Source of the DNA: Gammaproteobacteria bacterium
GTDB taxonomy: Bacteria > Pseudomonadota > Gammaproteobacteria > Xanthomonadales > SZUA-36
Length of the DNA stretch: 64,000 nucleotides
Direction: 5' to 3'
Assembly: GCA_021772915.1 (NCBI GenBank)
Contig: JAJFLB010000034.1
Span: 52,631 to 116,630 of the forward strand
Notes under the pieces: model-generated
Told to the model about the DNA's origin: nothing
Databases searched by the model: none
Seen by the model: the letters and a program-made list of their open reading frames with translations, nothing else
Shown here: piece by piece, positions 1 through 64,000 of the stretch
How positions within the stretch are numbered: position 1 is the first letter of the stretch
Layout: every line of letters starts with the position of its first letter
Translations under genes and position numbers: made by a program

Positions 1-64
1 ACCACAGTTTGTACTTGCGAAGTCACATTGAAGCAGCGTGAGTATCCCAAGGAGATCCGGAGTC

Positions 65-1945
65 ATGGTTCGTAATGCTGTCCAACAACTAATAGCCGGG
101 TCTCTTTCCCGCCGCGAGTTCACAGCCGCCCTGGCAAGCCTCGGTGTCGGCGCAACAGCAGCCGGACAATTTGCAGACGTGCTTGCGGCCAATCCAAGGC
201 CACCCGAATCTATTGAACTGGCCGGCGTCACGGGCGGACAAATCACCTGTGAGACATTGAAGCTTTGGGATGTTGAATACGTGTTTGGCAACACCGGCGC
301 TTACGAAGCCGGTTTTGTGGACGCACTCGTTGACCACCCGGATATTCATTATGTGCTCGGTCTACAGGAGGGCTCAGTGATGGCGATGGCCGATGGGTAT
401 GCACGCGCCACCGGCAAAACTGCGTTCGTCAATGTCCACTCGATCACCGGTACGGCCAATGCCCTGGGTCTGATCGTCAACGCCTGGGCAGACGCCTCAC
501 CCGTGGTGGTCAGTGTCGGCTTCAGTGAGCGCAGCGGGGAAAATCGTGGCGTATTCACCGAGACCAGCAAACTTGAATCCATACCTGAACTGTTTACCAA
601 GCTGTCATTTTTATCCAGTCACGGCGAAAACCTGGGTGAGTCCCTGCGGCGTGCATTTCGACTTGCGACCGTGCTGCCGTCCGGGCCGGTATTTCTCGGG
701 GTTCCGGCAGACGTTTGGTCAGACAAGGTTGAAAAGACGACCCTGATCCCGGCCAGCCGTACCGATACCCAGGCCCGCATAGCCCCTGCTGTCAGCGCCA
801 TTGACCAGGCAGCTGACTGGCTTACCGAAGCACAAAATCCGCTATTGATCGCCGGTGCAGAATTGCCGCGTTGGGGCGGCCTGCAAGAGTTGGCAAACGT
901 CTCCGACCAACTGGGTGCAGCGGTGAGCGGAGATACGTCCTCCAGCCGTTCATCGATGGGTTTTCCAAGCGACCACCCACGCTATCTTGGCCAACTACGC
1001 AGACCGATAAAGACTGCGGTCCCTTACGATGTGGTCCTGATCGCTGGTGCAAGTCGTTTGTCCCTGGCCCGAGGTGGGCATCCACTGGTGCCTGAGGGTG
1101 CCAGGATCATTGAAATCGGTATCCGCGAAGACCATCTCGCCCGGGTCTATCCTGCCGATCTACTGATTTATGCGCATCCAGAGTTGTCTCTGCAGAAATT
1201 ACAGCGGGCGATCAAGGCGCGCAAACCGAACAAAAACCGTAGACTGGCCAACGGCCGCGCAGCCACGGAACTGTCCAACAAACGCCGCGACGAACTCAAA
1301 ACCGTCCTGAAGAAGGTTTGGGATTCCACACCATTGGCGCCGGAACGTCTGGCGACCGAAATCGATGCAGTGATTGACAAGGATGCCGTGGTGGTGACCG
1401 AGGGCGTCACTTCAGATTCTGCGATCACCAACTATATCGGATTTGACCAAGCCGGCGGCGGGCGGCGCCACCTGATTTCCTCCGGCGGCAGTCTTGGCTG
1501 GGGTGTTGGTGCCGGCATTGGTGCCAGACTCGGCTTACCTGGAAAGCAGGTGATCGTACTGCTCGGTGATGGCAGTTTTCAATTTGCGGTCCAGGCGTTG
1601 TGGACGGCCAGGCGTTTCGAAGTGCCCCTGATCATCGTAATCTTCAACAACCGGGGCTACCAGGCCAATCGCTGGGCGCTGGCCCGGCTGAAAAATCGGG
1701 CGGTGGCCACCGGAAAGTACATCGGTATCAGTCTTGAGGATCCGGATATAGATCACGTAGGTATTGCACGGGCCTACGGTCTGGAGGGTGAGCGGGTAGA
1801 GCAGCCCGGTGATCTTGAGGCGGCCCTGCAACGTGCGATGGCTGCAGAAAAACAAGGTCGGGCATATGTCCTTGACGTATTGATCGACAAACGTGGTGGC
1901 GGTGCGGATTCAAGCTGGCATGAAAAACATGTGCCGTCATTCTGA
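65..1945 (+). CDS. Thiamine-diphosphate-dependent enzyme (acetolactate synthase / benzoylformate decarboxylase superfamily) with an N-terminal twin-arginine (Tat)-like signal
   Basis: ORF 38..1945. ThDP-binding motif LLGDGSFQF...NNRGY near the C-terminus and a three-domain length. AAGGAG at 49-54 sits 10 nt upstream of the ATG at 65 and favours that start. N-terminus ...SLSRREFTAALASLGVGATAAG fits S/T-R-R-x-F plus a hydrophobic stretch. Confidence 0.8.
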   Translation: MVRNAVQQLIAGSLSRREFTAALASLGVGATAAGQFADVLAANPRPPESIELAGVTGGQITCETLKLWDVEYVFGNTGAYEAGFVDALVDHPDIHYVLGLQEGSVMAMADGYARATGKTAFVNVHSITGTANALGLIVNAWADASPVVVSVGFSERSGENRGVFTETSKLESIPELFTKLSFLSSHGENLGESLRRAFRLATVLPSGPVFLGVPADVWSDKVEKTTLIPASRTDTQARIAPAVSAIDQAADWLTEAQNPLLIAGAELPRWGGLQELANVSDQLGAAVSGDTSSSRSSMGFPSDHPRYLGQLRRPIKTAVPYDVVLIAGASRLSLARGGHPLVPEGARIIEIGIREDHLARVYPADLLIYAHPELSLQKLQRAIKARKPNKNRRLANGRAATELSNKRRDELKTVLKKVWDSTPLAPERLATEIDAVIDKDAVVVTEGVTSDSAITNYIGFDQAGGGRRHLISSGGSLGWGVGAGIGARLGLPGKQVIVLLGDGSFQFAVQALWTARRFEVPLIIVIFNNRGYQANRWALARLKNRAVATGKYIGISLEDPDIDHVGIARAYGLEGERVEQPGDLEAALQRAMAAEKQGRAYVLDVLIDKRGGGADSSWHEKHVPSF

Positions 1946-2021
1946 AAGAGGCTCTTTGTGGGTATTTACTGGTCTAACCACCGAATGAAACGGGGGCCCG
2001 AGTCAAGACCCCCAACGCCGG
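1891..2021. repeat. 131-bp direct repeat, copy A (last 18 codons of the ThDP-enzyme gene, intergenic DNA, last codons of ubiX on the other strand)
   Basis: Aligned by eye with 3421..3551 at a constant offset of 1530 bp; 6 mismatches in 131 positions. Confidence 0.9.
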
Positions 2022-2563
2022 AAGAGATCGTGTTCGATTCCCAGTTGATCCAGCACCTTACCGATGCTTTGATCAATAATGTCCTCAATGCTCTTTGGAC
2101 CATGGTAAAAAGACGGCATGGGCGGTAGTATCGTCGCCCCCAGGTCGGCGCAACGCGCCATCATGTCCAGGTGTCCCTTGTGCAACGGTGTTTCACGCAC
2201 CATCATCACCAACGGGCGCTTTTCCTTCAGGGTTACATCCGCTGCCCTGGTGACCAGATTGTCTGCATAGGAATAGGCGATACCGGACAGCGTTTTAATC
2301 GTACAGGGCGCCACGACCATCCCACGGGTTAGAAACGATCCACTGGCCACGGCGGCGCCAACATCCTTGTTCCTGTAAACCACATCCGCCATTGAACGTA
2401 CCTCTTTAGTCGTATGGTTCGTTTCAATGGCCAGATTACGCCCGGCTGATTCACTCATAACTAAGTGGGTTTCCACTTTGGTGTGTTGCAGGGCCTTTAA
2501 TAGTCGTACACCATAAATGACGCCAGAGGCTCCGGTAATACCAACTACCAAGGGTAAATTCAT
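2003..2563 (-). CDS. ubiX: Flavin prenyltransferase UbiX (prFMN synthase)
   Basis: 186 aa. GITGASGVIYGVRLL, APCTIKTLSGIA, TRAADVTLKEKRPLVMMVRETPLH match E. coli UbiX almost block for block. Confidence 0.9.
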   Translation of the reverse strand: MNLPLVVGITGASGVIYGVRLLKALQHTKVETHLVMSESAGRNLAIETNHTTKEVRSMADVVYRNKDVGAAVASGSFLTRGMVVAPCTIKTLSGIAYSYADNLVTRAADVTLKEKRPLVMMVRETPLHKGHLDMMARCADLGATILPPMPSFYHGPKSIEDIIDQSIGKVLDQLGIEHDLFRRWGS

Positions 2564-2967
2564 GATGTCTGCTCCCGCTTTTGCAGTTCGGTCGCCAATT
2601 GATGAATGATTTCTTGAATCCTGGATCTGATGATACCGATTTCGTCTGGGCTGAGTTCATCCCAGTGAATACCAGCGGTAACAACTACGTGGGCATCCAG
2701 CAAAGCTGACAACTGCTCTGAGACTATTTTAACAACTTCATCTTCTTTGTGACCCGGGAAGGTCAGCACAGAGCAGGTTGCACTTGTCTTATTTCTGTCT
2801 GCCAGGCTGAGTCTTGGCTGGGCAGCGGCGACTGCTCCGATATGTGGCCGGCTGCCGCCCCAAATCCAGACCAGAATATCAGCACCGATCTGCACCGCCC
2901 TGGCCTCGACCACAAGGCTGGTTCCTGTGGTACGGACATGAACTTCGTTGCCAGTGCCGGGATTCAT
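2560..2967 (-). CDS. LpdD-like protein (prenylated-flavin chaperone family), tentative
   Basis: 135 aa. GGSRPHIGAV and VTAGIHWD motifs resemble the GG..PHIG / aGiH.d pattern I recall for LpdD. Start and stop overlap the flanking genes (ATGA-type coupling). Confidence 0.55.
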   Translation of the reverse strand: MNPGTGNEVHVRTTGTSLVVEARAVQIGADILVWIWGGSRPHIGAVAAAQPRLSLADRNKTSATCSVLTFPGHKEDEVVKIVSEQLSALLDAHVVVTAGIHWDELSPDEIGIIRSRIQEIIHQLATELQKREQTS

Positions 2968-3413
2968 CGAATTTCATCGCGGGACGTGGCCAGCTTCTGT
3001 CTGGTGGCATCATTGGTAGTCACAATGGCACTAAAGTGGCGCAATGTGCCATTTTGTTCAAGCTTTTTCGGTTTAAAACCCACCTGCTCTCTGGTTGTTG
3101 AAGTGACTACTCCCAACTTGATACCCACTTCAACCCGGTGGCCGTCCGCCAGGGCCAGAGATTTCCTCAGACCGACTGGTGCCATTACTTCAACGATATT
3201 ATGACCATGAAAATCCAACCCCACTGAAACCCCGCTGACAAAACAGAACCGATCGAGCTTAACCGATACTCCATGTTCCAGCACGGACCAAAGTGTATTA
3301 CTGGCCTGGTGGACGGGACCGTAACCAGGGATGGTTGTATCTGGCTTCAGGTGACCTGTGGGAACGGCAAGGAAGCAACGGTTTCTGACCATCCGACCGG
3401 GCCGCCGATTCAT
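2964..3413 (-). CDS. DUF120 / archaeal-type (CTP-dependent) riboflavin kinase-like protein, divergent
   Basis: HGHNIVEVMAPVGLRKSLALADGHRVEVGI resembles the C-terminal EIIAP..LR..L.L.DGD.V block of archaeal RibK. The GTLN motif is not conserved (NTLW). The track ORF start at 3470 lies inside repeat copy B and is rejected. The ATG at 3413 or 3392 is more plausible. Confidence 0.4.
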   Translation of the reverse strand: MNRRPGRMVRNRCFLAVPTGHLKPDTTIPGYGPVHQASNTLWSVLEHGVSVKLDRFCFVSGVSVGLDFHGHNIVEVMAPVGLRKSLALADGHRVEVGIKLGVVTSTTREQVGFKPKKLEQNGTLRHFSAIVTTNDATRQKLATSRDEIR

Positions 3414-3420
3414 ACCTGAG

Positions 3421-3551
3421 ACGTGGTGGCGGTGCGGATTCAAGCTGGCATGAAAAACACGTGCCGTCATTCTGAAAGAGGTTCTTTGTGGGTATTTGCT
3501 GGTCTAACCACCGAATGACACTGGGGCCCCAGTCAAGACCCCCAACGCCGG
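3421..3551. repeat. 131-bp direct repeat, copy B (orphan duplicate of the ThDP-enzyme gene 3' end)
   Basis: Encodes RGGGADSSWHEKHVPSF-stop, identical to the real C-terminus with one synonymous change. It is followed by an 11-bp-stem hairpin (agactctgacc / ggtcagagtct) at about 3553..3588. Confidence 0.9.
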
Positions 3552-3638
3552 CAGACTCTGACCACCGACTGGAGACAGGGTCAGAGTCTTTCCTGGGAAG
3601 TACCAGGAAAACCGGCGAGAGAGCCCTATCGCTCCGCC

Positions 3639-4391
3639 TTATTTCTCAGCCGAATCCGCCAGTTCCTGCTTCACCTGGTCCAGCCGACGTGCAACCCCGG
3701 CTGACTCTGGTTTGATTTCAACCGCTTTTTGCAAATAGCTGATCGCGGTTTCCAGATCTCCGTTCATCCGACTCAATTCTCCATAAAGGAAATGTCCATC
3801 GAAAGATCTCGGGTCCTCCTCAAGCATGATATCCAGAACCGCAGCGGCCTGATCCATTTTCCGGGCACCTGCCCGGCTGCGGACAATTGAACTCAGTGCC
3901 CGTTCACTGAAATCGTAGCTGTGGGTTCCGTAATACTTCTCTTTGAGAGCAAAGTAAGTCTCCCGAATGGCAGCAACACCCTTTTCATCCGCCGCTTCCG
4001 CCAAAACCTGGTCCAGCATTTTTGGCTTTTGCACGCCACGGTGGCAGGTGACACATTCCACCACGATGTGTTCTTCGGACACTCCACTCAAATGAGTATC
4101 ATTGATTGCTGTTACCATTTTCAGCATTAGCCTGGCTTTCCTTTTTAGTTCTTTGTCATCACTTGCAAAGTCATATTCAGTCAACTGCTGACCTTCTTCA
4201 CCCAGGTGGCAACTTGAACAACGCAGACCAGTGCCCAGCGCAAAGTTGCGCATGGTCGCGCCAAGCTGCCGCGCTGATATATTCTCAGGTAGAACTTTGA
4301 GGTTTTTGGGGTCGTCAAAAATGCCTGCGCTGGCCATACCGGTCAGAAACATCAATAACAATGGGCTGAGTCTGATGAGGGTTGGGGACAT
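3639..4391 (-). CDS. Exported dihaem c-type cytochrome with a C-terminal TPR-like domain
   Basis: Two CxxCH sites (CSSCH, CVTCH). NLKVLP...LGTGLRCSSCH resembles the reaction-centre-cytochrome-like family (from memory). Signal peptide MSPTLIRLSPLLLMFLTGMASA. GGAG lies 9 nt upstream of the ATG at 4391. Confidence 0.75.
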   Translation of the reverse strand: MSPTLIRLSPLLLMFLTGMASAGIFDDPKNLKVLPENISARQLGATMRNFALGTGLRCSSCHLGEEGQQLTEYDFASDDKELKRKARLMLKMVTAINDTHLSGVSEEHIVVECVTCHRGVQKPKMLDQVLAEAADEKGVAAIRETYFALKEKYYGTHSYDFSERALSSIVRSRAGARKMDQAAAVLDIMLEEDPRSFDGHFLYGELSRMNGDLETAISYLQKAVEIKPESAGVARRLDQVKQELADSAEK

Positions 4392-4584
4392 AGACTGATT
4401 CTCCATAGGTGAGTGATGCAGCAAAGATTACCAGCCAATGTTGACATCCGGGTTGGGGTTTTGCGGGGGTTTTGTCAACGTTGTGTCAGGATGTGGCGAA
4501 ACCCCCCAAAATAACGCCGGCATTTGGCGCACATGCTTGCACGCCGTACGCCCGACCCTCAAAATTCAGTCTGAAAGAACTATT

Positions 4585-6180
4585 ATGAAAAAAAGACATT
4601 CATCACGCTGGATTTTCCTGCTGCTGGCATTATTGCTGGTGATCAGCCTGTCACTGGCTTGGCAGGCTGTTGATTCCGTCAGTTCCCATCAGAAAACGGT
4701 CAATGCGGTACTACAGGACTACTCTGAACTGATCATAGATGACTATGTCCGCTCACTAAGGGTGAAGGCGGGTTACGAGGGTCTTTACCGGGTCGCGACA
4801 GCGCTGGGCAGCAGTGAACTGACTGACGCTGATATCAGCAACTGGGAAGCGGAGCGAGTCGCGCAAGTACTGGAGGGTATTGCCCTGCCGCAGGATTGGC
4901 TGGCCGCAAGTTTTAGAGTCACAGGCAATGACACTCCATCGCAGTGGTTATACGGCACACCCGACCCGCAGCTGGCTGAAAGACTCATTTCCCGTATTGA
5001 CCAGAGCGAAGACGATCGTGGTCCATTTCTGGTCTTCCACCTCAAACAGGCAAACAAAACCGGCTTGCAACTCGCCATTCGGGACAAGGCCAATCAGGTG
5101 TTATTCGTGCTGATGCGACCCGCAGTTATCGGGCAGATATTTGCGTCCGTATTCAGCACCGCCCCACTATTGCCATCCTCGTTCGGCAATGCGGCGGAGC
5201 TGCGACCCCATTTGCAAGTCCTGGTCACCGGACCGCTGGATCAAACGGTATTTGAGACTGGCCCACAAAATGACCAGTCCATCGGTGCCAGCCGTACCAT
5301 GGATGCCAGATACGCCGGTCTGTTTGATGGTTATACAGCCAGCATCCATCTTAATCCTTCAGTAGCAGAGGTTCTGGCCATTGGTGAACCCCCCTGGCCC
5401 AGTATGGTCCGAACCGCCCTGTTGCTGATGGTAGCTCTGGTTCTGGGCAGTGCGACGTTTATCCTCATTCGCCGGGATCGCCAGTTAATTGAATTACGCA
5501 GTGAGTTTATTGCCAGGGTGTCGCACGAACTGCGTACCCCGTTGACCCAGATACGCATGTTTACCGAGTCGATTTTGTTGGGTCGATTACCTGACCGCGA
5601 AGGCGAGACCCGGGCCTTGAAGATCATCGACCGCGAAACCCTGCGACTATCGAGACTGGTGGAAAATATCCTGAGCTTTTCCCGGAGTCCCGGTAAACCA
5701 TTGTTACCAGAGCCGGAGCCCTATCCACTGGCGCGGCTGCTTGACCGGCTCAAGGATGAATTTGAGTTGCAGCTGGAGGCCTCCGGTAGCAGCTTGAATA
5801 TTACATGTGATCCCCAGTTTTCTGTTCACCTGAACCGCGACGCCCTGTCACAGCTTTTGACCAACCTGCTGGACAATGCCCTCAAGTACGGCCCGGAAGG
5901 GCAATTGGTCTCGATAACAGCCGAGTTGACTGATGGGCAGTTGGAGGTTTGTGTGCAGGATGAGGGTCCCGGAATTCCCACCGGCGAACAGCAGCAAATC
6001 TGGCAACCGTACTACCGACTGGAGCGGGAACGTGATCGAGGCATTGCCGGCACCGGAATCGGACTGGCAGTTGCCAGTGAACTCGTCGACGCGTTGAACG
6101 CAGAGGTCAGCGTACACAGTGACACCCACGGCAGTAAATTCAGGCTAGTCTTCGCCTCAGCAGGTAACCGTCATGGCTAG
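4585..6180 (+). CDS. Sensor histidine kinase (periplasmic sensor domain, HisKA + HATPase_c)
   Basis: H-box FIARVSHELRTPLT, N-box LLDNALKYG, G-boxes DEGPGIP and GTGIGLAV. Start moved to MKKRHSSRWIFLLL (TM1) at 4585. Confidence 0.85.
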   Translation: MKKRHSSRWIFLLLALLLVISLSLAWQAVDSVSSHQKTVNAVLQDYSELIIDDYVRSLRVKAGYEGLYRVATALGSSELTDADISNWEAERVAQVLEGIALPQDWLAASFRVTGNDTPSQWLYGTPDPQLAERLISRIDQSEDDRGPFLVFHLKQANKTGLQLAIRDKANQVLFVLMRPAVIGQIFASVFSTAPLLPSSFGNAAELRPHLQVLVTGPLDQTVFETGPQNDQSIGASRTMDARYAGLFDGYTASIHLNPSVAEVLAIGEPPWPSMVRTALLLMVALVLGSATFILIRRDRQLIELRSEFIARVSHELRTPLTQIRMFTESILLGRLPDREGETRALKIIDRETLRLSRLVENILSFSRSPGKPLLPEPEPYPLARLLDRLKDEFELQLEASGSSLNITCDPQFSVHLNRDALSQLLTNLLDNALKYGPEGQLVSITAELTDGQLEVCVQDEGPGIPTGEQQQIWQPYYRLERERDRGIAGTGIGLAVASELVDALNAEVSVHSDTHGSKFRLVFASAGNRHG

Positions 6181-6877
6181 AATTCTGGTCATTGAGGACA
6201 ATCGTGACCTGGCCGAAGGTCTGCGGGTCAACCTCGAATTGGAGCAACACAAGGTTGCAATCTGCACCGACGGCGCCAGGGCCATGATAACGATCTCAGA
6301 ACAACGCCCTGAACTGATCGTGCTGGATGTCATGCTACCCAACCAGGACGGTTTTGGCATCCTGCAACAACTGCGAAAGCGCGGTCTGGCTATCCCGGTA
6401 TTGATGCTGACCGCCCGGGGCGAGGAGACCGACAAGGTCAGGGCGCTGCGACTGGGTGCCGATGACTACCTTACCAAGCCGTTTGGATTGCTGGAATTGA
6501 TCGCCAGAATCGAGGCATTGCTACGACGCAGTAACCAGGAAAAACCACCGCCCGTGGGCCGAAAACTACTGTTTGGTGAAGTGGAAGTTGACCAGGCAAC
6601 GCGTCGTGTCTGGCGTAACGGCAATGCCGTCAGCCTGACACCAAGGGAAACGGATCTGTTGTTGACCCTGTCTGAACGGCCAAACCAGGTATGGAGCCGA
6701 CAGTCGCTGCTGAAGAAAGTCTGGGGGCACAGTGTTGAAATAGCCAGTCGCACGGTTGATACACATATCGCTGAACTGCGTCGCAAGCTGGAAGACGACC
6801 CGGCCAACCCCCAGTACCTGCTCACTGCACGCAGCGCAGGATACTGGCTTGATTTGAAATCACCAGCGCAAAACTGA
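6173..6877 (+). CDS. OmpR/PhoB-family response regulator
   Basis: Receiver domain (ILVIEDN, LDVMLP, ...KPF) plus a winged-helix C-terminus (LTPRETDLLLTL...VDTHIAELRRKL). It overlaps the kinase stop. Confidence 0.9.
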   Translation: MARILVIEDNRDLAEGLRVNLELEQHKVAICTDGARAMITISEQRPELIVLDVMLPNQDGFGILQQLRKRGLAIPVLMLTARGEETDKVRALRLGADDYLTKPFGLLELIARIEALLRRSNQEKPPPVGRKLLFGEVEVDQATRRVWRNGNAVSLTPRETDLLLTLSERPNQVWSRQSLLKKVWGHSVEIASRTVDTHIAELRRKLEDDPANPQYLLTARSAGYWLDLKSPAQN

Positions 6878-6903
6878 ACCGGGGCCTGCGGTGCTTGTTG
6901 CGC

Positions 6904-7815
6904 TTATGCACAAAACGAAGAGAGTTTACTGAGGCTTCCGATTTGGCCTGGCCCAATCCGGCAGCAACCGCCAATTATATCTGCACCATTATCCAACCAT
7001 TCTCGTGCCATCAGACTAAACGAACCCGGGTCTGATAAACCCAACCAGGTATTGGAATCTGCGTGGTAAACTTCTCCCGAATTGGGATAAACGACTATTT
7101 TTTTGTGGCCTGATTGTGCCTTGATCGATTTGATCAAACCTGAAATATGTCTTGGTGCGGTGCAATTAACTCCAATTGCAAAAACTGTTGCGTGATCACT
7201 GAATAATGCAACACATTCTTGAATTGGTGAGCCGTCGCTGATATGACTTTCGTCCTTGCACGAAAAAGAGATCCAGGCCGATTTCTCAGTTGTCTTCAAG
7301 ATTTCTGAAAGTACTGCAGCTTCCTTGAAGCTGGGAATGGTTTCGCAGGCAAAAAAGTCTGCATTTGATTGATCCAGAATCTTTATTCTGGGAAGATGAA
7401 AGCGTCTGAGGTTGTTGTTTGCAACCCCATAATCCCCACGATATTCAGAACCATCTGCCAGGTACGCTCCGTAGGGACCAACACTGGCGGCAATCAGGAG
7501 CCTCTGCCCCTTGAACCCGGATGCCACGAAGCGTTTTATTGCTTCCTCTGCCAATTCAACAGATTTCAGTATCAGTGCTTCTGCTCTGGCTTGATCATGG
7601 CCATTTGCCATTAGACCGGGCAGCGAAGCCTGGTAGCTGGAGGTAGTAATGCACCGGGCACCAGACTCCAGGAAGGCCAGGTGCGCCTGAATGATGGCTT
7701 CGGGATTCTCGTCCAGGATCTTTGCGGTCCATAACTTGTGGTTTAAATCACACCCCTGCTTTTCCAGTTCATTGGAAAGGCCTCCGTCTATCAGTAGCGG
7801 GTACTTGATTTTCAC
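6904..7815 (-). CDS. mmuM: Homocysteine S-methyltransferase (MmuM/YbgG type)
   Basis: LIDGGLSNELE, ITTSSYQAS and C-terminal GGCCRIGP zinc-ligand motif. Noticeably more AT-rich than its neighbours. Confidence 0.85.
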   Translation of the reverse strand: MKIKYPLLIDGGLSNELEKQGCDLNHKLWTAKILDENPEAIIQAHLAFLESGARCITTSSYQASLPGLMANGHDQARAEALILKSVELAEEAIKRFVASGFKGQRLLIAASVGPYGAYLADGSEYRGDYGVANNNLRRFHLPRIKILDQSNADFFACETIPSFKEAAVLSEILKTTEKSAWISFSCKDESHISDGSPIQECVALFSDHATVFAIGVNCTAPRHISGLIKSIKAQSGHKKIVVYPNSGEVYHADSNTWLGLSDPGSFSLMAREWLDNGADIIGGCCRIGPGQIGSLSKLSSFCA

Positions 7816-8010
7816 CGGTGCATTACCTGGCTGCGGGTAGTCAATTCTAGTTCATCCTGACAAGAAGGGGTCAGCGTGAGAAGCCAGATTAGGAAAAGCC
7901 GGCTGCTACTACACATCAAAATACAGCTACCTGGCCATTCTTGACCAGGTAGAATTTACCTGGAGACATGGTCAGACTCGTCAATGACAAACAAGTGAGT
8001 TGAAGCTTGC

Positions 8011-9342
8011 GTGAAGCACCGCATTGGACTTGCCGAAGCGGTCCGGTTACGGTCACCAGGCGATGACAATATCGTATTCAGATACGGGACTGTTCTTTTG
8101 AAAGGATATTCGTTTTTATCACTGGCGCGACAGGCACTTACCGGACATAAAGGCTGGCCGGTTATCTGGCGTTCGCCAGAGGTAAAGAAATCCTACGATG
8201 TGATCATTATTGGCGCCGGTGGTCATGGGCTGGCCACGGCCTATTACCTGGCAAAAAATCACGCTGTCAAAAACATTGCGGTGCTGGAAAAAGGCTGGCT
8301 GGGTGGTGGTAACACCGGACGCAATACACAGGTAACACGCTCGAACTACTACTGGCCACAAAGTGCGGCTTTCTTTGACCACTCGTTGAAGCTCTACGAG
8401 GGTCTTGGCCGGTCGCTTAACTTCAATGTAATGCTGAGCCAGCGCGGAATTCTGAATCTGGCTCATAACGCGTATGAGTTGGAAGGAATGCGACGCTGGG
8501 CGAACGCAATCAAGATCAATGCTATCGATGCCGAGGTTCTGACACCGATAGATATCAAGAAACTTGTGCCACTTATCGATCTTGATTGCCGGTTTCCGGT
8601 CCACGGTGGATTTATCCAGCGCCGTGGTGGAATCTCACGTCACGACGCCGTAGCCTGGGGCTATGCACGCGCAGCAAGCGCCCTTGGCGTAGACATCATC
8701 CAGCAATGTGAGGTCACAGGCTTCAATACTGCGTCAGGACGGGTGACAGGTGTGAACACTACACGTGGCACCATCGGTGCCGACAAGATCAGTTTCGCCG
8801 TTGCCGGCCACACTTCCCACCTGGCAAAAATGGCCGGTTTTCGGGTTCCCGTAACCAGTATGCAACTGCAAGCCATGGTCTCCGAGCCGATCAAGCCCTG
8901 TCTCGATACCGTGGTGGTGTCAACAGCTATTCACATGTATGTCAGTCAATCCGATCGTGGTGAGCTGGTCATCGGTGGCGGTGCAGATGTTTACAACAGC
9001 TATGCACAACGGGGGGGGATTCCCGTGCTGCAGGAAAATGTCGCGGCGCTCCTGGAGCTGTTCCCGGTCTTCAGTCGTTTGCGGTTGATGCGGCAATGGG
9101 CCGGAATCACGGACATTACGCCTGATACCACACCGCTCATGGGACTCACGCCGGTACAGAATCTGTATATAAGCGGTGGTTGGGGAACCGGTGGTTACAA
9201 AGCCATCCCGGCGGGTGGCGATACCATGGCCTACACGATTGCGAATGACAAGCCGCACCCATTGATTGAAGATTTTGGACTTGAGCGGTTCAAGTCAGGT
9301 GCCCTGATAGACGAGGGCGCGGCATCGGGAGTGGCGCACTGA
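8011..9342 (+). CDS. soxB: Sarcosine oxidase beta subunit
   Basis: YDVIIIGAGGHGLATAYYLAKNH FAD fold and the typical WRSPEVKK N-terminus. The true start may be an internal TTG near 8098, since the N-terminal extension is not typical. Confidence 0.9.
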   Translation: MKHRIGLAEAVRLRSPGDDNIVFRYGTVLLKGYSFLSLARQALTGHKGWPVIWRSPEVKKSYDVIIIGAGGHGLATAYYLAKNHAVKNIAVLEKGWLGGGNTGRNTQVTRSNYYWPQSAAFFDHSLKLYEGLGRSLNFNVMLSQRGILNLAHNAYELEGMRRWANAIKINAIDAEVLTPIDIKKLVPLIDLDCRFPVHGGFIQRRGGISRHDAVAWGYARAASALGVDIIQQCEVTGFNTASGRVTGVNTTRGTIGADKISFAVAGHTSHLAKMAGFRVPVTSMQLQAMVSEPIKPCLDTVVVSTAIHMYVSQSDRGELVIGGGADVYNSYAQRGGIPVLQENVAALLELFPVFSRLRLMRQWAGITDITPDTTPLMGLTPVQNLYISGGWGTGGYKAIPAGGDTMAYTIANDKPHPLIEDFGLERFKSGALIDEGAASGVAH

Positions 9343-9629
9343 TGCTGAGAATCAGCTGCCCCTGGTGTGGTACCCGTGACGAACTGGAGTTTACGTTCGG
9401 TGGCGAATCTCACGTGACACGTCCGACGCCTGACGCCAGCGACGATGTATGGTCGGACTATCTATTCAACAAGGAGAATCCCAAAGGCGTTCATTACGAA
9501 TCATGGATGCACCGTTATGGCTGCGGACGCTGGTTTAATGTCGCGCGGGATACGGTGACTCACGAAATTTACGCCGTGTACCCGATGGGCGAAGCGAAAC
9601 CCGACCTGGGCGAGACAGATCGTGAATAA
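9342..9629 (+). CDS. soxD: Sarcosine oxidase delta subunit
   Basis: MLRISCPWCGTRDELEFTFGGE zinc-ribbon start, 95 aa. Its ATG overlaps the soxB stop. Confidence 0.9.
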   Translation: MLRISCPWCGTRDELEFTFGGESHVTRPTPDASDDVWSDYLFNKENPKGVHYESWMHRYGCGRWFNVARDTVTHEIYAVYPMGEAKPDLGETDRE

Positions 9630-12564
9630 GCGTTTATCAACAGGTGGTCGTATTGATCGTAACAAGCCGTTGTCGTTCAGATTCAATGGCAATCAACTAC
9701 AAGGTCTCCAGGGCGATACGATTGCATCCGCGTTGCTGGCCAACGGTATCCGCACGCTTAACCGGAGTTTCAAATATCATCGACCGCGTGGTGTCATGTC
9801 TGCGGGTGTGGAAGAAACCAATGCGCTGCTGACCGCATCCGATGGCAATGGCAATATACCCGTGGTTCGTACAACGGTGCGCGAACTGTCCGATGGCCAC
9901 GAGATTAGATCTCCAACCGGGTTCCCGAGCGTCAACTTTGACCTGGGTCGTGTGCTGGATTTCACCCACAAGATATGGACCGCAGGGTTCTATAACAAGG
10001 TATTCAAATGGCCCAACTGGCACTGGTACGAGGGCACCGTTCGCCGCCTGGCCGGTCTGGGGAAGGTGCCTGACGGCAAAGACCGGAACAAGTACTTCCA
10101 CCACAATCTGCACTGCGACGTTTTGATCGTCGGTGCAGGACCGGCAGGGTTGGCCGCGGCGTTAAGTTTGATAAACAGTGGTGCGCGAGTGCTTCTGGCT
10201 GAACAAGACTGTGAGCTGGGTGGCAGCCTGCTCGCCCACAGCACGCAAATTGACTCGCTTGACTCCGATCTATGGATAAACCAAACGAGATCAACACTTG
10301 AAGACGCGGCTAACGTCAGCATCATGACCTCATCGACAGTCTCGGGCTACTACGATCACAATGTCCTGACCATCGCCGACCGATCGACGGCCGGGGTGAA
10401 ACGATTCTGGAAAATCAGGGCTAAAGAAGTTCTGCTGACCACCGGCGCTGTTGAACAGCCGCTGGTTTTCGAAAATAACGATCGACCGGGCATCATGCTG
10501 GCCGCTGCAGCCATGGAATACGTGAATCGCTACGCCGTAATGCCCGCCGAAGCGATGGTCGTGGCAACCAACAATGATTCGGCCTATCAAGCCGCTTTCG
10601 CCCTGCACGACAACGGTGTGCGCGTCCCGGCAGTGGTCGATGCACGGGCAATCGTTGCGGATGAAATTGCACGGGAAGCCAATCGGCGCAGCATACCGAT
10701 CATGGCAGGATCCGTTGTTCTGGACACGGTCGGCACCATGGGCCTTAAGGGGATAAGTATTGGTAAGTTGGCCCCCGACGCAGAATCCACTATCAATCCA
10801 ATTGGCACCATCGCCTGCCAGGGCCTTGCAATATCGGGTGGCTTCAGCCCGGACGTGGCCCTCTATTCCCAGGCTGGTGGAAAACTGCGCTACGACGACG
10901 ATTTGGCCTGTTTTGTACCACAGGAATGTCGACAACACGTCACGATAGCCGGCGCTGCCGATGGAAAATTCTCACTGGCCGAGGCGCTGAAGCAAGGCAC
11001 ACGTGCGGGTTCTGAAGCGGCAAACAGCGCCGGCTTTGCATGTTCACCGGCCGATGTTGCCACTTCGACAATTAACACTTACAGACTCGAGGCCATCAGA
11101 ATCACACCCGTTGGAGACACGAGCCGCCAATGGGTTGATTTCATGCATGACGTCACCGTGGCCGATATCGAATTGGCGGTACGTGAAAACATTGTTTCTG
11201 TCGAACATCTCAAGCGTTATACCACGACCGGGATGTCTGCGGATCAGGGCAAAACCAGCAATCTCAACGCACTGACCCTGCTCGCAAAGCTGACCAATCG
11301 AGCCATTGAGGAGGTCGGCACCACGACATTCAGACCGCAGTTCATGCCGGTGTCACTGGGTGCAATTGCGGGGCAGCGGCATGGGGGTTTCTATGCTCCT
11401 GCGCGCTTGTTACCGGCTCACGACTGGCATCTCGACCACGGGGCAGTGTTTGAAAACTACGGCACCTGGAAGCGACCTGAATACTACACGACCAACGGAC
11501 ACGACCGCGATGCCGCCATCGCAGGTGAGGTGCTTGCTACACGTCAAAGCGTGGGGCTCCTGGATGGTTCACCCATCGGCAAGGTCGAGATTAAAGGACC
11601 GGATGCGGGTGAATTTCTCAACCGTATCTATGTGAACAATGTGCTGACATTGAAACCCGGTCGTGTTCGATACGGAATCATGCTCAGCGAGAACGGTATC
11701 GTGATCGATGACGGTGTGTTTTCCAGGTTGGGTGACGATCACTACCTGGTCAACCCGACCTCAGCCCATGCGGATCTCATCACCAACTGGCTCGAGAAAT
11801 GGCACCAGTGTGAATGGCCGGATCTCGACCTGATCATCTCACCGGTCACCGGCCAGTGGGCGGTGGCAACTGTGGCCGGTCCAAGATCCCGGGAATTGTT
11901 GCAGGAAATTGAGTCAGACATCGACTTCTCAGCGGAAGCTTTGCCGCACATGTCAATGGTGGCAGGATCATTTCTCGACGTGCCGGCGCGTGTGCAAAGG
12001 GTTAGCTACTCGGGAGAGATGAGTTTTGAGATCGGTGTTCCTGCGACACAAGGTCAGCGTGTAATAGAAGCACTGATGAGCAGCGGTGGTGACCGAATTA
12101 AGCTAATTGGTATAGAGGCACTGGGCACACTCCGAACCGAGAAGGGTTATCTTCACATAGGCGGAGACACGGATGGTATGACCAATGCGCTGGATATCGG
12201 GTTTGGTGCCATTGTGACCAAAAAACAAACCGATTTCATTGGTAAGAGATCACTTCTGCGTGCCGAGGACCAACGTGGGGATCGGCGGCAATTAGTGGGT
12301 ATTGAACCACTGGACGATAATGAAGACTTGAAGCCAGGTGCACATTTCGTAACCCCATCTGATCAAGGCAGCCGTAGTCAGGGTATCGTCACATCGGCCT
12401 GTTTCAGTCCGACATTACAACGGACCATCGGCCTGGGTTTACTGGAAAGTGGCTTTGAACGAAAAGGTGAGACCCTGACTGTTTTCGATGATGGGCGTAA
12501 CTTTGATGTCCGCATTACGGACCCGGTTTTCTATGATCCCAGTGGGGAGAAAATGAATGCCTGA
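9622..12564 (+). CDS. soxA: Sarcosine oxidase alpha subunit
   Basis: 980 aa. CDVLIVGAGPAGLAAAL dinucleotide fold and a C-terminal aminomethyltransferase (GcvT)-like folate-binding domain. Confidence 0.9.
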   Translation: MNKRLSTGGRIDRNKPLSFRFNGNQLQGLQGDTIASALLANGIRTLNRSFKYHRPRGVMSAGVEETNALLTASDGNGNIPVVRTTVRELSDGHEIRSPTGFPSVNFDLGRVLDFTHKIWTAGFYNKVFKWPNWHWYEGTVRRLAGLGKVPDGKDRNKYFHHNLHCDVLIVGAGPAGLAAALSLINSGARVLLAEQDCELGGSLLAHSTQIDSLDSDLWINQTRSTLEDAANVSIMTSSTVSGYYDHNVLTIADRSTAGVKRFWKIRAKEVLLTTGAVEQPLVFENNDRPGIMLAAAAMEYVNRYAVMPAEAMVVATNNDSAYQAAFALHDNGVRVPAVVDARAIVADEIAREANRRSIPIMAGSVVLDTVGTMGLKGISIGKLAPDAESTINPIGTIACQGLAISGGFSPDVALYSQAGGKLRYDDDLACFVPQECRQHVTIAGAADGKFSLAEALKQGTRAGSEAANSAGFACSPADVATSTINTYRLEAIRITPVGDTSRQWVDFMHDVTVADIELAVRENIVSVEHLKRYTTTGMSADQGKTSNLNALTLLAKLTNRAIEEVGTTTFRPQFMPVSLGAIAGQRHGGFYAPARLLPAHDWHLDHGAVFENYGTWKRPEYYTTNGHDRDAAIAGEVLATRQSVGLLDGSPIGKVEIKGPDAGEFLNRIYVNNVLTLKPGRVRYGIMLSENGIVIDDGVFSRLGDDHYLVNPTSAHADLITNWLEKWHQCEWPDLDLIISPVTGQWAVATVAGPRSRELLQEIESDIDFSAEALPHMSMVAGSFLDVPARVQRVSYSGEMSFEIGVPATQGQRVIEALMSSGGDRIKLIGIEALGTLRTEKGYLHIGGDTDGMTNALDIGFGAIVTKKQTDFIGKRSLLRAEDQRGDRRQLVGIEPLDDNEDLKPGAHFVTPSDQGSRSQGIVTSACFSPTLQRTIGLGLLESGFERKGETLTVFDDGRNFDVRITDPVFYDPSGEKMNA

Positions 12565-13087
12565 CCAGCCCGGGTTCGAACTTGACCAGATTGACGGCCG
12601 AACGATGGTCCGGCTGCGCGTTCGCCCGCAAGGTGCGAAGGCTGCTGGCAAGGCATTGCAACTTCCACGACAGGCTTCACAATGCCAGGGCGAGGATCCG
12701 GTCGCCTGTTGGCTCGGTCCGGATCAGTGGCTGCTCACCAGTGACACCAAACCACCTGGGGAAATCATCAGTCATATCGATCAGCTGCTGTCGACCCAAC
12801 TGCATGCCGCAACAGATTTGTCCGCACACCATGTGTGCTTTGCATTAAGAGGCGGCGCGGCCCGATCAGTACTGGCTATGGGCTGCGGAATTGACATGCA
12901 CGCAGACACGTTCGCGCCGGGTCAGTGTGCGCGCACGCATTTCGCAGACGTGCTGCTTCTGATCGTTGCCGTTGAGGACAATTACTTCAATCTTTATGTT
13001 GACCGGAGTCATGCCCAGTACCTGAGAAACTGGCTCGCCAAAGCTGGCGAAGACCCTCTCACTCATCTACAAAATGATGGTGAATAG
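12557..13087 (+). CDS. soxG: Sarcosine oxidase gamma subunit
   Basis: 176 aa, overlaps the soxA stop, at the canonical fourth position of soxBDAG. Confidence 0.8.
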   Translation: MPDQPGFELDQIDGRTMVRLRVRPQGAKAAGKALQLPRQASQCQGEDPVACWLGPDQWLLTSDTKPPGEIISHIDQLLSTQLHAATDLSAHHVCFALRGGAARSVLAMGCGIDMHADTFAPGQCARTHFADVLLLIVAVEDNYFNLYVDRSHAQYLRNWLAKAGEDPLTHLQNDGE

Positions 13088-13148
13088 GTACTCATTTCCA
13101 TATTCCTGCAAGCTGGACAATGTTTGAATTTCGCCGAGAGTAAACCAA

Positions 13149-14294
13149 ATGGCTAAGAAAAGGACACTTTCACCAGAGACCATAAGTGCTCAGGCTGCAC
13201 ATCAGACCGATGCGCTGACAGGCGGGGTCATACCCGCAATTCATCCGTCGTCGACCTTTGTCCGTGATAAGAATTATCAACTGATCAATTCCAGACACGG
13301 TTACGGACGCGACGAAAATCCGGGTTTTGCCATTGCCGAAAGGGTTTTGGCCCAGCTCGAAGGGGCACCAGCCGCATTGTTATTCAGTTCCGGTATGGCC
13401 GCAGCGACGACCGTGTTGCAAACTTTGAAGCCAGGTGACCACATTGTGGCACCCAGGGTTATGTATTGGGGGTTGCGTAACTGGCTGATTAAGTTCTGTG
13501 ACCAATGGGGGTTGGGGCTTGACCTTTTCGATCCTACAAAACCGGATGCGATAGCAAGCTCGGTCAGAAAAGGCCAGACAAAGCTGGTCTGGATCGAATC
13601 ACCCTGCAATCCCAGTTGGGATGTGATCGATATTGCGGCCGCTTCCAAAATCGCACATCATGCCGGCGCACGGCTCGTGGTGGATTCCACGGTATCAACA
13701 CCCGTGCTGACCCAGCCTGTTAAACATGGTGCCGACCTTGTTTTGCACTCGGCTACCAAGTACCTGAACGGTCATTGTGACATTGTCGCCGGGGCACTGG
13801 TAACGGCGAAAGAGGATGCTTTTTGGGAGAATGTCTGTGCATTACGTGTCGACGCAGGCGCAATTCTGGGCTCTTTCGAAGCCTGGCTGCTGCAACGGGG
13901 CATGCGTACCCTGTTCCTTCGTGTGCGCAAAGCAAGTGAGTCGGCACTCACGCTGGCGGAACATTTTGATGGGCATGCCAGACTCGAGGCCGTCATCTAT
14001 CCAGGTTTGCCGAGTCATCCGGGGTTCGAAATCGCCAAACGGCAGATGGACGGCGGATTTGGCGGCATGTTGTGTCTACAGGTCAAAGGTGGTGCAAAAG
14101 GCGCGCTGAACGTGGCCAAGCGATGCAAGGTGTTTATTCGCGCGACCTCATTGGGTGGAGTCGAAAGCCTGATCGAACATCGCTATACCATAGAAGGGGA
14201 AGGCAGTCCCGTCCCCAGGGATTGGCTTCGGCTGTCGATTGGCATTGAGTCCGTGGACGATCTGATTGCAGATCTTGAGCAGGCATTGGAGTAA
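13149..14294 (+). CDS. Cys/Met-metabolism PLP-dependent enzyme (cystathionine gamma-synthase / beta-lyase / gamma-lyase family)
   Basis: 381 aa. PLP-lysine motif HSATKYLNGH and SLGGVESL near the C-terminus. Confidence 0.85.
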   Translation: MAKKRTLSPETISAQAAHQTDALTGGVIPAIHPSSTFVRDKNYQLINSRHGYGRDENPGFAIAERVLAQLEGAPAALLFSSGMAAATTVLQTLKPGDHIVAPRVMYWGLRNWLIKFCDQWGLGLDLFDPTKPDAIASSVRKGQTKLVWIESPCNPSWDVIDIAAASKIAHHAGARLVVDSTVSTPVLTQPVKHGADLVLHSATKYLNGHCDIVAGALVTAKEDAFWENVCALRVDAGAILGSFEAWLLQRGMRTLFLRVRKASESALTLAEHFDGHARLEAVIYPGLPSHPGFEIAKRQMDGGFGGMLCLQVKGGAKGALNVAKRCKVFIRATSLGGVESLIEHRYTIEGEGSPVPRDWLRLSIGIESVDDLIADLEQALE

Positions 14295-14312
14295 GTTCGT
14301 GGCGTCAGATGA

Positions 14313-14392
14313 GTAGGACCGACGAATTTGTTCGTCGGGAACCTTCAAGATGGCCAAAAATTCCCAACGACTCGTAGCTCCTACGGGTCGGG
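14313..14392. repeat. REP-like palindromic units (same family as 43868..44064)
   Basis: gtaggaccgacgaatttgttcgtcggga, followed by a degenerate inverted unit cccaacgactcgtagctcctac. Confidence 0.6.
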
Positions 14393-14435
14393 GAAGTTCT
14401 CAACCAATCTATGCGCTGGAACAAGTGGCTTTTAA

Positions 14436-14500
14436 GTGTATTAGTTGACAAATACACCTGGCGTATCTAGACTGCCTGGTGTATTACAAGTGGTATACAC
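14436..14500 (+). promoter_or_regulatory. Candidate sigma70 promoter with two GTGTAT..ATACAC operator palindromes (probable YtrA-type autoregulation)
   Basis: IR1 gtgtatt-N8-aatacac at 14436..14457 overlaps TTGACA (14445..14450). A 17-nt spacer leads to TAGACT (14468..14473). IR2 gtgtat-N10-atacac lies at 14479..14500. Confidence 0.55.
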
Positions 14501-14515
14501 TATTAATGAAGTAAC

Positions 14516-14896
14516 ATGATCCTGGTAGTCGACCCACATAGCGGTATCCCGGTATACCGCCAAATCGTTGAGCAGATTCGCTTTCACGTGGCCAGCGGTG
14601 TGCTAAAACCCGGTGAAGAAATCCCCTCTACCCGCGCGCTTTCAGCCAGCCTGGGTGTCAATCCGATGACCATCAGCAAGGCCTTCGTACTTCTTGAAGA
14701 AGCCAAAATTCTGGACCGGCGACCCGGCCTTCCACACGTGGTACGAACGCAACGGGGCCGCAAGGCTCTGGCCACGAAACAGCAGCAACTGGAGCAGGCC
14801 TTGCGCCCGGTGGTAACCAAGGCGCGACAACTTGATCTTGATACAGATACAACATTGCAGATTTTCCGGAATCTGCTTGAGGATAATACGAGGTGA
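14516..14896 (+). CDS. GntR-family transcriptional regulator, short YtrA subfamily
   Basis: 126 aa. PVYRQIVEQIRFHVASGVLKPGEEIPSTRALSASLGVNPMTISKAF winged-helix motif and no large effector domain. Confidence 0.85.
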   Translation: MILVVDPHSGIPVYRQIVEQIRFHVASGVLKPGEEIPSTRALSASLGVNPMTISKAFVLLEEAKILDRRPGLPHVVRTQRGRKALATKQQQLEQALRPVVTKARQLDLDTDTTLQIFRNLLEDNTR

Positions 14897-14899
14897 AAC

Positions 14900-15784
14900 A
14901 TGAATCCTGTCCTTGAAGCCAATGGGTTGACCAAACGATTCGACCGGGTCACTGCACTTGAAAACATCAGTTTCAAGGTGAGTGGCCCAACAATTGTGGG
15001 CCTGTTGGGTAAGAACGGTTGTGGCAAGACCACCCTGATCCGGCAGTTAATGGGGCTGCATCTGCCCAGCGAAGGCTCTGTTTCGACACTCGGCAGACCC
15101 GGCGCAGAACTTGGGCATGACGAACTGGCGAGTATTGGTTATGTTCCACAGGAAATCCGCCTGCTTGACTGGATGACGGTGGGGCAACACATTCACTATG
15201 TTGCAAATTTTTATCCCCGGTGGGACGGGGAACGCGAACAAAGACTGCTCGATGAGTTGGAGATTGATACCGAAGCCCTCGTTGGTACATTGTCATCGGG
15301 CAATTTACAAAAACTCGCCATCGTTCTGGCCGTTTGCCATCACCCACAGTTGCTGGTGCTTGATGAACCGGTCAGCGATCTGGATCCGATCGTGCGACGC
15401 AAACTGTTAGAGCTCTTACTTGAGCTCATGCGCGACGATGCGGCCACCATTGTCGTTTCCAGTCACGTGCTACGTGATGTGGAAAAAGTGGTAGACCGGG
15501 TGATTTGCCTGGACCGTGGGCGACTCGTTACAGATGCCGCGCTCGATGAACTCAAGGAGCTTTATGCCGAATGGCTGGTGGTTTCCGATAACGGCAGGCT
15601 CCCTGAGGAATTTTCCGAGTCCTTTTTAATAGCACAGCAAGGCAATGGTCGTGAAGCCAGACTGCTGGTGAAGGATGCCAGCACAGAGTTGGCAAGCTTC
15701 AGCAGCACACACAGTGTCAGTGTGAGTGTTCGGCCGTTAAATCTCGAAGAGATATTCCCCGTCCTTATCGGTGAGCAGCTGTGA
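14900..15784 (+). CDS. ABC transporter ATP-binding protein
   Basis: Walker A GKNGCGKTT, signature LSSGNLQKL, Walker B LLVLDEP. Confidence 0.9.
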   Translation: MNPVLEANGLTKRFDRVTALENISFKVSGPTIVGLLGKNGCGKTTLIRQLMGLHLPSEGSVSTLGRPGAELGHDELASIGYVPQEIRLLDWMTVGQHIHYVANFYPRWDGEREQRLLDELEIDTEALVGTLSSGNLQKLAIVLAVCHHPQLLVLDEPVSDLDPIVRRKLLELLLELMRDDAATIVVSSHVLRDVEKVVDRVICLDRGRLVTDAALDELKELYAEWLVVSDNGRLPEEFSESFLIAQQGNGREARLLVKDASTELASFSSTHSVSVSVRPLNLEEIFPVLIGEQL

Positions 15785-17247
15785 GGAAGTCACTGCAGGC
15801 TTTTTTCCTTATTATGGGTCGTGCATCGGTGTTCTGGTTGGGCGCACTGGGCGTGTTCATCCTGTCTTTGCTTGTGACCGGTTTGGCCGAGCCGGACAGG
15901 ACTTTTATTGAACATTACGCTGATTCCGTTTTTGTGGCTGCCTTTGCATTTCCCGCAGGTGCCGGTTTGCTTGCCGGAGCCGTTATCCAGGAGTTCCAGC
16001 ACACGACTTTTGCCACCTTTCTTCCCGCTATCCGGTTTCGGCTTGCTACCGGCTTTATGGTCACCGGTCTGTTAGTAAGCCTGGTCGTTGTTGGCTTAAT
16101 TGCCACAATCAGTTCCACACCACATGACCTGGCGGTACTTTTTGCCGTCGGGGTCGGTGCCTACTGCCTGGGTGGCATTTTGATCGATCCCCTATCGGGC
16201 TGGATGACGAGTCTGAATGTGACACTTGTGCTGGCCGTAATACTCAGTTCACACCAGTTGGATTTGATAGCTGGGGAGCATCCATGGCCCACCTTCATGA
16301 TGTCAATCGGGGTTGCCGCTTTTTCTGTTTCCAGGCTGTTCGCGCGGGCGACGTTCCGACGCAAACCCTTTCGAGTCACAGCGCCGCTCCCGGGTCGCTT
16401 CTCACTCGAAAAAACCCACCAGTATAGACGGCACAAAATGATACAGGGTGGTCCCGTCAAATCTGGCTGGCTGACGGGTTACCTCGGCCAGAACATGTGG
16501 CTCTGGACCCGTGCCGCAATCCATGAAACCTACGGTGCGCACGTTCTGAAGACATTCCTGAAGGCGGTCGCAAGGGCTTGGCCCCTGGTTCCTCTGTTTC
16601 TGATTTACGCCTGGGAAGACAAGGGCGAAATGAGGTTTTCCGAAGCCCTGGCCAAATCACTGAATGATGCCTTGTTCCGCTCTCCTTTCCAGCCTCAGTT
16701 CGGGGAACATGGCGGGCCGTACCCAATGGTCATGATCGTCATTGCCGTCGCCGGTATCCTGACGGCATTGCTTTCACCCGTGGCACTCGGCGGCGCACTG
16801 TCTTACCCGTTGTCCCGCTTTCAACGTGCAACTGTGCAATTTCGCGGGGGCCTTGCAGATACGGCGATACTATTGCTTATCGCCAGCCCCTGTCTGTTGG
16901 CCATTGGACACCTTGCAGGCTGGTTTGTGGGATATGAGATCCGTTTTGACTTTATGCCCTTCTTTTTGCGCGTACTGCTACTGACCCTGGTTTTGATGCC
17001 ATTGGGCTATTGGGGGCGGGTGCAACTCCAGGAGGCAACCTGGCGAAAGACCGAAAACAAACTGGTTGGGCTCATCCTCGGCATTTGTGGGTTCGTCGTC
17101 CTCGTCGGTTTCCTGACGCTTGTTGTCACACAATTATTCACTTCACCAATCATGGAATTGGGTGTATTGAGCATCGCCGTGTTAGTTTCCAGGATGATTT
17201 ACTGGCGCTCACTTGTCAGCTTTTATACGACTGCCGACCTGGCGTAA
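15781..17247 (+). CDS. Polytopic membrane protein, putative permease partner of the ABC ATPase
   Basis: 488 aa with at least 10 hydrophobic segments. GTG start overlaps the ATPase stop. No family recognised. Confidence 0.6.
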   Translation: MRKSLQAFFLIMGRASVFWLGALGVFILSLLVTGLAEPDRTFIEHYADSVFVAAFAFPAGAGLLAGAVIQEFQHTTFATFLPAIRFRLATGFMVTGLLVSLVVVGLIATISSTPHDLAVLFAVGVGAYCLGGILIDPLSGWMTSLNVTLVLAVILSSHQLDLIAGEHPWPTFMMSIGVAAFSVSRLFARATFRRKPFRVTAPLPGRFSLEKTHQYRRHKMIQGGPVKSGWLTGYLGQNMWLWTRAAIHETYGAHVLKTFLKAVARAWPLVPLFLIYAWEDKGEMRFSEALAKSLNDALFRSPFQPQFGEHGGPYPMVMIVIAVAGILTALLSPVALGGALSYPLSRFQRATVQFRGGLADTAILLLIASPCLLAIGHLAGWFVGYEIRFDFMPFFLRVLLLTLVLMPLGYWGRVQLQEATWRKTENKLVGLILGICGFVVLVGFLTLVVTQLFTSPIMELGVLSIAVLVSRMIYWRSLVSFYTTADLA

Positions 17248-17330
17248 AAAGATTCGACCACCACCAGCTTGGCCGTCGCGCAATGCTCAGCTACCGAAAT
17301 CCTTAAGGAGTGATGAGTTCTATCGTGGTC

Positions 17331-19091
17331 TCAGTTTGGTGTAGTTTGACCACCCTCCGTCGAAGGTAACAACTCGCCCTCGAAAAAAGTCATCATGACC
17401 TGAGTTTCACCGACATCGTCGATGGATATCTCGAACAGATTTCTGTCAAGTACAACTAAATCGGCTGATTTGCCTACTTCAACCGATCCTGTCAGCCCAT
17501 CCAGCCGGAGTGCCCGGGCACCATTGAGTGTGTAAATTTGGATCGCTTCTTCCAGGGTCACCGCCTGATCCGCCCAGAATTGCCCTTCCACCCGCCCAGT
17601 AGGGTCCCGGCGGCTCACCAGCGCCTCGATGCCAATCCATGGGTTTGGGGTCGGCATGATCGAGGGCCAGTCCGTGCCGGCAACGACCAGGGCACCGGAA
17701 TCGAGCAGGTCGCGCACCGGAAAATATCGCTCACCTCGAGAGCCTACTGCAGAAATTACTGCGTCAATGACCGGTGATGGAAACCAGAGTATCGGTGAAA
17801 TATCGGCGACCGCGTCCAGCGCTGCAAACCTTGGCACATCGTCGGGGTGGATGTAGCCTGCGTGCGCCAATTCATGCCGTAGCCCACTGAATCCATTTGC
17901 CTCGCGTGCAGCTTCGATCGCATCGAGTCCAACACGTACAGAACGGTCACCCGCTGCATGCAGCTTGACGGTGAAACCTTTTGCATCCAGTGCAATCAGA
18001 TCCTGTGCCAGGGTCTCAAGCCCCACGTGAAGGTTGCCGGTGAACTGGTCCCCGTGGGTATCGTCGGGCAGGTATGGGTCCAGCATCGCGGCAGTCCTGG
18101 CGGGTGTTGGCACACCGTCGAGAAATATCTTCACAAATCGGGTGTGTAGGTGTTGCGTCGCATAGCGATCACGAATACGCTCAATTTCAGTCACATCCAG
18201 TGGTTCAATCCGGTGTCCATAAGGTGTTCTGATGTTGGCTGCCAAATGTACACTCAGGCCACCGAGACTATTGTCCACCTCGTGATAAGCGGCCATGGCC
18301 GCCGACTCATAGGCGCCGGCATCCTTGATGCCGGTAATGCCGAAACCAGCCGCCAGCCGCAGAACTTCCTGTACCGACGCAATGTACTGTTCCGTCGACC
18401 AGTCCGGGACGGCCTTTCCACCCAGACGTGCCGCGGTCTCAAGCAGCAGGCCGTTCGGTTCGCCGTCAGCGTCACGACCGATGGCACCACCTTCAGGGTC
18501 GGGCGTGGAAGGCAGGATGCCGGCGAGTTCCAGCGCCTTGGAGTTAAACCAGGAATTGTGACCTGAGTCATCATCCAAAGCGACGGCGATATCACCAGTG
18601 ATCGCGTCCAGCCACTCCCGTGGGGATTCAATATCGTATTGTTGAAAAAAACCACTGCCCCATTGGCCGCCAATTATCCACTCGGCACCGGGGTCTTTCG
18701 CAACACAGCCACGGAGAATTTTCGCAATCTCGTCCGGATCAGACTCAATCGGGAAGCGACAGTGATAAAGTGACGCTATCGCCCCCATAACAGGGTGAAC
18801 ATGGGCATCATTGATTCCAGCCATGGCCATTTTACCCTGCAGATCAATCAGGTTCGTAGCTCCACCAACATAGGCGGTAACCCCGGCACTATCTCCCACA
18901 TAGGTATATTTCCCATCCTTGATCGCGACCGCCTCGGTCCAGGGTTGTTCCGGATTCACGGTATAGATTTTGCCATTGGTCAAGACGGTATCGGCAGCCA
19001 CCACCAGCTTTGTGGTTTCCTGAGTTTCAGAGCCACAAGCAGCAAGCAGCACAAAGACAAACATCACTGAACTAAGTTTTTTCATCACCAC
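17331..19091 (-). CDS. Amidohydrolase-3 (YtcJ-like) metal-dependent hydrolase, lipoprotein
   Basis: Lipobox LLAACGS and a GINDAHVHP metal-binding HxH motif; 586 aa. Confidence 0.8.
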   Translation of the reverse strand: MVMKKLSSVMFVFVLLAACGSETQETTKLVVAADTVLTNGKIYTVNPEQPWTEAVAIKDGKYTYVGDSAGVTAYVGGATNLIDLQGKMAMAGINDAHVHPVMGAIASLYHCRFPIESDPDEIAKILRGCVAKDPGAEWIIGGQWGSGFFQQYDIESPREWLDAITGDIAVALDDDSGHNSWFNSKALELAGILPSTPDPEGGAIGRDADGEPNGLLLETAARLGGKAVPDWSTEQYIASVQEVLRLAAGFGITGIKDAGAYESAAMAAYHEVDNSLGGLSVHLAANIRTPYGHRIEPLDVTEIERIRDRYATQHLHTRFVKIFLDGVPTPARTAAMLDPYLPDDTHGDQFTGNLHVGLETLAQDLIALDAKGFTVKLHAAGDRSVRVGLDAIEAAREANGFSGLRHELAHAGYIHPDDVPRFAALDAVADISPILWFPSPVIDAVISAVGSRGERYFPVRDLLDSGALVVAGTDWPSIMPTPNPWIGIEALVSRRDPTGRVEGQFWADQAVTLEEAIQIYTLNGARALRLDGLTGSVEVGKSADLVVLDRNLFEISIDDVGETQVMMTFFEGELLPSTEGGQTTPN

Positions 19092-19163
19092 TACCTCGAA
19101 TTCCTTGTTTAAATCATGAAAATTACAGGTGCAGACCTGTGCTCGGGTCTGTTCTTTGTGTGT

Positions 19164-21287
19164 TTACTGGTCATTTCTTTCTGCGACCTGCCGTATCAAC
19201 TTTTGGTATTCGTCACGCGCCCGGTCAATACGTCTGTCCAGCTTTTCCTTGTCGGCGTCCCATCTTGTGAGTAACGACCCCTCGGTATCACCCCTTTCCC
19301 AATCTTCATCCAGGTCAGGTCTGGAAGCTCTGAATGCCTCAAGAACATCGACGTACTTTGCGGCAACGTCCACAGCCACTGCAGGATTCCAGAAGCGCTG
19401 GTCATCGTCAACGTACAGATAAACCGGGGCCGTGTGTGCCACCCGGTTTTCTTTTCCGTAGGCACGAATGGCCAACCACTGGGATTCCAAGGTCTGAAAG
19501 TCATAACTCAGTTGCAGTGATTCCGCACCTTTATCAGACGAAACGGTTTTGACAACCTCGCCATGAACGACAAGTTCAAGTTTTGCCAGGCTGTCCATGT
19601 CGGGATTGACGGACGCCGTGGCTGAAATACTCACCTTTTCCCCACGTTGTACATTGAATTCAGACCTGTTCGTATCACCGTTAACACTGAACTCCAACAC
19701 CGGCCCATTCGACACAAATGAGCGCCCACTGACCCAGGCGTCATACCAGGCCTGCACAGAGAACTGACCATCAAGCTGAACATAGACACGTTCACTTCCT
19801 GCGATACCAATGAAGGGATAGTCGGAGCCCGCCGCCGGGAGCAATTTATAACCGAGATTGAGGAAATCGTACAAGTAACTGGTATTCAAGCTACCCATTT
19901 GCAATATTTCGATAAAGTCAACTACCCCCAGGGGCACGTCCAGTGCCAGACCGTAATTTACATTGAAGGAGTCAATAGCCACATGGGCATAGCCCCACAA
20001 TCCCCCGTTACGATGGACAAGCTTCGCAATATTGTCGTAGATGAAGTAATCCTCCTTGCTCCAAACGTACTTTGTGGCATTGAGTCCTATGGTATGACCA
20101 CGGTGCGACGAACGTGGTGACTCCTGCCCCGACACCAGGGCGTGCGTTGAGCGGACAAAATGTCCCTCAGGTCCGAAGGCGTACTGTGGGTAATAACCAC
20201 TTGCACCGACATTGCTCACCTGTAACAGATTGGATACGTGGATATCTTCGGCCCGGGTGAATGCCAGAACACCCTTGTTTTTCGAGGGTTCCGGCCGGCC
20301 GATGTGAATGTGTGCATCTCCTGAGTACCACCCTTTTGCGGGCATGTTTTTCCAGCGTTGCAATTTGATATCAACGGACCTTAATTTGCCCGCCTCGATG
20401 TTGACTTTCTGGTGCACAAGACGATATTCAGGTCCTTTGTAAATGACAAGATCATAGCTGCCCGCAGGCACCGGGGCCTGATAAGCCCCGTCTACATAAA
20501 ATACGTAGCGGCCTTCACTCGGCCAACTACTGATCTTGCTGAGCATGGGCCATTGTTTAAACGGACTTGAAAACGGTTCCAAAGTAACCGCTTCGTCGCC
20601 CGGCATCGGGCTGCGGCCTTGTGGATCGTACAGACCTACACGGACTGAATCCGGCAAATCTTCCTCATTACGAATATCCAGTTTGATAGTTCCCAGTTCA
20701 AGTTCTTCTGACTGTTCCAGTTGTTCGCGGGAAATCTTTAAGCCACACAGGGCCAATTCTCCATTTACATCTCTATCTTGCGGATGTTTGGCCCCCAGGG
20801 CGCCAATGGCAAAGTCGGTCTTTTCATATTTTCGATTGGCCAGACGTGCGCGCTCCAATTGCACCGTTACCCGCTCCCATCGTTTTTCGTAGGCCGGGTT
20901 GAGCTTGAACTGTTTTGCCTCGGGGTTGACGGCGTGATCATAGGAGAGATTGAAGCCGTCCGTAAGGCTGCGGTCAAATAACAACTCAAGGCTTATCGTT
21001 TCGTCAATATTGAAGGCAAAGTCATCATCAACATCGAAGAAGAAATAGGGTCCCACCAGGCACTGATGACCATCTCGATCCTCAATCCGCCCCGGTTTAC
21101 GCCAACTAACGAACCAATCTCCGCCGTGAAAATCAATATTCATCGTCAGGGTTCGTGAAACATTGACATCTGGATGCCACTCAAGCAATTGCTTGCCAAT
21201 GGGATGATCGCTATGTGCCAGAACGATTTCAGCCGGTGTCCACACACATATAAGTAGCAGCAGGCACTTGCAATGGACAGCTTTCAT
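19164..21287 (-). CDS. Secreted PHP-like (CehA/McbA-type) metallohydrolase, tentative
   Basis: Signal peptide. GWYSGDAHIHIGRP resembles the W..GD.H.H motif of CehA/McbA-family proteins. Its start overlaps the amidase stop. Confidence 0.5.
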   Translation of the reverse strand: MKAVHCKCLLLLICVWTPAEIVLAHSDHPIGKQLLEWHPDVNVSRTLTMNIDFHGGDWFVSWRKPGRIEDRDGHQCLVGPYFFFDVDDDFAFNIDETISLELLFDRSLTDGFNLSYDHAVNPEAKQFKLNPAYEKRWERVTVQLERARLANRKYEKTDFAIGALGAKHPQDRDVNGELALCGLKISREQLEQSEELELGTIKLDIRNEEDLPDSVRVGLYDPQGRSPMPGDEAVTLEPFSSPFKQWPMLSKISSWPSEGRYVFYVDGAYQAPVPAGSYDLVIYKGPEYRLVHQKVNIEAGKLRSVDIKLQRWKNMPAKGWYSGDAHIHIGRPEPSKNKGVLAFTRAEDIHVSNLLQVSNVGASGYYPQYAFGPEGHFVRSTHALVSGQESPRSSHRGHTIGLNATKYVWSKEDYFIYDNIAKLVHRNGGLWGYAHVAIDSFNVNYGLALDVPLGVVDFIEILQMGSLNTSYLYDFLNLGYKLLPAAGSDYPFIGIAGSERVYVQLDGQFSVQAWYDAWVSGRSFVSNGPVLEFSVNGDTNRSEFNVQRGEKVSISATASVNPDMDSLAKLELVVHGEVVKTVSSDKGAESLQLSYDFQTLESQWLAIRAYGKENRVAHTAPVYLYVDDDQRFWNPAVAVDVAAKYVDVLEAFRASRPDLDEDWERGDTEGSLLTRWDADKEKLDRRIDRARDEYQKLIRQVAERNDQ

Positions 21288-22786
21288 ATCGCCCTCCGGG
21301 TTTGTGCCGTTAATGACGGCTTTTGCTTCCAGAATTGCGTTGCTTGTTCAAACGCCCGGGCGAGTTGTAACACACCAAAATCATCGTGATAACGACCGAC
21401 AATCTGAACCCCTACCGGCAGCCCGTCATCAGTGAATCCGCAGGGCACCGATATGGCAGGATGACCCGTGACCGTAATGAAATAGCAGGACCTCATCCAG
21501 TCAAGATAAGTATCCATTTTCACACCCTCGATCTCTTTCACGTAGGCTTGATTGACATCAAAAGGCGGGACCTGCGACACCGGCAGGATCAGAAATTCAT
21601 AGACTTCCATGAACTCACGTAATCGATGGTAGAGCGCGGTGCGTTTGCTTTCGGCATCTGCAAGCGCGGCTCCGGTCAGGGTGAGTCCCTGCTCGGTGTT
21701 CCACACCACATTTTCATTCATCACGTCACGGTGCTGTTCGAGCAGACCGCCACACAGATGACCGTATAACCAGGCTCGCCAGACCCTGAAAGCATCGTCG
21801 GCACCGCTAAACTCAGGCAGTGTTTCATCGATGCGGCAACCGAGCGTCGTAAAAGTGGCACGTTGTGCATCAATGGCTGCGGTGACCTTCGAGTCCACGG
21901 GTAAGACGCCTCCGAAATCACTGCTCCACGCGATTCGAACACCCTCGAAATCGCGGTCCAGTGGCTGACGAAACCGGCCGCCCGGTTCATCCAGGGAGAT
22001 CGGAGAGCGATTATCCGGGCCGGCCATCACACTCAGAAGTAGTGCAACGTCTTCCACTGTCCGTGCCATTGGCCCTTCTACCGGCAAGGTCATCCAGCCA
22101 ATATCATTCGGCCACGATGGCACCCGACCCGGTGAGGGGCGGAAGCCAACGATATTACAGAAACTGGCAGGGTTTCGAAGCGAACCACCAAGATCGCTAC
22201 CGTCCGCCAACGGCAGCATGCCACTGGCCAATGCCGCCGCTGCACCACCGCTGCTGCCACCACAGGTTTTGGAGAGGTCATAAGGGTTACAGGTCGCACC
22301 GAAGACCTTGTTAAAGGTCTGCGAACCTGCACCGAATTCCGGTGTATTGGTCTTGCCGATCATGATTGCACCGGCATCACGGATACGCTCTACGAACAAG
22401 GCATCACGATCCGGCATAAAGTCCTTGTACACCAGTGACCCAAAGGTTGTACGTACACCTTTGGTGAGTGCCAGGTCCTTGTGCGCTATTGGCAGGCCAT
22501 GTAAGGGCCCAACACTCTGCCCGGACGTGAGTGCCCGGTCTGCACACCGGGCTGATTCCATGGCCTGTTCCGGCAGTAGTGTGACGATCGCATTGACCGT
22601 TGTGTTGACTTCTTCAATCTGCTCAAGATGTCTTTGCATCACGGTCTCGCAGGAAAGCTCACGGGACCGGATTTTCCCGGCCAGATCCGTCGCGGTTTCA
22701 AAACAAATCGATTCGGAAGACAAAAAGGGATTCCTGTGATAAATCCTGCCTTCCGGGTGCAGACTTATACCCGGAAGGCAGGTCAA
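21284..22786 (-). CDS. Amidase-signature family amidase
   Basis: GGSSGGAAAALASG signature plus the KD...S catalytic context; 500 aa. Confidence 0.85.
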   Translation of the reverse strand: MTCLPGISLHPEGRIYHRNPFLSSESICFETATDLAGKIRSRELSCETVMQRHLEQIEEVNTTVNAIVTLLPEQAMESARCADRALTSGQSVGPLHGLPIAHKDLALTKGVRTTFGSLVYKDFMPDRDALFVERIRDAGAIMIGKTNTPEFGAGSQTFNKVFGATCNPYDLSKTCGGSSGGAAAALASGMLPLADGSDLGGSLRNPASFCNIVGFRPSPGRVPSWPNDIGWMTLPVEGPMARTVEDVALLLSVMAGPDNRSPISLDEPGGRFRQPLDRDFEGVRIAWSSDFGGVLPVDSKVTAAIDAQRATFTTLGCRIDETLPEFSGADDAFRVWRAWLYGHLCGGLLEQHRDVMNENVVWNTEQGLTLTGAALADAESKRTALYHRLREFMEVYEFLILPVSQVPPFDVNQAYVKEIEGVKMDTYLDWMRSCYFITVTGHPAISVPCGFTDDGLPVGVQIVGRYHDDFGVLQLARAFEQATQFWKQKPSLTAQTRRAI

Positions 22787-22793
22787 TGCTACT

Positions 22794-25271
22794 TTAGAAG
22801 TTGTAGTACAGTGTTACCCCGTAGGTCAACGGCATACCAACACTTCGAATCCAGGGACCGTTACCGCCCTGGTACGCGGCCGGGTAATAGTACTCATCGG
22901 TGAGGTTCCTGCTCCAGGCCAGCACCCGCCATTTTCCGTCGGCAGCCGCAATGCCAATACGCGCATTTAGAATTGTGAATGATTCGGTTGCGTCACCGAT
23001 TTGCGCACCACCTGTGGTGCTATCCTGAAAGCTGAAATCACCTGCGATCTCCATCACCAGATTGTTGCTGATCGGCCACTCGTATGAGACCAGGCCGGCC
23101 GCTGACCATCTCGGAGCCATCGCCAGTTCTATACCGGACGCATCACGCATGACCGTGACAGGCCAGGAGCTGGCATCACGATCAACTGCTTCCCATTCCT
23201 TGACCTCACTGTCAAGGTAGGCGATACCAAGGCTAAGGTTTAAACCGTCCGTCGGAATCCAGTTTATATCAATTTCCGCACCGGTGATCTCGGATTTGGG
23301 TACGTTGGTTAAGCCGGAAATATTGCCGACAAAAGTGACCGCAGCGTCCTGCTCCTGCTTGTCTTCATAGTCATAGAAAAAGGCCGCAGCGTTTAGCTGC
23401 ATACTGCCATCGAGCAGGGTTGCCTTGACACCCAGTTCCCAGGATGTCAGCACTTCTTCCCGATAGGGTTCCAGTTGCTGAGTCGTGTTGGAGTTCGCAC
23501 CGTTGAATCCGCCAGATTTGAACCCCCTGGACCAGGTGCCGTAAATCAGCACATCATCAGACACGATATAATCCACACCAAATTTACCCATCCACCGGTC
23601 GGTGTTGATGGTGTCATCAAAAACGTGAAACGCATCATTTGCGTTGGGGCCGCCAATCAAGGCAAAAATGTAGGTCGGCGACGTGGGATCATCATCAATG
23701 GTGCCACAATCACCGGGAACGAGGCTTGAACCGAAATTCGCGTTCAGGAATCCTCCAAGACTGCCGTCATCAGAAACAAATGTACACCCTGACCAGTCCC
23801 TGTCTTCCTCCGTGTAGCGGGCACCTACCGTCAAGCGCCAGTGTTCCGCAAGGCTCCACTCCACGTGCCCGAATACCGCTTTGGATGTTGTCTCCTGCTG
23901 ATACTTGGTATCCAGTTCGAGGATGGGAGTGAACATAAACGGGGGCACACCCCAGGCAACCGACCCGAACCCGAACAGAGAGTCCGACATGAAGTAGTGG
24001 TAGAACTCATCCATTTCGTCCCAGGAGTAGTAAAGACCAGCGATCCACAAGAGGTCATCGGATTGACCCGAAAGACGCAACTCCTGTGAAAACACTTCGA
24101 GCTTGGTCGTGTTGATGTTGCTCGAATCGTTGTAAAAGCCACCGTCCCAGTCGTTGGCTTCTTCACGATCAAATTTGTCATAGGCGGTGATCGAGGACAG
24201 ATTCAGGTTACCCAGGTCCCATTCCAGTTTCGCGGACAGGCCCTTAAGCTGGTTGTCCCGGTGTGGTCTAAGATTAAAAGTCCTGCCGGTATGTGGACTG
24301 GTGTAACTGTTGGTCCAGTCAGCGGCACGATTGTCACCGATGGAATACCAGGGTGGGGTTGCACCCGCATTAGCACCAAATACATAATCATCCAATGGTG
24401 TATACGGTAAGGCGAACTCACCCAAACCGGCAATGGAGCCATCGTAAACCGTATTGGCCTTGTTGTCGGACTTGTCATTTACATAATGGAAGTTCAGCAG
24501 AATCTTTACGTCCTCGCTTATATCTACGTTAAACAGCGCCCTGATTGCAGTGGTGTTCAGTTCACCCAACTTGTCGTCCCGTGTGACACTTTTTTGCCAG
24601 CCCTTGTTGGACTGCGTGGTCTTGAAGGCCAAGCGTGCCTGCATGCTCTCACTCAATGCACCAGTAGCAAAGCCCTCCAGATCGAAAACCCCGAAACGCC
24701 CATAACTGGTACTGAATCCCGCCTGTACCTCCTCACTGGGCTTGTTGCTGACAAAATTAATTTGCCCGGCCGTAGTGTTACGACCGTAAAGGTCACCCTG
24801 GGGGCCTTTCATTACTTCTACGCGTTGAACATCAAAAACCAGACCACGGCTCATTACCGTGTACGGGATAGCCACCTCGTCGAAATAGAGACCAACCGTA
24901 GAGGACGCACCAGTAGAGTAGTCCTGAAAACCAACACCACGTATCGTATAAAGCGGCACACCGGTGGCCGCCGTGTCATTGACTGTCAGCCCCGGTGTGA
25001 ATTGAGCAACCTGCTCAGCGGTAACAACACCCAGATCCTTGAGTTGCTCACCCGTGAAGGCATTGACGGTAATGCCAATATCATTGGCACTCTGTTCGCG
25101 TTTTTGTGCTGTAACGACAACTTCCTCGATCGCCACGCTTGCAGCCAACACCGATCCAGCAGTGCCCAGGCCTGTGATAAGAAATGTAAATGCCGACACC
25201 AAGCCAATGCTTCGGCTCAGGATTGTGCAGGTGTAGCTTAGAACTCTTTGGCCTGAAGAAAATTTTCTCAT
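22794..25271 (-). CDS. TonB-dependent receptor
   Basis: Signal peptide, plug-domain motifs (IEEVVVTAQKRE, VEVMKGPQGDLYGRN) and a C-terminal ...YGVTLYYNF barrel terminus. Confidence 0.9.
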   Translation of the reverse strand: MRKFSSGQRVLSYTCTILSRSIGLVSAFTFLITGLGTAGSVLAASVAIEEVVVTAQKREQSANDIGITVNAFTGEQLKDLGVVTAEQVAQFTPGLTVNDTAATGVPLYTIRGVGFQDYSTGASSTVGLYFDEVAIPYTVMSRGLVFDVQRVEVMKGPQGDLYGRNTTAGQINFVSNKPSEEVQAGFSTSYGRFGVFDLEGFATGALSESMQARLAFKTTQSNKGWQKSVTRDDKLGELNTTAIRALFNVDISEDVKILLNFHYVNDKSDNKANTVYDGSIAGLGEFALPYTPLDDYVFGANAGATPPWYSIGDNRAADWTNSYTSPHTGRTFNLRPHRDNQLKGLSAKLEWDLGNLNLSSITAYDKFDREEANDWDGGFYNDSSNINTTKLEVFSQELRLSGQSDDLLWIAGLYYSWDEMDEFYHYFMSDSLFGFGSVAWGVPPFMFTPILELDTKYQQETTSKAVFGHVEWSLAEHWRLTVGARYTEEDRDWSGCTFVSDDGSLGGFLNANFGSSLVPGDCGTIDDDPTSPTYIFALIGGPNANDAFHVFDDTINTDRWMGKFGVDYIVSDDVLIYGTWSRGFKSGGFNGANSNTTQQLEPYREEVLTSWELGVKATLLDGSMQLNAAAFFYDYEDKQEQDAAVTFVGNISGLTNVPKSEITGAEIDINWIPTDGLNLSLGIAYLDSEVKEWEAVDRDASSWPVTVMRDASGIELAMAPRWSAAGLVSYEWPISNNLVMEIAGDFSFQDSTTGGAQIGDATESFTILNARIGIAAADGKWRVLAWSRNLTDEYYYPAAYQGGNGPWIRSVGMPLTYGVTLYYNF

Positions 25272-25412
25272 TTGGTATACCCTCGGCAGCTAATGCTCCT
25301 CAATTATTGGTGGAATGAGTCTCCGGCCTCGCCAGCACAACATTGACTCACCTTATTCCGCTCCGTGCCTGTGTACGTATAAAAAGACCATCCGGGTCTG
25401 CGATAATTCTCC

Positions 25413-26576
25413 CTATAGATTGGCCAGCAGGCTTTCGGCCCGCTGGATTGCTTCATTCTGGTGTGGCTGCAGCTCCTGCCCACCCAGACCGGCCAACAGT
25501 TCCAGGAAAGGATCCTCAACACCGGTTTTCTCACCCGACAGTGTTTCAATCACAGCCAGAGCGAAAAACGGAACTGTCGATACGTTATAACCCCCTTCGT
25601 GACACATAACGATGCGTCCGTCACACAGTTCCTGCGCCGTAGTCATCAGTTTCCCGGCCATCAGGCGGTACGCACCACTGTGCAATTGCATCCGTCCAAG
25701 TGGATCGTGTGCGCCGGCGTCAAAGCCGCATGGCACTATGATCAATTCCGGTTGGTAGGTTTTTAGTGCAGGCACGACAATACGTTCGAACACCGTCTCA
25801 TAGGCGCCGACACCCGACCCGGGTGGTAATGGAATATTGATATTGAACCCTTCCCCCGGTCCTGAACCATTGTCCTCGATAGGTCCTGAATTGGGTGGAA
25901 AGCAGTTGTCCTGGTGGACCGAAATCGTCAGCGCACGGGGATCTTCCCAGAATGCGGCCTGGGTGCCGTTGCCATGATGCACGTCCCAATCAACGAATGC
26001 GATACGTTCCAACCCATGGGTCTCCAACGCGTGTAGCCCCGCGATGGCGCCATTACACAATAGACAAAAGCCCATTCCAGTATCAGCAAGGGCGTGGTGA
26101 CCGGGGGGTCGTACCAATGCGTATGCGTTAGCCACCGCGCCGTTCATGACTGCATCTACGGCCGCAATGACACCACCTGCGGATAACCTGGCGATCTCAT
26201 AGCTATCTTTGCCAAATGGCGTGAATCCACCGGCGTCGCCACCCGTCTCGGCGCTCATAACAGAAATTCTGTCCAGGTACTCCTGCGTGTGTACGCGTAA
26301 CAATTGCTCCTGCGTTGCCTTGTGCGCAACTACCGGAACCAGCTTGTCCAGCAGACCACTTACCTCTAGCAGGTTTCGAATACGTCGCTTGGTTTCCGGA
26401 TTCTCTACGTGCTCATAGGGTTGGACCGGCCCACCCGGCGCCATAACGCCAGAATGGGTACCGGTATCGTGCCACATATAAATCTCATGCCAGACAAAGC
26501 CAGTAGCCACTTTCACATCCCCGTATACGGAATACTCTCTAGTTTGGGTGTAGGCTAGCAAGCTCACGCATGACAA
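25413..26576 (-). CDS. Histone-deacetylase-family amidohydrolase (acetylpolyamine / acetoin-utilisation type)
   Basis: RPPGHHA, DWDVHHGNGTQ, GFDAGAHDPLG motifs. Confidence 0.85.
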   Translation of the reverse strand: MSCVSLLAYTQTREYSVYGDVKVATGFVWHEIYMWHDTGTHSGVMAPGGPVQPYEHVENPETKRRIRNLLEVSGLLDKLVPVVAHKATQEQLLRVHTQEYLDRISVMSAETGGDAGGFTPFGKDSYEIARLSAGGVIAAVDAVMNGAVANAYALVRPPGHHALADTGMGFCLLCNGAIAGLHALETHGLERIAFVDWDVHHGNGTQAAFWEDPRALTISVHQDNCFPPNSGPIEDNGSGPGEGFNINIPLPPGSGVGAYETVFERIVVPALKTYQPELIIVPCGFDAGAHDPLGRMQLHSGAYRLMAGKLMTTAQELCDGRIVMCHEGGYNVSTVPFFALAVIETLSGEKTGVEDPFLELLAGLGGQELQPHQNEAIQRAESLLANL

Positions 26577-26628
26577 TCCCGACCCGGAAGTAGGGCATGT
26601 CAGTCAATTACCCCCTCTAAAGTAGGGT

Positions 26629-29373
26629 TTAACGAGGAATCAATCGGAGTTGTTGCGCCGCCAGGGCCGCCGATGTGCGGTTTTTGACACCGAGCTTTCC
26701 AAATATATTTTTCACATGCCACTTGACCGTACTCTCGGCAATCGTCAACTGCTCGCCGATCTGCCCATTTGATCGTCCTGAAACGATAAGTTTGAGCACA
26801 TCCAGTTCACGCACACTGAGTTTTTCAACCAGACCAGGCCGCGTGTCAACCCGATCATTCTGCACCACGGCGGTCTGGTCAGCCTCGGTGATAAGCGCCA
26901 GAACTGCTTGCAGTTGATGGCTTGCCGAAGCCGGCAGTGCCTGTCCTGCATGGTCCCAGACCCATCTCAGCATGGGCCCGACTTTTTCACCTTCATCCAG
27001 AAATATTCTCAGCATCCCGGAGGACGGTGCCAGGCTCAAGGCAGCCACAATATGTTTCATCATCCCAGCGTTTGTGCCGTACTCAAACTCAGCAAGCGCC
27101 ATCAGCACCAGGATCTCGATTGATTGCCGGATTCGCCCTGCTCTTACTGCCACGTTGCGCAGCCTTCGAAGTCCGAGCAAGGCCTTGTGTGGCTGATCTT
27201 GCACAAGCAATAAACGCGCTTGAATCAGACCGGACAGACATGTAGTAGGCTCCCAGTGATCCGTGAGACAAACCATTTCCTCGCCCATGTTAACGCCAAG
27301 CCTGCTCGCGACACGCTCAGCCGTAGCCACATCTCCCTCCTGAATTAACAGACGCACGAAATGATTTTCGACCTGCAGTAGCAAGCGGTGGTAATTACCG
27401 CGTTGACAGACCTCTCGTATTTTCGCGTAGCACTCTTCAGCATCTCTCCGGCGTTGTTGCACAACCCTGATGCGGGCAAGCGTTACGAACCCGAGCACCA
27501 GTGCTTCCGCGATAGTACACTCCTCAGCCAGGATGATATTGGTCGCCAGCAAGCGCTCAGCCTCCTCAAGCCGGTTCCATTCATAAAGCACCACACCTTG
27601 CAACAGCCGGGCCACGGCTGCTCCCGCCGAGCGCTCGCCGCTATCAAGGATGGAAACATCCTCAGATTGACGGAAGTATGCAGCTGCGCGATGCATTTTC
27701 CCCTGGGTGAGACTCAGCATCCCGGAGAAAATATCACTATAGCTGACACCGAACGAGGAGCCAGCCTGTTCGTGGTATCGACGTGACTTCGCAAGAGAAT
27801 TCTGTGCCAGTTCAAACTCACCCGTCACCAGACACGAGTAGCCAAGCAGGTTATACATGACCCCAATATGGAAAGGCAGCAATAGATTTTCCCGCAATGG
27901 TTCACTCGCGAGCCGTCTCAAATCCCCGACCTCGTCATGCACACAGGCAACACCGGCTCTCAAGACCTTCATCTCCTCCTGTAACGCTTTCAGTTCCTCA
28001 GTTTTCTCCTCGACTGCTTCGTCCCGCAGCCGTTTAATGACATGCTCAGCCTGCTGCAACGCCTGTGTTGTCTCTTTCGGGCGATGCATGTGAAACAAGG
28101 CCCAACAACGCAACATGGGCAACTGAGGTCTCCGCTCGGTGATGGCATCCGGGAGTTTTTTTAGCCAGCGGTAGAGACGTGGCATCTGACCACGTTTTAA
28201 CAGGCGTGCCGCATGCCGTTCGACCAGTAGGGCCGCGTGGTCGAAATCCCTGGATTCCAGTGCGTAAGTAACGGATTCACCGTTGTATCCGTGCTCTGCA
28301 AACCATTTGCTGGCGCGTAGGTGGAGTTCTTCAACGATCTCGGGATGACGTCTCCTGAGTAGATTCACCAGGAACTCGCGAAACAGGTGATGATAACGGT
28401 ACCAGGTACGACTCTTATCCAACGGCAGCAGAAAGATATTGCTGTCTTCAAGATAATCGAGCACATCCTGGCAGCCGTCGCGGTCGACCAGGCACTGGCA
28501 GACTCGCGAATTCATACGCTCAAGGATCGACGTGTACAGCAGAAACTTCTGAATAGCCGGTTCTAGACGGTTCAGCACATCGAGTACGAGGTATTCTGTA
28601 ACGTCCCTTGCTTTACCGGAAAATGAGCGAATAAATTCATCACCGCTCTCAGCCTGGTCCAGCGACAGGGAAGCAAGTTGCAAGCCCGCAGCCCAGCCTT
28701 CTGTACGATCGATTAATCGCTCAATTTGCCGATCACTCAATTCGAGTTCACGTGCATCACGGAGAAACCTTGCACCTTCCTCGGCGTTGAAACGTAAACT
28801 CTCCATGGAAATATCCATAATCTCAGCGTGGGCACGCAGACTTGCGATCGGCAGATTCGGCAAACAACGGCTTGCAAGCACAAAATGAAGATTGGCTGGA
28901 CCGTGGTCAATAAACTCCTTGACGATACCCAACACTTCATCCGACTCAATGTGATGAAAGTCATCAAGAAAAACAGCGATCTCACGACCTGCTCTGGCGA
29001 TTTCATTGATCAGGTCGATAACGATCTCAAGGGGGTCGATATTTGAGCGACTTTCCAGTGTGCGTAAGCTCTCTTCGCCCAGGTCCCCGATCTCAGTACG
29101 CAGCGCGGTGATGAGATAGCGAAGAAACTCAACCGGCTCAGAGTCACTGCGTTCAAGAGAGAACCAGGCACAGTCATAACCCTTGCAGCGTAGGAGATCA
29201 ACCCACTGGGCCAGTAACGTCGACTTGCCATAGCCCGCCGGTGCGGTCACCAGAACCAGCTTTGGCAGGCTGCCTGGGCTGAGTAGCTTGTCAAGGCGCC
29301 GACGTGCAATCAGACCCGACCGGGCAACCGGTGGATAAAGTTTGGTAACTATGATGCTGTGTTGCAGTTGCAT
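26629..29373 (-). CDS. MalT-like LuxR-family regulator (NTPase + TPR-like sensor + LuxR HTH)
   Basis: Walker A APAGYGKST, 914 aa, C-terminal LSVRELDVLKLIVSGRSNGQIGEQLTIAESTVKWHVKNIFGKLGV. Confidence 0.85.
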   Translation of the reverse strand: MQLQHSIIVTKLYPPVARSGLIARRRLDKLLSPGSLPKLVLVTAPAGYGKSTLLAQWVDLLRCKGYDCAWFSLERSDSEPVEFLRYLITALRTEIGDLGEESLRTLESRSNIDPLEIVIDLINEIARAGREIAVFLDDFHHIESDEVLGIVKEFIDHGPANLHFVLASRCLPNLPIASLRAHAEIMDISMESLRFNAEEGARFLRDARELELSDRQIERLIDRTEGWAAGLQLASLSLDQAESGDEFIRSFSGKARDVTEYLVLDVLNRLEPAIQKFLLYTSILERMNSRVCQCLVDRDGCQDVLDYLEDSNIFLLPLDKSRTWYRYHHLFREFLVNLLRRRHPEIVEELHLRASKWFAEHGYNGESVTYALESRDFDHAALLVERHAARLLKRGQMPRLYRWLKKLPDAITERRPQLPMLRCWALFHMHRPKETTQALQQAEHVIKRLRDEAVEEKTEELKALQEEMKVLRAGVACVHDEVGDLRRLASEPLRENLLLPFHIGVMYNLLGYSCLVTGEFELAQNSLAKSRRYHEQAGSSFGVSYSDIFSGMLSLTQGKMHRAAAYFRQSEDVSILDSGERSAGAAVARLLQGVVLYEWNRLEEAERLLATNIILAEECTIAEALVLGFVTLARIRVVQQRRRDAEECYAKIREVCQRGNYHRLLLQVENHFVRLLIQEGDVATAERVASRLGVNMGEEMVCLTDHWEPTTCLSGLIQARLLLVQDQPHKALLGLRRLRNVAVRAGRIRQSIEILVLMALAEFEYGTNAGMMKHIVAALSLAPSSGMLRIFLDEGEKVGPMLRWVWDHAGQALPASASHQLQAVLALITEADQTAVVQNDRVDTRPGLVEKLSVRELDVLKLIVSGRSNGQIGEQLTIAESTVKWHVKNIFGKLGVKNRTSAALAAQQLRLIPR

Positions 29374-29474
29374 GACGTTTACGTCTGGATTCGGTTAAAT
29401 GTATCATGTATTGATCTGATTCGGGGGTCCGGGCGTGCCCAAGGCCATCCGCTGTACACTACGGCCGTTGTTGT

Positions 29475-30983
29475 ATGCATTTGAATCTCTATAAATTCTT
29501 TCGCGACAGGTTCGGGTCTTCCCTCGACCATACTTTTCTGGTATGCCCAGAGGGCTCCCGGTTGAGCTATGGTGACATCGATCACCTGTCCGCGTGTTTT
29601 GCTGCTGTTTTAATTCATGCGAAGGTTGCGGCCGGAGAACGCGTGATCGTACAGGTCGACAAGTCACCGGGCGCTGTGGCGCTGTATCTGGCCTGCCTGC
29701 GTGTCGGTGCAGTGTACGTGCCATTGAATATCGCCTATACCGCAACAGAGGTTAGCTATTTCCTGAGGGATGCAGCACCCGCGCTGTTCGTCTGCCGTCC
29801 GGAAGCAGCCGCGAAATTTTACCCCGTTGCCACTCTGGCCGGGGTTCCACTGAGCCACACACTGGGAACATCGCTGGACGGCAGCGTGGGCAAGCTTGCA
29901 CGCAAGCTCACACCACATGAAGCGCTGACAGTTCGCGCGCCCGGTGACGTGGCGGCGATGCTCTATACCTCGGGCACGACCGGCCGCTCAAAAGGGGCAA
30001 TGCTGACTCTGGATAATCTCGCCTCGAATGCATTGACACTGCACAGGTATTGGGGCTTCAAACCCGACGATGTGTTGCTGCACGCATTACCGATTTTTCA
30101 CGTACATGGTCTCTTCGTTGCCCTGCACTGCGCCATGCTGAACGCTTCACGGGTGATATTCATGCCACAATTTGATGCCAGCGAGGTAAGCAAGGCATTG
30201 CCGGAGTCGACGGTGATGATGGGCGTACCGACGTTTTATACACGTCTGCTTCTGTGCGCAGATTTCGGAAGAGAGGTGTGTGGACACATGCGATTGTTTA
30301 TCTCCGGCTCGGCACCACTGAGCGAGCAAACCTTTTCCGAGTTCGAGCAGCGTACCGGCCATCAGATTCTTGAGCGTTACGGTATGACCGAGACCGGTAT
30401 GATCACCTCCAACCCACTCGAAGGTGAACGCATCGCTGGAACGGTAGGGTACGCACTTCCAGAAATTAAAATTCGTGTCAGCGACGAATCCGGCGAGCCA
30501 TTGCCAGCCGGGCAAGTCGGTGGCGTGGAACTCAAAGGACCCAACGTTTTCAGCGGCTATTGGCGCATGCCGGAAAAAACCGAGGAGGAGTTTCGTAAAG
30601 ATGGCTACTTCATAACCGGTGATCTCGGCACATTGACAGAAGATGGACGATTATCACTGGTTGGCCGCTCCAGGGACCTGATTATCTCCGGCGGATATAA
30701 CATTTATCCCAAAGAAATCGAGTCGGTCATTGATGCACTTCCCGGCGTTGTTGAATCCGCGGTTATCGGTATTCCCCATGTTGACCTTGGCGAGTCCTCG
30801 ATTGCCATCGTGGTTCCGAGCAGGGACGACCCAGCCAGCTGCGAGTCAATACTTGAGGCAACAGCAGCGCAACTCGCCCGCTTCAAGCAGCCACGAGATG
30901 TAATACTGGTGGATGAACTGCCACGAAACACCATGGGCAAGGTACAGAAAAATATCCTGCGGGAGCGTTTTGATGGAAAGTGA
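29475..30983 (+). CDS. matB: Malonyl-CoA synthetase-like AMP-forming acyl-CoA ligase
   Basis: YTSGTTGRSKGA AMP motif. VQVDKSPGAVALYLACLRVGAVYVPLNIAYT closely resembles rhizobial MatB as I remember it; 502 aa. Confidence 0.7.
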   Translation: MHLNLYKFFRDRFGSSLDHTFLVCPEGSRLSYGDIDHLSACFAAVLIHAKVAAGERVIVQVDKSPGAVALYLACLRVGAVYVPLNIAYTATEVSYFLRDAAPALFVCRPEAAAKFYPVATLAGVPLSHTLGTSLDGSVGKLARKLTPHEALTVRAPGDVAAMLYTSGTTGRSKGAMLTLDNLASNALTLHRYWGFKPDDVLLHALPIFHVHGLFVALHCAMLNASRVIFMPQFDASEVSKALPESTVMMGVPTFYTRLLLCADFGREVCGHMRLFISGSAPLSEQTFSEFEQRTGHQILERYGMTETGMITSNPLEGERIAGTVGYALPEIKIRVSDESGEPLPAGQVGGVELKGPNVFSGYWRMPEKTEEEFRKDGYFITGDLGTLTEDGRLSLVGRSRDLIISGGYNIYPKEIESVIDALPGVVESAVIGIPHVDLGESSIAIVVPSRDDPASCESILEATAAQLARFKQPRDVILVDELPRNTMGKVQKNILRERFDGK

Positions 30984-31010
30984 TTCTCTGTCTTTGCATT
31001 GTTGCTGCAA
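30879..31010. repeat. Imperfect direct repeat, copy 1 (authentic matB 3' end plus about 35 nt downstream)
   Basis: Aligns with 38455..38590. The coding part reads FKQPRDVILVDELPRNTMGKVQKNILRERFDGK-stop versus FKQPRQVLLVDELPRNTLGKVQKNILRERFSGK-stop, and similarity continues past the stop (tgttgctgcaaaa). Confidence 0.8.
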
Positions 31011-31311
31011 AAGTCAATACAGGTGGTCTACCTCGCCCAACGGTACAAAAAAAAGGCCCTGAAGCGGCTTTTATTCAGCTCGGCAGAATGGATTCGATTC
31101 CTCAATGGACCTTTGAATTGCAACGTCCTGAATTCTTGTGACAAATTCCCGCACAAATGCCCAATTTCCGCAACAGAGACTTTGGGCGAAATTTTCACGA
31201 AATGACCGTGGCCGAGGCAGTAAAGGTCACCGGTGCAAACCGCAACACGATAAAGGATCATTTCGATAATTAGGGTCAGAGTGGACTAACCCGGATTCTC
31301 GGACAGATTTA

Positions 31312-31436
31312 TTAAGCCACTAATCGATATTCTTCTTCAACCTGTTGTGGTGTTTTGTAGCCCAGCGTCTGGTGGCTGCGCTGGCGATTGTAAAATACCT
31401 CGATGAACTCGAAGATGGGCGATCTTCCATCATGTT
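31312..31436 (-). mobile_element. IS3-family transposase (OrfB) C-terminal remnant
   Basis: The reverse strand translates to ...IFEFIEVFYNRQRSHQTLGYKTPQQVEEEYRLVA-stop, the canonical rve-domain tail. There is no upstream body, so it is 5'-truncated. Confidence 0.8.
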
Positions 31437-31491
31437 TTTTTCTTGGCCGTGGCGCCGAATATTAACCGATTATTTGGCCGGTCTTTAGACA

Positions 31492-31845
31492 CTAAGCGGC
31501 CGGAATCATTTTTCTTGGTAAATACAACACCAAAGCCAGGAAAACAGCAAACACCAGTGGCCGGATCAATTCAAGCAACGGATCATGTACGAGGTGGGCG
31601 CCAGCGGCCCCCACCACGATCATGGCCAGTATCATGACCGCAACTTGCCTGGTCTTTGGGATCAGCAGTAAAACTGCACCGGCCAGTTCCAGCACACCAA
31701 TCAACAGATGAAAACCATCCGGGAACCCAAATCGTGTGAACATTTCCAGCACGCCGGGATTGGCCGTCAGCTTACCCAGGCTTGCCAGGGTAAATGCCAG
31801 CGCAAGCAGTAGCCGTACCAGCCAGTCAATTATCTTCCATTTCAT
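31492..31845 (-). CDS. DoxX-family membrane protein
   Basis: 118 aa from MKWKIIDWLVRLLLALAF with four hydrophobic helices. GKL...FGFP...IGVLELAGAVLLL pattern. Confidence 0.7.
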   Translation of the reverse strand: MKWKIIDWLVRLLLALAFTLASLGKLTANPGVLEMFTRFGFPDGFHLLIGVLELAGAVLLLIPKTRQVAVMILAMIVVGAAGAHLVHDPLLELIRPLVFAVFLALVLYLPRKMIPAA

Positions 31846-32021
31846 TAGAATCGGCCTTTTGTTACTCTTGAGAGGATAAAGTACAAGATTATTTTGGGCT
31901 GAACCAGTAGCAAAACCCTGAAGAAATTCGGAAAAATGTCTGAAAAAAAGTCCATACAGAGCCACTCTGCAATACTGAAATTAACACGGGTGGGTCGTGG
32001 AGTATCGATGCTGAGCTCGGC

Positions 32022-32399
32022 TTGTTGAAGGATGCAAGCGGTATTGAAAAACGCCTGGAGCCACGTCTTTCAAAACTCATGTTCCTGTTGTTGAATAACC
32101 TGGGGAAATTCGTATCGCGCCGCGAACTGATCGATGAGATGTGGCCTGATACCGTGGTAACAGAACAATCGTTGACCCGGGTCGTGTCCGATTTGCGCAA
32201 GTTTCTGCGTTTGAATTACCCCGCACCTCCAGTCATCGAAACCGCCAGTAAACAGGGCTACCGCATGTCGTATTCAGTCCTGAACGTAACGCCGGACAGT
32301 GCTGTCAGGAGTCCGTTTTGGAAGGTGCTGCGCCTTATCGGCTACGGTTTTGGCGCACTGGTGTTGTTGGTGCTGGTTGTGCGTGGTCTGAATTACTAG
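32022..32399 (+). CDS. CadC/ToxR-like winged-helix (trans_reg_C) protein with a C-terminal TM segment; possibly 5'-truncated
   Basis: RLEPRLSKLMFLLLNNLGKFVSRRELIDEMWPDTVVTEQSLTRVVSDLRKFL plus TM LRLIGYGFGALVLLVLVV. Homology appears to continue upstream of the only available (TTG) start. Confidence 0.5.
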   Translation: MLKDASGIEKRLEPRLSKLMFLLLNNLGKFVSRRELIDEMWPDTVVTEQSLTRVVSDLRKFLRLNYPAPPVIETASKQGYRMSYSVLNVTPDSAVRSPFWKVLRLIGYGFGALVLLVLVVRGLNY

Positions 32400-32430
32400 T
32401 CGGAAAAAGAAAAAGGGGGTCCAAAAATAC

Positions 32431-32696
32431 GAGTCGCTGTCCGTGCTGTCTTCCAAGCATGGACCAGCGGATGAATTCTCGGGTCCGGATGGCGCTGATT
32501 GCAGTTGTCACGGTCTATCCCATGCTGCGATTCGTTCTACCGTACTTCGACTCTGATTCCTTGTTGGCCACCAAGGCGGACTAGTGGCGACTCTGGATCG
32601 GAATGTCGGTCGGCCACCGGCTCTGCTTCGCCTTGTGTGCGTACGCGATTAGGAGTGTACCTGGACGTTGGCAAGCGATAGGGCTCAACTGGCATT
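32431..32696 (+). pseudogene. Degraded duplicate of the tetR-3'-end / CPBP-5'-end junction (copy of 36143..36408)
   Basis: About 93% identical by eye at an offset of 3712 bp. TGG (Trp) in the intact copy is TAG at 32582..32584. Confidence 0.85.
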
Positions 32697-32821
32697 CGGC
32701 CCGGGTGAGTAGGTAGCGGGAAACAGCTCTGAATTCATACGTGCAAGACCGATCAGCAGGGACACACCCCACCATACGCCTAGGTATGGTATAACGGCGT
32801 TGACTGGCCGATAAAGCTTCT

Positions 32822-32971
32822 TTTGTTGAGGTTGCCTATCTCATCGTGTATGGCAAATTGCCCAACCAACAAGAATTAGACGCTTTCAAAGACCGTCTGA
32901 ATCACCACGCATTAGTGCAGGAGGACATGAAGTACTTCTTCTCCAGCTTCTTCGGACAAGCCCACCCCATC
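32822..32971 (+). pseudogene. Citrate synthase internal fragment
   Basis: FVEVAYLIVYGKLPNQQELDAFKDRLNHHALVQEDMKYFFSSFFGQAHPI matches the conserved GltA block (LLYGELPT..QL..F......H....E........F....HPM). No N- or C-terminal remainder is present. Confidence 0.7.
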
Positions 32972-33007
32972 AGTAGGTCCCGAGTTCAAATCCTGGTGCC
33001 GGCCCCA
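32971..33007 (+). other. tRNA 3'-end fragment (T-arm + acceptor 3' strand + CCA), likely relic att site
   Basis: ccgag-TTCAAAT-cctgg T-arm, then a 7-nt acceptor strand tgccggc, discriminator c and CCA ending at 33007. No matching 5' acceptor strand lies upstream. Confidence 0.55.
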
Positions 33008-33558
33008 CAAACAATTATCATTATCATCTGCTATAGTTAAGATACGAGATTCAGTATTGATCTGGTGATAAGACTAAGATACTAATTCGAGCTTTCTAAT
33101 GAGACAATCCTGGCCACAATGGCTGGTTGCCCTCTTTCCAATTTGGGGTAAAACAACACATGGTAATTCTATCCGGCGATAATGGAATAATATTCGACAA
33201 CGGCAACAATGCACCCGGCGCGACCCTGCAGCGTCTTGAGCGTGGTGAATGGATCGATTATTTGATTGGTGGCGAACCGGTTTTCGCTCCAGTCGATGTC
33301 CAACGGCTGCAGCAGGGTGAGTATCGGCTGGCGAAGTCCGGTACAGCATGACGGGGTGTTGTTAATCGCTGGCGAGTGTTTTATTTCATCCTCCTATCGT
33401 TCCGTGTTTAGACCAGACCCCTTTTCTCAGTTGTACCCTAATCTGACCCGCTCCAATGTTCTGCCGTCATCGGTATCCCAACTCTGACCTGGGCAAATCT
33501 GCGATTGCCATCGTGGCTCCATGCACACACGACCCGGCCAGCCCCGAAAAGTACCCCG

Positions 33559-34080
33559 TTAACGCTCTAACCGCTGGTAGTGCACGTCGAATCTCTCATC
33601 AATATTTCCCGTCTTATCTTTGGACATTACCGTGACGGTAAGTTCATCGCCGCCGGATGCCAGTGCAAATTTCATCCGGGCGGGCTTCTGGTTGCTGTCC
33701 GGTGCATCGAAGACGGCAGTTCCACGACCAGCCCTGACCAGTTCAAAACGATTTGGACCTTCAATCTCTTTGGGCCAGAGTTGCATGCCTGTTTCAAAAT
33801 GGCGGAAGGCCATCTCCACCTTACCTTCCTGGGTTTCTTCGATGAGTAAGAACTCATAAAGTCGACGGCCGTCTTTCCAGGTGAGCCGGAACATCCCTGC
33901 CATGGTGCCATCCCGGGGTGGAAGCCAGGTCTCGTCGGCTTTACCACCGAATATCTCGCCTTGCCAGGTACCGGATATAAATGACAGATCCTCGATGCCG
34001 AAGTCTTCCGTCTGGGCGGTAGCTGGAGATGCCGGTACGTAAATACACACGACGAGGACGAACAGGATACAGTTTCGCAT
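33559..34080 (-). CDS. Secreted lipocalin-like protein (DUF6265-like), tentative
   Basis: Signal peptide ...PASPATAQ and a GTWQGEIFGG..ETW....GTMAGMFR pattern; 173 aa. Confidence 0.5.
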   Translation of the reverse strand: MRNCILFVLVVCIYVPASPATAQTEDFGIEDLSFISGTWQGEIFGGKADETWLPPRDGTMAGMFRLTWKDGRRLYEFLLIEETQEGKVEMAFRHFETGMQLWPKEIEGPNRFELVRAGRGTAVFDAPDSNQKPARMKFALASGGDELTVTVMSKDKTGNIDERFDVHYQRLER

Positions 34081-34092
34081 GAGATACCGCCT

Positions 34093-34473
34093 TCAGTTTT
34101 CAACCAGGTCCTGGTAGAGCATATGCTTGTTTCCGTCGAGATCGAAAAAGGTGGCGAGACGAACTGTTTCGGGAATGGTGATCGTCTCTCCATCGAAGGG
34201 CACACCCTGTGCCTCCATTGCATCGCGCGCAGAACCAATGTCGTTGACACCCCACGTGGGCGTGGTACCGCCGCGCACTTCAGGTTGTTCAACCTGACTC
34301 AATCCGAGCGTTACCTTAGATACGGGGGTCGACAATTCGCACCAACCCATATCATCGAGCCGAAAGAGAAGTTTGCAACCAAGGACACTTTCGTACCAGT
34401 GAATGGAAGCACTCAGTTCACTGCATGGAAGCGAACATGTGAGGCCTCCATCGAATTCTGCTTTGCGGATCAT
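34093..34473 (-). CDS. VOC (glyoxalase/bleomycin-resistance) family protein
   Basis: 126 aa from MIRKAEFDGG. WYESVLGCKL...FFDLDGNKHMLYQ is a typical beta-alpha-beta-beta-beta module. Confidence 0.75.
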   Translation of the reverse strand: MIRKAEFDGGLTCSLPCSELSASIHWYESVLGCKLLFRLDDMGWCELSTPVSKVTLGLSQVEQPEVRGGTTPTWGVNDIGSARDAMEAQGVPFDGETITIPETVRLATFFDLDGNKHMLYQDLVEN

Positions 34474-34546
34474 TATTTTTCTCCAATTCAGTGGTTTTTC
34501 TGTTAAGTTACCATTAGTATAGTAACTATAGATTAGGTAATCAAGA

Positions 34547-35134
34547 ATGCAATTTGCCAACACTCAACTGTTGCTCGACCTTGTCCGGTACAGGTGGTCA
34601 ATCCCGGTTCTCGCGCTACTTGTGCAGGGCACGACGGAGGTTCCGGGAATCCATGGAGGCGGTGCAAAGTTTGTAACCCTGATGCAACGAGCGAGTGTCA
34701 GCCCGGGATCGCTGCGCCGAACGCTGGACGCCCTGATCGAGCAGAGATGGGTCTGCCGCAATCCTGGATACGGTCATCCCATGCGGCCCGAATACGTTCT
34801 TACACCACGTGGTATAAATCTGGCCGTGGCGGCCGAAGGAGTGATGGCTGTGTTGCTGGAAATGGATGTCAGCAAAGCTGCCTTACGCAAATGGTCGCTT
34901 CCGGTAACTCTGACCCTGGGCGCTTCTAAAGCCCACTTTGGTGAAATCCAGGGTAATCTTCCGGGGGTCACTCCCCGCGCCCTCGCTCTCACTCTTAAAG
35001 AGCTCGAAACCGCAGGGCTCGTTGAGCGGACGGTCGTCGCAGCATATCCACCCCGCCCCTGCTACGAATTGAGCCCCTCGGGACAGGTTCTGAGTAGCAG
35101 GGCCAAGCAGCTGGAAAGCGCACTGGCCGCCTGA
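34547..35134 (+). CDS. HxlR-type winged-helix regulator with two tandem HxlR-like domains
   Basis: Two copies of the (R)W.(I/L)P(V)...F.E(I/L)....(V)(S/T)P..L...L..L...G(L/W)V.R........Y.L(T/S)P.G pattern. Divergent from the VOC gene. Confidence 0.65.
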   Translation: MQFANTQLLLDLVRYRWSIPVLALLVQGTTEVPGIHGGGAKFVTLMQRASVSPGSLRRTLDALIEQRWVCRNPGYGHPMRPEYVLTPRGINLAVAAEGVMAVLLEMDVSKAALRKWSLPVTLTLGASKAHFGEIQGNLPGVTPRALALTLKELETAGLVERTVVAAYPPRPCYELSPSGQVLSSRAKQLESALAA

Positions 35135-35387
35135 AAGTAGTGACAAATTAACAGTTTGTCCCGGTTCTCTCTACCAACCCGTATCCTGGCGCATCTTGAT
35201 AATTGTGTTGGAGTCGAATCGGGTGGCGCTGACTGGTGCATCCCAGCGCATGATGCCGACGGGTTGATGGTAGACCTTCGCGTGGCCAATCTCATGAAGC
35301 AGGGTGTGTGCTTCGCTGCTGCTGCAGGGCCCGGGAGTGCCGCAATCGCGCAGTGTTTCCAAGAAGATGATGGACTCACTGGCTTCA

Positions 35388-35444
35388 TTTAAGCGCCTTC
35401 ACCGGTCTTACATCGTCAGAATATCTGCCATCGACCGAATCGTT
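35388..35444 (+). pseudogene. LytTR DNA-binding domain C-terminal fragment
   Basis: FKRLHRSYIVRISAIDRIV matches the F.R.HRSYIVN...I core of LytTR. There is no receiver or remaining domain. Confidence 0.4.
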
Positions 35445-35562
35445 AAGAGCCCACCAAGTACAACAGTCGGTGTTGGGTCTGTTTGCACGTAAGTGAGTCG
35501 CTTGACAACATCAATAATAAATGCAAACATGAACCTTCATTCATGTTTTACAATATTTCTAT

Positions 35563-36186
35563 ATGGTTCAGCAACCACAACAAGCACGCAGTCATCGAGC
35601 ACTCCATCGGATTTACAAATCCGCATCAAAGCTGCTTTCTGAAAGAACCTTCGAGAAAATCACGGTCAAAGAGATCGCCCTCCATGCATCGGTTTCTGTA
35701 GGGACTATTTACCAGCGGTTTGAAACTAAAGATGCCCTACTGTGCGCGCTTTATGACCACTACATCTCAAAAGCCGAAAAGCGAATCGATCGGTTGGTCG
35801 CAGATCCATCAATAGTGGGCCTGGAGGAACGTATAGCGCAACTCGTTTACATCACCAGTGGGTTATTTTCGGAATGGCGGGGAGTGATTCGTTCCATGCA
35901 CCTACGCCAGCAATCCAACTCCATAGATATTGGCGCGTCGGAAATGGGACGGATTGAGGAAGTATACAAAAAAATGGTTCATTTTCTTGCTGGCAGAGTA
36001 GCTAGCGGCTGTGATCACGATGCTGCCAAGCTGGCTATCTCCACATTACTATCCCTTAGTCGTGAGTACTACATTTACGGTCCTACACAGCCTGTCGAAC
36101 TCAGTTTTTGCTCCGACGAAAGCGAGTTCGCAGGTCGGCTGCGAGTCGCTGTTGGTGCTGTCTTCCAAGGATGGACCAGCGGATGA
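35563..36186 (+). CDS. TetR-family transcriptional regulator
   Basis: N-terminal HTH TVKEIALHASVSVGTIYQRFETKDAL; 207 aa. Confidence 0.8.
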   Translation: MVQQPQQARSHRALHRIYKSASKLLSERTFEKITVKEIALHASVSVGTIYQRFETKDALLCALYDHYISKAEKRIDRLVADPSIVGLEERIAQLVYITSGLFSEWRGVIRSMHLRQQSNSIDIGASEMGRIEEVYKKMVHFLAGRVASGCDHDAAKLAISTLLSLSREYYIYGPTQPVELSFCSDESEFAGRLRVAVGAVFQGWTSG

Positions 36187-36848
36187 ATTCTCGGGTCCGG
36201 ATGGCGCTGATTGCAGTTGTCATCGTCTATCCCATGCTGCGATTCGTTTTACCGTACTTCGACTCTGGTTCCTTGTTGGCCACCAGGGCGGACTGGTGGC
36301 GACTCTGGATCGGAATGTTGGTCGGCCACTGGCTCTGCTTCGCCTTGTGTGCGTACGCGATTAGGAGTGTACCTGGACGTTGGCAAGCGATAGGGCTCAA
36401 CTGGCATTGGTTCACAGAGCGCAAGTTCTACTTGCTAACGGGTCTCGCAGCTCTGACGATTGTGGCGTTCCTTACGCCTGAACTGTACTACGGCGACGCC
36501 GTTCCCGCAGTGATGCGAGCGCATCCATTGGGACCGGTGTCCCAAACCGAGAGGCTATTCTGGATTGTGATGGCAGTTAGTGCTGGAGTCGTGGAGGAGG
36601 TTTTGTACCGAGGATTCGCACTAACCCAGCTAAAACGGACATTTAATCTTCCCGTCGCGATAATCGTTTCTACAGCGGCCTTCGCGCTCATGCACGGACC
36701 CAGCGTGCTGGAGCCACGGTATTTGAGCCTCTACGTTCTGTCTTCCCTTGCCTTTATTGGGTTGTTTATTTGGTTTCGTTATCGTCACTTACAGTGGCTT
36801 ATCTTAATTCACGCGCTCGGCGACCTCTTATTGGTCATGGCTCCGTGA
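36171..36848 (+). CDS. CPBP (CAAX) family intramembrane metalloprotease
   Basis: EEVLYRGF, FALMHG, HALGD motifs and multiple TM helices. Its ATG at 36171 overlaps the tetR end. Confidence 0.75.
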   Translation: MDQRMNSRVRMALIAVVIVYPMLRFVLPYFDSGSLLATRADWWRLWIGMLVGHWLCFALCAYAIRSVPGRWQAIGLNWHWFTERKFYLLTGLAALTIVAFLTPELYYGDAVPAVMRAHPLGPVSQTERLFWIVMAVSAGVVEEVLYRGFALTQLKRTFNLPVAIIVSTAAFALMHGPSVLEPRYLSLYVLSSLAFIGLFIWFRYRHLQWLILIHALGDLLLVMAP

Positions 36849-37234
36849 GGGATTGTGTATCAGTGACTGACGGTCGGGGGTAGTCGATTTCCAGTTAAAA
36901 CAGAACGGTAGGTACCGGCCAGGCATACCGCTTTTCGATCAGTAACCGAACCCATCAGGTTCGAGTGAATGCAATGGTAAAATCATGCAGGAATATCAGT
37001 CTCCGCCCCCTGAACCATTTAAGATTTATCACAAATCGCACCGGTCGTCTCATCACCGATTGCCATCGGTTCATTTTGATCCAGATTCACTGTAAGTCCA
37101 AGTTCTTCCTCCAGACACCGGGTCGTTCCCGTCATTGCTCGCTGTGCCACTCTTTCTGACCTGACAACGATTACAAAGAGATTGCAGGTCACCCACTTCG
37201 ATACCTTAGTGGTGGCAGTGTATAGCAGCAATGA

Positions 37235-38176
37235 TCAAAGTGAAAAAATGTCCAGGAACTCCGGTAACAACGGTAGCAGGTCGACCCAGGCGTGGATGAT
37301 AATCAGGACCAGCATGTTCCGGGTTTTAGCCCAGATAACGCCAAACGCCAGGCCGGCCAGGGCGATGACGGCGATAGAATAGGCCAGTGTCACCAACATC
37401 CCAGGCTGATCACCCAGCATAGTGACGGTTCCCGCGCCCCGCAGGTAGATACCGGGTGCATGAGCTATCCCGAACACGGCCGCCATCATGACCAGACCGG
37501 AAATTTCAGACCCTGACCACACGGCAAGCCGCGATTGTACGATTCCCCTGAAGAAAAATTCTTCGACCAGACCCACTTCCAGGATTAGTAGGGGAAACAG
37601 CAAACCTGCCCCTAAAAGAATCGATGTGAGTGGGTATTGGCCGGAAAACAAAGGCTTAGCCCCTTGCCCCACGAGGTACTGGACAAGGAAGTAGATGAGC
37701 ATCATGGCGCCAATCAGTGCCAGGTATCGCGCCGCCAATACTGTTCGAAGTTTGCTGCTGAAACCGAAATCCTTCCACCCGTAGCCAAACATACGTGAAA
37801 ACAGCAGGTAGGGAATGATGACAAAAACCAGCAACTTTTTGCCGATATCTACAAAAAACCTGCTGCGGGGCGTGTCTTCGATTAAACCGAATACTATCTG
37901 GTCAAGTGCTTCGCTTCCCCACACCAGATAAGCCATTACGCCCAATACGCACAGGGTCATAAGTACGATTTCACCATGTTTGATTCCGCCTGGTATAAAC
38001 AATGGTGTGCACTTGCGGCAGAAAAAGTAAGCCACCGCAGGCAGAATGACGCCGAATATGGCCAACATGAATAGCGGTTCCGCCGGGCTGTATACGCCGT
38101 TGGTAACCAATAGCGCAACGGCCAGGATATAGAGGCCGAGGAACCCGAGAAAGAACGGGTTTTTGAACAATGTCAT
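37235..38176 (-). CDS. CPBP (CAAX) family intramembrane metalloprotease, second and divergent copy
   Basis: EEFFFRG, FGIAHAP, HAWVD motifs; 313 aa, polytopic. Confidence 0.75.
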   Translation of the reverse strand: MTLFKNPFFLGFLGLYILAVALLVTNGVYSPAEPLFMLAIFGVILPAVAYFFCRKCTPLFIPGGIKHGEIVLMTLCVLGVMAYLVWGSEALDQIVFGLIEDTPRSRFFVDIGKKLLVFVIIPYLLFSRMFGYGWKDFGFSSKLRTVLAARYLALIGAMMLIYFLVQYLVGQGAKPLFSGQYPLTSILLGAGLLFPLLILEVGLVEEFFFRGIVQSRLAVWSGSEISGLVMMAAVFGIAHAPGIYLRGAGTVTMLGDQPGMLVTLAYSIAVIALAGLAFGVIWAKTRNMLVLIIIHAWVDLLPLLPEFLDIFSL

Positions 38177-38454
38177 ATCGCCACCTGAGATGAGAAGAAG
38201 TGTGACTGCCGATTACTACATCAAATGCTGTCGAAAAGCATAATAGTCATCGGCACCGCGGCACAAATCCTGAAAGTCATGGAACGCGAGATTTTTTATG
38301 ATTATGGAATAACAGCGACCATCCTTAACGGCCCACCACTTCCACCTTCAATCTTCATTGGTAATGCGATGACAATGGCGCCTGTGACTGGAAGTTGTTC
38401 AAATTTGGCGACGTTTTCAAACGCCGGAATATTGGCGCCGACAAAGTTTTGATG

Positions 38455-38590
38455 CGCTTCAAACAACCCCGCCAAGTGCTCCTGGTGGATGAACTACCGC
38501 GAAACACATTGGGTAAGGTACAGAAAAATATCCTGCGGGAACGATTTAGCGGAAAATAACTCTAATTTCTTACATTTGTTGCTGCAAAAT
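38455..38590. repeat. Imperfect direct repeat, copy 2 (orphan matB-like 3' end)
   Basis: See 30879..31010. Homology starts abruptly at about 38455, immediately next to an unrelated minus-strand gene fragment (38305..38470, ...VTGAIVIALPMKIEGGSGGPLRMVAVIP-stop). Confidence 0.8.
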
Positions 38591-38729
38591 CAGCCCGGTC
38601 TGCCCTCCTCGTCAGATCAAAAAATCGTCACTTCGGGGCAGGTTGAATAACTATTCAGGGTACATTAAGCCGCATCATTTATACTTGGCAAATGGTTGTA
38701 CTAAGAAGCTGGTTAACGGTTACGATCAT

Positions 38730-41540
38730 ATGGAGCGTACAACAGTGAATATACGCACCCTGGCAATTGCCACGCTCTTGGCAGTAGCACCATTGAAAGT
38801 GCTGGCGCTCAACTGTCTGTTTGATGAAAAGGAAATCACCTACTACCTGGGCGTTGATCCGATTGCGGATCGGTTACCAGGGGGTGAGACTTTTCTCGAC
38901 CTTCCCGGACTGGAAGCAGGTGCAGTCAACGGTCCCGCCACACCCCAGTGGCTGGATACGTTCTACCTACTGGAAACTGCCACTGGAGTGATCGTGCATG
39001 AGGTCATCACGATCAACTACGCTACAGCTACCTTTGACCAGACACCCTTCACAGACCCACTCCTGCAACGCCACACACGAGATAAGGAGCTCACCATCAA
39101 CCAGGATGGCATCACCCTCATCATGTGTGTTGATCAGAATGCCAAAGGCGGTATCACCAACAATATCTACTTTGATAACCAGGACAACCTTGTAGGTTTT
39201 TTTACCAACCCGTGGCATGACCTTGGGGGCTATGCCATGGGTACTTCCAACGAAACGGTCACCATAGCGCTAGCAAGAGAATTTAACGCCAGCGGTGGCG
39301 ACGCCGCAGCCTTCCTGCGGCTTGCGCAACACTACACCGGTGTCACGGTAAGCACTAACAAGTTTTCAGAAGATGCGATCACGCTGTTCCAGACGGGGGT
39401 GGCCAAATCAGACACCAGGGAACGCGCCCAAATCAGTAACGAAGATGGTGCATTTGCGGATGGAATGAAGGTCTACCGGACCAAGACGGGGGCCACTGCA
39501 AGGCTTGCACCCTCGGTTTCAGAAGTTCTTGACCAGGCAGGTAATCCGGCGGCCACCAACAGAATTTTACAGCTGGATAATCATCTCGATGAAACGCTTA
39601 ATTTTCACACCATTGACGGCATAAAAAACGTCTTCATTACCGACGGAATCGGCGAGCCAAATTCAAGCCTGACGGCTTGTGTTAACGGCAGCACAACCCT
39701 CACTTCAACGGCGGCAAACAACTTTGGGAGCGGTCGTACAGCCGACCATGTATTTGATCTGTATCTGGAAGGAGCCAAACTCCAATCCTGGACGGCAACC
39801 AACATCAGCACCAACCTCGACTGCGACAAAACGTACACGCTCAAGAGTTACAAACGAAGCCCCCAGCGAAATACGATTCCGGGATGGACGGGCTTATTTG
39901 GTCCGGATCAACTTATGATCACTTCTCTGAGTGCTACTCCGTCTGAAATCGAACAAGGCGGGGCTGTAACAGTGAGTTGGAGTACAACGGGAGCGCAGTT
40001 GTGTACAGCGTCAAGCGGCTTCGATGGCTGGGCCGGCAGTACCATCAGCCTGCCGTCGGGCAACAAGATTTTAACCGGAACTGACAGCGGTACTTTTACA
40101 TTCAGTTTGGTTTGTTTTGACAACTCTAACAACGAATTTGCAAGAGCGATCGATGTAACGGTCAGTGCCACAGCTTCGGGTGCGCTGGCGATCGACTCAT
40201 TCACTGCATCGGCGGCACAAATTGTTCAAGGTGGGTTGGTAAGCTTGAGTTGGAGCACGAGTAACGCGGACTCATGTGCAGCATCCGGTGGCTTCGGTGG
40301 TTGGGATGGCAGTACAGTGAGCCTGCCATCAGGTAGCAAGTCCCTGTTTGGCTCATTCACTGGCACTTTCACATTTTTGTTAAGTTGCCAGGCAGGCTTT
40401 ATTGATACTGTTGAAAAATCGCTTGACGTGACGGTTTCTACAACTCCACCACCATCGGGAAATGCGGCTGTGATCAATACATTTGATACGACAGCTACAC
40501 AGATTGCTCAAGGCGGTAGTGCGACATTGAGTTGGAGTACAACGAATGCGGTGTCATGTGACGCCAGCGGTGGATTCGGTGGCTGGGGGGGTAGTTCAAT
40601 AGACCTGCCATCGGGCGCTAAGACCATAACAGGCAGTTTTCCGATCGCGGAAACGTTTTTCTTGAGTTGTCAGGGTGATGTGGGCACCAGCCCCGATGTG
40701 AAGTCGCTAAGCATAGCCGTTGGCGGCGCTACTCCACCAGATCCAGACCCGGATCCGCCAGGCAATGGCGAACTTGCGATTACGTCGTTCACCCCCTCTG
40801 AGGCAACGGTTCTACCGAACCAGGCGTTTGCACTGAGTTGGACAACGACCAATGCAATATCGTGTAAGGGGCTGGACGGTGCCGGTGGTTGGGCGACCGC
40901 TCTCCCTGTATCTGGTGAAATGGGTATCATAATCTCCACACCCGACACCTATACCTTTACCTTACGATGCGAAAATGCCGATGGCTTTGTAGCCGCGACC
41001 GTCGACGTGATCGTTATCAACACGGCAACGTCACAAGTTTGTGAGCCATCAACAAGCCTGGCCCTTACCGCCGTTCCATTTGGTTGGAGTGACTGGTGGG
41101 CCACGAAGAACTTAACCGGTGTACCCGAGGTATTTCCTGCGCCATTGAACGAAAAGATCGCACGTCTGGATGTCGGACAATGCGGTTACAACTACGTCAG
41201 TTTCAATACGGCCAACGCACATGGTAGTGGTGCTATTTTGTTGATACCGACCACAAGTTCGGATGGACTTCGTCTGGGCTCCATTAGTGCTGAGCCGGGT
41301 GATTTTGGGGTCGCGGCTGAATGCAGGCAATTTTGGGGGCTTGGTTCCCAGCTCTCATACTCCACTTCCGGTTTGGCAGGCGTCTGTCAATTGGCGAAAA
41401 ACACTGACTATTACCTGAATTTTACATTTACCAATGGGACGGATGCCTCAACATCAGACTGCACCTCACCCGTCACCCGGGGGGATGGAAGTCTCCTGTG
41501 CGAAGTTGAGGTTCAGGCAAAATTCATACCAAACCTATAG
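38730..41540 (+). CDS. Large secreted protein: unknown N-domain + four tandem Cys-pair Ig-like repeats + Cys-rich C-domain
   Basis: Signal peptide MERTTVNIRTLAIATLLAVAPLKVLA from the ATG at 38730 (track ORF starts at 38643). Four roughly 85-aa repeats carry the pattern SWST.NA.SC.ASGGFGGW.GS...LPSG.K...G.....F.L.C. Confidence 0.7.
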   Translation: MERTTVNIRTLAIATLLAVAPLKVLALNCLFDEKEITYYLGVDPIADRLPGGETFLDLPGLEAGAVNGPATPQWLDTFYLLETATGVIVHEVITINYATATFDQTPFTDPLLQRHTRDKELTINQDGITLIMCVDQNAKGGITNNIYFDNQDNLVGFFTNPWHDLGGYAMGTSNETVTIALAREFNASGGDAAAFLRLAQHYTGVTVSTNKFSEDAITLFQTGVAKSDTRERAQISNEDGAFADGMKVYRTKTGATARLAPSVSEVLDQAGNPAATNRILQLDNHLDETLNFHTIDGIKNVFITDGIGEPNSSLTACVNGSTTLTSTAANNFGSGRTADHVFDLYLEGAKLQSWTATNISTNLDCDKTYTLKSYKRSPQRNTIPGWTGLFGPDQLMITSLSATPSEIEQGGAVTVSWSTTGAQLCTASSGFDGWAGSTISLPSGNKILTGTDSGTFTFSLVCFDNSNNEFARAIDVTVSATASGALAIDSFTASAAQIVQGGLVSLSWSTSNADSCAASGGFGGWDGSTVSLPSGSKSLFGSFTGTFTFLLSCQAGFIDTVEKSLDVTVSTTPPPSGNAAVINTFDTTATQIAQGGSATLSWSTTNAVSCDASGGFGGWGGSSIDLPSGAKTITGSFPIAETFFLSCQGDVGTSPDVKSLSIAVGGATPPDPDPDPPGNGELAITSFTPSEATVLPNQAFALSWTTTNAISCKGLDGAGGWATALPVSGEMGIIISTPDTYTFTLRCENADGFVAATVDVIVINTATSQVCEPSTSLALTAVPFGWSDWWATKNLTGVPEVFPAPLNEKIARLDVGQCGYNYVSFNTANAHGSGAILLIPTTSSDGLRLGSISAEPGDFGVAAECRQFWGLGSQLSYSTSGLAGVCQLAKNTDYYLNFTFTNGTDASTSDCTSPVTRGDGSLLCEVEVQAKFIPNL
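39912..41018 (+). repeat. Four tandem in-frame domain repeats (about 255-280 bp period) inside the 38730..41540 CDS
   Basis: Units at about 39912-40166, 40185-40439, 40464-40721 and 40770-41018. The linker before unit 4 is PPDPDPDPPG. Confidence 0.8.
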
Positions 41541-41705
41541 AACTTTAGCAGACTGGATCAAACCTCCACGCCAGTGAGTTTGGCGAATAGCGGAAAATCA
41601 GGTTACCAACACCTTCATTCGCCCCGGCTTCGTTTACTGTCGATCCCGACATAGTGTCGAACCTGATTGCTTCGCGATTGGGATTTTCAACCTTTTTTGC
41701 AGCAA

Positions 41706-41736
41706 CCAAACAAAAAGCCGCCCTGAGGCGGCTTCT
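41706..41736 (-). terminator. Rho-independent terminator downstream of tRNA-Gln (partly bidirectional)
   Basis: aagccgcc-ctga-ggcggctt hairpin. The minus strand then reads TTTTTGTTTGG. Confidence 0.75.
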
Positions 41737-41739
41737 ATT

Positions 41740-41813
41740 TGGCTGGGGGAGAGGGATTCGAACCCCCACTGGCGGAGTCAGAGTCCGCAGTCCTACCATT
41801 AGACGATCCCCCA
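41740..41813 (-). tRNA. tRNA-Gln (anticodon CUG)
   Basis: The reverse complement folds manually: acceptor TGGGGGA/TCCCCCA, D-stem GTCT/GGAC, anticodon stem GCGGA/TCCGC with loop CTCTGAC, T-arm GGGGG-TTCGAAT-CCCTC, discriminator G, encoded CCA; 74 nt. Confidence 0.9.
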
Positions 41814-41827
41814 GTAGGGATCGAATC

Positions 41828-42220
41828 TTAACGTTTGGAGTACTGGGTCGCTTTACGTGCCTTGTGCAGGCCAACTTTCTTGCGTTCCACCTCGCGTGCA
41901 TCGCGGGTTACGAAACCGGCTTTGCGTAACGGACCACGCAGTTCACCGTCGTACTCCATCAACGCCCGGGTCAAACCCAGACGTATGGCACCGGCCTGGC
42001 CGGAAATACCGCCACCTTCAACGGAAGCGCGAATATCAAACTGCTCGGTCATTTCAACCGTTTCAAGTGGTTGGCGCACAACCATAACCGCAGTCTCGCG
42101 CCCGAAGAATTCATCAATGGGGCGATTATTGACCGTGATATCACCTTTACCCTTGCTCAGGTAAACGCGTGCCTTGGAAGACTTGCGCCGTCCGGTACCA
42201 TAATATTGCTGTGTTGCCAT
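41828..42220 (-). CDS. rpsI: 30S ribosomal protein S9
   Basis: 130 aa; [10 protein letters not shown]...[19 protein letters not shown]...[18 protein letters not shown]. Confidence 0.95.
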
Positions 42221-42248
42221 TTATCTCGTATCCGTATTTTGTGCCGGT

Positions 42249-42677
42249 TTACAGCTCAAGCTGGGTCGGCTGTTGGGCTTCATGCGGGTGCTCCGGTCCT
42301 ACATACACATGCAGTTTTCGGAACATGGCGCGACCCAGAGGGTTTTTCGGCAACATGCCTTTAACTGCATTCTGGATGGCACGTTCAGGGTGCTTGTCCA
42401 GCAGTTTGCCTAAGCTGATTGATTTCAGGTTGCCAATGTAGCCCGTGTGGCGGTGGTACATTTTATTCGCCAGCTTGTTGCCGGTTACCTTGATCTTCTC
42501 AGCGTTGACCACGACCATGTGGTCACCGGTATCCATGTTTGGGGTGAATTCAGGTTTATGTTTACCACGCAGACGGCGCGCCAACTCGGTGGCCAGCCTT
42601 CCAAGTGTTTTATCGGTCGCATCAACAACGCACCACTCGCGTTTTATTGTCTGCGGAGTTGCAACAAAGGTCTTCAT
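42249..42677 (-). CDS. rplM: 50S ribosomal protein L13
   Basis: [46 protein letters not shown]; 142 aa from the ATG at 42677. Confidence 0.95.
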
Positions 42678-42750
42678 TTCTACGATTCTCTGCAAATAAC
42701 CCGTATCACCGGGTGAAGGGCGGGAATTTTACTGGCTTAGGGCCTCGGTT

Positions 42751-43083
42751 TCAACCATTGATGGGCTTAATTCTCAGACGCTCAACCACCTTACCGTTGA
42801 TAATGTGGCTGTCAATGATTTCATCCACATCCTCTTCATCAATATAGGTGTACCAAACACCTTCCGGATAGACAACACAAACCGGCCCTTGCTCACAACG
42901 GTCAAGGCATCCGGAAGTATTCACCCGTGCCTTTCCCTGCCCGGATAATCCCAATGCCTTGACCCGGCTTTTTGCATACTCGCGTAATACAACAGAGCCA
43001 CATTGGTTGCACGATGGACGTGGTGCATCAGAGCCGCGGTCATTGGTACAGAAAAACAAGTGCTGTTGATAGTATTGGGACAT
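42751..43083 (-). CDS. Thioredoxin-like [2Fe-2S] ferredoxin
   Basis: HLFFCTNDR...C..CG...GCLDRCEQGPVCVVYPEGVWY pattern; 110 aa from MSQYYQQ. Confidence 0.75.
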   Translation of the reverse strand: MSQYYQQHLFFCTNDRGSDAPRPSCNQCGSVVLREYAKSRVKALGLSGQGKARVNTSGCLDRCEQGPVCVVYPEGVWYTYIDEEDVDEIIDSHIINGKVVERLRIKPING

Positions 43084-43184
43084 GGGTACCTCAGCCAGAA
43101 CCAGCCGCAAAGAGAAAACGACCTTGACGGAACTAAAGTATACAATGGCAAACTACAGGCTATCCAACCAAACAGGGCCCAGAA

Positions 43185-43829
43185 ATGACAATACGCAGCT
43201 ATACCCCACTCGACCGTCTGATTATCGGCATTGACAATGCTCTGCGCGTGGCAACGGATCAATCCAGGTTGCCGCAAAGAGAGAGTCCTGCAACTTCGAT
43301 ACCCGAAGTGGTTATGGATGAGGATCGGCAACGGCACGCCGCCGGACTGATGCGGGTCAACCACGCCGGCGAGGTTTGTGCTCAGGCACTCTACGCCGGA
43401 CAGGCGGTAACGGCGCGCAACCCGGATGTGCAGGCGGATATGCAAAAGGCGGCCAGTGAAGAAATTGACCACCTGAGCTGGTGCAAGGAACGTCTGGATG
43501 AATTGGAAAGCAAACCCAGCCTGCTGGATCCATTATGGTATGCAGGGTCTTTTGCAATCGGTGCGGCAGCAGGCCTCGCAGGTGACGGCTGGAGCCTGGG
43601 CTTTCTGAAGGAAACCGAAAACCAGGTCGAAGCACACCTTGAAGGCCACCTTGAACGCTTACCACCCGAGGACGCACGCAGTCGGGCCATTTTGGACCAG
43701 ATGAAAATTGACGAGGCCAAACACGCACAAATGGCGGAGGATTCGGGCGCCTTTGATCTGCCAAAACCGGTACGCGAACTGATGAAGTTGACGGCGGGGG
43801 TAATGAAGGCGGTGGCCTACAGAATCTGA
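43185..43829 (+). CDS. coq7: Demethoxyubiquinone hydroxylase Coq7
   Basis: RVNHAGEVCAQALYAGQ, EEIDHLSWC and ETENQVEAHL di-iron motifs; 214 aa. Confidence 0.9.
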   Translation: MTIRSYTPLDRLIIGIDNALRVATDQSRLPQRESPATSIPEVVMDEDRQRHAAGLMRVNHAGEVCAQALYAGQAVTARNPDVQADMQKAASEEIDHLSWCKERLDELESKPSLLDPLWYAGSFAIGAAAGLAGDGWSLGFLKETENQVEAHLEGHLERLPPEDARSRAILDQMKIDEAKHAQMAEDSGAFDLPKPVRELMKLTAGVMKAVAYRI

Positions 43830-43867
43830 ACTGTGGGGCTCACGGCGTTACAAGGCTGGTCACCTGG

Positions 43868-44064
43868 TGGACCGACGACCGTGTCGTCGGGAATAATTCT
43901 CCCGAAAGAGCACCCGCCTGATCCATGCAGGTATTTTGTGCCGGTCTTGCAGATTCCCGACGAGCAAGCTCGTCGGTCCTACAGGCCCACCGTCCTTTGT
44001 AGGAGTGACGACACACGTCGTCGCGAACATTCCAGATCCCGACAAGCAAGCTCGTCGGTCCTAC
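43868..44064. repeat. Cluster of four REP-like palindromic units in alternating orientation (BIME-like)
   Basis: ggaccgacgaccgtgtcgtcgggaa (43868-43893), ttcccgacgagcaagctcgtcggtcctac (43955-43983), gtaggagtgacgacacacgtcgtcgcgaa (about 43999-44027), atcccgacaagcaagctcgtcggtcctac (44036-44064). Confidence 0.75.
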
Positions 44065-44813
44065 GGTTTCTTTGTTTGCTGCCGTAATGCTTTGAGGGTT
44101 AGGCCTTCAGGTACTTCCTTGGAGGTTTTCTCGGCTGGCGACAACCACTGGATATTCCAGCCTTGTAGACTGGTCAATTCAGCCACTGGAAATTCCCGCG
44201 CACGAAAATCCAGTTCTCCGGAAAACTGCATTCGGTCCCTGGCCCCGGGGTCTCCCGGTACTGGATTGGTGAAATGAAAGCCAAGCTCAAAACGGTAGCG
44301 CCCCGCAGCGGCCTTCCATCCGCTTCCGCTGACACCCCAGGGGGCGGCGAAGTTGCCGCTGGTCAAACCATTGTCGACGGTAAAACCCAGCTTCGCCTCA
44401 CCGGAATCCCACTGTTGTTTGTCGGTGACCGCAGCCGGCCCTCGTGGTTGGCTGCGATTGAGCAAGGCCAGTGCCAGCTGCAGCATCAGGGTTGGAGCCT
44501 GTACCAATGATACGAGGTCGGGGCCCTGCTGCTTGAAGCCACGGGCCAGCAATACCTTTCCGTCCACGATTAGCAAATCACCATTGAGCACGCTATCAGG
44601 CGCAACCTGCTCCACCTCCAGCAGCAAGTCACCGCAGGGGCAGCGATGGTAAATCCAGCCACCGTGAAAGCCGGTGCCCGGAAAGTCCACGTCCAGCTTC
44701 GTCACGACAGCATCCCGCCACAACGTGCCCCTTTCAACCTGTGCTGCGGCCTGCTGGACGCTTGCCACCAACGATGTGCAGACCACAAAAATCAAAGTGC
44801 GTGACTTGTGCAT
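44061..44813 (-). CDS. Secreted hypothetical protein, distal gene of the trpGDC transcription unit
   Basis: Signal peptide MHKSRTLIFVVCTSLVASVQQAAAQ from the ATG at 44813, 2 nt from the trpC stop. No family recognised. Confidence 0.5.
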   Translation of the reverse strand: MHKSRTLIFVVCTSLVASVQQAAAQVERGTLWRDAVVTKLDVDFPGTGFHGGWIYHRCPCGDLLLEVEQVAPDSVLNGDLLIVDGKVLLARGFKQQGPDLVSLVQAPTLMLQLALALLNRSQPRGPAAVTDKQQWDSGEAKLGFTVDNGLTSGNFAAPWGVSGSGWKAAAGRYRFELGFHFTNPVPGDPGARDRMQFSGELDFRAREFPVAELTSLQGWNIQWLSPAEKTSKEVPEGLTLKALRQQTKKP

Positions 44814-44814
44814 A

Positions 44815-45606
44815 TCAAAAAAACAGTTCCCGCAGTGCACTTCCGGGGTCCACCGCACGCATCAAGGCTTCCCCCACGAGAAAGGTGTTGATACCACACA
44901 CCTGCATGCGCTTGACGTCGGCCGTCGTCCTGATACCGCTTTCGGTAACCAGCAAGTAGCCCTCAGGGAGCATCGGCTGCAGCCGTTCGCTGGTCTCCAA
45001 CGATGTCTCAAATGTATTCAGATCCCGATTATTAACCCCGATCACGGCATCTTCGAGCCCTAACGCCCGCTCCATTTCTGCCTCATCGTGCACTTCCACC
45101 AGTACATCCATGTTGGATTTCATTGCCAGGTCAAACAAGCCCTGGAGACTGTCCTGGTCAAGCGCAGCAACGATCAACAATATGCAGTCAGCACCCAGTA
45201 CGCGGGATTCATGGATTTGCCACGGGTCGATAATGAAGTCCTTGCGTAACACCGGTAGCTCACAGGCATTACGGGCCTGCTGCAGATATTCCCCTGACCC
45301 CTGAAAAAAATCCCTGTCGGTCAGCACTGAAAGACAGGCCGCGCCCGCTGATGCGTAGGACCGGGCAATCGCATCCGGCTGGAAATTCTCCCGGATTACA
45401 CCGGCGCTCGGTGAGGCTTTTTTTATTTCCGCAATCACCGCAGGACCCTGTTGCGCAGTCAGTTTGAGTGCCTGCGCAAACCCGCGTGGCGCGGGGCAGG
45501 CCTGCGCCCGGGCCTGCAATTCAGCCATCGGTGATATTGCCTTGCCCGCCAGGACCTCCGCTGACTTGCGTTGCACTATTTGTTGCAGGATTGACGGAAT
45601 AGCCAT
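44815..45606 (-). CDS. trpC: Indole-3-glycerol-phosphate synthase
   Basis: IAEIKKASPSAG, LRKDFIIDPWQI, GVNNRDL motifs; 263 aa. Confidence 0.95.
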   Translation of the reverse strand: MAIPSILQQIVQRKSAEVLAGKAISPMAELQARAQACPAPRGFAQALKLTAQQGPAVIAEIKKASPSAGVIRENFQPDAIARSYASAGAACLSVLTDRDFFQGSGEYLQQARNACELPVLRKDFIIDPWQIHESRVLGADCILLIVAALDQDSLQGLFDLAMKSNMDVLVEVHDEAEMERALGLEDAVIGVNNRDLNTFETSLETSERLQPMLPEGYLLVTESGIRTTADVKRMQVCGINTFLVGEALMRAVDPGSALRELFF

Positions 45607-46646
45607 TAAAACCCTTGAGTCATTGCCGCCAGTTGCTTGAGTTTTTCCAGCGCTGCACCACTCGCCAATGTGTCTGTGGCCACCGCTACACCTTTGGCGA
45701 CAGAATCTGTTACACCCGCCACATACAGCGCAGCGCCGGCGTTGAGTGACACCAGGCGGGCTGCCCGCTGTGCGCGTTCATCATTTTCGTTCTCATGTGC
45801 CCCTGCCAGTGCCCCACGTAGTAGTAGCAGGGAGGCGTCCGCGTCATCCACGACCAGGCTTTGCAGTGGCTCCCGTTTGCAGCCAAGTTGTTCGGGTTGC
45901 AATTCATACTCGCTGATGACGCCATTTTGCAGTTCCACAACGAAGGTACTGTCAGCCAGACTGATTTCGTCCAGTCCGTCCCTGGAATGCACCACCAACA
46001 CGTGCTCAGAGCCCAGACGCTGTAACACTTCGGCAACAGGACGGCACAATCTGCGATCATAAACACCGATCAGCTGCCGGGTCAAACCCGCCGGGTTGGC
46101 CATTGGCCCCAGAATGTTGAACAAGGTACGCAATCCCAGTTCATTACGCGCCACCGTTACATGACGCATGGCACTGTGGTGCATGAGTGCAAACATAAAA
46201 CCCACACCCAGCTTGTCGACGCAGCTCGCTACCTGTACAGGCGAAATATCCAGCCGTACACCGGCCGATTCCAACACATCGGCACTGCCGCAGCTCGAAG
46301 AAACCGACCGGTTACCGTGCTTGGCGACCCGCCCGCCGGCCGCCGCCACAACAAAACAGGCCGCGGTGGAAACATTAAATAAATTGGCGCCGTCACCACC
46401 GGTGCCCACGATATCCACCAGGTGCGGGCCACTGACTTTTACGCCACTGGCAAACTCGCGCAGCACCTGTACGCCACCGGTAATTTCATCAATGCTCTCA
46501 CCCTTCATCCGCATGGCCAGCAAGAAAGCACCAATTTGCACATCGGTGGCGCCCGCAGACATGATCTGACGCATCACGGCCACCATTTCTTCGGTGGAAA
46601 GATCCTGCATTGTGGAAACACGGGCCAGTGCAGATTGTATGTCCAT
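45606..46646 (-). CDS. trpD: Anthranilate phosphoribosyltransferase
   Basis: [25 protein letters not shown] motifs. Start set at [10 protein letters not shown]. Confidence 0.95.
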
Positions 46647-46667
46647 GCTCATGAGTAAACGCCCCAC

Positions 46668-47252
46668 TCAGTCCAGTGTGTTGATGAAATTCTGCAGCAA
46701 ATCGTGGCCACAGTGGGTAAGAATGGATTCCGGGTGGAACTGGACCCCTTCAAGCGGCAAACTGTTGTGTTTCAGTCCCATGATCTCCTCCAACTCCCCG
46801 GTTTCTGTTTCGGTCCAGGCAGTGACCTGCAAGCACTCGGGTATGGCATCCCTTTGTAAAACCAAGGAATGGTAACGGGTGGCTTCAAACGGTTGGGGAA
46901 GACCTGCAAATACGCCCTCACCACGATGCTGTATCAACGATGTCTTGCCATGCATGACCTTGCCGGCACGCACCACCTGGCCACCAAAAGCCTGACCAAT
47001 ACACTGGTGGCCCAGACAGACACCCAGAATTGGGAACAAATTGCCAAGTTCAATAACCACCTCAAGCGATATACCGGCATCATCCGGTGTACACGGCCCC
47101 GGGGAGATGACAATACCCTGTGGCTCCAGCTTACGGATTTGTGCCGTGGTGATGGCATCGTTGCGTACCGTTTCTACTTCCGCTCCCAGCTCACCCAGAT
47201 ATTGCACCAGGTTGTAGGTGAAGGAATCATAGTTGTCGATCATTAGAATCAT
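46668..47252 (-). CDS. trpG: Anthranilate synthase component II (glutamine amidotransferase)
   Basis: [26 protein letters not shown] catalytic Cys, GVQFHPES; 194 aa. Confidence 0.9.
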
Positions 47253-47457
47253 AAAGATCTTATCTATTTGAAATTAAAGTAAATATAATACTCTGCAGTT
47301 TCTTGTTACATCAGAAAGAAGCACCGTTTTCAACCCTCAACGAGGCCTGAACAAACGGTGTACAGTTATATTAACTTGATAGTATCTGTGAAGCTAATGC
47401 GGGCATCCGGACGTCAATTCCAACATTAACCTGGTTCGGAACCAGCGGCTGGCTAAA

Positions 47458-48066
47458 CTACTTTATGTGACAACTCAGGCACAAGCTGTTGTCTGCATTG
47501 GACTTTCGCAAGAACGGTGAGATCGAGTCATCGTGCACAGAATGGCATGAAGAACATTCGACATTGTTGTTTGCAGACAACGGCAGCCCACCAACAGTAG
47601 CCGGTGAACCTGAAGCAGCTACAAAATCCCCATCCGCAGTCGCGTCGTAACGAATGGATACCGGGTGGTCGTCGCTGAGGTCAGTGCCTATCAGCATACT
47701 GCCTCCCACTGTATTGGTGCCATCGCTACCCCAGGGGTCACCGTATAACTGATCCACGGCAATGGTGCCATCGTGGCAGCTCAGGCAAGCCAGCGTACTG
47801 CCTTGCGGAGAGTTTGCCGTGGCCATGTCGATTGTGGGGCTGGTATACATGGTGAACGGGCCGGTCGGCATCGCCCGGTTCCAAGGTGGTACCTTCACGT
47901 GATTGGCATTGTGAGGTACATGGCAATATATACAAACGTTACCACCGTCGTTGGAATTGGTTCCTGAGAGGTCGTGTTTTGTATTGTTAATCTGCCCTGC
48001 GCTAACAACAGCGGACATCAACAGCGACCCTATTGCTGCAAGAATAAACCGGAAGGTGGTCTTCAT
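47458..48066 (-). CDS. Periplasmic tetrahaem c-type cytochrome (module copy A)
   Basis: Signal peptide. CIYCH, CLSCH, CSSCH, CLSCH. About 55-60% identical by eye to 50115..50720, and both end in C-L-x-C-H-I-K. Confidence 0.85.
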   Translation of the reverse strand: MKTTFRFILAAIGSLLMSAVVSAGQINNTKHDLSGTNSNDGGNVCIYCHVPHNANHVKVPPWNRAMPTGPFTMYTSPTIDMATANSPQGSTLACLSCHDGTIAVDQLYGDPWGSDGTNTVGGSMLIGTDLSDDHPVSIRYDATADGDFVAASGSPATVGGLPLSANNNVECSSCHSVHDDSISPFLRKSNADNSLCLSCHIK

Positions 48067-48426
48067 TTTTCAGGCCCTCCATAGTCTTGAAAAAGAAAGA
48101 TTTTGAAGTTGTATCCTCCCCATTTGGCGAACGAGCCACAAGTGGCAGAAAGACTATTTCGACAAAGAAAACCTGCCAGCAAAGCAGGGAAAAACTGACA
48201 GGGTAATTTGCTTTCTACATACGAGACTTCATGGCTGGAGCACGTTGTCTTTCCCCCCTCATGCCCGCCATTGTGCTCTTCCCAATTCGTTCACCTGGTG
48301 TGTATCGTCTGATAGCAGTTGATCCAGATCATGATACGGGTCATTTGTTGCTCTGCTCGGCACGACTCACGATGGATTTAGCACAGGTTCATGCCATAAT
48401 TCAGGCGCCCGATTATCAACTCAACG

Positions 48427-49506
48427 ATGAGCACAATTATGACTTTTTTAATCAATCGCTTCCTTAACACCCCCATAGTTGTATTTGCCCTCGCTGCGAT
48501 CTTCGCCCTAATTGCTGGTTGTGCTACTCAAGCACCTGTCCGACCAGTTGAGGACGCTCAGGATCTCGTCTGGCCCGCCCCACCGGAGCAGGCGCGTGTC
48601 CGTTACCTCGGCTTCCTGCAATCACTTGAGCACGTTGATGGCAAGAAGCAACAGAGCTTACGTGACATCCTCATGGGCGAGGAAGAGAGCGATTCAGCAA
48701 CACTGGCCAAACCCTACGCTGTACACAGTGATTCAAAAGGAAGAGTATTTGTTGCCGACACCGGTATTAGCGGCCTGGTTGTTTTTGACCTGGAGCAAGA
48801 CCTGGTTTCATTTTGGGGTACTGGAGGACAGGGAGCACTGACCAAGCCGGTTGGCGTTACCAGTGATGCGGCCGGCAATGTCTACGTCAGCGATGTCAAA
48901 GCCCAACGGGTGATCGTCTATGATACCGAAGGCAATTACAGCACTGGCTTTGGTGGTCCCGAGGTCCTGCCGTCACCCGTTGGCTTGGTTTTTAACGAGG
49001 CCAGCCAACGGCTCTACGTGGTGGATTCCAAACGTAGCCAAATTGTTGTATTTGACCCCTTGGGAAACGTTGTTTCCACGCTTGGCCAGCCTGGCTCTGA
49101 ACCCGGTAATTTCAACACACCAACCAACATCGCCATTGATGCCAGTGGCCGTCTCTACGTGGCTGATACAATGAATTTTCGCGTCCAAGTGCTGGAGCCC
49201 AACGGCACGGTCGTACGCAGCTTTGGCAAAATTGGTGACCGGCCGGGTGATTTTAATCGTTTGAAGGGCATCGGTGTGGACACTGAAGGGAACATATACA
49301 CGGTCGATGCTTCGTTCAACAACGTTCAGCTTTACGATCAACAGGGTGGGTTGTTATTGGTTGTTGGTCGCAGTGGTACGGGGCCCGGGGGATTCTACCT
49401 GCCGGCAGGGGCCCACGTGGACCGGAATAACCGGATCTTTGTTGCCGACCAGTACAATAAACGTATACAGATGTTTGAGTTCCTTCCTGAAACAAAAATC
49501 AATTAA
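48427..49506 (+). CDS. NHL-repeat (six-bladed beta-propeller) lipoprotein 1
   Basis: Lipobox LIAGC. Six repeats of the P.G(V/I).(V/D)..G.(V/I)YV(A/S/V)D....R(V/I)Q(V/I)(F/Y)(D/E) type. Confidence 0.85.
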   Translation: MSTIMTFLINRFLNTPIVVFALAAIFALIAGCATQAPVRPVEDAQDLVWPAPPEQARVRYLGFLQSLEHVDGKKQQSLRDILMGEEESDSATLAKPYAVHSDSKGRVFVADTGISGLVVFDLEQDLVSFWGTGGQGALTKPVGVTSDAAGNVYVSDVKAQRVIVYDTEGNYSTGFGGPEVLPSPVGLVFNEASQRLYVVDSKRSQIVVFDPLGNVVSTLGQPGSEPGNFNTPTNIAIDASGRLYVADTMNFRVQVLEPNGTVVRSFGKIGDRPGDFNRLKGIGVDTEGNIYTVDASFNNVQLYDQQGGLLLVVGRSGTGPGGFYLPAGAHVDRNNRIFVADQYNKRIQMFEFLPETKIN

Positions 49507-49873
49507 CCCGCTTTTTTCACCAGCATCCCAGATAAGGTGAGAGAAGGTGAGACCGGGAATCGGTCGAGAAACCGGCCTGGGCCGCCGGGAACCGGTCGAG
49601 AGGCTGGCCTGGGTCACTCGCCAGGGCCAGGATGAGTGCTGGGTCGCGTGCAATTTGCACCTTGGAATCTGTTGGCAAATATGTCATTTAGATAAACTGG
49701 TTCATTTGCTTGCGGTGAGACCCTTTCCTGGTAGATGAAATAAGGGGGAAGTCTAAAAGACCAATTTGGGGTTACCGGGTTGGCATCCTTTTTTGGGATT
49801 TGTTCAGCCGCCAAGTTCACAGGCACCCCACCCCAAATGGACAAGTTTCGCGCTTGACCAAAGTAAAGGCTCG

Positions 49874-49908
49874 TTTGACCATGGTCAAACCCAATTGATC
49901 TAAGTCAA
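49874..49908 (+). promoter_or_regulatory. Two adjacent FNR/FixK (CRP-family) type boxes upstream of the cytochrome operon
   Basis: Perfect palindrome TTTGACCATGGTCAAA (49874-49889; TTGA-N6-TCAA) and TTGATCTAAGTCAA (49895-49908; TTGAT-N4-GTCAA), centres 20 bp apart. TATTTT at 49931-49936 would put box 2 near -41.5. Confidence 0.5.
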
Positions 49909-50114
49909 TTCTTGGCAAATCTCACGTAGGTATTTTCCCCTTCCATATTGAACACAAAGCCAAGCACTAGGACAATCCTAGTAAAAGAAACAGGAATTGA
50001 CTGACAGTTTTTACAGGGGTCATTCGTTACCGAACACAGGGTGAATTCAGTCAGCAATGCTGCTGAATTGACCACAAGTTTAATGCACGAAAACCAACCT
50101 ATGAGGATAGAAAA

Positions 50115-50720
50115 ATGAGGACCAAGACACTACTCAAACTTGCAGTGCCAGCGCTTTTACTGGTAGCCGGTGGCGCTTCCGCACAAATCGCAAACACAGA
50201 TCATGACCTGTCATCAAGTGGCGGCAATATCTGTGTTTTCTGTCACACTCCACATAACGCAAACCCGGACGATACTGTACCGCTGTGGAACCGTGATACA
50301 ACCACGACCACCTTCACCATGTATGACAGCCCGACCATGGACATGACCGTCGCCGGCTCTCCGCAGGGCAGTTCACTGGCTTGTCTGAGTTGTCATGATG
50401 GCACCATTGCTACCGATCAGTTGTATGGTGGAACAGGTGACCCGGCCAAGAAACTTACCGGCGACAAAAATCTTGGCGCTAACCTCGATGACGACCATCC
50501 GATTTCCATTACCTACGCAACCACGGGTGCCAATGGCGATACGGCTTTTAACGACGCCGTGAGCGGAACATTGGGTGGGGGCTCCCTGCCGTTATTTGGG
50601 ACTTCCAGTGATCAGGTCGAATGCGCCACGTGCCACTCCGTACATGACGAGACAATCGGGAAATTCCTACGCATGGATAACGGCGGTAGCGCTATGTGTC
50701 TGGCTTGTCATATCAAGTAG
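50115..50720 (+). CDS. Periplasmic tetrahaem c-type cytochrome (module copy B)
   Basis: Signal peptide. CVFCH, CLSCH, CATCH, CLACH. GAGGA lies 7 nt upstream of the ATG. Confidence 0.85.
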   Translation: MRTKTLLKLAVPALLLVAGGASAQIANTDHDLSSSGGNICVFCHTPHNANPDDTVPLWNRDTTTTTFTMYDSPTMDMTVAGSPQGSSLACLSCHDGTIATDQLYGGTGDPAKKLTGDKNLGANLDDDHPISITYATTGANGDTAFNDAVSGTLGGGSLPLFGTSSDQVECATCHSVHDETIGKFLRMDNGGSAMCLACHIK

Positions 50721-50740
50721 GTTGGACAATAATTCGTCCC

Positions 50741-51355
50741 GTGGGAACTCGGGCAAATGTTCAAAGATCAGGAATCAGGGCGACGCAAGTCGCCCTGATT
50801 CTTTTTTGTTGGCCGTTCTTGTCAACCTGCACAAGTAAGGCCAGGTCCCTTTTCTTCGATGTCCCGCCACCCAGGCCCGAGTCTGCCGTGGAAGAGCAAC
50901 CGGCGCTCCCCCAGAACGAAGCGACCACAGCGGAACCCACTCTGGCTTTTGCACCGGACTCCGCTACCGAGCGACCGGCCCTGGAGACGGTACTGGATTG
51001 GGAGGAGGCACTGACCCTTCTGCCCAGGGATTACAAAGACAAGGCAGACTGGACGGCGGCGTGGAAGCAGGGTCTGGTCCGGCCGCGTACCGGGACCGAT
51101 CCCAGTGCCCGGGATGCCGTGGCCTTCAAATATGACTTTGTCATCGCGGCTCAAAACCCCAAAAATGATGCCTATTTTCCGCACTCAGCGCATACCGTCT
51201 GGCTGGGTTGCGAAAACTGTCACACCCGGCTGTATCCTTACAAGAGAAATCCAGCCAGTATGAGGGAGATGAGAAAAGGGGCCTCCTGCGGGGTCTGTCA
51301 CGGCAATGTTGCGTTTTCACTGAAGCAGTGTAAGCGCTGCCATCTTAACAAGTAG
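50741..51355 (+). CDS. Trihaem c7/c3-type cytochrome, probable lipoprotein with a Pro-rich linker
   Basis: CENCH, CGVCH, CKRCH in the pattern F.H..H....C..CH...(21)...CG.CH.....F....C..CH. A GTG at 50741 gives the signal VGTRANVQRSGIRATQVALILFCWPFLSTC. The track ATG at 50696 overlaps the upstream gene. The start is uncertain. Confidence 0.65.
   Translation: MGTRANVQRSGIRATQVALILFCWPFLSTCTSKARSLFFDVPPPRPESAVEEQPALPQNEATTAEPTLAFAPDSATERPALETVLDWEEALTLLPRDYKDKADWTAAWKQGLVRPRTGTDPSARDAVAFKYDFVIAAQNPKNDAYFPHSAHTVWLGCENCHTRLYPYKRNPASMREMRKGASCGVCHGNVAFSLKQCKRCHLNK
50774..50808 (+). terminator. Canonical intrinsic terminator / attenuator hairpin after the tetrahaem gene
   Basis: atcagggcgac-GCAA-gtcgccctgat (11-bp stem, GNRA-like loop) followed by tcttttttg. 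Confidence 0.7.
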
Positions 51356-51386
51356 TGAGGTCAGGGAGAGCCCGTCTGCGGGGTCC

Positions 51387-51758
51387 ATGTCAAGTATGCT
51401 AAAAAATTTGCGCTTACCCGGATTCGTTCTTGCCAGCGTATTCCTGTTGCCGGTGGTATCCGCAGGTGTTGCTACAGCGGATAGTGCACCTGGAGATATA
51501 CGCTTTACCAGGGAGGTTGATGACACAGACATGGCGGGATCGTTCGCGCCTTCCATATTTCCGCACTGGGTGCACCGGATTCATTACCGTTGCGACGCCT
51601 GTCACAACAGTTTATTTGAGATGCAACTAAACGCTGTCCCCGTCAACATGGACCTGATAAAGCAGGGCAAGGTTTGCGGCACCTGTCACAACGGAAGGCT
51701 CGCCTTTGGCGTTACCTTGCAGAGCTGCAACCGCTGTCATGTTTCCGTTCCGGAATGA
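51387..51758 (+). CDS. Trihaem c7/c3-type cytochrome (second copy), periplasmic
   Basis: Signal peptide. CDACH, CGTCH, CNRCH with the same spacing as the preceding gene; 123 aa. Confidence 0.75.
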   Translation: MSSMLKNLRLPGFVLASVFLLPVVSAGVATADSAPGDIRFTREVDDTDMAGSFAPSIFPHWVHRIHYRCDACHNSLFEMQLNAVPVNMDLIKQGKVCGTCHNGRLAFGVTLQSCNRCHVSVPE

Positions 51759-51803
51759 GCAATACGCCGTGCAGCATGCCGTACACGCAGAAGAAAGCAC
51801 GCC

Positions 51804-53768
51804 ATGAATCACTGGTGCTCTTATTACGTATGCGCTGCGATGATCGGACTGCTGGTGAGCCCGGATCGCGTTCAGGCCTGGGAAAACTTATTCCTCCTAC
51901 CACTTGAAATCGAGGCTGTGACCCGTTTTGATGGCACAGACCGCAGCGAGCCAGATAGCCATTTGCGTGACACCGAACTCAGGGTCGGTCTCCGTCTCAA
52001 GCAGGAAGGCTACAGCCTGGACCCGGCGATTGCCCGGTTCGTATTGGAAGTTGAACCGGCCTATAGCTGGGGGAAACTTGAGACCGGTACAATCAAGGAC
52101 AATCGTAGCGACAAGTTTCTCAGTTACCTGTTCCAATTCAACCTGTTTCAAGGCACACCGGGACCGGTAGGCCTCGACCTGTTAACCATGCGCAATAAGA
52201 GTCTCAATACGGGCTCATTAGGAAGTCGCTACGACAGTGAAATTGAAACCCATACGGGTACGGTCAACTGGAAAAACCGCGTCTTTCCCATGCAGTTCAG
52301 CTATAGTGAACGCTCACTCAAGCAGGATTTTCTGACCGGTGCGACCAACACACCATCGAAGCGTGATGATCACCTCCGCACACTAAAGCTCAAAGGAAAA
52401 AGCAGCAAACTGAATCTGCTCATTGAGCGGCAATCACTGAATGATCAGGTGCCGGACCGGGATCAGGATTTCGACCTCAACCACGCCAATTTATCCCACC
52501 GATTTGCCTGGGGCAGGGCCAGTCAATTGCGTTCAAGATGGGATTATTATGATCGCACCGGGTTTAATGCCAACAGACGTCTGTTCATTGAAGAGAACGT
52601 ACGAATCCAGCATGCCGATAAGCTGTTTAGCCAAAGCTCGCTGCGTTACTTCTCGGTAACCCAGGAAATCAAGACCAATGAATACATCGGTGACTTCAGG
52701 TTGCAGCACCAACTGTACGACAACCTGACCTCCACGGCCCAGCTGTTTGGTAATGCACGACGCTCCGACAGATTGGATGAAACCCGGTGGCGTACGGGTC
52801 TGGATAGCAGCTACCGTAAGCAGCGTTTATTCGGCGCCACGGTCAACGCGGGTATTGGTTTTTCCTACCAGGAGACGGAACGGGTTTCGAAACTTGGCCT
52901 GGTGGAAGTCATTGACGAGCGGCACGATGCGACCCTGGCAGGCAGTGTGGTTCTCGAAAACCGCTTTATCATCAATTCCAGCATTATCGTTACCAACTTT
53001 GACGGTACACTGGTCTACACGCAAGATATCGACTACCGGGTGGTCCAACTCACTGGCGAACTGACACAATTGCAGGTGATCCCCGGGGGACGAATTGAAG
53101 AGGGGGATACCTTGCTGATCAGCTACAAGACCGAGACGCTGCCGTCACAGGAGTTTTCTACCACCAACCTGCAATATAACCTAGGTATCAGTTTCCGCTG
53201 GTTACGCTTTACCCACCGAGGCCGCAAATCTGATGACCAGTTGTTATCCGGTGCTAACGAGAGTTTTCTCAAGGATAACCGTGACACCCTGACCAATCTC
53301 GAATTTCGCTGGAAGATCGTGGGTATCAATACAATGTTGAGTGCTGAGAGGCACTTCAACAAAATCGGCGATTTTGAGTCCCTGACCTACACCTACCGGC
53401 AAGTCCTGAGTTGGCCAATGTCCTCACGCACCCTCATTAACCTGAGCATGCTGGAGTCCTTCATCGAAACCAGCAGTCTGAATACGGATTTGTACAATTT
53501 CGAGTTATCACTTAACTGGCGCTCGCGGCGCGGTCTTTCGATTCGACCCGTCCTGGGCGCGTGGCGGCGTCTTGATGAAGACTTTTCAGGCGGCGGCTTA
53601 AACAGGGAAGACGAATTCCTCATGGCTGGTGTGACCCTGCGCTGGCAATACCGGAAAGTTGCGATGGATCTTAGCTATCACCATAATCGCCGTACCATCG
53701 ACACACTTCAAACCACTGATCAAACCACTGAAAACAGGGTAATGTTCAACCTGAGCAGGAGGCTCTGA
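51804..53768 (+). CDS. Predicted large outer-membrane beta-barrel protein (porin-like), family not recognised
   Basis: Signal-like N-terminus ...LLVSPDRVQA. 654 aa dominated by alternating hydrophobic/polar 8-12-residue stretches rich in Y/F/W/G/N/S/R (LSYLFQFNLF, VFPMQFSYSER, LRSRWDYYDRTG, VNAGIGFSYQETE). No cysteines after the signal peptide and no haem sites. Confidence 0.55.
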   Translation: MNHWCSYYVCAAMIGLLVSPDRVQAWENLFLLPLEIEAVTRFDGTDRSEPDSHLRDTELRVGLRLKQEGYSLDPAIARFVLEVEPAYSWGKLETGTIKDNRSDKFLSYLFQFNLFQGTPGPVGLDLLTMRNKSLNTGSLGSRYDSEIETHTGTVNWKNRVFPMQFSYSERSLKQDFLTGATNTPSKRDDHLRTLKLKGKSSKLNLLIERQSLNDQVPDRDQDFDLNHANLSHRFAWGRASQLRSRWDYYDRTGFNANRRLFIEENVRIQHADKLFSQSSLRYFSVTQEIKTNEYIGDFRLQHQLYDNLTSTAQLFGNARRSDRLDETRWRTGLDSSYRKQRLFGATVNAGIGFSYQETERVSKLGLVEVIDERHDATLAGSVVLENRFIINSSIIVTNFDGTLVYTQDIDYRVVQLTGELTQLQVIPGGRIEEGDTLLISYKTETLPSQEFSTTNLQYNLGISFRWLRFTHRGRKSDDQLLSGANESFLKDNRDTLTNLEFRWKIVGINTMLSAERHFNKIGDFESLTYTYRQVLSWPMSSRTLINLSMLESFIETSSLNTDLYNFELSLNWRSRRGLSIRPVLGAWRRLDEDFSGGGLNREDEFLMAGVTLRWQYRKVAMDLSYHHNRRTIDTLQTTDQTTENRVMFNLSRRL

Positions 53769-54772
53769 TGAAAAGGCGATGGCCGCTGTTCCTGGCCTTA
53801 TGGCTGAGCAGTTGTGCGACAACCGACCCCGGGGCGCCAACGTACCCAGGTGCGCTGAATCTGGTGTGGCCAGCGGCACCCGAACCAGCGCGGATCGAGT
53901 TCGTTACATCGTTCAGCACCGCGGATGATCTCGGTCTGCGTGATACCTTCTCTCGCAGGCTGAAAAAACTTCTTGCCGGTGGCGATGATCGCCATATGTC
54001 CCGGCCATATGCAGTCGCACTAAGCCCCTCTACCGTGGCCATTGCCGATCCGGGCGGAGCCACCGTGCATATTTACAACACTGCAAAATCGACGTACCGA
54101 AAACTGGATCGGGCGGGGAAAACCCCATTCCGCTCACCAATTGGTGTCGCCTTTGCGGGTGACCAACTGGTCATCGCCGATTCGGAGTTGAAAAAGGTCT
54201 TTTTATTGGACCGACGGTTTAAGCTGTTACGCAGTTTAGGCGGTTTTTTGCGTCCAACCAGTCTTGCTTTTGATCCGGCCGGGAAACGTCTCTATATTGC
54301 GGACACACTGGCGCATGAGGTGCAGGTTTTTGGTCTTGATGGTAGTTTGTTATACAAAATCGGCATACGAGGCGAGCAGATCGGCCAGTTTAACTTCCCA
54401 AGCCACCTGGCATTCGCCGGCGACCGCTTGCTGGTTAATGACACCATGAATTTTCGCATCCAGATTTTTAGCGCCGAAGGGGACCACATGGGCAGCTTTG
54501 GAAAACACGGTGACGGTTCCGGGTATTTCGCCCAGGCAAAAGGCGTCGCAATGGATTCCGACGGTCATGTCTACGTGGCCGATGCATTGGCAAACCGCGT
54601 ACAAATTTTTGACCAGTCGGGCCGGTTTCTGCTCGGGTTTGGTAGCAGTGGCAACGGCCCGGGTGACTTCCAGATACCTAGCGGACTGGCAATTCTCGAT
54701 GACATGATCTACGTGGCCGATTCCTATAATCAACGGATTCAGGTGTTCAGATACCTACCAGGGGCGAAGTGA
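53768..54772 (+). CDS. NHL-repeat lipoprotein 2
   Basis: Lipobox LSSCAT. NHL repeats (PYAVALS.., PIGVAFAGDQLVIADS, PTSLAFDPAGKRLYIADT, PSHLAFAGDRLLVNDT, AKGVAMDSDGHVYVADA, PSGLAILDDMIYVADS). Its ATG overlaps the barrel gene stop. Confidence 0.85.
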   Translation: MKRRWPLFLALWLSSCATTDPGAPTYPGALNLVWPAAPEPARIEFVTSFSTADDLGLRDTFSRRLKKLLAGGDDRHMSRPYAVALSPSTVAIADPGGATVHIYNTAKSTYRKLDRAGKTPFRSPIGVAFAGDQLVIADSELKKVFLLDRRFKLLRSLGGFLRPTSLAFDPAGKRLYIADTLAHEVQVFGLDGSLLYKIGIRGEQIGQFNFPSHLAFAGDRLLVNDTMNFRIQIFSAEGDHMGSFGKHGDGSGYFAQAKGVAMDSDGHVYVADALANRVQIFDQSGRFLLGFGSSGNGPGDFQIPSGLAILDDMIYVADSYNQRIQVFRYLPGAK

Positions 54773-54773
54773 A

Positions 54774-56579
54774 ATGCGTCAGGGCTGGGTATTGAGCTTG
54801 TTTCTCCTGGCAGCCGTGGATACTCTCGCCGCAGAAAACGTGGCGGACACACCACATAATCTGTCGGTGACCGGACCCGGCCCGTTCAGAAGCCAATCCG
54901 AAGACCGGATTTGTATTTTTTGCCACACACCCCACAGTTCAGCACCCGATGCACCCTTGTGGAACCGGCAGTCCGTTGGTTATACGAATTACCAAAGCAC
55001 TACGATGGACGCAAGCGCAGGACAACCCGGTGGATCTTCAATACTTTGCCTGTCATGCCACGATGGCACAATTGCACTTGGGGACATGTTCGGCAGCAAC
55101 CCAAACGTCACCGACCTGCAAGGAACATTCCTCACCGGCAGGTCAAACCTGGGACCTGATCTGTCCAACGATCATCCGGTTGGAATCATCTACGACAGCA
55201 GTCTGCTATCTTCGGATCCGGAACTGGTCAACCCCTCAAGTGTGGACCTGCCGCTCCACAATAGTGAGATTCAGTGCGTCTCCTGCCACGACGCGCACAA
55301 CAATACAACTCCGCCATTTCTCCAAAAACCGACGCTGAACGGTGAGCTCTGTATGAGCTGCCATGTATTTTCTGGTGCGGACTGGAGCTGGACAGATGGT
55401 TCGCACGCAGTTTCCGGAGCAACACCCGGGGGGGCGGACCCCTGGCCAGAACGCAAAGCTGCGTGGAAAGGACAGGACGTTAGTGAAAACGCGTGTATGA
55501 ATTGCCACGCACCACACAATGCGGCTACGCCAGCCAGGCTGGTCAAGGACCTGGAGGAAGCAACCTGCTACCGGTGCCATGACGGCAGTGTTGCCACACA
55601 GAACATTCAGGTCGAACTACAGAACTTTTACCGTCACCCTGTGGAGCAGACTCCCAGCCTGGCCCACAATGCCGCCCGTGAAGAAAATCCACTCACTATG
55701 GCCCTGCACGCAGAATGCGAGGACTGTCACAACCCGCACGCCAGCAGTGGCAACGCCGCATGGCCAATGATTTCATTCAACCCATCCAACCCAACGGGGT
55801 CAAACCACACTACCGCACCCTTTATTAATGGCAGTCTTGCCGGCACCAGCGGTATCGACGCCAATGGGGCATTCAAACCTGAGGCTGAATACGAGTACGA
55901 GGTCTGTTTCAAGTGCCATGGAGTTCCCGGGGATAATGCCTGCGACTATCGCCGTTGCTCAACACCCAGGACATACGACATGTCACGTAGCGATGGTGTT
56001 TACAACCTGCGCGAAAAGCTCGATCCCGGCAACCCGGCGTTGATCTCCTACCATCCTGTTGCCGGTAACAACCCGAGCAACAACAGCGAAGTTCCCAGTC
56101 TTCGAAATGATATACCCCTGAATCGCACCATAAGCCACATTTATTGCAGCGATTGCCACGGTAGCAGTATCTCACCTGCTGCCGGCGGGGCAGGTCCGAG
56201 CGGGCCGCATGGTTCCAGCAACGAAGGCATGCTCGCTTTGCGGTATGAATTTAACCCTCAGTCCAGTTTTAGTAGCTCTGCGGATAACCTCTGCTTCAAG
56301 TGCCACGACAGCGGCAGCCTGTTCAGCGACGAGTCTTTTCCCCACGAGGAGCACGTTCTCAAAGAGGACACCTCCTGTATCAACTGCCACGACCCACATG
56401 GTTCGGCTGTATATCCCCACCTGATCAATTTTCTGCTCACTTCCAGTTTTGCCGGCCAAGCTTTTGAGATTACGGGTGAAGGTGACTTTAATGAACCGAC
56501 CTGGATTGATGACGGGCAGTTTAGGGGTACCTGTTACTTGAATTGCCACGGTGAAAAGCACGACGGAGAGAGCTATTGA
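54774..56579 (+). CDS. Multihaem c-type cytochrome, 11 CxxCH + 1 CxxxCH sites
   Basis: Signal peptide. CIFCH, CLSCH, CVSCH, CMSCH, CMNCH, CYRCH, CEDCH, CFKCH, CSDCH, CFKCH, CINCH and terminal CYLNCH. The first roughly 200 aa are homologous to the two tetrahaem proteins. Confidence 0.85.
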   Translation: MRQGWVLSLFLLAAVDTLAAENVADTPHNLSVTGPGPFRSQSEDRICIFCHTPHSSAPDAPLWNRQSVGYTNYQSTTMDASAGQPGGSSILCLSCHDGTIALGDMFGSNPNVTDLQGTFLTGRSNLGPDLSNDHPVGIIYDSSLLSSDPELVNPSSVDLPLHNSEIQCVSCHDAHNNTTPPFLQKPTLNGELCMSCHVFSGADWSWTDGSHAVSGATPGGADPWPERKAAWKGQDVSENACMNCHAPHNAATPARLVKDLEEATCYRCHDGSVATQNIQVELQNFYRHPVEQTPSLAHNAAREENPLTMALHAECEDCHNPHASSGNAAWPMISFNPSNPTGSNHTTAPFINGSLAGTSGIDANGAFKPEAEYEYEVCFKCHGVPGDNACDYRRCSTPRTYDMSRSDGVYNLREKLDPGNPALISYHPVAGNNPSNNSEVPSLRNDIPLNRTISHIYCSDCHGSSISPAAGGAGPSGPHGSSNEGMLALRYEFNPQSSFSSSADNLCFKCHDSGSLFSDESFPHEEHVLKEDTSCINCHDPHGSAVYPHLINFLLTSSFAGQAFEITGEGDFNEPTWIDDGQFRGTCYLNCHGEKHDGESY

Positions 56580-56588
56580 CTCGGTTTT

Positions 56589-56617
56589 CTTACACAAGTG
56601 GGCTCTGCCTGTGTAAG
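56589..56617 (+). terminator. Hairpin after the multihaem gene (possible terminator)
   Basis: cttacaca-N13-tgtgtaag, followed by only a weak T-rich tract (ggcattcttaatt). Confidence 0.35.
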
Positions 56618-56734
56618 GGCATTCTTAATTCCAGTTGATCTCAGTCAAGTAGTGGTGCTGCTGCATTTCATACAATGCGGGTATCAGCTTTGGTGTAATT
56701 CAGTTTCTCCACAGACTGGGCAACTAGCAAATAC

Positions 56735-57433
56735 ATGTTTACTATATTGAAAGCAATCCTTGTCATCGGCACGCTCTTGCTTTTTGCAACTGCTATTTCG
56801 GCCAATGAACAAAGCCTCAAAACTGGTGCGGTCGCTGAGACCATGGCCGTCGGTTCTTATGTTTACGCACGTGTTGAGGATAACAACCTTTGGTTGGCTG
56901 CGCCTTTTGTTCCAGTTGCGGTTGGAGACACGATTAAGTTTGCGGGTGGCGCCATGATGAAGGACTTTTACAGCCCTGTATTGGAGCGCACATTTGAAGA
57001 TATTCTTTTTGTGCCGAAACTCGAAGTCATTCAGCAAGTCAATGTAGAAGATCACGCCAACACCATGGCCCACGAACCCATCGGTATTACAAGTAGCGAG
57101 GTCGCGACCGTTCCGAAAGCAGGTGAAATCGAACCCCTGTCAGGTGGAAAAACAATAGCCAGCATCTACTCGGAGCAATCGCAGTTACAGAATCAGAAAG
57201 TCGCCATACGCGCCCGGGTAATGAAGGTCAGTCTGAATATTCTCGGCAAGAACTGGATTACGTTGCAGGATGGTTCCGGTGTTGCACCAGACGATCAACT
57301 GATAGCAACGAGCTCAGAGGTCGTCAGTATCGGAGAACTGGTTACCGTAGAAGCCGTTGTTCGGAACAATGTTGACCTGGGCTCAGGTTATAACTACAGG
57401 TTGCTGCTGGAAAACGCTTCTTTTACCCAATGA
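56735..57433 (+). CDS. Exported hypothetical protein with two OB-fold-like halves
   Basis: Signal peptide MFTILKAILVIGTLLLFATAISA. Internal similarity between (VGSYVYARVEDNNLWLAAP...GDTIKF) and (KVAIRARVMKVSLNILGKNWITLQDGSG...GELVTV). Confidence 0.5.
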   Translation: MFTILKAILVIGTLLLFATAISANEQSLKTGAVAETMAVGSYVYARVEDNNLWLAAPFVPVAVGDTIKFAGGAMMKDFYSPVLERTFEDILFVPKLEVIQQVNVEDHANTMAHEPIGITSSEVATVPKAGEIEPLSGGKTIASIYSEQSQLQNQKVAIRARVMKVSLNILGKNWITLQDGSGVAPDDQLIATSSEVVSIGELVTVEAVVRNNVDLGSGYNYRLLLENASFTQ

Positions 57434-57479
57434 CTTTAGTCCAAAATAAAAATACACCTGGACCCCCTAACTGTCATGG

Positions 57480-58112
57480 GTGGCGATGCTGTTTCAGCCG
57501 GAGGGATTCACCATGACTTCTGAAGCACCGGGAAAGTGGCAAGTGTCACATGCTGAGTTGAGTTCACGAGTATTAGCAGATACAAGGCGACCAACTAAAC
57601 ACGGGCAGGGGCAGCTGTTGCTCCCCTTAATTTTATTTGTAATCGTTTTACTACTACTTATTTTGGACATCGCGGACGACCTGACCGTAGGCGTTTCACA
57701 AATGCACATCGTGGTCGAGAGTCTGTTGTCGGTGGCAGCTGCCATAGGTGCAGTATATTTTTACTGTTTGCTGCGAGCCTTACGAGAGGAGAATAAAGAA
57801 ATTCGGCAAAGCCTCAGTCGAGCCCGTTCAGAAGCTATGCATTGGCGGGAAAGGGAACGGGAGGTACTCAGTAATCTGCGGTCGTCGATCGGCACCCAAC
57901 TTAGAGATTGGGGCTTATCGCCCAAGCAGATGGAAATCGCTTTTTTGCTGCTTAATGGCTCGAGATTGAAGGAAATTGCGGAATTGAAGGGGAGTACATT
58001 CAAATCAGTAAAACAGCAGGCCCACATCATTTACCGCAAGGCCGGACTGGAAAGCCGCTCCGAGCTTTCAGCGTTTTTCCTGGGGGGGCTGATTGACCCC
58101 TTTCAGCCCTGA
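57480..58112 (+). CDS. Membrane-anchored LuxR/FixJ-type HTH regulator (2 TM + coiled coil + HTH, no receiver domain)
   Basis: TM segments LLLPLILFVIVLLLLILDI and VVESLLSVAAAIGAVYFYCLL. C-terminal LSPKQMEIAFLLLNGSRLKEIAELKGSTFKSVKQQAHIIYRKAGL. Start ambiguous (57480 GTG, 57486 or 57513 ATG). Confidence 0.7.
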   Translation: MAMLFQPEGFTMTSEAPGKWQVSHAELSSRVLADTRRPTKHGQGQLLLPLILFVIVLLLLILDIADDLTVGVSQMHIVVESLLSVAAAIGAVYFYCLLRALREENKEIRQSLSRARSEAMHWREREREVLSNLRSSIGTQLRDWGLSPKQMEIAFLLLNGSRLKEIAELKGSTFKSVKQQAHIIYRKAGLESRSELSAFFLGGLIDPFQP

Positions 58113-58121
58113 TTAACAGCC

Positions 58122-59636
58122 CTATAAACCTCTTGAAGCGCGGTTGACAGCGGTGATCAAAGCACGGCCCTTGTTACGGGTTTCTTCCCACTCTTTTCCG
58201 GCATCGGAATCGGCCACGATGCCGGCACCGGCCTGTACATGCAGCTTGCCCTCGTGGATGACGGCGGTGCGGATGGCAATGGCCAGATCGGTATCATCGT
58301 GCCAGCTGATATAACCCACTGCCCCTGCGTAGATATTGCGTTTCACGGGCTCGAGCTCGTTGATGATTTCCATGGCCCTTATCTTGGGTGCGCCGGATAG
58401 GGTCCCCGCTGGAAACGCGGCACGAATGGCGTCCATGGCACACAACCCCCGCGCGAGATCAGCCTGCACTTCCGAGACAATGTGCATGACGTGGGAATAG
58501 CTCTCTATAATCATTTGGTCGGTCATCTCAACACTGCCGGTTGCCGCGACCCGACCCGCATCATTACGCGCCAGGTCTATCAACATCAGGTGTTCCGCAC
58601 GCTCTTTTGGATCCGCCAGCAATTCCTCCGCCAGCACCTGGTCCTCAGCAGGAGTTTTGCCGCGATGACGGGTGCCGGCAATCGGCCGCAAGGTCACACG
58701 GCGATTCTGTACCCTAACCAGTACTTCCGGAGAAGAGCCGACGATCTGGGTATCACCCAGGTCAACAAAATACATATATGGTGATGGGTTCAGGGCCCGC
58801 AAAGCACGGTAAACATCCAGCGGCCGCGCTTGAAAGGGAACACTCATGCGTTGTGACAAAACCACCTGGAAGATGTCGCCCGCGAGGATGTATTGCTTGC
58901 TTTTCTCCACAGCTGCGACAAAGTCCGCCCGATTGAATCCGTAAGTGAAATCCCGCTCTCCCACGGCCTCACCGGAAGCCCCAAGGCCGTAACCGGTACC
59001 CCCTGAGCGCAAACGCCGTTCCAATTCGTCCAGTTTTTGCTGGGCCCGGTCAAAAGCACCCTCCTGACCGGGATCTGCATGCACGATCAGCCAAAGACGA
59101 CCCTCAAGATTGTCCAGAACCGCGACTTCCTCTGAAAGCAACAACTCGATATCAGCAGTACCCAGGTCGTCCTGCTTGTCACCAGTTGCAAGCTTTGGCT
59201 CAATCAGTTGCACGGTCTCATAGGCAAAATAACCGACCAAACCACCACTGAATAAAGGCAGTTCATCCAGCTGCGGCACATTGAACTCACCTTGCAGTTC
59301 AGCGATTCGCGCCAGGGGGTCGGCAACGGCTTGCTGGTGCACCTGCCGGCCACCCTCGGAATGGATCAGACTGTTGCCACGAACGGTGTAGCGGTGTCGA
59401 CAAGGTAGGCCAATGATCGAATACCGGCCCCAGGTTTCACCCCCGACTACTGATTCGAACAGATAAGAATCGGCGCCTTCGGCCAGCTTCAGGTAAACCG
59501 ACAGGGGGGTGTCAAGGTCTGCCAGCACCGATCTGTATACCGGGATGCGGTTGTAGCCCTCACCGCATAATTGTTCAAATCGTTCTTTGTTCACTTCCTG
59601 TCCCAGTGTAGCGTCCCGAAGCCATTGTGCAGCCAC
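58122..59636 (-). CDS. trpE: Anthranilate synthase component I
   Basis: 504 aa; LESV..GE.WGRYS, GAPK.RAMEII.ELE, RN.YAGAVGY motifs. Confidence 0.95.
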   Translation of the reverse strand: MAAQWLRDATLGQEVNKERFEQLCGEGYNRIPVYRSVLADLDTPLSVYLKLAEGADSYLFESVVGGETWGRYSIIGLPCRHRYTVRGNSLIHSEGGRQVHQQAVADPLARIAELQGEFNVPQLDELPLFSGGLVGYFAYETVQLIEPKLATGDKQDDLGTADIELLLSEEVAVLDNLEGRLWLIVHADPGQEGAFDRAQQKLDELERRLRSGGTGYGLGASGEAVGERDFTYGFNRADFVAAVEKSKQYILAGDIFQVVLSQRMSVPFQARPLDVYRALRALNPSPYMYFVDLGDTQIVGSSPEVLVRVQNRRVTLRPIAGTRHRGKTPAEDQVLAEELLADPKERAEHLMLIDLARNDAGRVAATGSVEMTDQMIIESYSHVMHIVSEVQADLARGLCAMDAIRAAFPAGTLSGAPKIRAMEIINELEPVKRNIYAGAVGYISWHDDTDLAIAIRTAVIHEGKLHVQAGAGIVADSDAGKEWEETRNKGRALITAVNRASRGL

Positions 59637-59704
59637 GGGTTGCCTCTGAAAGTAACATTAATTGCGCTGCAGTTCACGGGGCTGAAGAACCGATTCCAAC
59701 GGCG

Positions 59705-61717
59705 TCAGGACACGGGCAGTCTGATCGTGAATTCCACCCCGTCACCGTTTGGCAGATTACACGCACTGACCGTCCCGCCGTGCACCTCGGCAACCAACCG
59801 GACGATGTAAAGACCCAGACCCAGATGTCGGCCACTGCCCCGTTTTTTGCGCAGGGAAACCAGTGAATCGAACAACTGGTCGTGTAACACATCCGGTAGC
59901 CGGGTGCCGCTGTTGCGTACGGCAAGCAGACACGCTTCACCGTCAGCCTGCAATGAGATGTCCACCGAACAGTCCGGCGCGCTCAGGGTGATGGCGTTGT
60001 CCACCAGCTTGTCCAGTGCTTGCGCAATCAACTCCGGTGCGCAATGCAGCTCACACCCATCAGCGGGCAGGTTCAGATTAATCGTTCGCTCGGGGTTTAC
60101 TGTCCGGTAGGCGGCGACACAATGACCCAGCATTTCACCCAGATCAAGGTTCTCCCACTCAGCCGTGCGGGTAGCACCCTCAAGTTGCTGGGCCTCGCTC
60201 ATCGCACGAACGATAGCGGCCTGACGGTCTAATCCTTCCCGAGCGCGTAACAGGTATTGCTGTGCCTGCGGGTCCAGGTCCTGGGTGGCCAGGTTGTCCA
60301 GCGATGAGCGTGTAATCGCCAGCGGGGTCTTGAGCTCGTGGGAAAGACGACCGGCCAGCTTTTGCAAATAGCGTGTGTATTCGGCCACTGCCCGCAGTAA
60401 TTTTTGGGTATTGCGTGCCAATTCACCCAACTCATCACCGGCATCCGTCACCGGCAGCCTGGGCACACGCCCTGTGTCATCCATGGCCCGGCTTACCGCA
60501 GCACTGAGCTTTTGCACCCGGCGGGAGAGCCGGGATGCAAATAACCACAATCCGGCACCCAGCACCACCACGAGTGACAACGCAATAAGCGACAAGCGGC
60601 CCAGCGCACGATTGGTCAGCATCAGCAAGCCTTCGGAACTCGCCTCCATGACCACCACACCTACCAACTCACGCTCTGACATCACGGGTACGGCAACACG
60701 GTTAAACACCGCAGCACTGTCTGCGTCCCGACTCCAGAGTTTTCCATCGTCCCCGGCAAGGGCTGTTTGCACAGCCCCGGACCGCAGACGTACCGGCCAG
60801 TCCGCTTGGTTGCCACGAAGTTGCATTCGGGAGTCGGCAACCCCCTGGTAGATCATACGTTGCACCCAGGTCAACTCACTTTCGTAGGTGGCCTGAGCCG
60901 GTCCGGAATCTGCCATCACCCAACCGTCCGATTGCAACAACCAGACGCGGGATTTTTGCGGCACCACATTGGCCAACCAGTGTGCAATCTCGTCATCACG
61001 GCTGACCAGCTCCAGCCAGCGTCCCTGTGCTCTGCCCTGCAAGGTGCCGGCATAACGTTCGGCCGAGCGTCCTTGCATGGTAAAAGCAGGTGCAATCGCA
61101 CCAACACTGACACGTTCCACCCCGGCAGGCAGGTCCAGTTCAACCTGGTATCCATCTACAGTATCCATCCATCCAGCCTCCAGACGAGCGCTGCCAACGG
61201 CGAGACTGGTTATCGTCAGTGGTCCCGGTGCTTCTGTCGATATCATAAAGGCTTGCTGGCTGCGGTTACTCTGCAGATACAACATCACGCCCGCGCGTTG
61301 CCCTGCTTGCGCAGATTCTGTGTTAAATGTGGTTGCCCGGATGTCACCCGGATCAGTCACTTTTAAGGCAAGGTAAAAACGCCCACCGTGACGTCCGGCC
61401 AACACATTCAGCTTAAGCACGGCACCAGCAGCCTCAAATTCAAGACTCTCTGCAGGCTCCGGCCAGTCTGTCAGGTAACCATCAAGAATGGGGGCGGACG
61501 ACAATTGACGAAAAGGCAATACCTGTCCCCGCACGTGGCCGAGCATCGACCGGACACCCTGTGGCAACGCCAGAGCCAGCGTTTTTGTAGACGCCAGCAA
61601 AGCATCTTCCTCACCTTCACGTAAGAAATTCTCCAATTCCTGTACCAGTTTCCACCCGGAAAATGGCAGCAACAGGGTAATCAATGACAGGGCCAGAAGC
61701 TGGTTACGCAGACGCAC
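59705..61717 (-). CDS. Sensor histidine kinase, probably the dedicated-sortase-system kinase of marine proteobacteria
   Basis: Large periplasmic N-domain, HAMP, H-box RLSHELKTPLA, HATPase (DNAITLS, GLGLYIV). It lies next to the RR and the VIT-vWA target. Confidence 0.8.
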   Translation of the reverse strand: MRLRNQLLALSLITLLLPFSGWKLVQELENFLREGEEDALLASTKTLALALPQGVRSMLGHVRGQVLPFRQLSSAPILDGYLTDWPEPAESLEFEAAGAVLKLNVLAGRHGGRFYLALKVTDPGDIRATTFNTESAQAGQRAGVMLYLQSNRSQQAFMISTEAPGPLTITSLAVGSARLEAGWMDTVDGYQVELDLPAGVERVSVGAIAPAFTMQGRSAERYAGTLQGRAQGRWLELVSRDDEIAHWLANVVPQKSRVWLLQSDGWVMADSGPAQATYESELTWVQRMIYQGVADSRMQLRGNQADWPVRLRSGAVQTALAGDDGKLWSRDADSAAVFNRVAVPVMSERELVGVVVMEASSEGLLMLTNRALGRLSLIALSLVVVLGAGLWLFASRLSRRVQKLSAAVSRAMDDTGRVPRLPVTDAGDELGELARNTQKLLRAVAEYTRYLQKLAGRLSHELKTPLAITRSSLDNLATQDLDPQAQQYLLRAREGLDRQAAIVRAMSEAQQLEGATRTAEWENLDLGEMLGHCVAAYRTVNPERTINLNLPADGCELHCAPELIAQALDKLVDNAITLSAPDCSVDISLQADGEACLLAVRNSGTRLPDVLHDQLFDSLVSLRKKRGSGRHLGLGLYIVRLVAEVHGGTVSACNLPNGDGVEFTIRLPVS

Positions 61718-61720
61718 GAG

Positions 61721-62419
61721 CTATCTCCCGGGGTTGTTCCACCGGTATCCGGCGCCGTAAACCGTATCGAGTTGTGCAAACGACGGATCGATAAATTTGA
61801 ATTTGCGGCGGATACGTTTCACATGACTGGTAATGGTCTGGTCATCGACCAGGATGTTGGCATCATCCATCAATTGTTGCCGTGAACGGACGTGGCCGGG
61901 ATGACGCGCCAGCGAATGAACAATCCACAACTCAGTGACCGTCAGTGGTACGGTATTTGCTTCCCATTGCACCTCCATGCGTTCGGCCGACAAACGCAAT
62001 TTGCCGCGTTCCAGCCAACTGCCCACCGTTTGTTCCCCGGATAACATCTCCACACGACGAAACAAAGCCACAATCCTGGCCATCAGGTGCGGCAAACTGA
62101 TGTCCTTGGTCAGATAGTCGTCAGCACCCAGTCTGAGCCCGGATATTACGTCCAGGTCAGAATCACGGGCAGTCAGGAACATGATCGGCAGCACCCGTGA
62201 CATGGCACGCAATTCCCGGCATAGCTCAAATCCGCCTTCAACATCATCCCCCAACCCAACATCAATAATGACCAGATCGGGTAAACGTCGACGAAACGCC
62301 TCCAATGCGAGACGGCGCTCTCCGTAGCCGGTCACCTGGTAACCCTGATGACGCAGTGCGTCTTCATAGTTGTAGCGAATGGCAGCCTCGTCCTCAACGA
62401 TTGCAATACGTCGCGTCAT
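61721..62419 (-). CDS. OmpR-family response regulator (dedicated-sortase-system type)
   Basis: Receiver IAIVEDE...DLVIIDVGL...TKD plus a winged helix LTVTELWIVHSLARHPGHVRSRQQL. Confidence 0.9.
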   Translation of the reverse strand: MTRRIAIVEDEAAIRYNYEDALRHQGYQVTGYGERRLALEAFRRRLPDLVIIDVGLGDDVEGGFELCRELRAMSRVLPIMFLTARDSDLDVISGLRLGADDYLTKDISLPHLMARIVALFRRVEMLSGEQTVGSWLERGKLRLSAERMEVQWEANTVPLTVTELWIVHSLARHPGHVRSRQQLMDDANILVDDQTITSHVKRIRRKFKFIDPSFAQLDTVYGAGYRWNNPGR

Positions 62420-62554
62420 AGCATTCCTTTTCGTGATGGACCTCTGAATCCGTAGTTATCCCATGGACGGAGTACTAGTGTAGTGCTTCGGTGCTGCCAC
62501 CGCATACCCAATGGGTTGTCAATTCTGAAAAATTGAGCCGGCGCCATAGTTTCG

Positions 62555-62588
62555 CCTCATTCCGGCCCCCGCCTGACCTCATTCGGCC
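62555..62588 (+). promoter_or_regulatory. Direct repeat pair in the divergent RR / target-gene intergenic region (candidate RR binding site)
   Basis: cctcattccggcc (62555-62567) and cctcattcggcc (62577-62588), starts 22 bp apart, 60-95 bp upstream of the ATG at 62649. Confidence 0.3.
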
Positions 62589-62648
62589 ACAGCCAGTGCA
62601 CCTCACCGCGCTTAAATAACACGCAACCGAGGAACCAGGATTTTGATC

Positions 62649-63998
62649 ATGCCTGAATACACAACCCACAAAATCGTTTTAAATCAACGCCATCATTCAT
62701 CCATCCGCGATCAACTGGAAACACAAGCGCACACCCAATATCCTGAAGTCGCCCACCGACTTGCCGGAAAAAGATCCAGGAAAAGTCATCTCGAGGACAA
62801 ACCAAAACGAATCATGCGTTGGCAGGACCGGGTGCTGCTACTGCTTTGTGTCGTGGTCCTGGTATTGATTGTAGTCCGTACAGAAACCGCTGTTGGCGCT
62901 GAAGAAGAGTGGGGATTGCAGCTAAAAAGTGCTAACTCCGAGTACACGCTACTGGCCATTGCAACCGACATAGAGTTGGACATAACGGGTCTGCTGGCGC
63001 GTGTTGAGGTTACACAGAACTTCTTTAATGGCGGTGACCAGTGGGCTGAAGGCGTATACCGCTTCCCCCTACCGCTGGGCGCAGCCGTGGATCGCATGTG
63101 GGTCAGTGTCGGTGAACGCATACTGGAGGGCGAAATTCAGGAAAAAGAAACCGCCAGGCGAATTTATCAACAAGCCACTAATCTAGGCAAGACCGCAACG
63201 CTGGTGGAACAGCAACGCCGCAACCAATTTGTAACCCGGTTAGCCAACATTGGTCCTGGTGAAGTCGTCAAGATCACAATCGCCTACCTGCAAAACATCA
63301 CTTACAGTGATTTCAATTACTCACTGCGCATTCCCATGACCTTTACGCCAAGGTGGACCCCGCCTCAGAACCTGGTGACTCAAATCGTCACTCCACAACA
63401 GCCGGAGCCATTACTGCACACCTCTGCAAACAGCACCGGACATACGCTGAGTCTGAGTGCAAACCTGGTCAGCAGCGTTGAATATGCGACCATTGAAAGT
63501 CATTACCACGACGTGGATATCCGCCGGGTCGATAACGGTTATCGTCTGCAACTGCTTAACCCGTACGAACTGGGCGATCGGGACTTTGAATTGAGTTGGA
63601 CACCGGCGCTCCAGTCAAATCCCAGTGCTTCGTTGACCACCTATAACGACGGTGAGGCCGTATACGCCCAGTTGATGCTGGCACCGCCTGCGGCAAGTTT
63701 TATTGACCCACAGCCGCGGGAAGTCATCATGGTCATAGATACCTCCGGCTCCATGGAAGGGGCTTCGCTCAGGCAGGCAAAGACTGCTTTGTTGCATGCG
63801 TTGCAATCTCTTGGTCCCGATGATTACTTCAATCTGTTGCAGTTTAATTCCACCACAGAGTTGTTATTTGACCGTTCCGTGGCGACCACAGCTGTGGATT
63901 TGCAGGCGGCGGAAGAATATATCAATGAGCTGGTAAGCGGTGGCGGCACTGACATGGCCCCGGCGCTCAGGGCGGCCCTGGGTATGCCTGAAGTCCCC
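62649..63998 (+). CDS. VIT + von Willebrand A domain protein, 3'-partial (marine proteobacterial sortase target-like)
   Basis: Not in the ORF track because it is open at the window end. I translated it by hand from the ATG at 62649 with no stop through 63998. TM/signal LLLLCVVVLVLIVV. VIT block GLLARVEVTQNFFN...YRFPLP...AVDRMWVSVGERILEGEIQEKETARRIYQQA. vWA MIDAS motif VIMVIDTSGSMEG. An alternative start is MRWQDR at 62814. Confidence 0.85.
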   Translation, partial: MPEYTTHKIVLNQRHHSSIRDQLETQAHTQYPEVAHRLAGKRSRKSHLEDKPKRIMRWQDRVLLLLCVVVLVLIVVRTETAVGAEEEWGLQLKSANSEYTLLAIATDIELDITGLLARVEVTQNFFNGGDQWAEGVYRFPLPLGAAVDRMWVSVGERILEGEIQEKETARRIYQQATNLGKTATLVEQQRRNQFVTRLANIGPGEVVKITIAYLQNITYSDFNYSLRIPMTFTPRWTPPQNLVTQIVTPQQPEPLLHTSANSTGHTLSLSANLVSSVEYATIESHYHDVDIRRVDNGYRLQLLNPYELGDRDFELSWTPALQSNPSASLTTYNDGEAVYAQLMLAPPAASFIDPQPREVIMVIDTSGSMEGASLRQAKTALLHALQSLGPDDYFNLLQFNSTTELLFDRSVATTAVDLQAAEEYINELVSGGGTDMAPALRAALGMPEVP

Positions 63999-64000
63999 CA

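Follow-up and report, generated by a model that had tools for sequence, protein, structure and literature searches.

A multihaem cytochrome cluster between trpG and trpE that is probably an extracellular electron-transfer module of the uet/omcE type

The genes between trpG and trpE in this gammaproteobacterial genome probably form a self-contained module for extracellular electron transfer, of the uet or omcE type, and it may operate through a cytochrome filament. We analyzed a window of 64,000 nucleotides (the whole stretch of DNA under study) in which the gap, flanked by trpG, trpD, trpC and trpE as assigned by NCBIfam, contains ten open reading frames, each located exactly where the original prediction had placed it (Table 1). 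A recount of haem sites gave 4+4+3+3+11 = 25 CxxCH motifs, plus a CYLNCH motif in the 601-aa protein (residue 587), in agreement with the predicted 25 CxxCH and one CxxxCH. The only other real CxxCH open reading frame in the rest of the window codes for a dihaem protein (3639-4424), and the concentration of these motifs in the gap is far beyond chance. Pfam and NCBIfam profile searches detected Paired_CXXCH_1, Cytochrome_C7/nanowire_3heme and NHL domains among the cluster products, which upholds the predicted domain assignments. Although the system had been put forward as a candidate undescribed conduit, its parts list matches that of the published uet cluster, and it appears to be of this already named kind, related to the Geobacter OmcE nanowire loci.

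Table 1. Features of the trpG-trpE interval and its flanks (window coordinates).
Feature	Position	Strand	Length	Description
trpG	46668-47252	-		flank, outside the system (NCBIfam)
cyt4a	47458-48066	-	202 aa	OmcE-family tetrahaem, second paralogue; 4 CxxCH, 9 His, signal peptide
NHL1	48427-49506	+	359 aa	NHL beta-propeller outer-membrane lipoprotein 1; lipobox IAGC
Three tandem FNR/CRP-type boxes	49854-49908	+		TTGAY-N4-RTCAA; spacing 21 and 20 bp
cyt4b	50115-50720	+	201 aa	OmcE-family tetrahaem; 4 CxxCH
c7a	50696-51355	+	219 aa	c7-type trihaem lipoprotein; 3 CxxCH
RNA hairpin	50770-50803	+		15-bp stem, tetraloop, U-rich tail; 52 nt past cyt4b coding end
c7b	51387-51758	+	123 aa	c7-type trihaem; 3 CxxCH, signal peptide
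Barrel candidate	51804-53768	+	654 aa	modelled outer-membrane beta-barrel, ~30 strands
NHL2	53768-54772	+	334 aa	NHL beta-propeller outer-membrane lipoprotein 2; lipobox LSSC
UetJ-type multihaem cytochrome	54774-56579	+	601 aa	11 CxxCH + 1 CxxxCH
Single FNR-type box	56635-56648	+		87 nt upstream of the 232-aa protein gene
Exported protein	56735-57433	+	232 aa	signal peptide; fold without assignment
Regulator candidate	57480-58112	+	210 aa	two-TM membrane-anchored HTH, LIC13292-like
trpE	58122-59636	-		flank, outside the system (NCBIfam)

The two tetrahaem proteins had been recognized previously as paralogous cytochromes, but their homology to the OmcE nanowire subunit was overlooked. Specifically, cyt4b matches PDB entries 9YUQ (E 3.7e-31) and 7TFS (E 3.6e-30) over its full length, these being the two OmcE-family members solved as conductive filaments, with 7TFS representing OmcE itself, the subunit of a Geobacter cytochrome nanowire. 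Relative to G. sulfurreducens OmcE, cyt4b is 41% identical, a divergence equal to that of the filament-forming D. soudanensis protein, and all four CxxCH motifs and four distal His are invariant; it contains exactly eight His, the number needed for four bis-His haems. The cyt4a protein is 36% identical to OmcE with 8/8 ligand His invariant, and its extra His56 is replaced by Lys in the orthologue from locus L002, the closest relative and the only one to carry cyt4a. By comparison, cyt4b is found in 16/16 of the related loci L002-L018 where the contig covers its position, the L017 contig starting downstream of it, and it is presumed to be the conserved major extracellular subunit.

The same family extends into the 601-aa cytochrome, of which residues 8-197 match 7TFS (E 1.3e-30) and the N-terminal segment aligns with the OmcE family by hhalign (E 3e-48). 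OmcE-family membership is shown for cyt4a, cyt4b and the N-terminal third of this cytochrome, each with E about 1e-30 to the PDB structures 7TFS and 9YUQ, and the first 200 residues of the 601-aa protein form an OmcE-like tetrahaem module, which appears to be a new detail. The middle segment weakly resembles the N-terminal one (hhalign E 4e-10). The predicted 11+1 haem arrangement holds, with all 12 sites, the CxxxCH included, conserved among 70 homologues and 27 invariant His in a 54-sequence alignment. The expected absence of an MtrA-like decahaem is also borne out, as the best match to the MtrA/DmsE family (TIGR03508) reached 62 bits, below the cut-off of 192.

As predicted, two trihaem c7-type cytochromes are present, one of them a lipoprotein. 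c7a matches nanowire_3heme (NCBIfam, E 1e-18), and its true start is likely the GTG at 50741; the LSTC lipobox has a counterpart in each orthologue examined, and the lipobox Cys and an LFFD(V/I)xPP motif are conserved across 11 c7a orthologues. c7b, which matches Cytochrome_C7 (Pfam, E 9e-16) and nanowire_3heme (E 5e-20), is predicted to be a soluble periplasmic cytochrome. The two NHL-repeat lipoproteins are likewise supported by Pfam NHL matches (E 2e-28 for NHL1 and 9e-29 for NHL2) together with their lipoboxes. NHL1 keeps its syntenic position in 15 related genome loci and, over 324 residues, shares 33% identity (E 2e-63) with the NHL lipoprotein adjacent to Geobacter omcE, and NHL2 is 32% identical to the omcE-adjacent NHL protein.

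The 654-aa protein, previously described as beta-barrel-like, gave a confident AlphaFold2 model (pLDDT 88.5, pTM 0.78) of a large barrel with ~30 strands, a size sufficient for the conduit role considered originally. Strands 18 and 19 are separated by a conserved insert of 60 residues (376-435). Foldseek matched this model exclusively to large barrels, namely the 30-strand SlpA, PapC, LptD and MtrB, with MtrB giving the best TM-score among PDB matches (TMq 0.39). No Pfam family, MtrB/PioB included, matched the sequence, consistent with the lack of an MtrB hallmark noted previously. The barrel family comprises 2213 representative clusters at E<=1e-3. No sequence homology was detected between the 654-aa protein and the barrel encoded at the Geobacter omcE locus (752 aa; hhalign probability 0.8%), and an HMM of the broad barrel family scored the Geobacter protein at 11.5 bits with high bias, so that the export machinery may be analogous rather than homologous in the two systems.

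We compared the cluster with several known systems. The uetABCDEFGHIJ cluster was named in Ca. Tenderia electrophaga (Tenderiales), where expression data and comparative genomics led to its proposal as a module for the uptake of extracellular electrons (Eddie et al., bioRxiv 10.1101/2022.05.06.490989; mSphere 2022), and genomic studies of Gallionella and Leptothrix already use it as a marker. By described parts list, the two share a tetrahaem protein (UetA), c7-type trihaems, two NHL-repeat proteins, a secreted 11-CxxCH cytochrome (UetJ) and a large barrel (UetC, predicted at 28 strands); both occur in Gammaproteobacteria, and both are proposed to act in extracellular electron transfer. There are several differences. 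The gene order here is NHL, tetrahaem, c7, c7, barrel, NHL and 12-site cytochrome; the PPIase (UetB), the cupredoxin (UetF), a third c7 and the downstream ccsAB/nrfG/batABD genes are missing; and a second tetrahaem paralogue, the 232-aa exported protein and the membrane-bound regulator are extra.

Minimal omcE loci contain multihaem cytochromes, two beta-propeller lipoproteins, OmcE and a large barrel, and a large barrel plus a nearby beta-propeller lipoprotein are the published context criteria for nanowire-type OmcE homologues (bioRxiv 10.1101/2025.10.22.684050); both are present here. With the loci of G. sulfurreducens and Desulfuromonas soudanensis (7TFS, 9YUQ) the cluster has in common the subunit with its haem ligands, the adjacent homologous NHL lipoprotein, a large barrel gene beside the subunit gene, and a strong hairpin or terminator directly 3' of that gene. 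In contrast, the barrels show no detectable homology, a glycosylation gene block is absent here, and two c7 trihaems and the 12-site protein stand in place of the 9- and 8-CxxCH proteins of Geobacter, which are not c7-type and resemble the 12-site protein at the haem-motif level only. Fusion of an OmcE-like module to eight further haem sites is seen here and not in the Geobacter locus. The osc (OmcS-companion) assembly cluster of G. sulfurreducens, attributed to Shen et al. (Cell Chem Biol 2025), reportedly combines a filament subunit with a channel-like component, a beta-propeller and a prolyl isomerase. The likeness to osc is one of concept, with a prolyl isomerase counterpart only in relatives L019, L022 and L023; OmcS is a hexahaem protein without sequence similarity to OmcE. 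Clusters of Desulfovibrio ferrophilus IS5 also co-express multihaem cytochromes with NHL beta-propeller proteins, although these cytochromes are of other families (PMC5815863).

We infer filament formation, localization and partners at this locus from sequence, and the following scheme is conditional on that. The lipid-anchored and soluble c7 cytochromes would ferry electrons through the periplasm, and the barrel with the two propeller lipoproteins would provide outer-membrane passage and anchoring of OmcE-like subunits. The tetrahaem subunit, produced in excess, would polymerize in OmcE fashion, its N-terminal His ligating a haem of the neighboring subunit by analogy with the inter-subunit coordination published for OmcE. 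The 12-site cytochrome could dock onto this polymer via its own OmcE-like module and lengthen the haem chain, either as a base through the barrel or as a tip pointing outward; omcE operons are stated to encode no tip-like candidate (bioRxiv 10.1101/2025.10.22.684050). Electrons may be exported to minerals or partners or taken up as proposed for Tenderia, the genes being compatible with either direction. The physiological role of cytochrome filaments is a matter of dispute (PMC11077965).

The original prediction of conduit-like logic with a different parts list agrees with these data, as the cluster shares with MtrCAB, MtoAB and Geobacter Pcc and Ext the combination of a large barrel with periplasmic and surface multihaem cytochromes while having propeller lipoproteins and c7 modules in place of MtrA- and MtrB-type parts. 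A classic porin-cytochrome conduit lacking any filament, which we consider possible but rather doubtful, would have the 12-site cytochrome in or through the 30-strand barrel like MtrA/MtrC in MtrB. The tetrahaem proteins would then remain monomers that act as partners at the surface or in solution, and the NHL lipoproteins would do no more than stabilize the complex. Insertion of a multihaem cytochrome into the barrel is the primary model of the uet authors (bioRxiv 10.1101/2022.05.06.490989), the barrel is larger than MtrB, its PDB match of highest TM-score, and NHL proteins were proposed as stabilizers of the outer-membrane complex in D. ferrophilus (PMC5815863). Many OmcE-like tetrahaem proteins also exist, not all of which need polymerize (bioRxiv 10.1101/2025.10.22.684050). 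However, each of the eight His of cyt4b, the N-terminal one among them, aligns with a ligand position that is invariant in OmcE; membership in the MtrA/DmsE or MtrB families was not found (Pfam, NCBIfam); and a conserved hairpin follows the subunit gene, which suggests that more subunit than machinery is made.

The original prediction had left a choice between an extracellular electron system and a periplasmic enzyme. A periplasmic multihaem enzyme acting on a soluble substrate such as a sulfur or nitrogen compound, with the barrel as substrate porin, is very improbable. Close relatives of the cluster do occur in sulfur-oxidizing symbionts, and the NHL and SGL folds can also be those of enzymes, but neither a haem site of catalytic type nor any other cofactor domain was found in the cluster proteins, the His count fits haems that are all bis-His and dedicated to electron transfer, the nearest relatives of solved structure form extracellular filaments, and a ~30-strand barrel far exceeds known substrate porins. 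Furthermore, because the genes flanking the cluster differ in every related genome, no metabolic partner travels with it.

The hairpin following cyt4b falls within the signal-peptide codons of c7a. Of 18 sequences, comprising the window and 17 related loci, 16 have a hairpin at the corresponding offset of 51-56 nt. In a 12-sequence alignment 96% of cells are paired, and compensatory changes occur in 7/15 pairs versus <=3 in slid controls. Geobacter omcE likewise has a canonical terminator in the equivalent place. Upstream, the three tandem boxes sit 207-261 bp before the cyt4b start. Exact TTGAY-N4-RTCAA matches number four in the 64 kb, relative to 0.27 expected, and three of these lie within the cluster. 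The triple box is conserved in L002, and boxes are present also in L015, L019/L020 and L022. These FNR-type boxes suggest that the cluster would be induced when oxygen is scarce. Both the covarying hairpin after the subunit gene and the tandem upstream boxes appear to be new.

The seven-gene core order is kept in 21 other distinct loci, obtained from 22 related records (L002-L020, L022-L024) of which two (L019/L020) share one gene map, and these span several classes, covering Gammaproteobacteria, Schekmanbacteria and Kiloniellaceae. Among the sources are symbionts of lucinid clams and tubeworms as well as two MAGs, one from Schekmanbacteria and one alphaproteobacterial. The trpE-trpG interval had been put forward as an accessory-DNA hotspot; the location of the cluster there is specific to the present genome, as trp genes adjoin it in 0/22 related loci. 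A search for att-like flanking repeats found none. As anticipated, no inner-membrane quinol-linked partner or quinol dehydrogenase is encoded in the cluster or elsewhere in the 64-kb window.

Regarding the remaining two genes, the 232-aa protein has a signal peptide for export, while the OB-like fold proposed for it is not supported by any match in Pfam, NCBIfam or PDB. In 12 related genome loci the cluster is flanked by an orthologue of this protein (43-48% identity), the protein is kept alongside the cluster in Sedimenticolaceae relatives, and a SurA-like PPIase occupies its position in L019, L022 and L023. For the 210-aa regulator candidate, the predicted membrane anchor stands (two TM segments) but the LuxR-type assignment is not confirmed, as the GerE match is weak (E 0.006, under cut-off) and the LIC13292 regulator family fits better (NCBIfam NF047608, E 2e-17, under the family cut-off). 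Two copies of this regulator flank the cluster in L002.

The gap between trpG and trpE holds a cluster that is real, functional-looking and of a kind that has already been named. An ORF map reproduced the ten genes that the original prediction had placed there, and a recount of haem sites arrived at the same total of 25 CxxCH plus one CxxxCH, distributed as 4, 4, 3, 3 and 11 CxxCH with the longer motif present in the 601-aa protein as CYLNCH (residue 587). Profile HMM searches with Pfam and NCBIfam returned Paired_CXXCH_1, Cytochrome_C7/nanowire_3heme and NHL for the cluster products, and NCBIfam also confirmed trpD and trpC. Outside the cluster, the single real ORF with a CxxCH in the 64 kb encodes a dihaem protein at 3639-4424. 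The two NHL proteins carry the lipoboxes IAGC and LSSC and a third lipobox is found in the larger c7 protein (c7a). Since the lipobox Cys of c7a and the LFFD(V/I)xPP motif that follows it are kept in 11 orthologues, the long reading frame of this gene is settled, with GTG 50741 probably serving as its start. A profile built from nine orthologues of the 232-aa exported protein gave no match in PDB sequences or Pfam. Neither the 'OB-like' label of this protein nor the 'LuxR-type' label of the candidate regulator was confirmed by the profile searches.

Features of the cluster and its flanks (positions within the window)
Feature	Coordinates	Strand	Description
trpG	46668-47252	-	NCBIfam
cyt4a gene	47458-48066	-	tetrahaem cytochrome
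NHL1 gene	48427-49506	+	NHL-repeat lipoprotein
Tandem FNR/CRP-type boxes	49854-49908		predicted; two exact plus a third matching 9 of 10; upstream of tetrahaem gene
cyt4b gene	50115-50720	+	conserved tetrahaem cytochrome, 201 aa
c7a gene	50696-51355	+	larger c7 lipoprotein (reading frame)
RNA hairpin	50770-50803		15-bp stem plus U-rich tail; 3' of tetrahaem gene
c7b gene	51387-51758	+	c7 cytochrome
Barrel gene	51804-53768	+	654-aa protein
NHL2 gene	53768-54772	+	NHL-repeat lipoprotein
12-site cytochrome gene	54774-56579	+	601-aa protein
FNR/CRP-type box	56635-56648		predicted; one exact; upstream of 232-aa gene
232-aa protein gene	56735-57433	+	exported protein
Regulator gene	57480-58112	+	candidate membrane-anchored regulator, 210 aa
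trpE	58122-59636	-	NCBIfam

The tetrahaem cytochromes of the cluster are OmcE-type proteins. A sequence search of the PDB with the conserved tetrahaem protein, cyt4b, matched over its full length the OmcE-like bundle of Desulfuromonas soudanensis (9YUQ, E 3.7e-31) and the OmcE filament of Geobacter sulfurreducens (7TFS, E 3.6e-30), and its 41% identity to Geobacter OmcE is the same divergence as that of the filament-forming D. soudanensis protein. When OmcE was aligned with cyt4a, cyt4b, three relatives and the N-terminal module of the 601-aa protein, all four CxxCH motifs proved invariant, as did the distal ligands H31, H58, H149 and H208 (OmcE numbering), one of which lies near the mature N-terminus. 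Cohesion of OmcE filaments is partly provided by a His of one subunit that ligates a haem of the next (PMC9473688, PMC12954529), and cyt4b contains exactly eight His residues. The paralogue cyt4a has a ninth, and the idea that it could act as a filament 'stopper' (from bioRxiv 10.1101/2025.10.22.684050) was rejected, as this residue, His56, is Lys in the sole orthologue, that of the closest relative L002. In the Lamellibrachia barhami endosymbiont (L010), the tetrahaem and c7-lipoprotein gene pair is tandemly duplicated (5935-7222 and 8246-9533).

The original prediction had also put the system forward as a candidate undescribed one, and this did not hold, for its parts list is that of the published uet cluster and the kind has been both named and discussed. 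On the basis of meta-omics and comparative genomics, a role in extracellular electron uptake was proposed for the uetABCDEFGHIJ genes of Ca. Tenderia electrophaga, which code for a tetrahaem UetA, a PPIase UetB, a barrel UetC with 28 predicted strands, the c7 trihaems UetD, UetE and UetG, a cupredoxin UetF, the NHL proteins UetH and UetI and an undecahaem UetJ (bioRxiv 10.1101/2022.05.06.490989). Genomic work on Gallionella and Leptothrix has since adopted the cluster as a marker. Judged by the published description, both loci group a tetrahaem protein, c7 trihaems (two here versus three), two NHL proteins and a barrel of about 28 strands, and the secreted UetJ with its 11 CxxCH corresponds to the 601-aa protein, which has 11 CxxCH, a conserved CxxxCH and a signal peptide. 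However, the PPIase UetB, the cupredoxin UetF and the third c7 protein are absent from the window interval, the genes do not follow the A to J order, and the cluster is followed by trpE rather than by ccsAB, nrfG and batABD.

A second published description applies as well. Nanowire-type OmcE homologues, which are reported in Pseudomonadota, have been defined by a nearby large barrel and beta-propeller lipoprotein, with minimal omcE clusters made up of OmcE, the barrel and a pair each of multihaem cytochromes and propeller lipoproteins (Petersen et al., bioRxiv 10.1101/2025.10.22.684050). The window cluster has such a barrel and beta-propeller lipoprotein neighbourhood, and its NHL lipoprotein is homologous to the one adjacent to Geobacter omcE. 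Specifically, NHL1 aligns with the Geobacter protein at 33% identity over 324 residues (full length, E 2e-63), with the WPxxPE region at the N-terminus covered, and NHL2 does so at 32% identity. In contrast, the accessory cytochromes of the two loci are unlike each other and their barrels have no detectable homology. A family HMM made from 125 sequences reached 11.5 bits with a bias of 22, and hhalign gave a probability of 0.8%. The window cluster fits both the uet and the omcE-cluster descriptions and is identical to neither. These are two separate literatures that the present analysis joins, in that a homologue of OmcE, the nanowire subunit of Geobacter, lies at the core of the uet cluster for electron uptake in cathode- and iron-oxidising bacteria; the uet preprint mentions neither OmcE nor Sedimenticolaceae (bioRxiv 10.1101/2022.05.06.490989). 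The interest of the cluster rests on this link, on the fused module in its 12-site cytochrome and on its presence in chemosynthetic symbionts.

The 654-aa protein is indeed large enough for a conduit-sized barrel, with 30 long strands in an AlphaFold2 model made from a 34-sequence alignment (pLDDT 88.5, pTM 0.78). It belongs to a large unnamed family, for an exhaustive profile search collected 2213 representative clusters at E<=1e-3 (795 at E<=1e-30), and this family has no Pfam model. Conservation within the family is highest in a 60-residue insert (residues 376-435) that separates strands 18 and 19 and, by the topology of the model, probably lies on the periplasmic side or serves as a plug. 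The insert also matches a model of the phage tail tube, weakly and below threshold (E 9e-4).

Residues 8-197 of the 601-aa cytochrome match 7TFS at E 1.3e-30, and a comparison of profiles relates this N-terminal segment to the OmcE family at E 3e-48. Since the CxxxCH and the 11 CxxCH are all kept in 70 full-length homologues, the protein is effectively a 12-site cytochrome. Its middle third aligns with the N-terminal segment at E 4e-10, which suggests a diverged copy of the OmcE-like module. An AlphaFold2 model made without haems scored low (pLDDT 61.9), and Foldseek with that model found no match below E 5.

We consider it rather probable that the cluster codes for an extracellular electron-transfer apparatus centred on a secreted, probably polymeric, OmcE-type cytochrome. 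This cytochrome would be exported and anchored by the barrel and the propeller lipoproteins, fed by the c7 cytochromes and extended by the 12-site protein. The main rival is that the same parts form a non-filamentous porin-cytochrome conduit, a reading that we regard as possible though not probable. The cluster has no MtrA-like decahaem, as the original prediction had noted, with the highest relevant scores well short of their cut-offs (TIGR03508, 61.7 bits versus 192.2; GSU2203 family, 48 versus 325). The lack of an MtrB-like barrel hallmark was borne out likewise. A Pfam search with the 654-aa barrel returned no family, MtrB/PioB included, and Foldseek retrieved generic large barrels alone, namely 30-strand SlpA, the PapC/FimD ushers, LptD and MtrB; MtrB (6R2Q_B) had the top value at TMq 0.39, yet this is no better than that of other large barrels. 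A paper on extracellular electron transfer in Methylobacter was considered as a related system and set aside, as it describes an unrelated, MtrA-type conduit. That the cluster specifies a periplasmic enzyme is very improbable, given that it has no catalytic site and no co-travelling partner, while its barrel is very large.

Within the preferred reading of an OmcE-based apparatus, a more specific role can be proposed for the UetJ-type 12-site cytochrome as a dedicated filament-terminal subunit, although we hold this only tentatively and think it rather unlikely. Its OmcE-like N-module would join the tetrahaem polymer by the same His-haem cross-ligation, and the other eight haem sites would run through the 30-strand barrel, where they would form a base connecting the filament with the c7 proteins in the periplasm, or else would make a solvent-exposed tip. 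The barrel with the two propeller lipoproteins would then act as a usher-like assembly platform, and a conserved RNA hairpin would fix the ratio of subunit to machinery as in pilus operons. The omcE operons are reported to encode no tip- or initiator-like relative of OmcE (bioRxiv 10.1101/2025.10.22.684050); by its domain make-up, the 12-site protein is a candidate for such a relative and, if the scheme is true, would be the initiator or tip protein that the Geobacter operons are said to lack. Together with the hairpin and a set of FNR-type boxes, the fused module is a testable handle on the initiation, anchoring and dosage of cytochrome filaments, and on when they are made.

The hairpin lies 51-56 nt past the coding end of the tetrahaem gene in 16 of 18 sequences (the window and 17 related loci), within the signal-peptide codons of the next gene, which codes for the c7 lipoprotein. 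In a 12-sequence alignment 96% of cells are paired, and compensatory changes occur in 7 of the 15 pairs as compared with at most three in slid controls; the pairing persists as the encoded peptide changes. Other examples include 8952-8985 in L002 and 8819-8854 in L003, a symbiont locus, and there are further ones in other loci; a U-rich tail accompanies the hairpin only in the window and L002. A strong hairpin or terminator occupies the equivalent place at Geobacter omcE and in more distant loci. By analogy with pilus operons, we infer that the hairpin may give differential dosage of subunit and machinery. An Rfam scan of 44000-62500 gave no match.

When the window was searched for the FNR/CRP-type pattern TTGAY-N4-RTCAA, four exact boxes were found versus 0.27 expected, three of which are inside the cluster. 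The triple box is kept in L002 (7997-8049), and boxes are also present in several free-living-type loci (e.g. L019, 3481-3516) and absent from the Thiodiazotropha loci. These predicted boxes point to regulation that responds to oxygen or NO.

A genome scan with the barrel as query returned 17 loci from Ca. Thiodiazotropha (lucinid-clam symbionts, Sedimenticolaceae), Lamellibrachia and Escarpia tubeworm endosymbionts and Gammaproteobacteria MAGs. By tblastn these loci have a common gene order, namely the 232-aa protein (divergent), NHL, tetrahaem, c7, c7, barrel, NHL and 12-site cytochrome. The whole cluster is kept in the sulfur-oxidising symbionts (L003-L018), and the closest cluster, at 69-78% identity, is that of Gammaproteobacteria MAG OFTM312. 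Our literature search found no paper with both 'Thiodiazotropha' and 'multiheme' cytochromes. The seven-gene core that runs from NHL to the 12-site cytochrome is also present in distant loci found with the 12-site protein, from two gammaproteobacterial MAGs of sediment origin and one MAG each of Schekmanbacteria and Kiloniellaceae. In L019, L022 and L023 (gammaproteobacterial and Schekmanbacteria MAGs) a divergent SurA-like PPIase replaces the 232-aa protein, and the Kiloniellaceae MAG has neither.

Trp genes flank none of the related loci and the flanking genes differ everywhere, which indicates that the module moves as a unit and that its position between trpG and trpE is particular to this genome. 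The original prediction had regarded this interval as an insertion hotspot; the placement itself stands for this genome, and the comparison with relatives lends the hotspot no support. No flanking direct repeats, tRNA or integrase were found in the interval, and the GC content of the cluster is just slightly below that of its flanks (0.48-0.56 versus 0.56-0.58). One distant gammaproteobacterial MAG carries, one gene downstream of the cluster, a gene for an IS200-type Y1 transposase (L019, 13258-14040; L020, 11951-12733), consistent with a mobile module. The Kiloniellaceae locus (L024) is the only one with NrfD and 4Fe-4S genes near the cluster; there, NrfD-like, 4Fe-4S and c-type cytochrome genes (15850-18640) are situated about 4 kb away and are a candidate for the quinol-pool link that the window lacks.

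Several further observations concern the surroundings of the cluster. The cyt4a gene immediately precedes trpGDC on the strand that they share, and trpG, being 10.9 kb apart from trpE, has to be expressed from a promoter within the 205-bp gap or by read-through from the cyt4a gene. Four ORFs have no NCBIfam match (38643-41540, 965 aa; 15781-17247, 488 aa; 25413-26576, 387 aa; 37235-38176, 313 aa), and Pfam searches with the 965-aa and 488-aa ORFs likewise found nothing. Beyond trpE (59705-62419, minus strand, and onward, L001 13066-14185), a histidine kinase and a response regulator match the regulators of the 'proteobacterial dedicated sortase system', the response regulator above its curated cut-off (373 versus 336 bits) and the kinase below (457 versus 612), and this pair is followed by a VIT/VWA protein.
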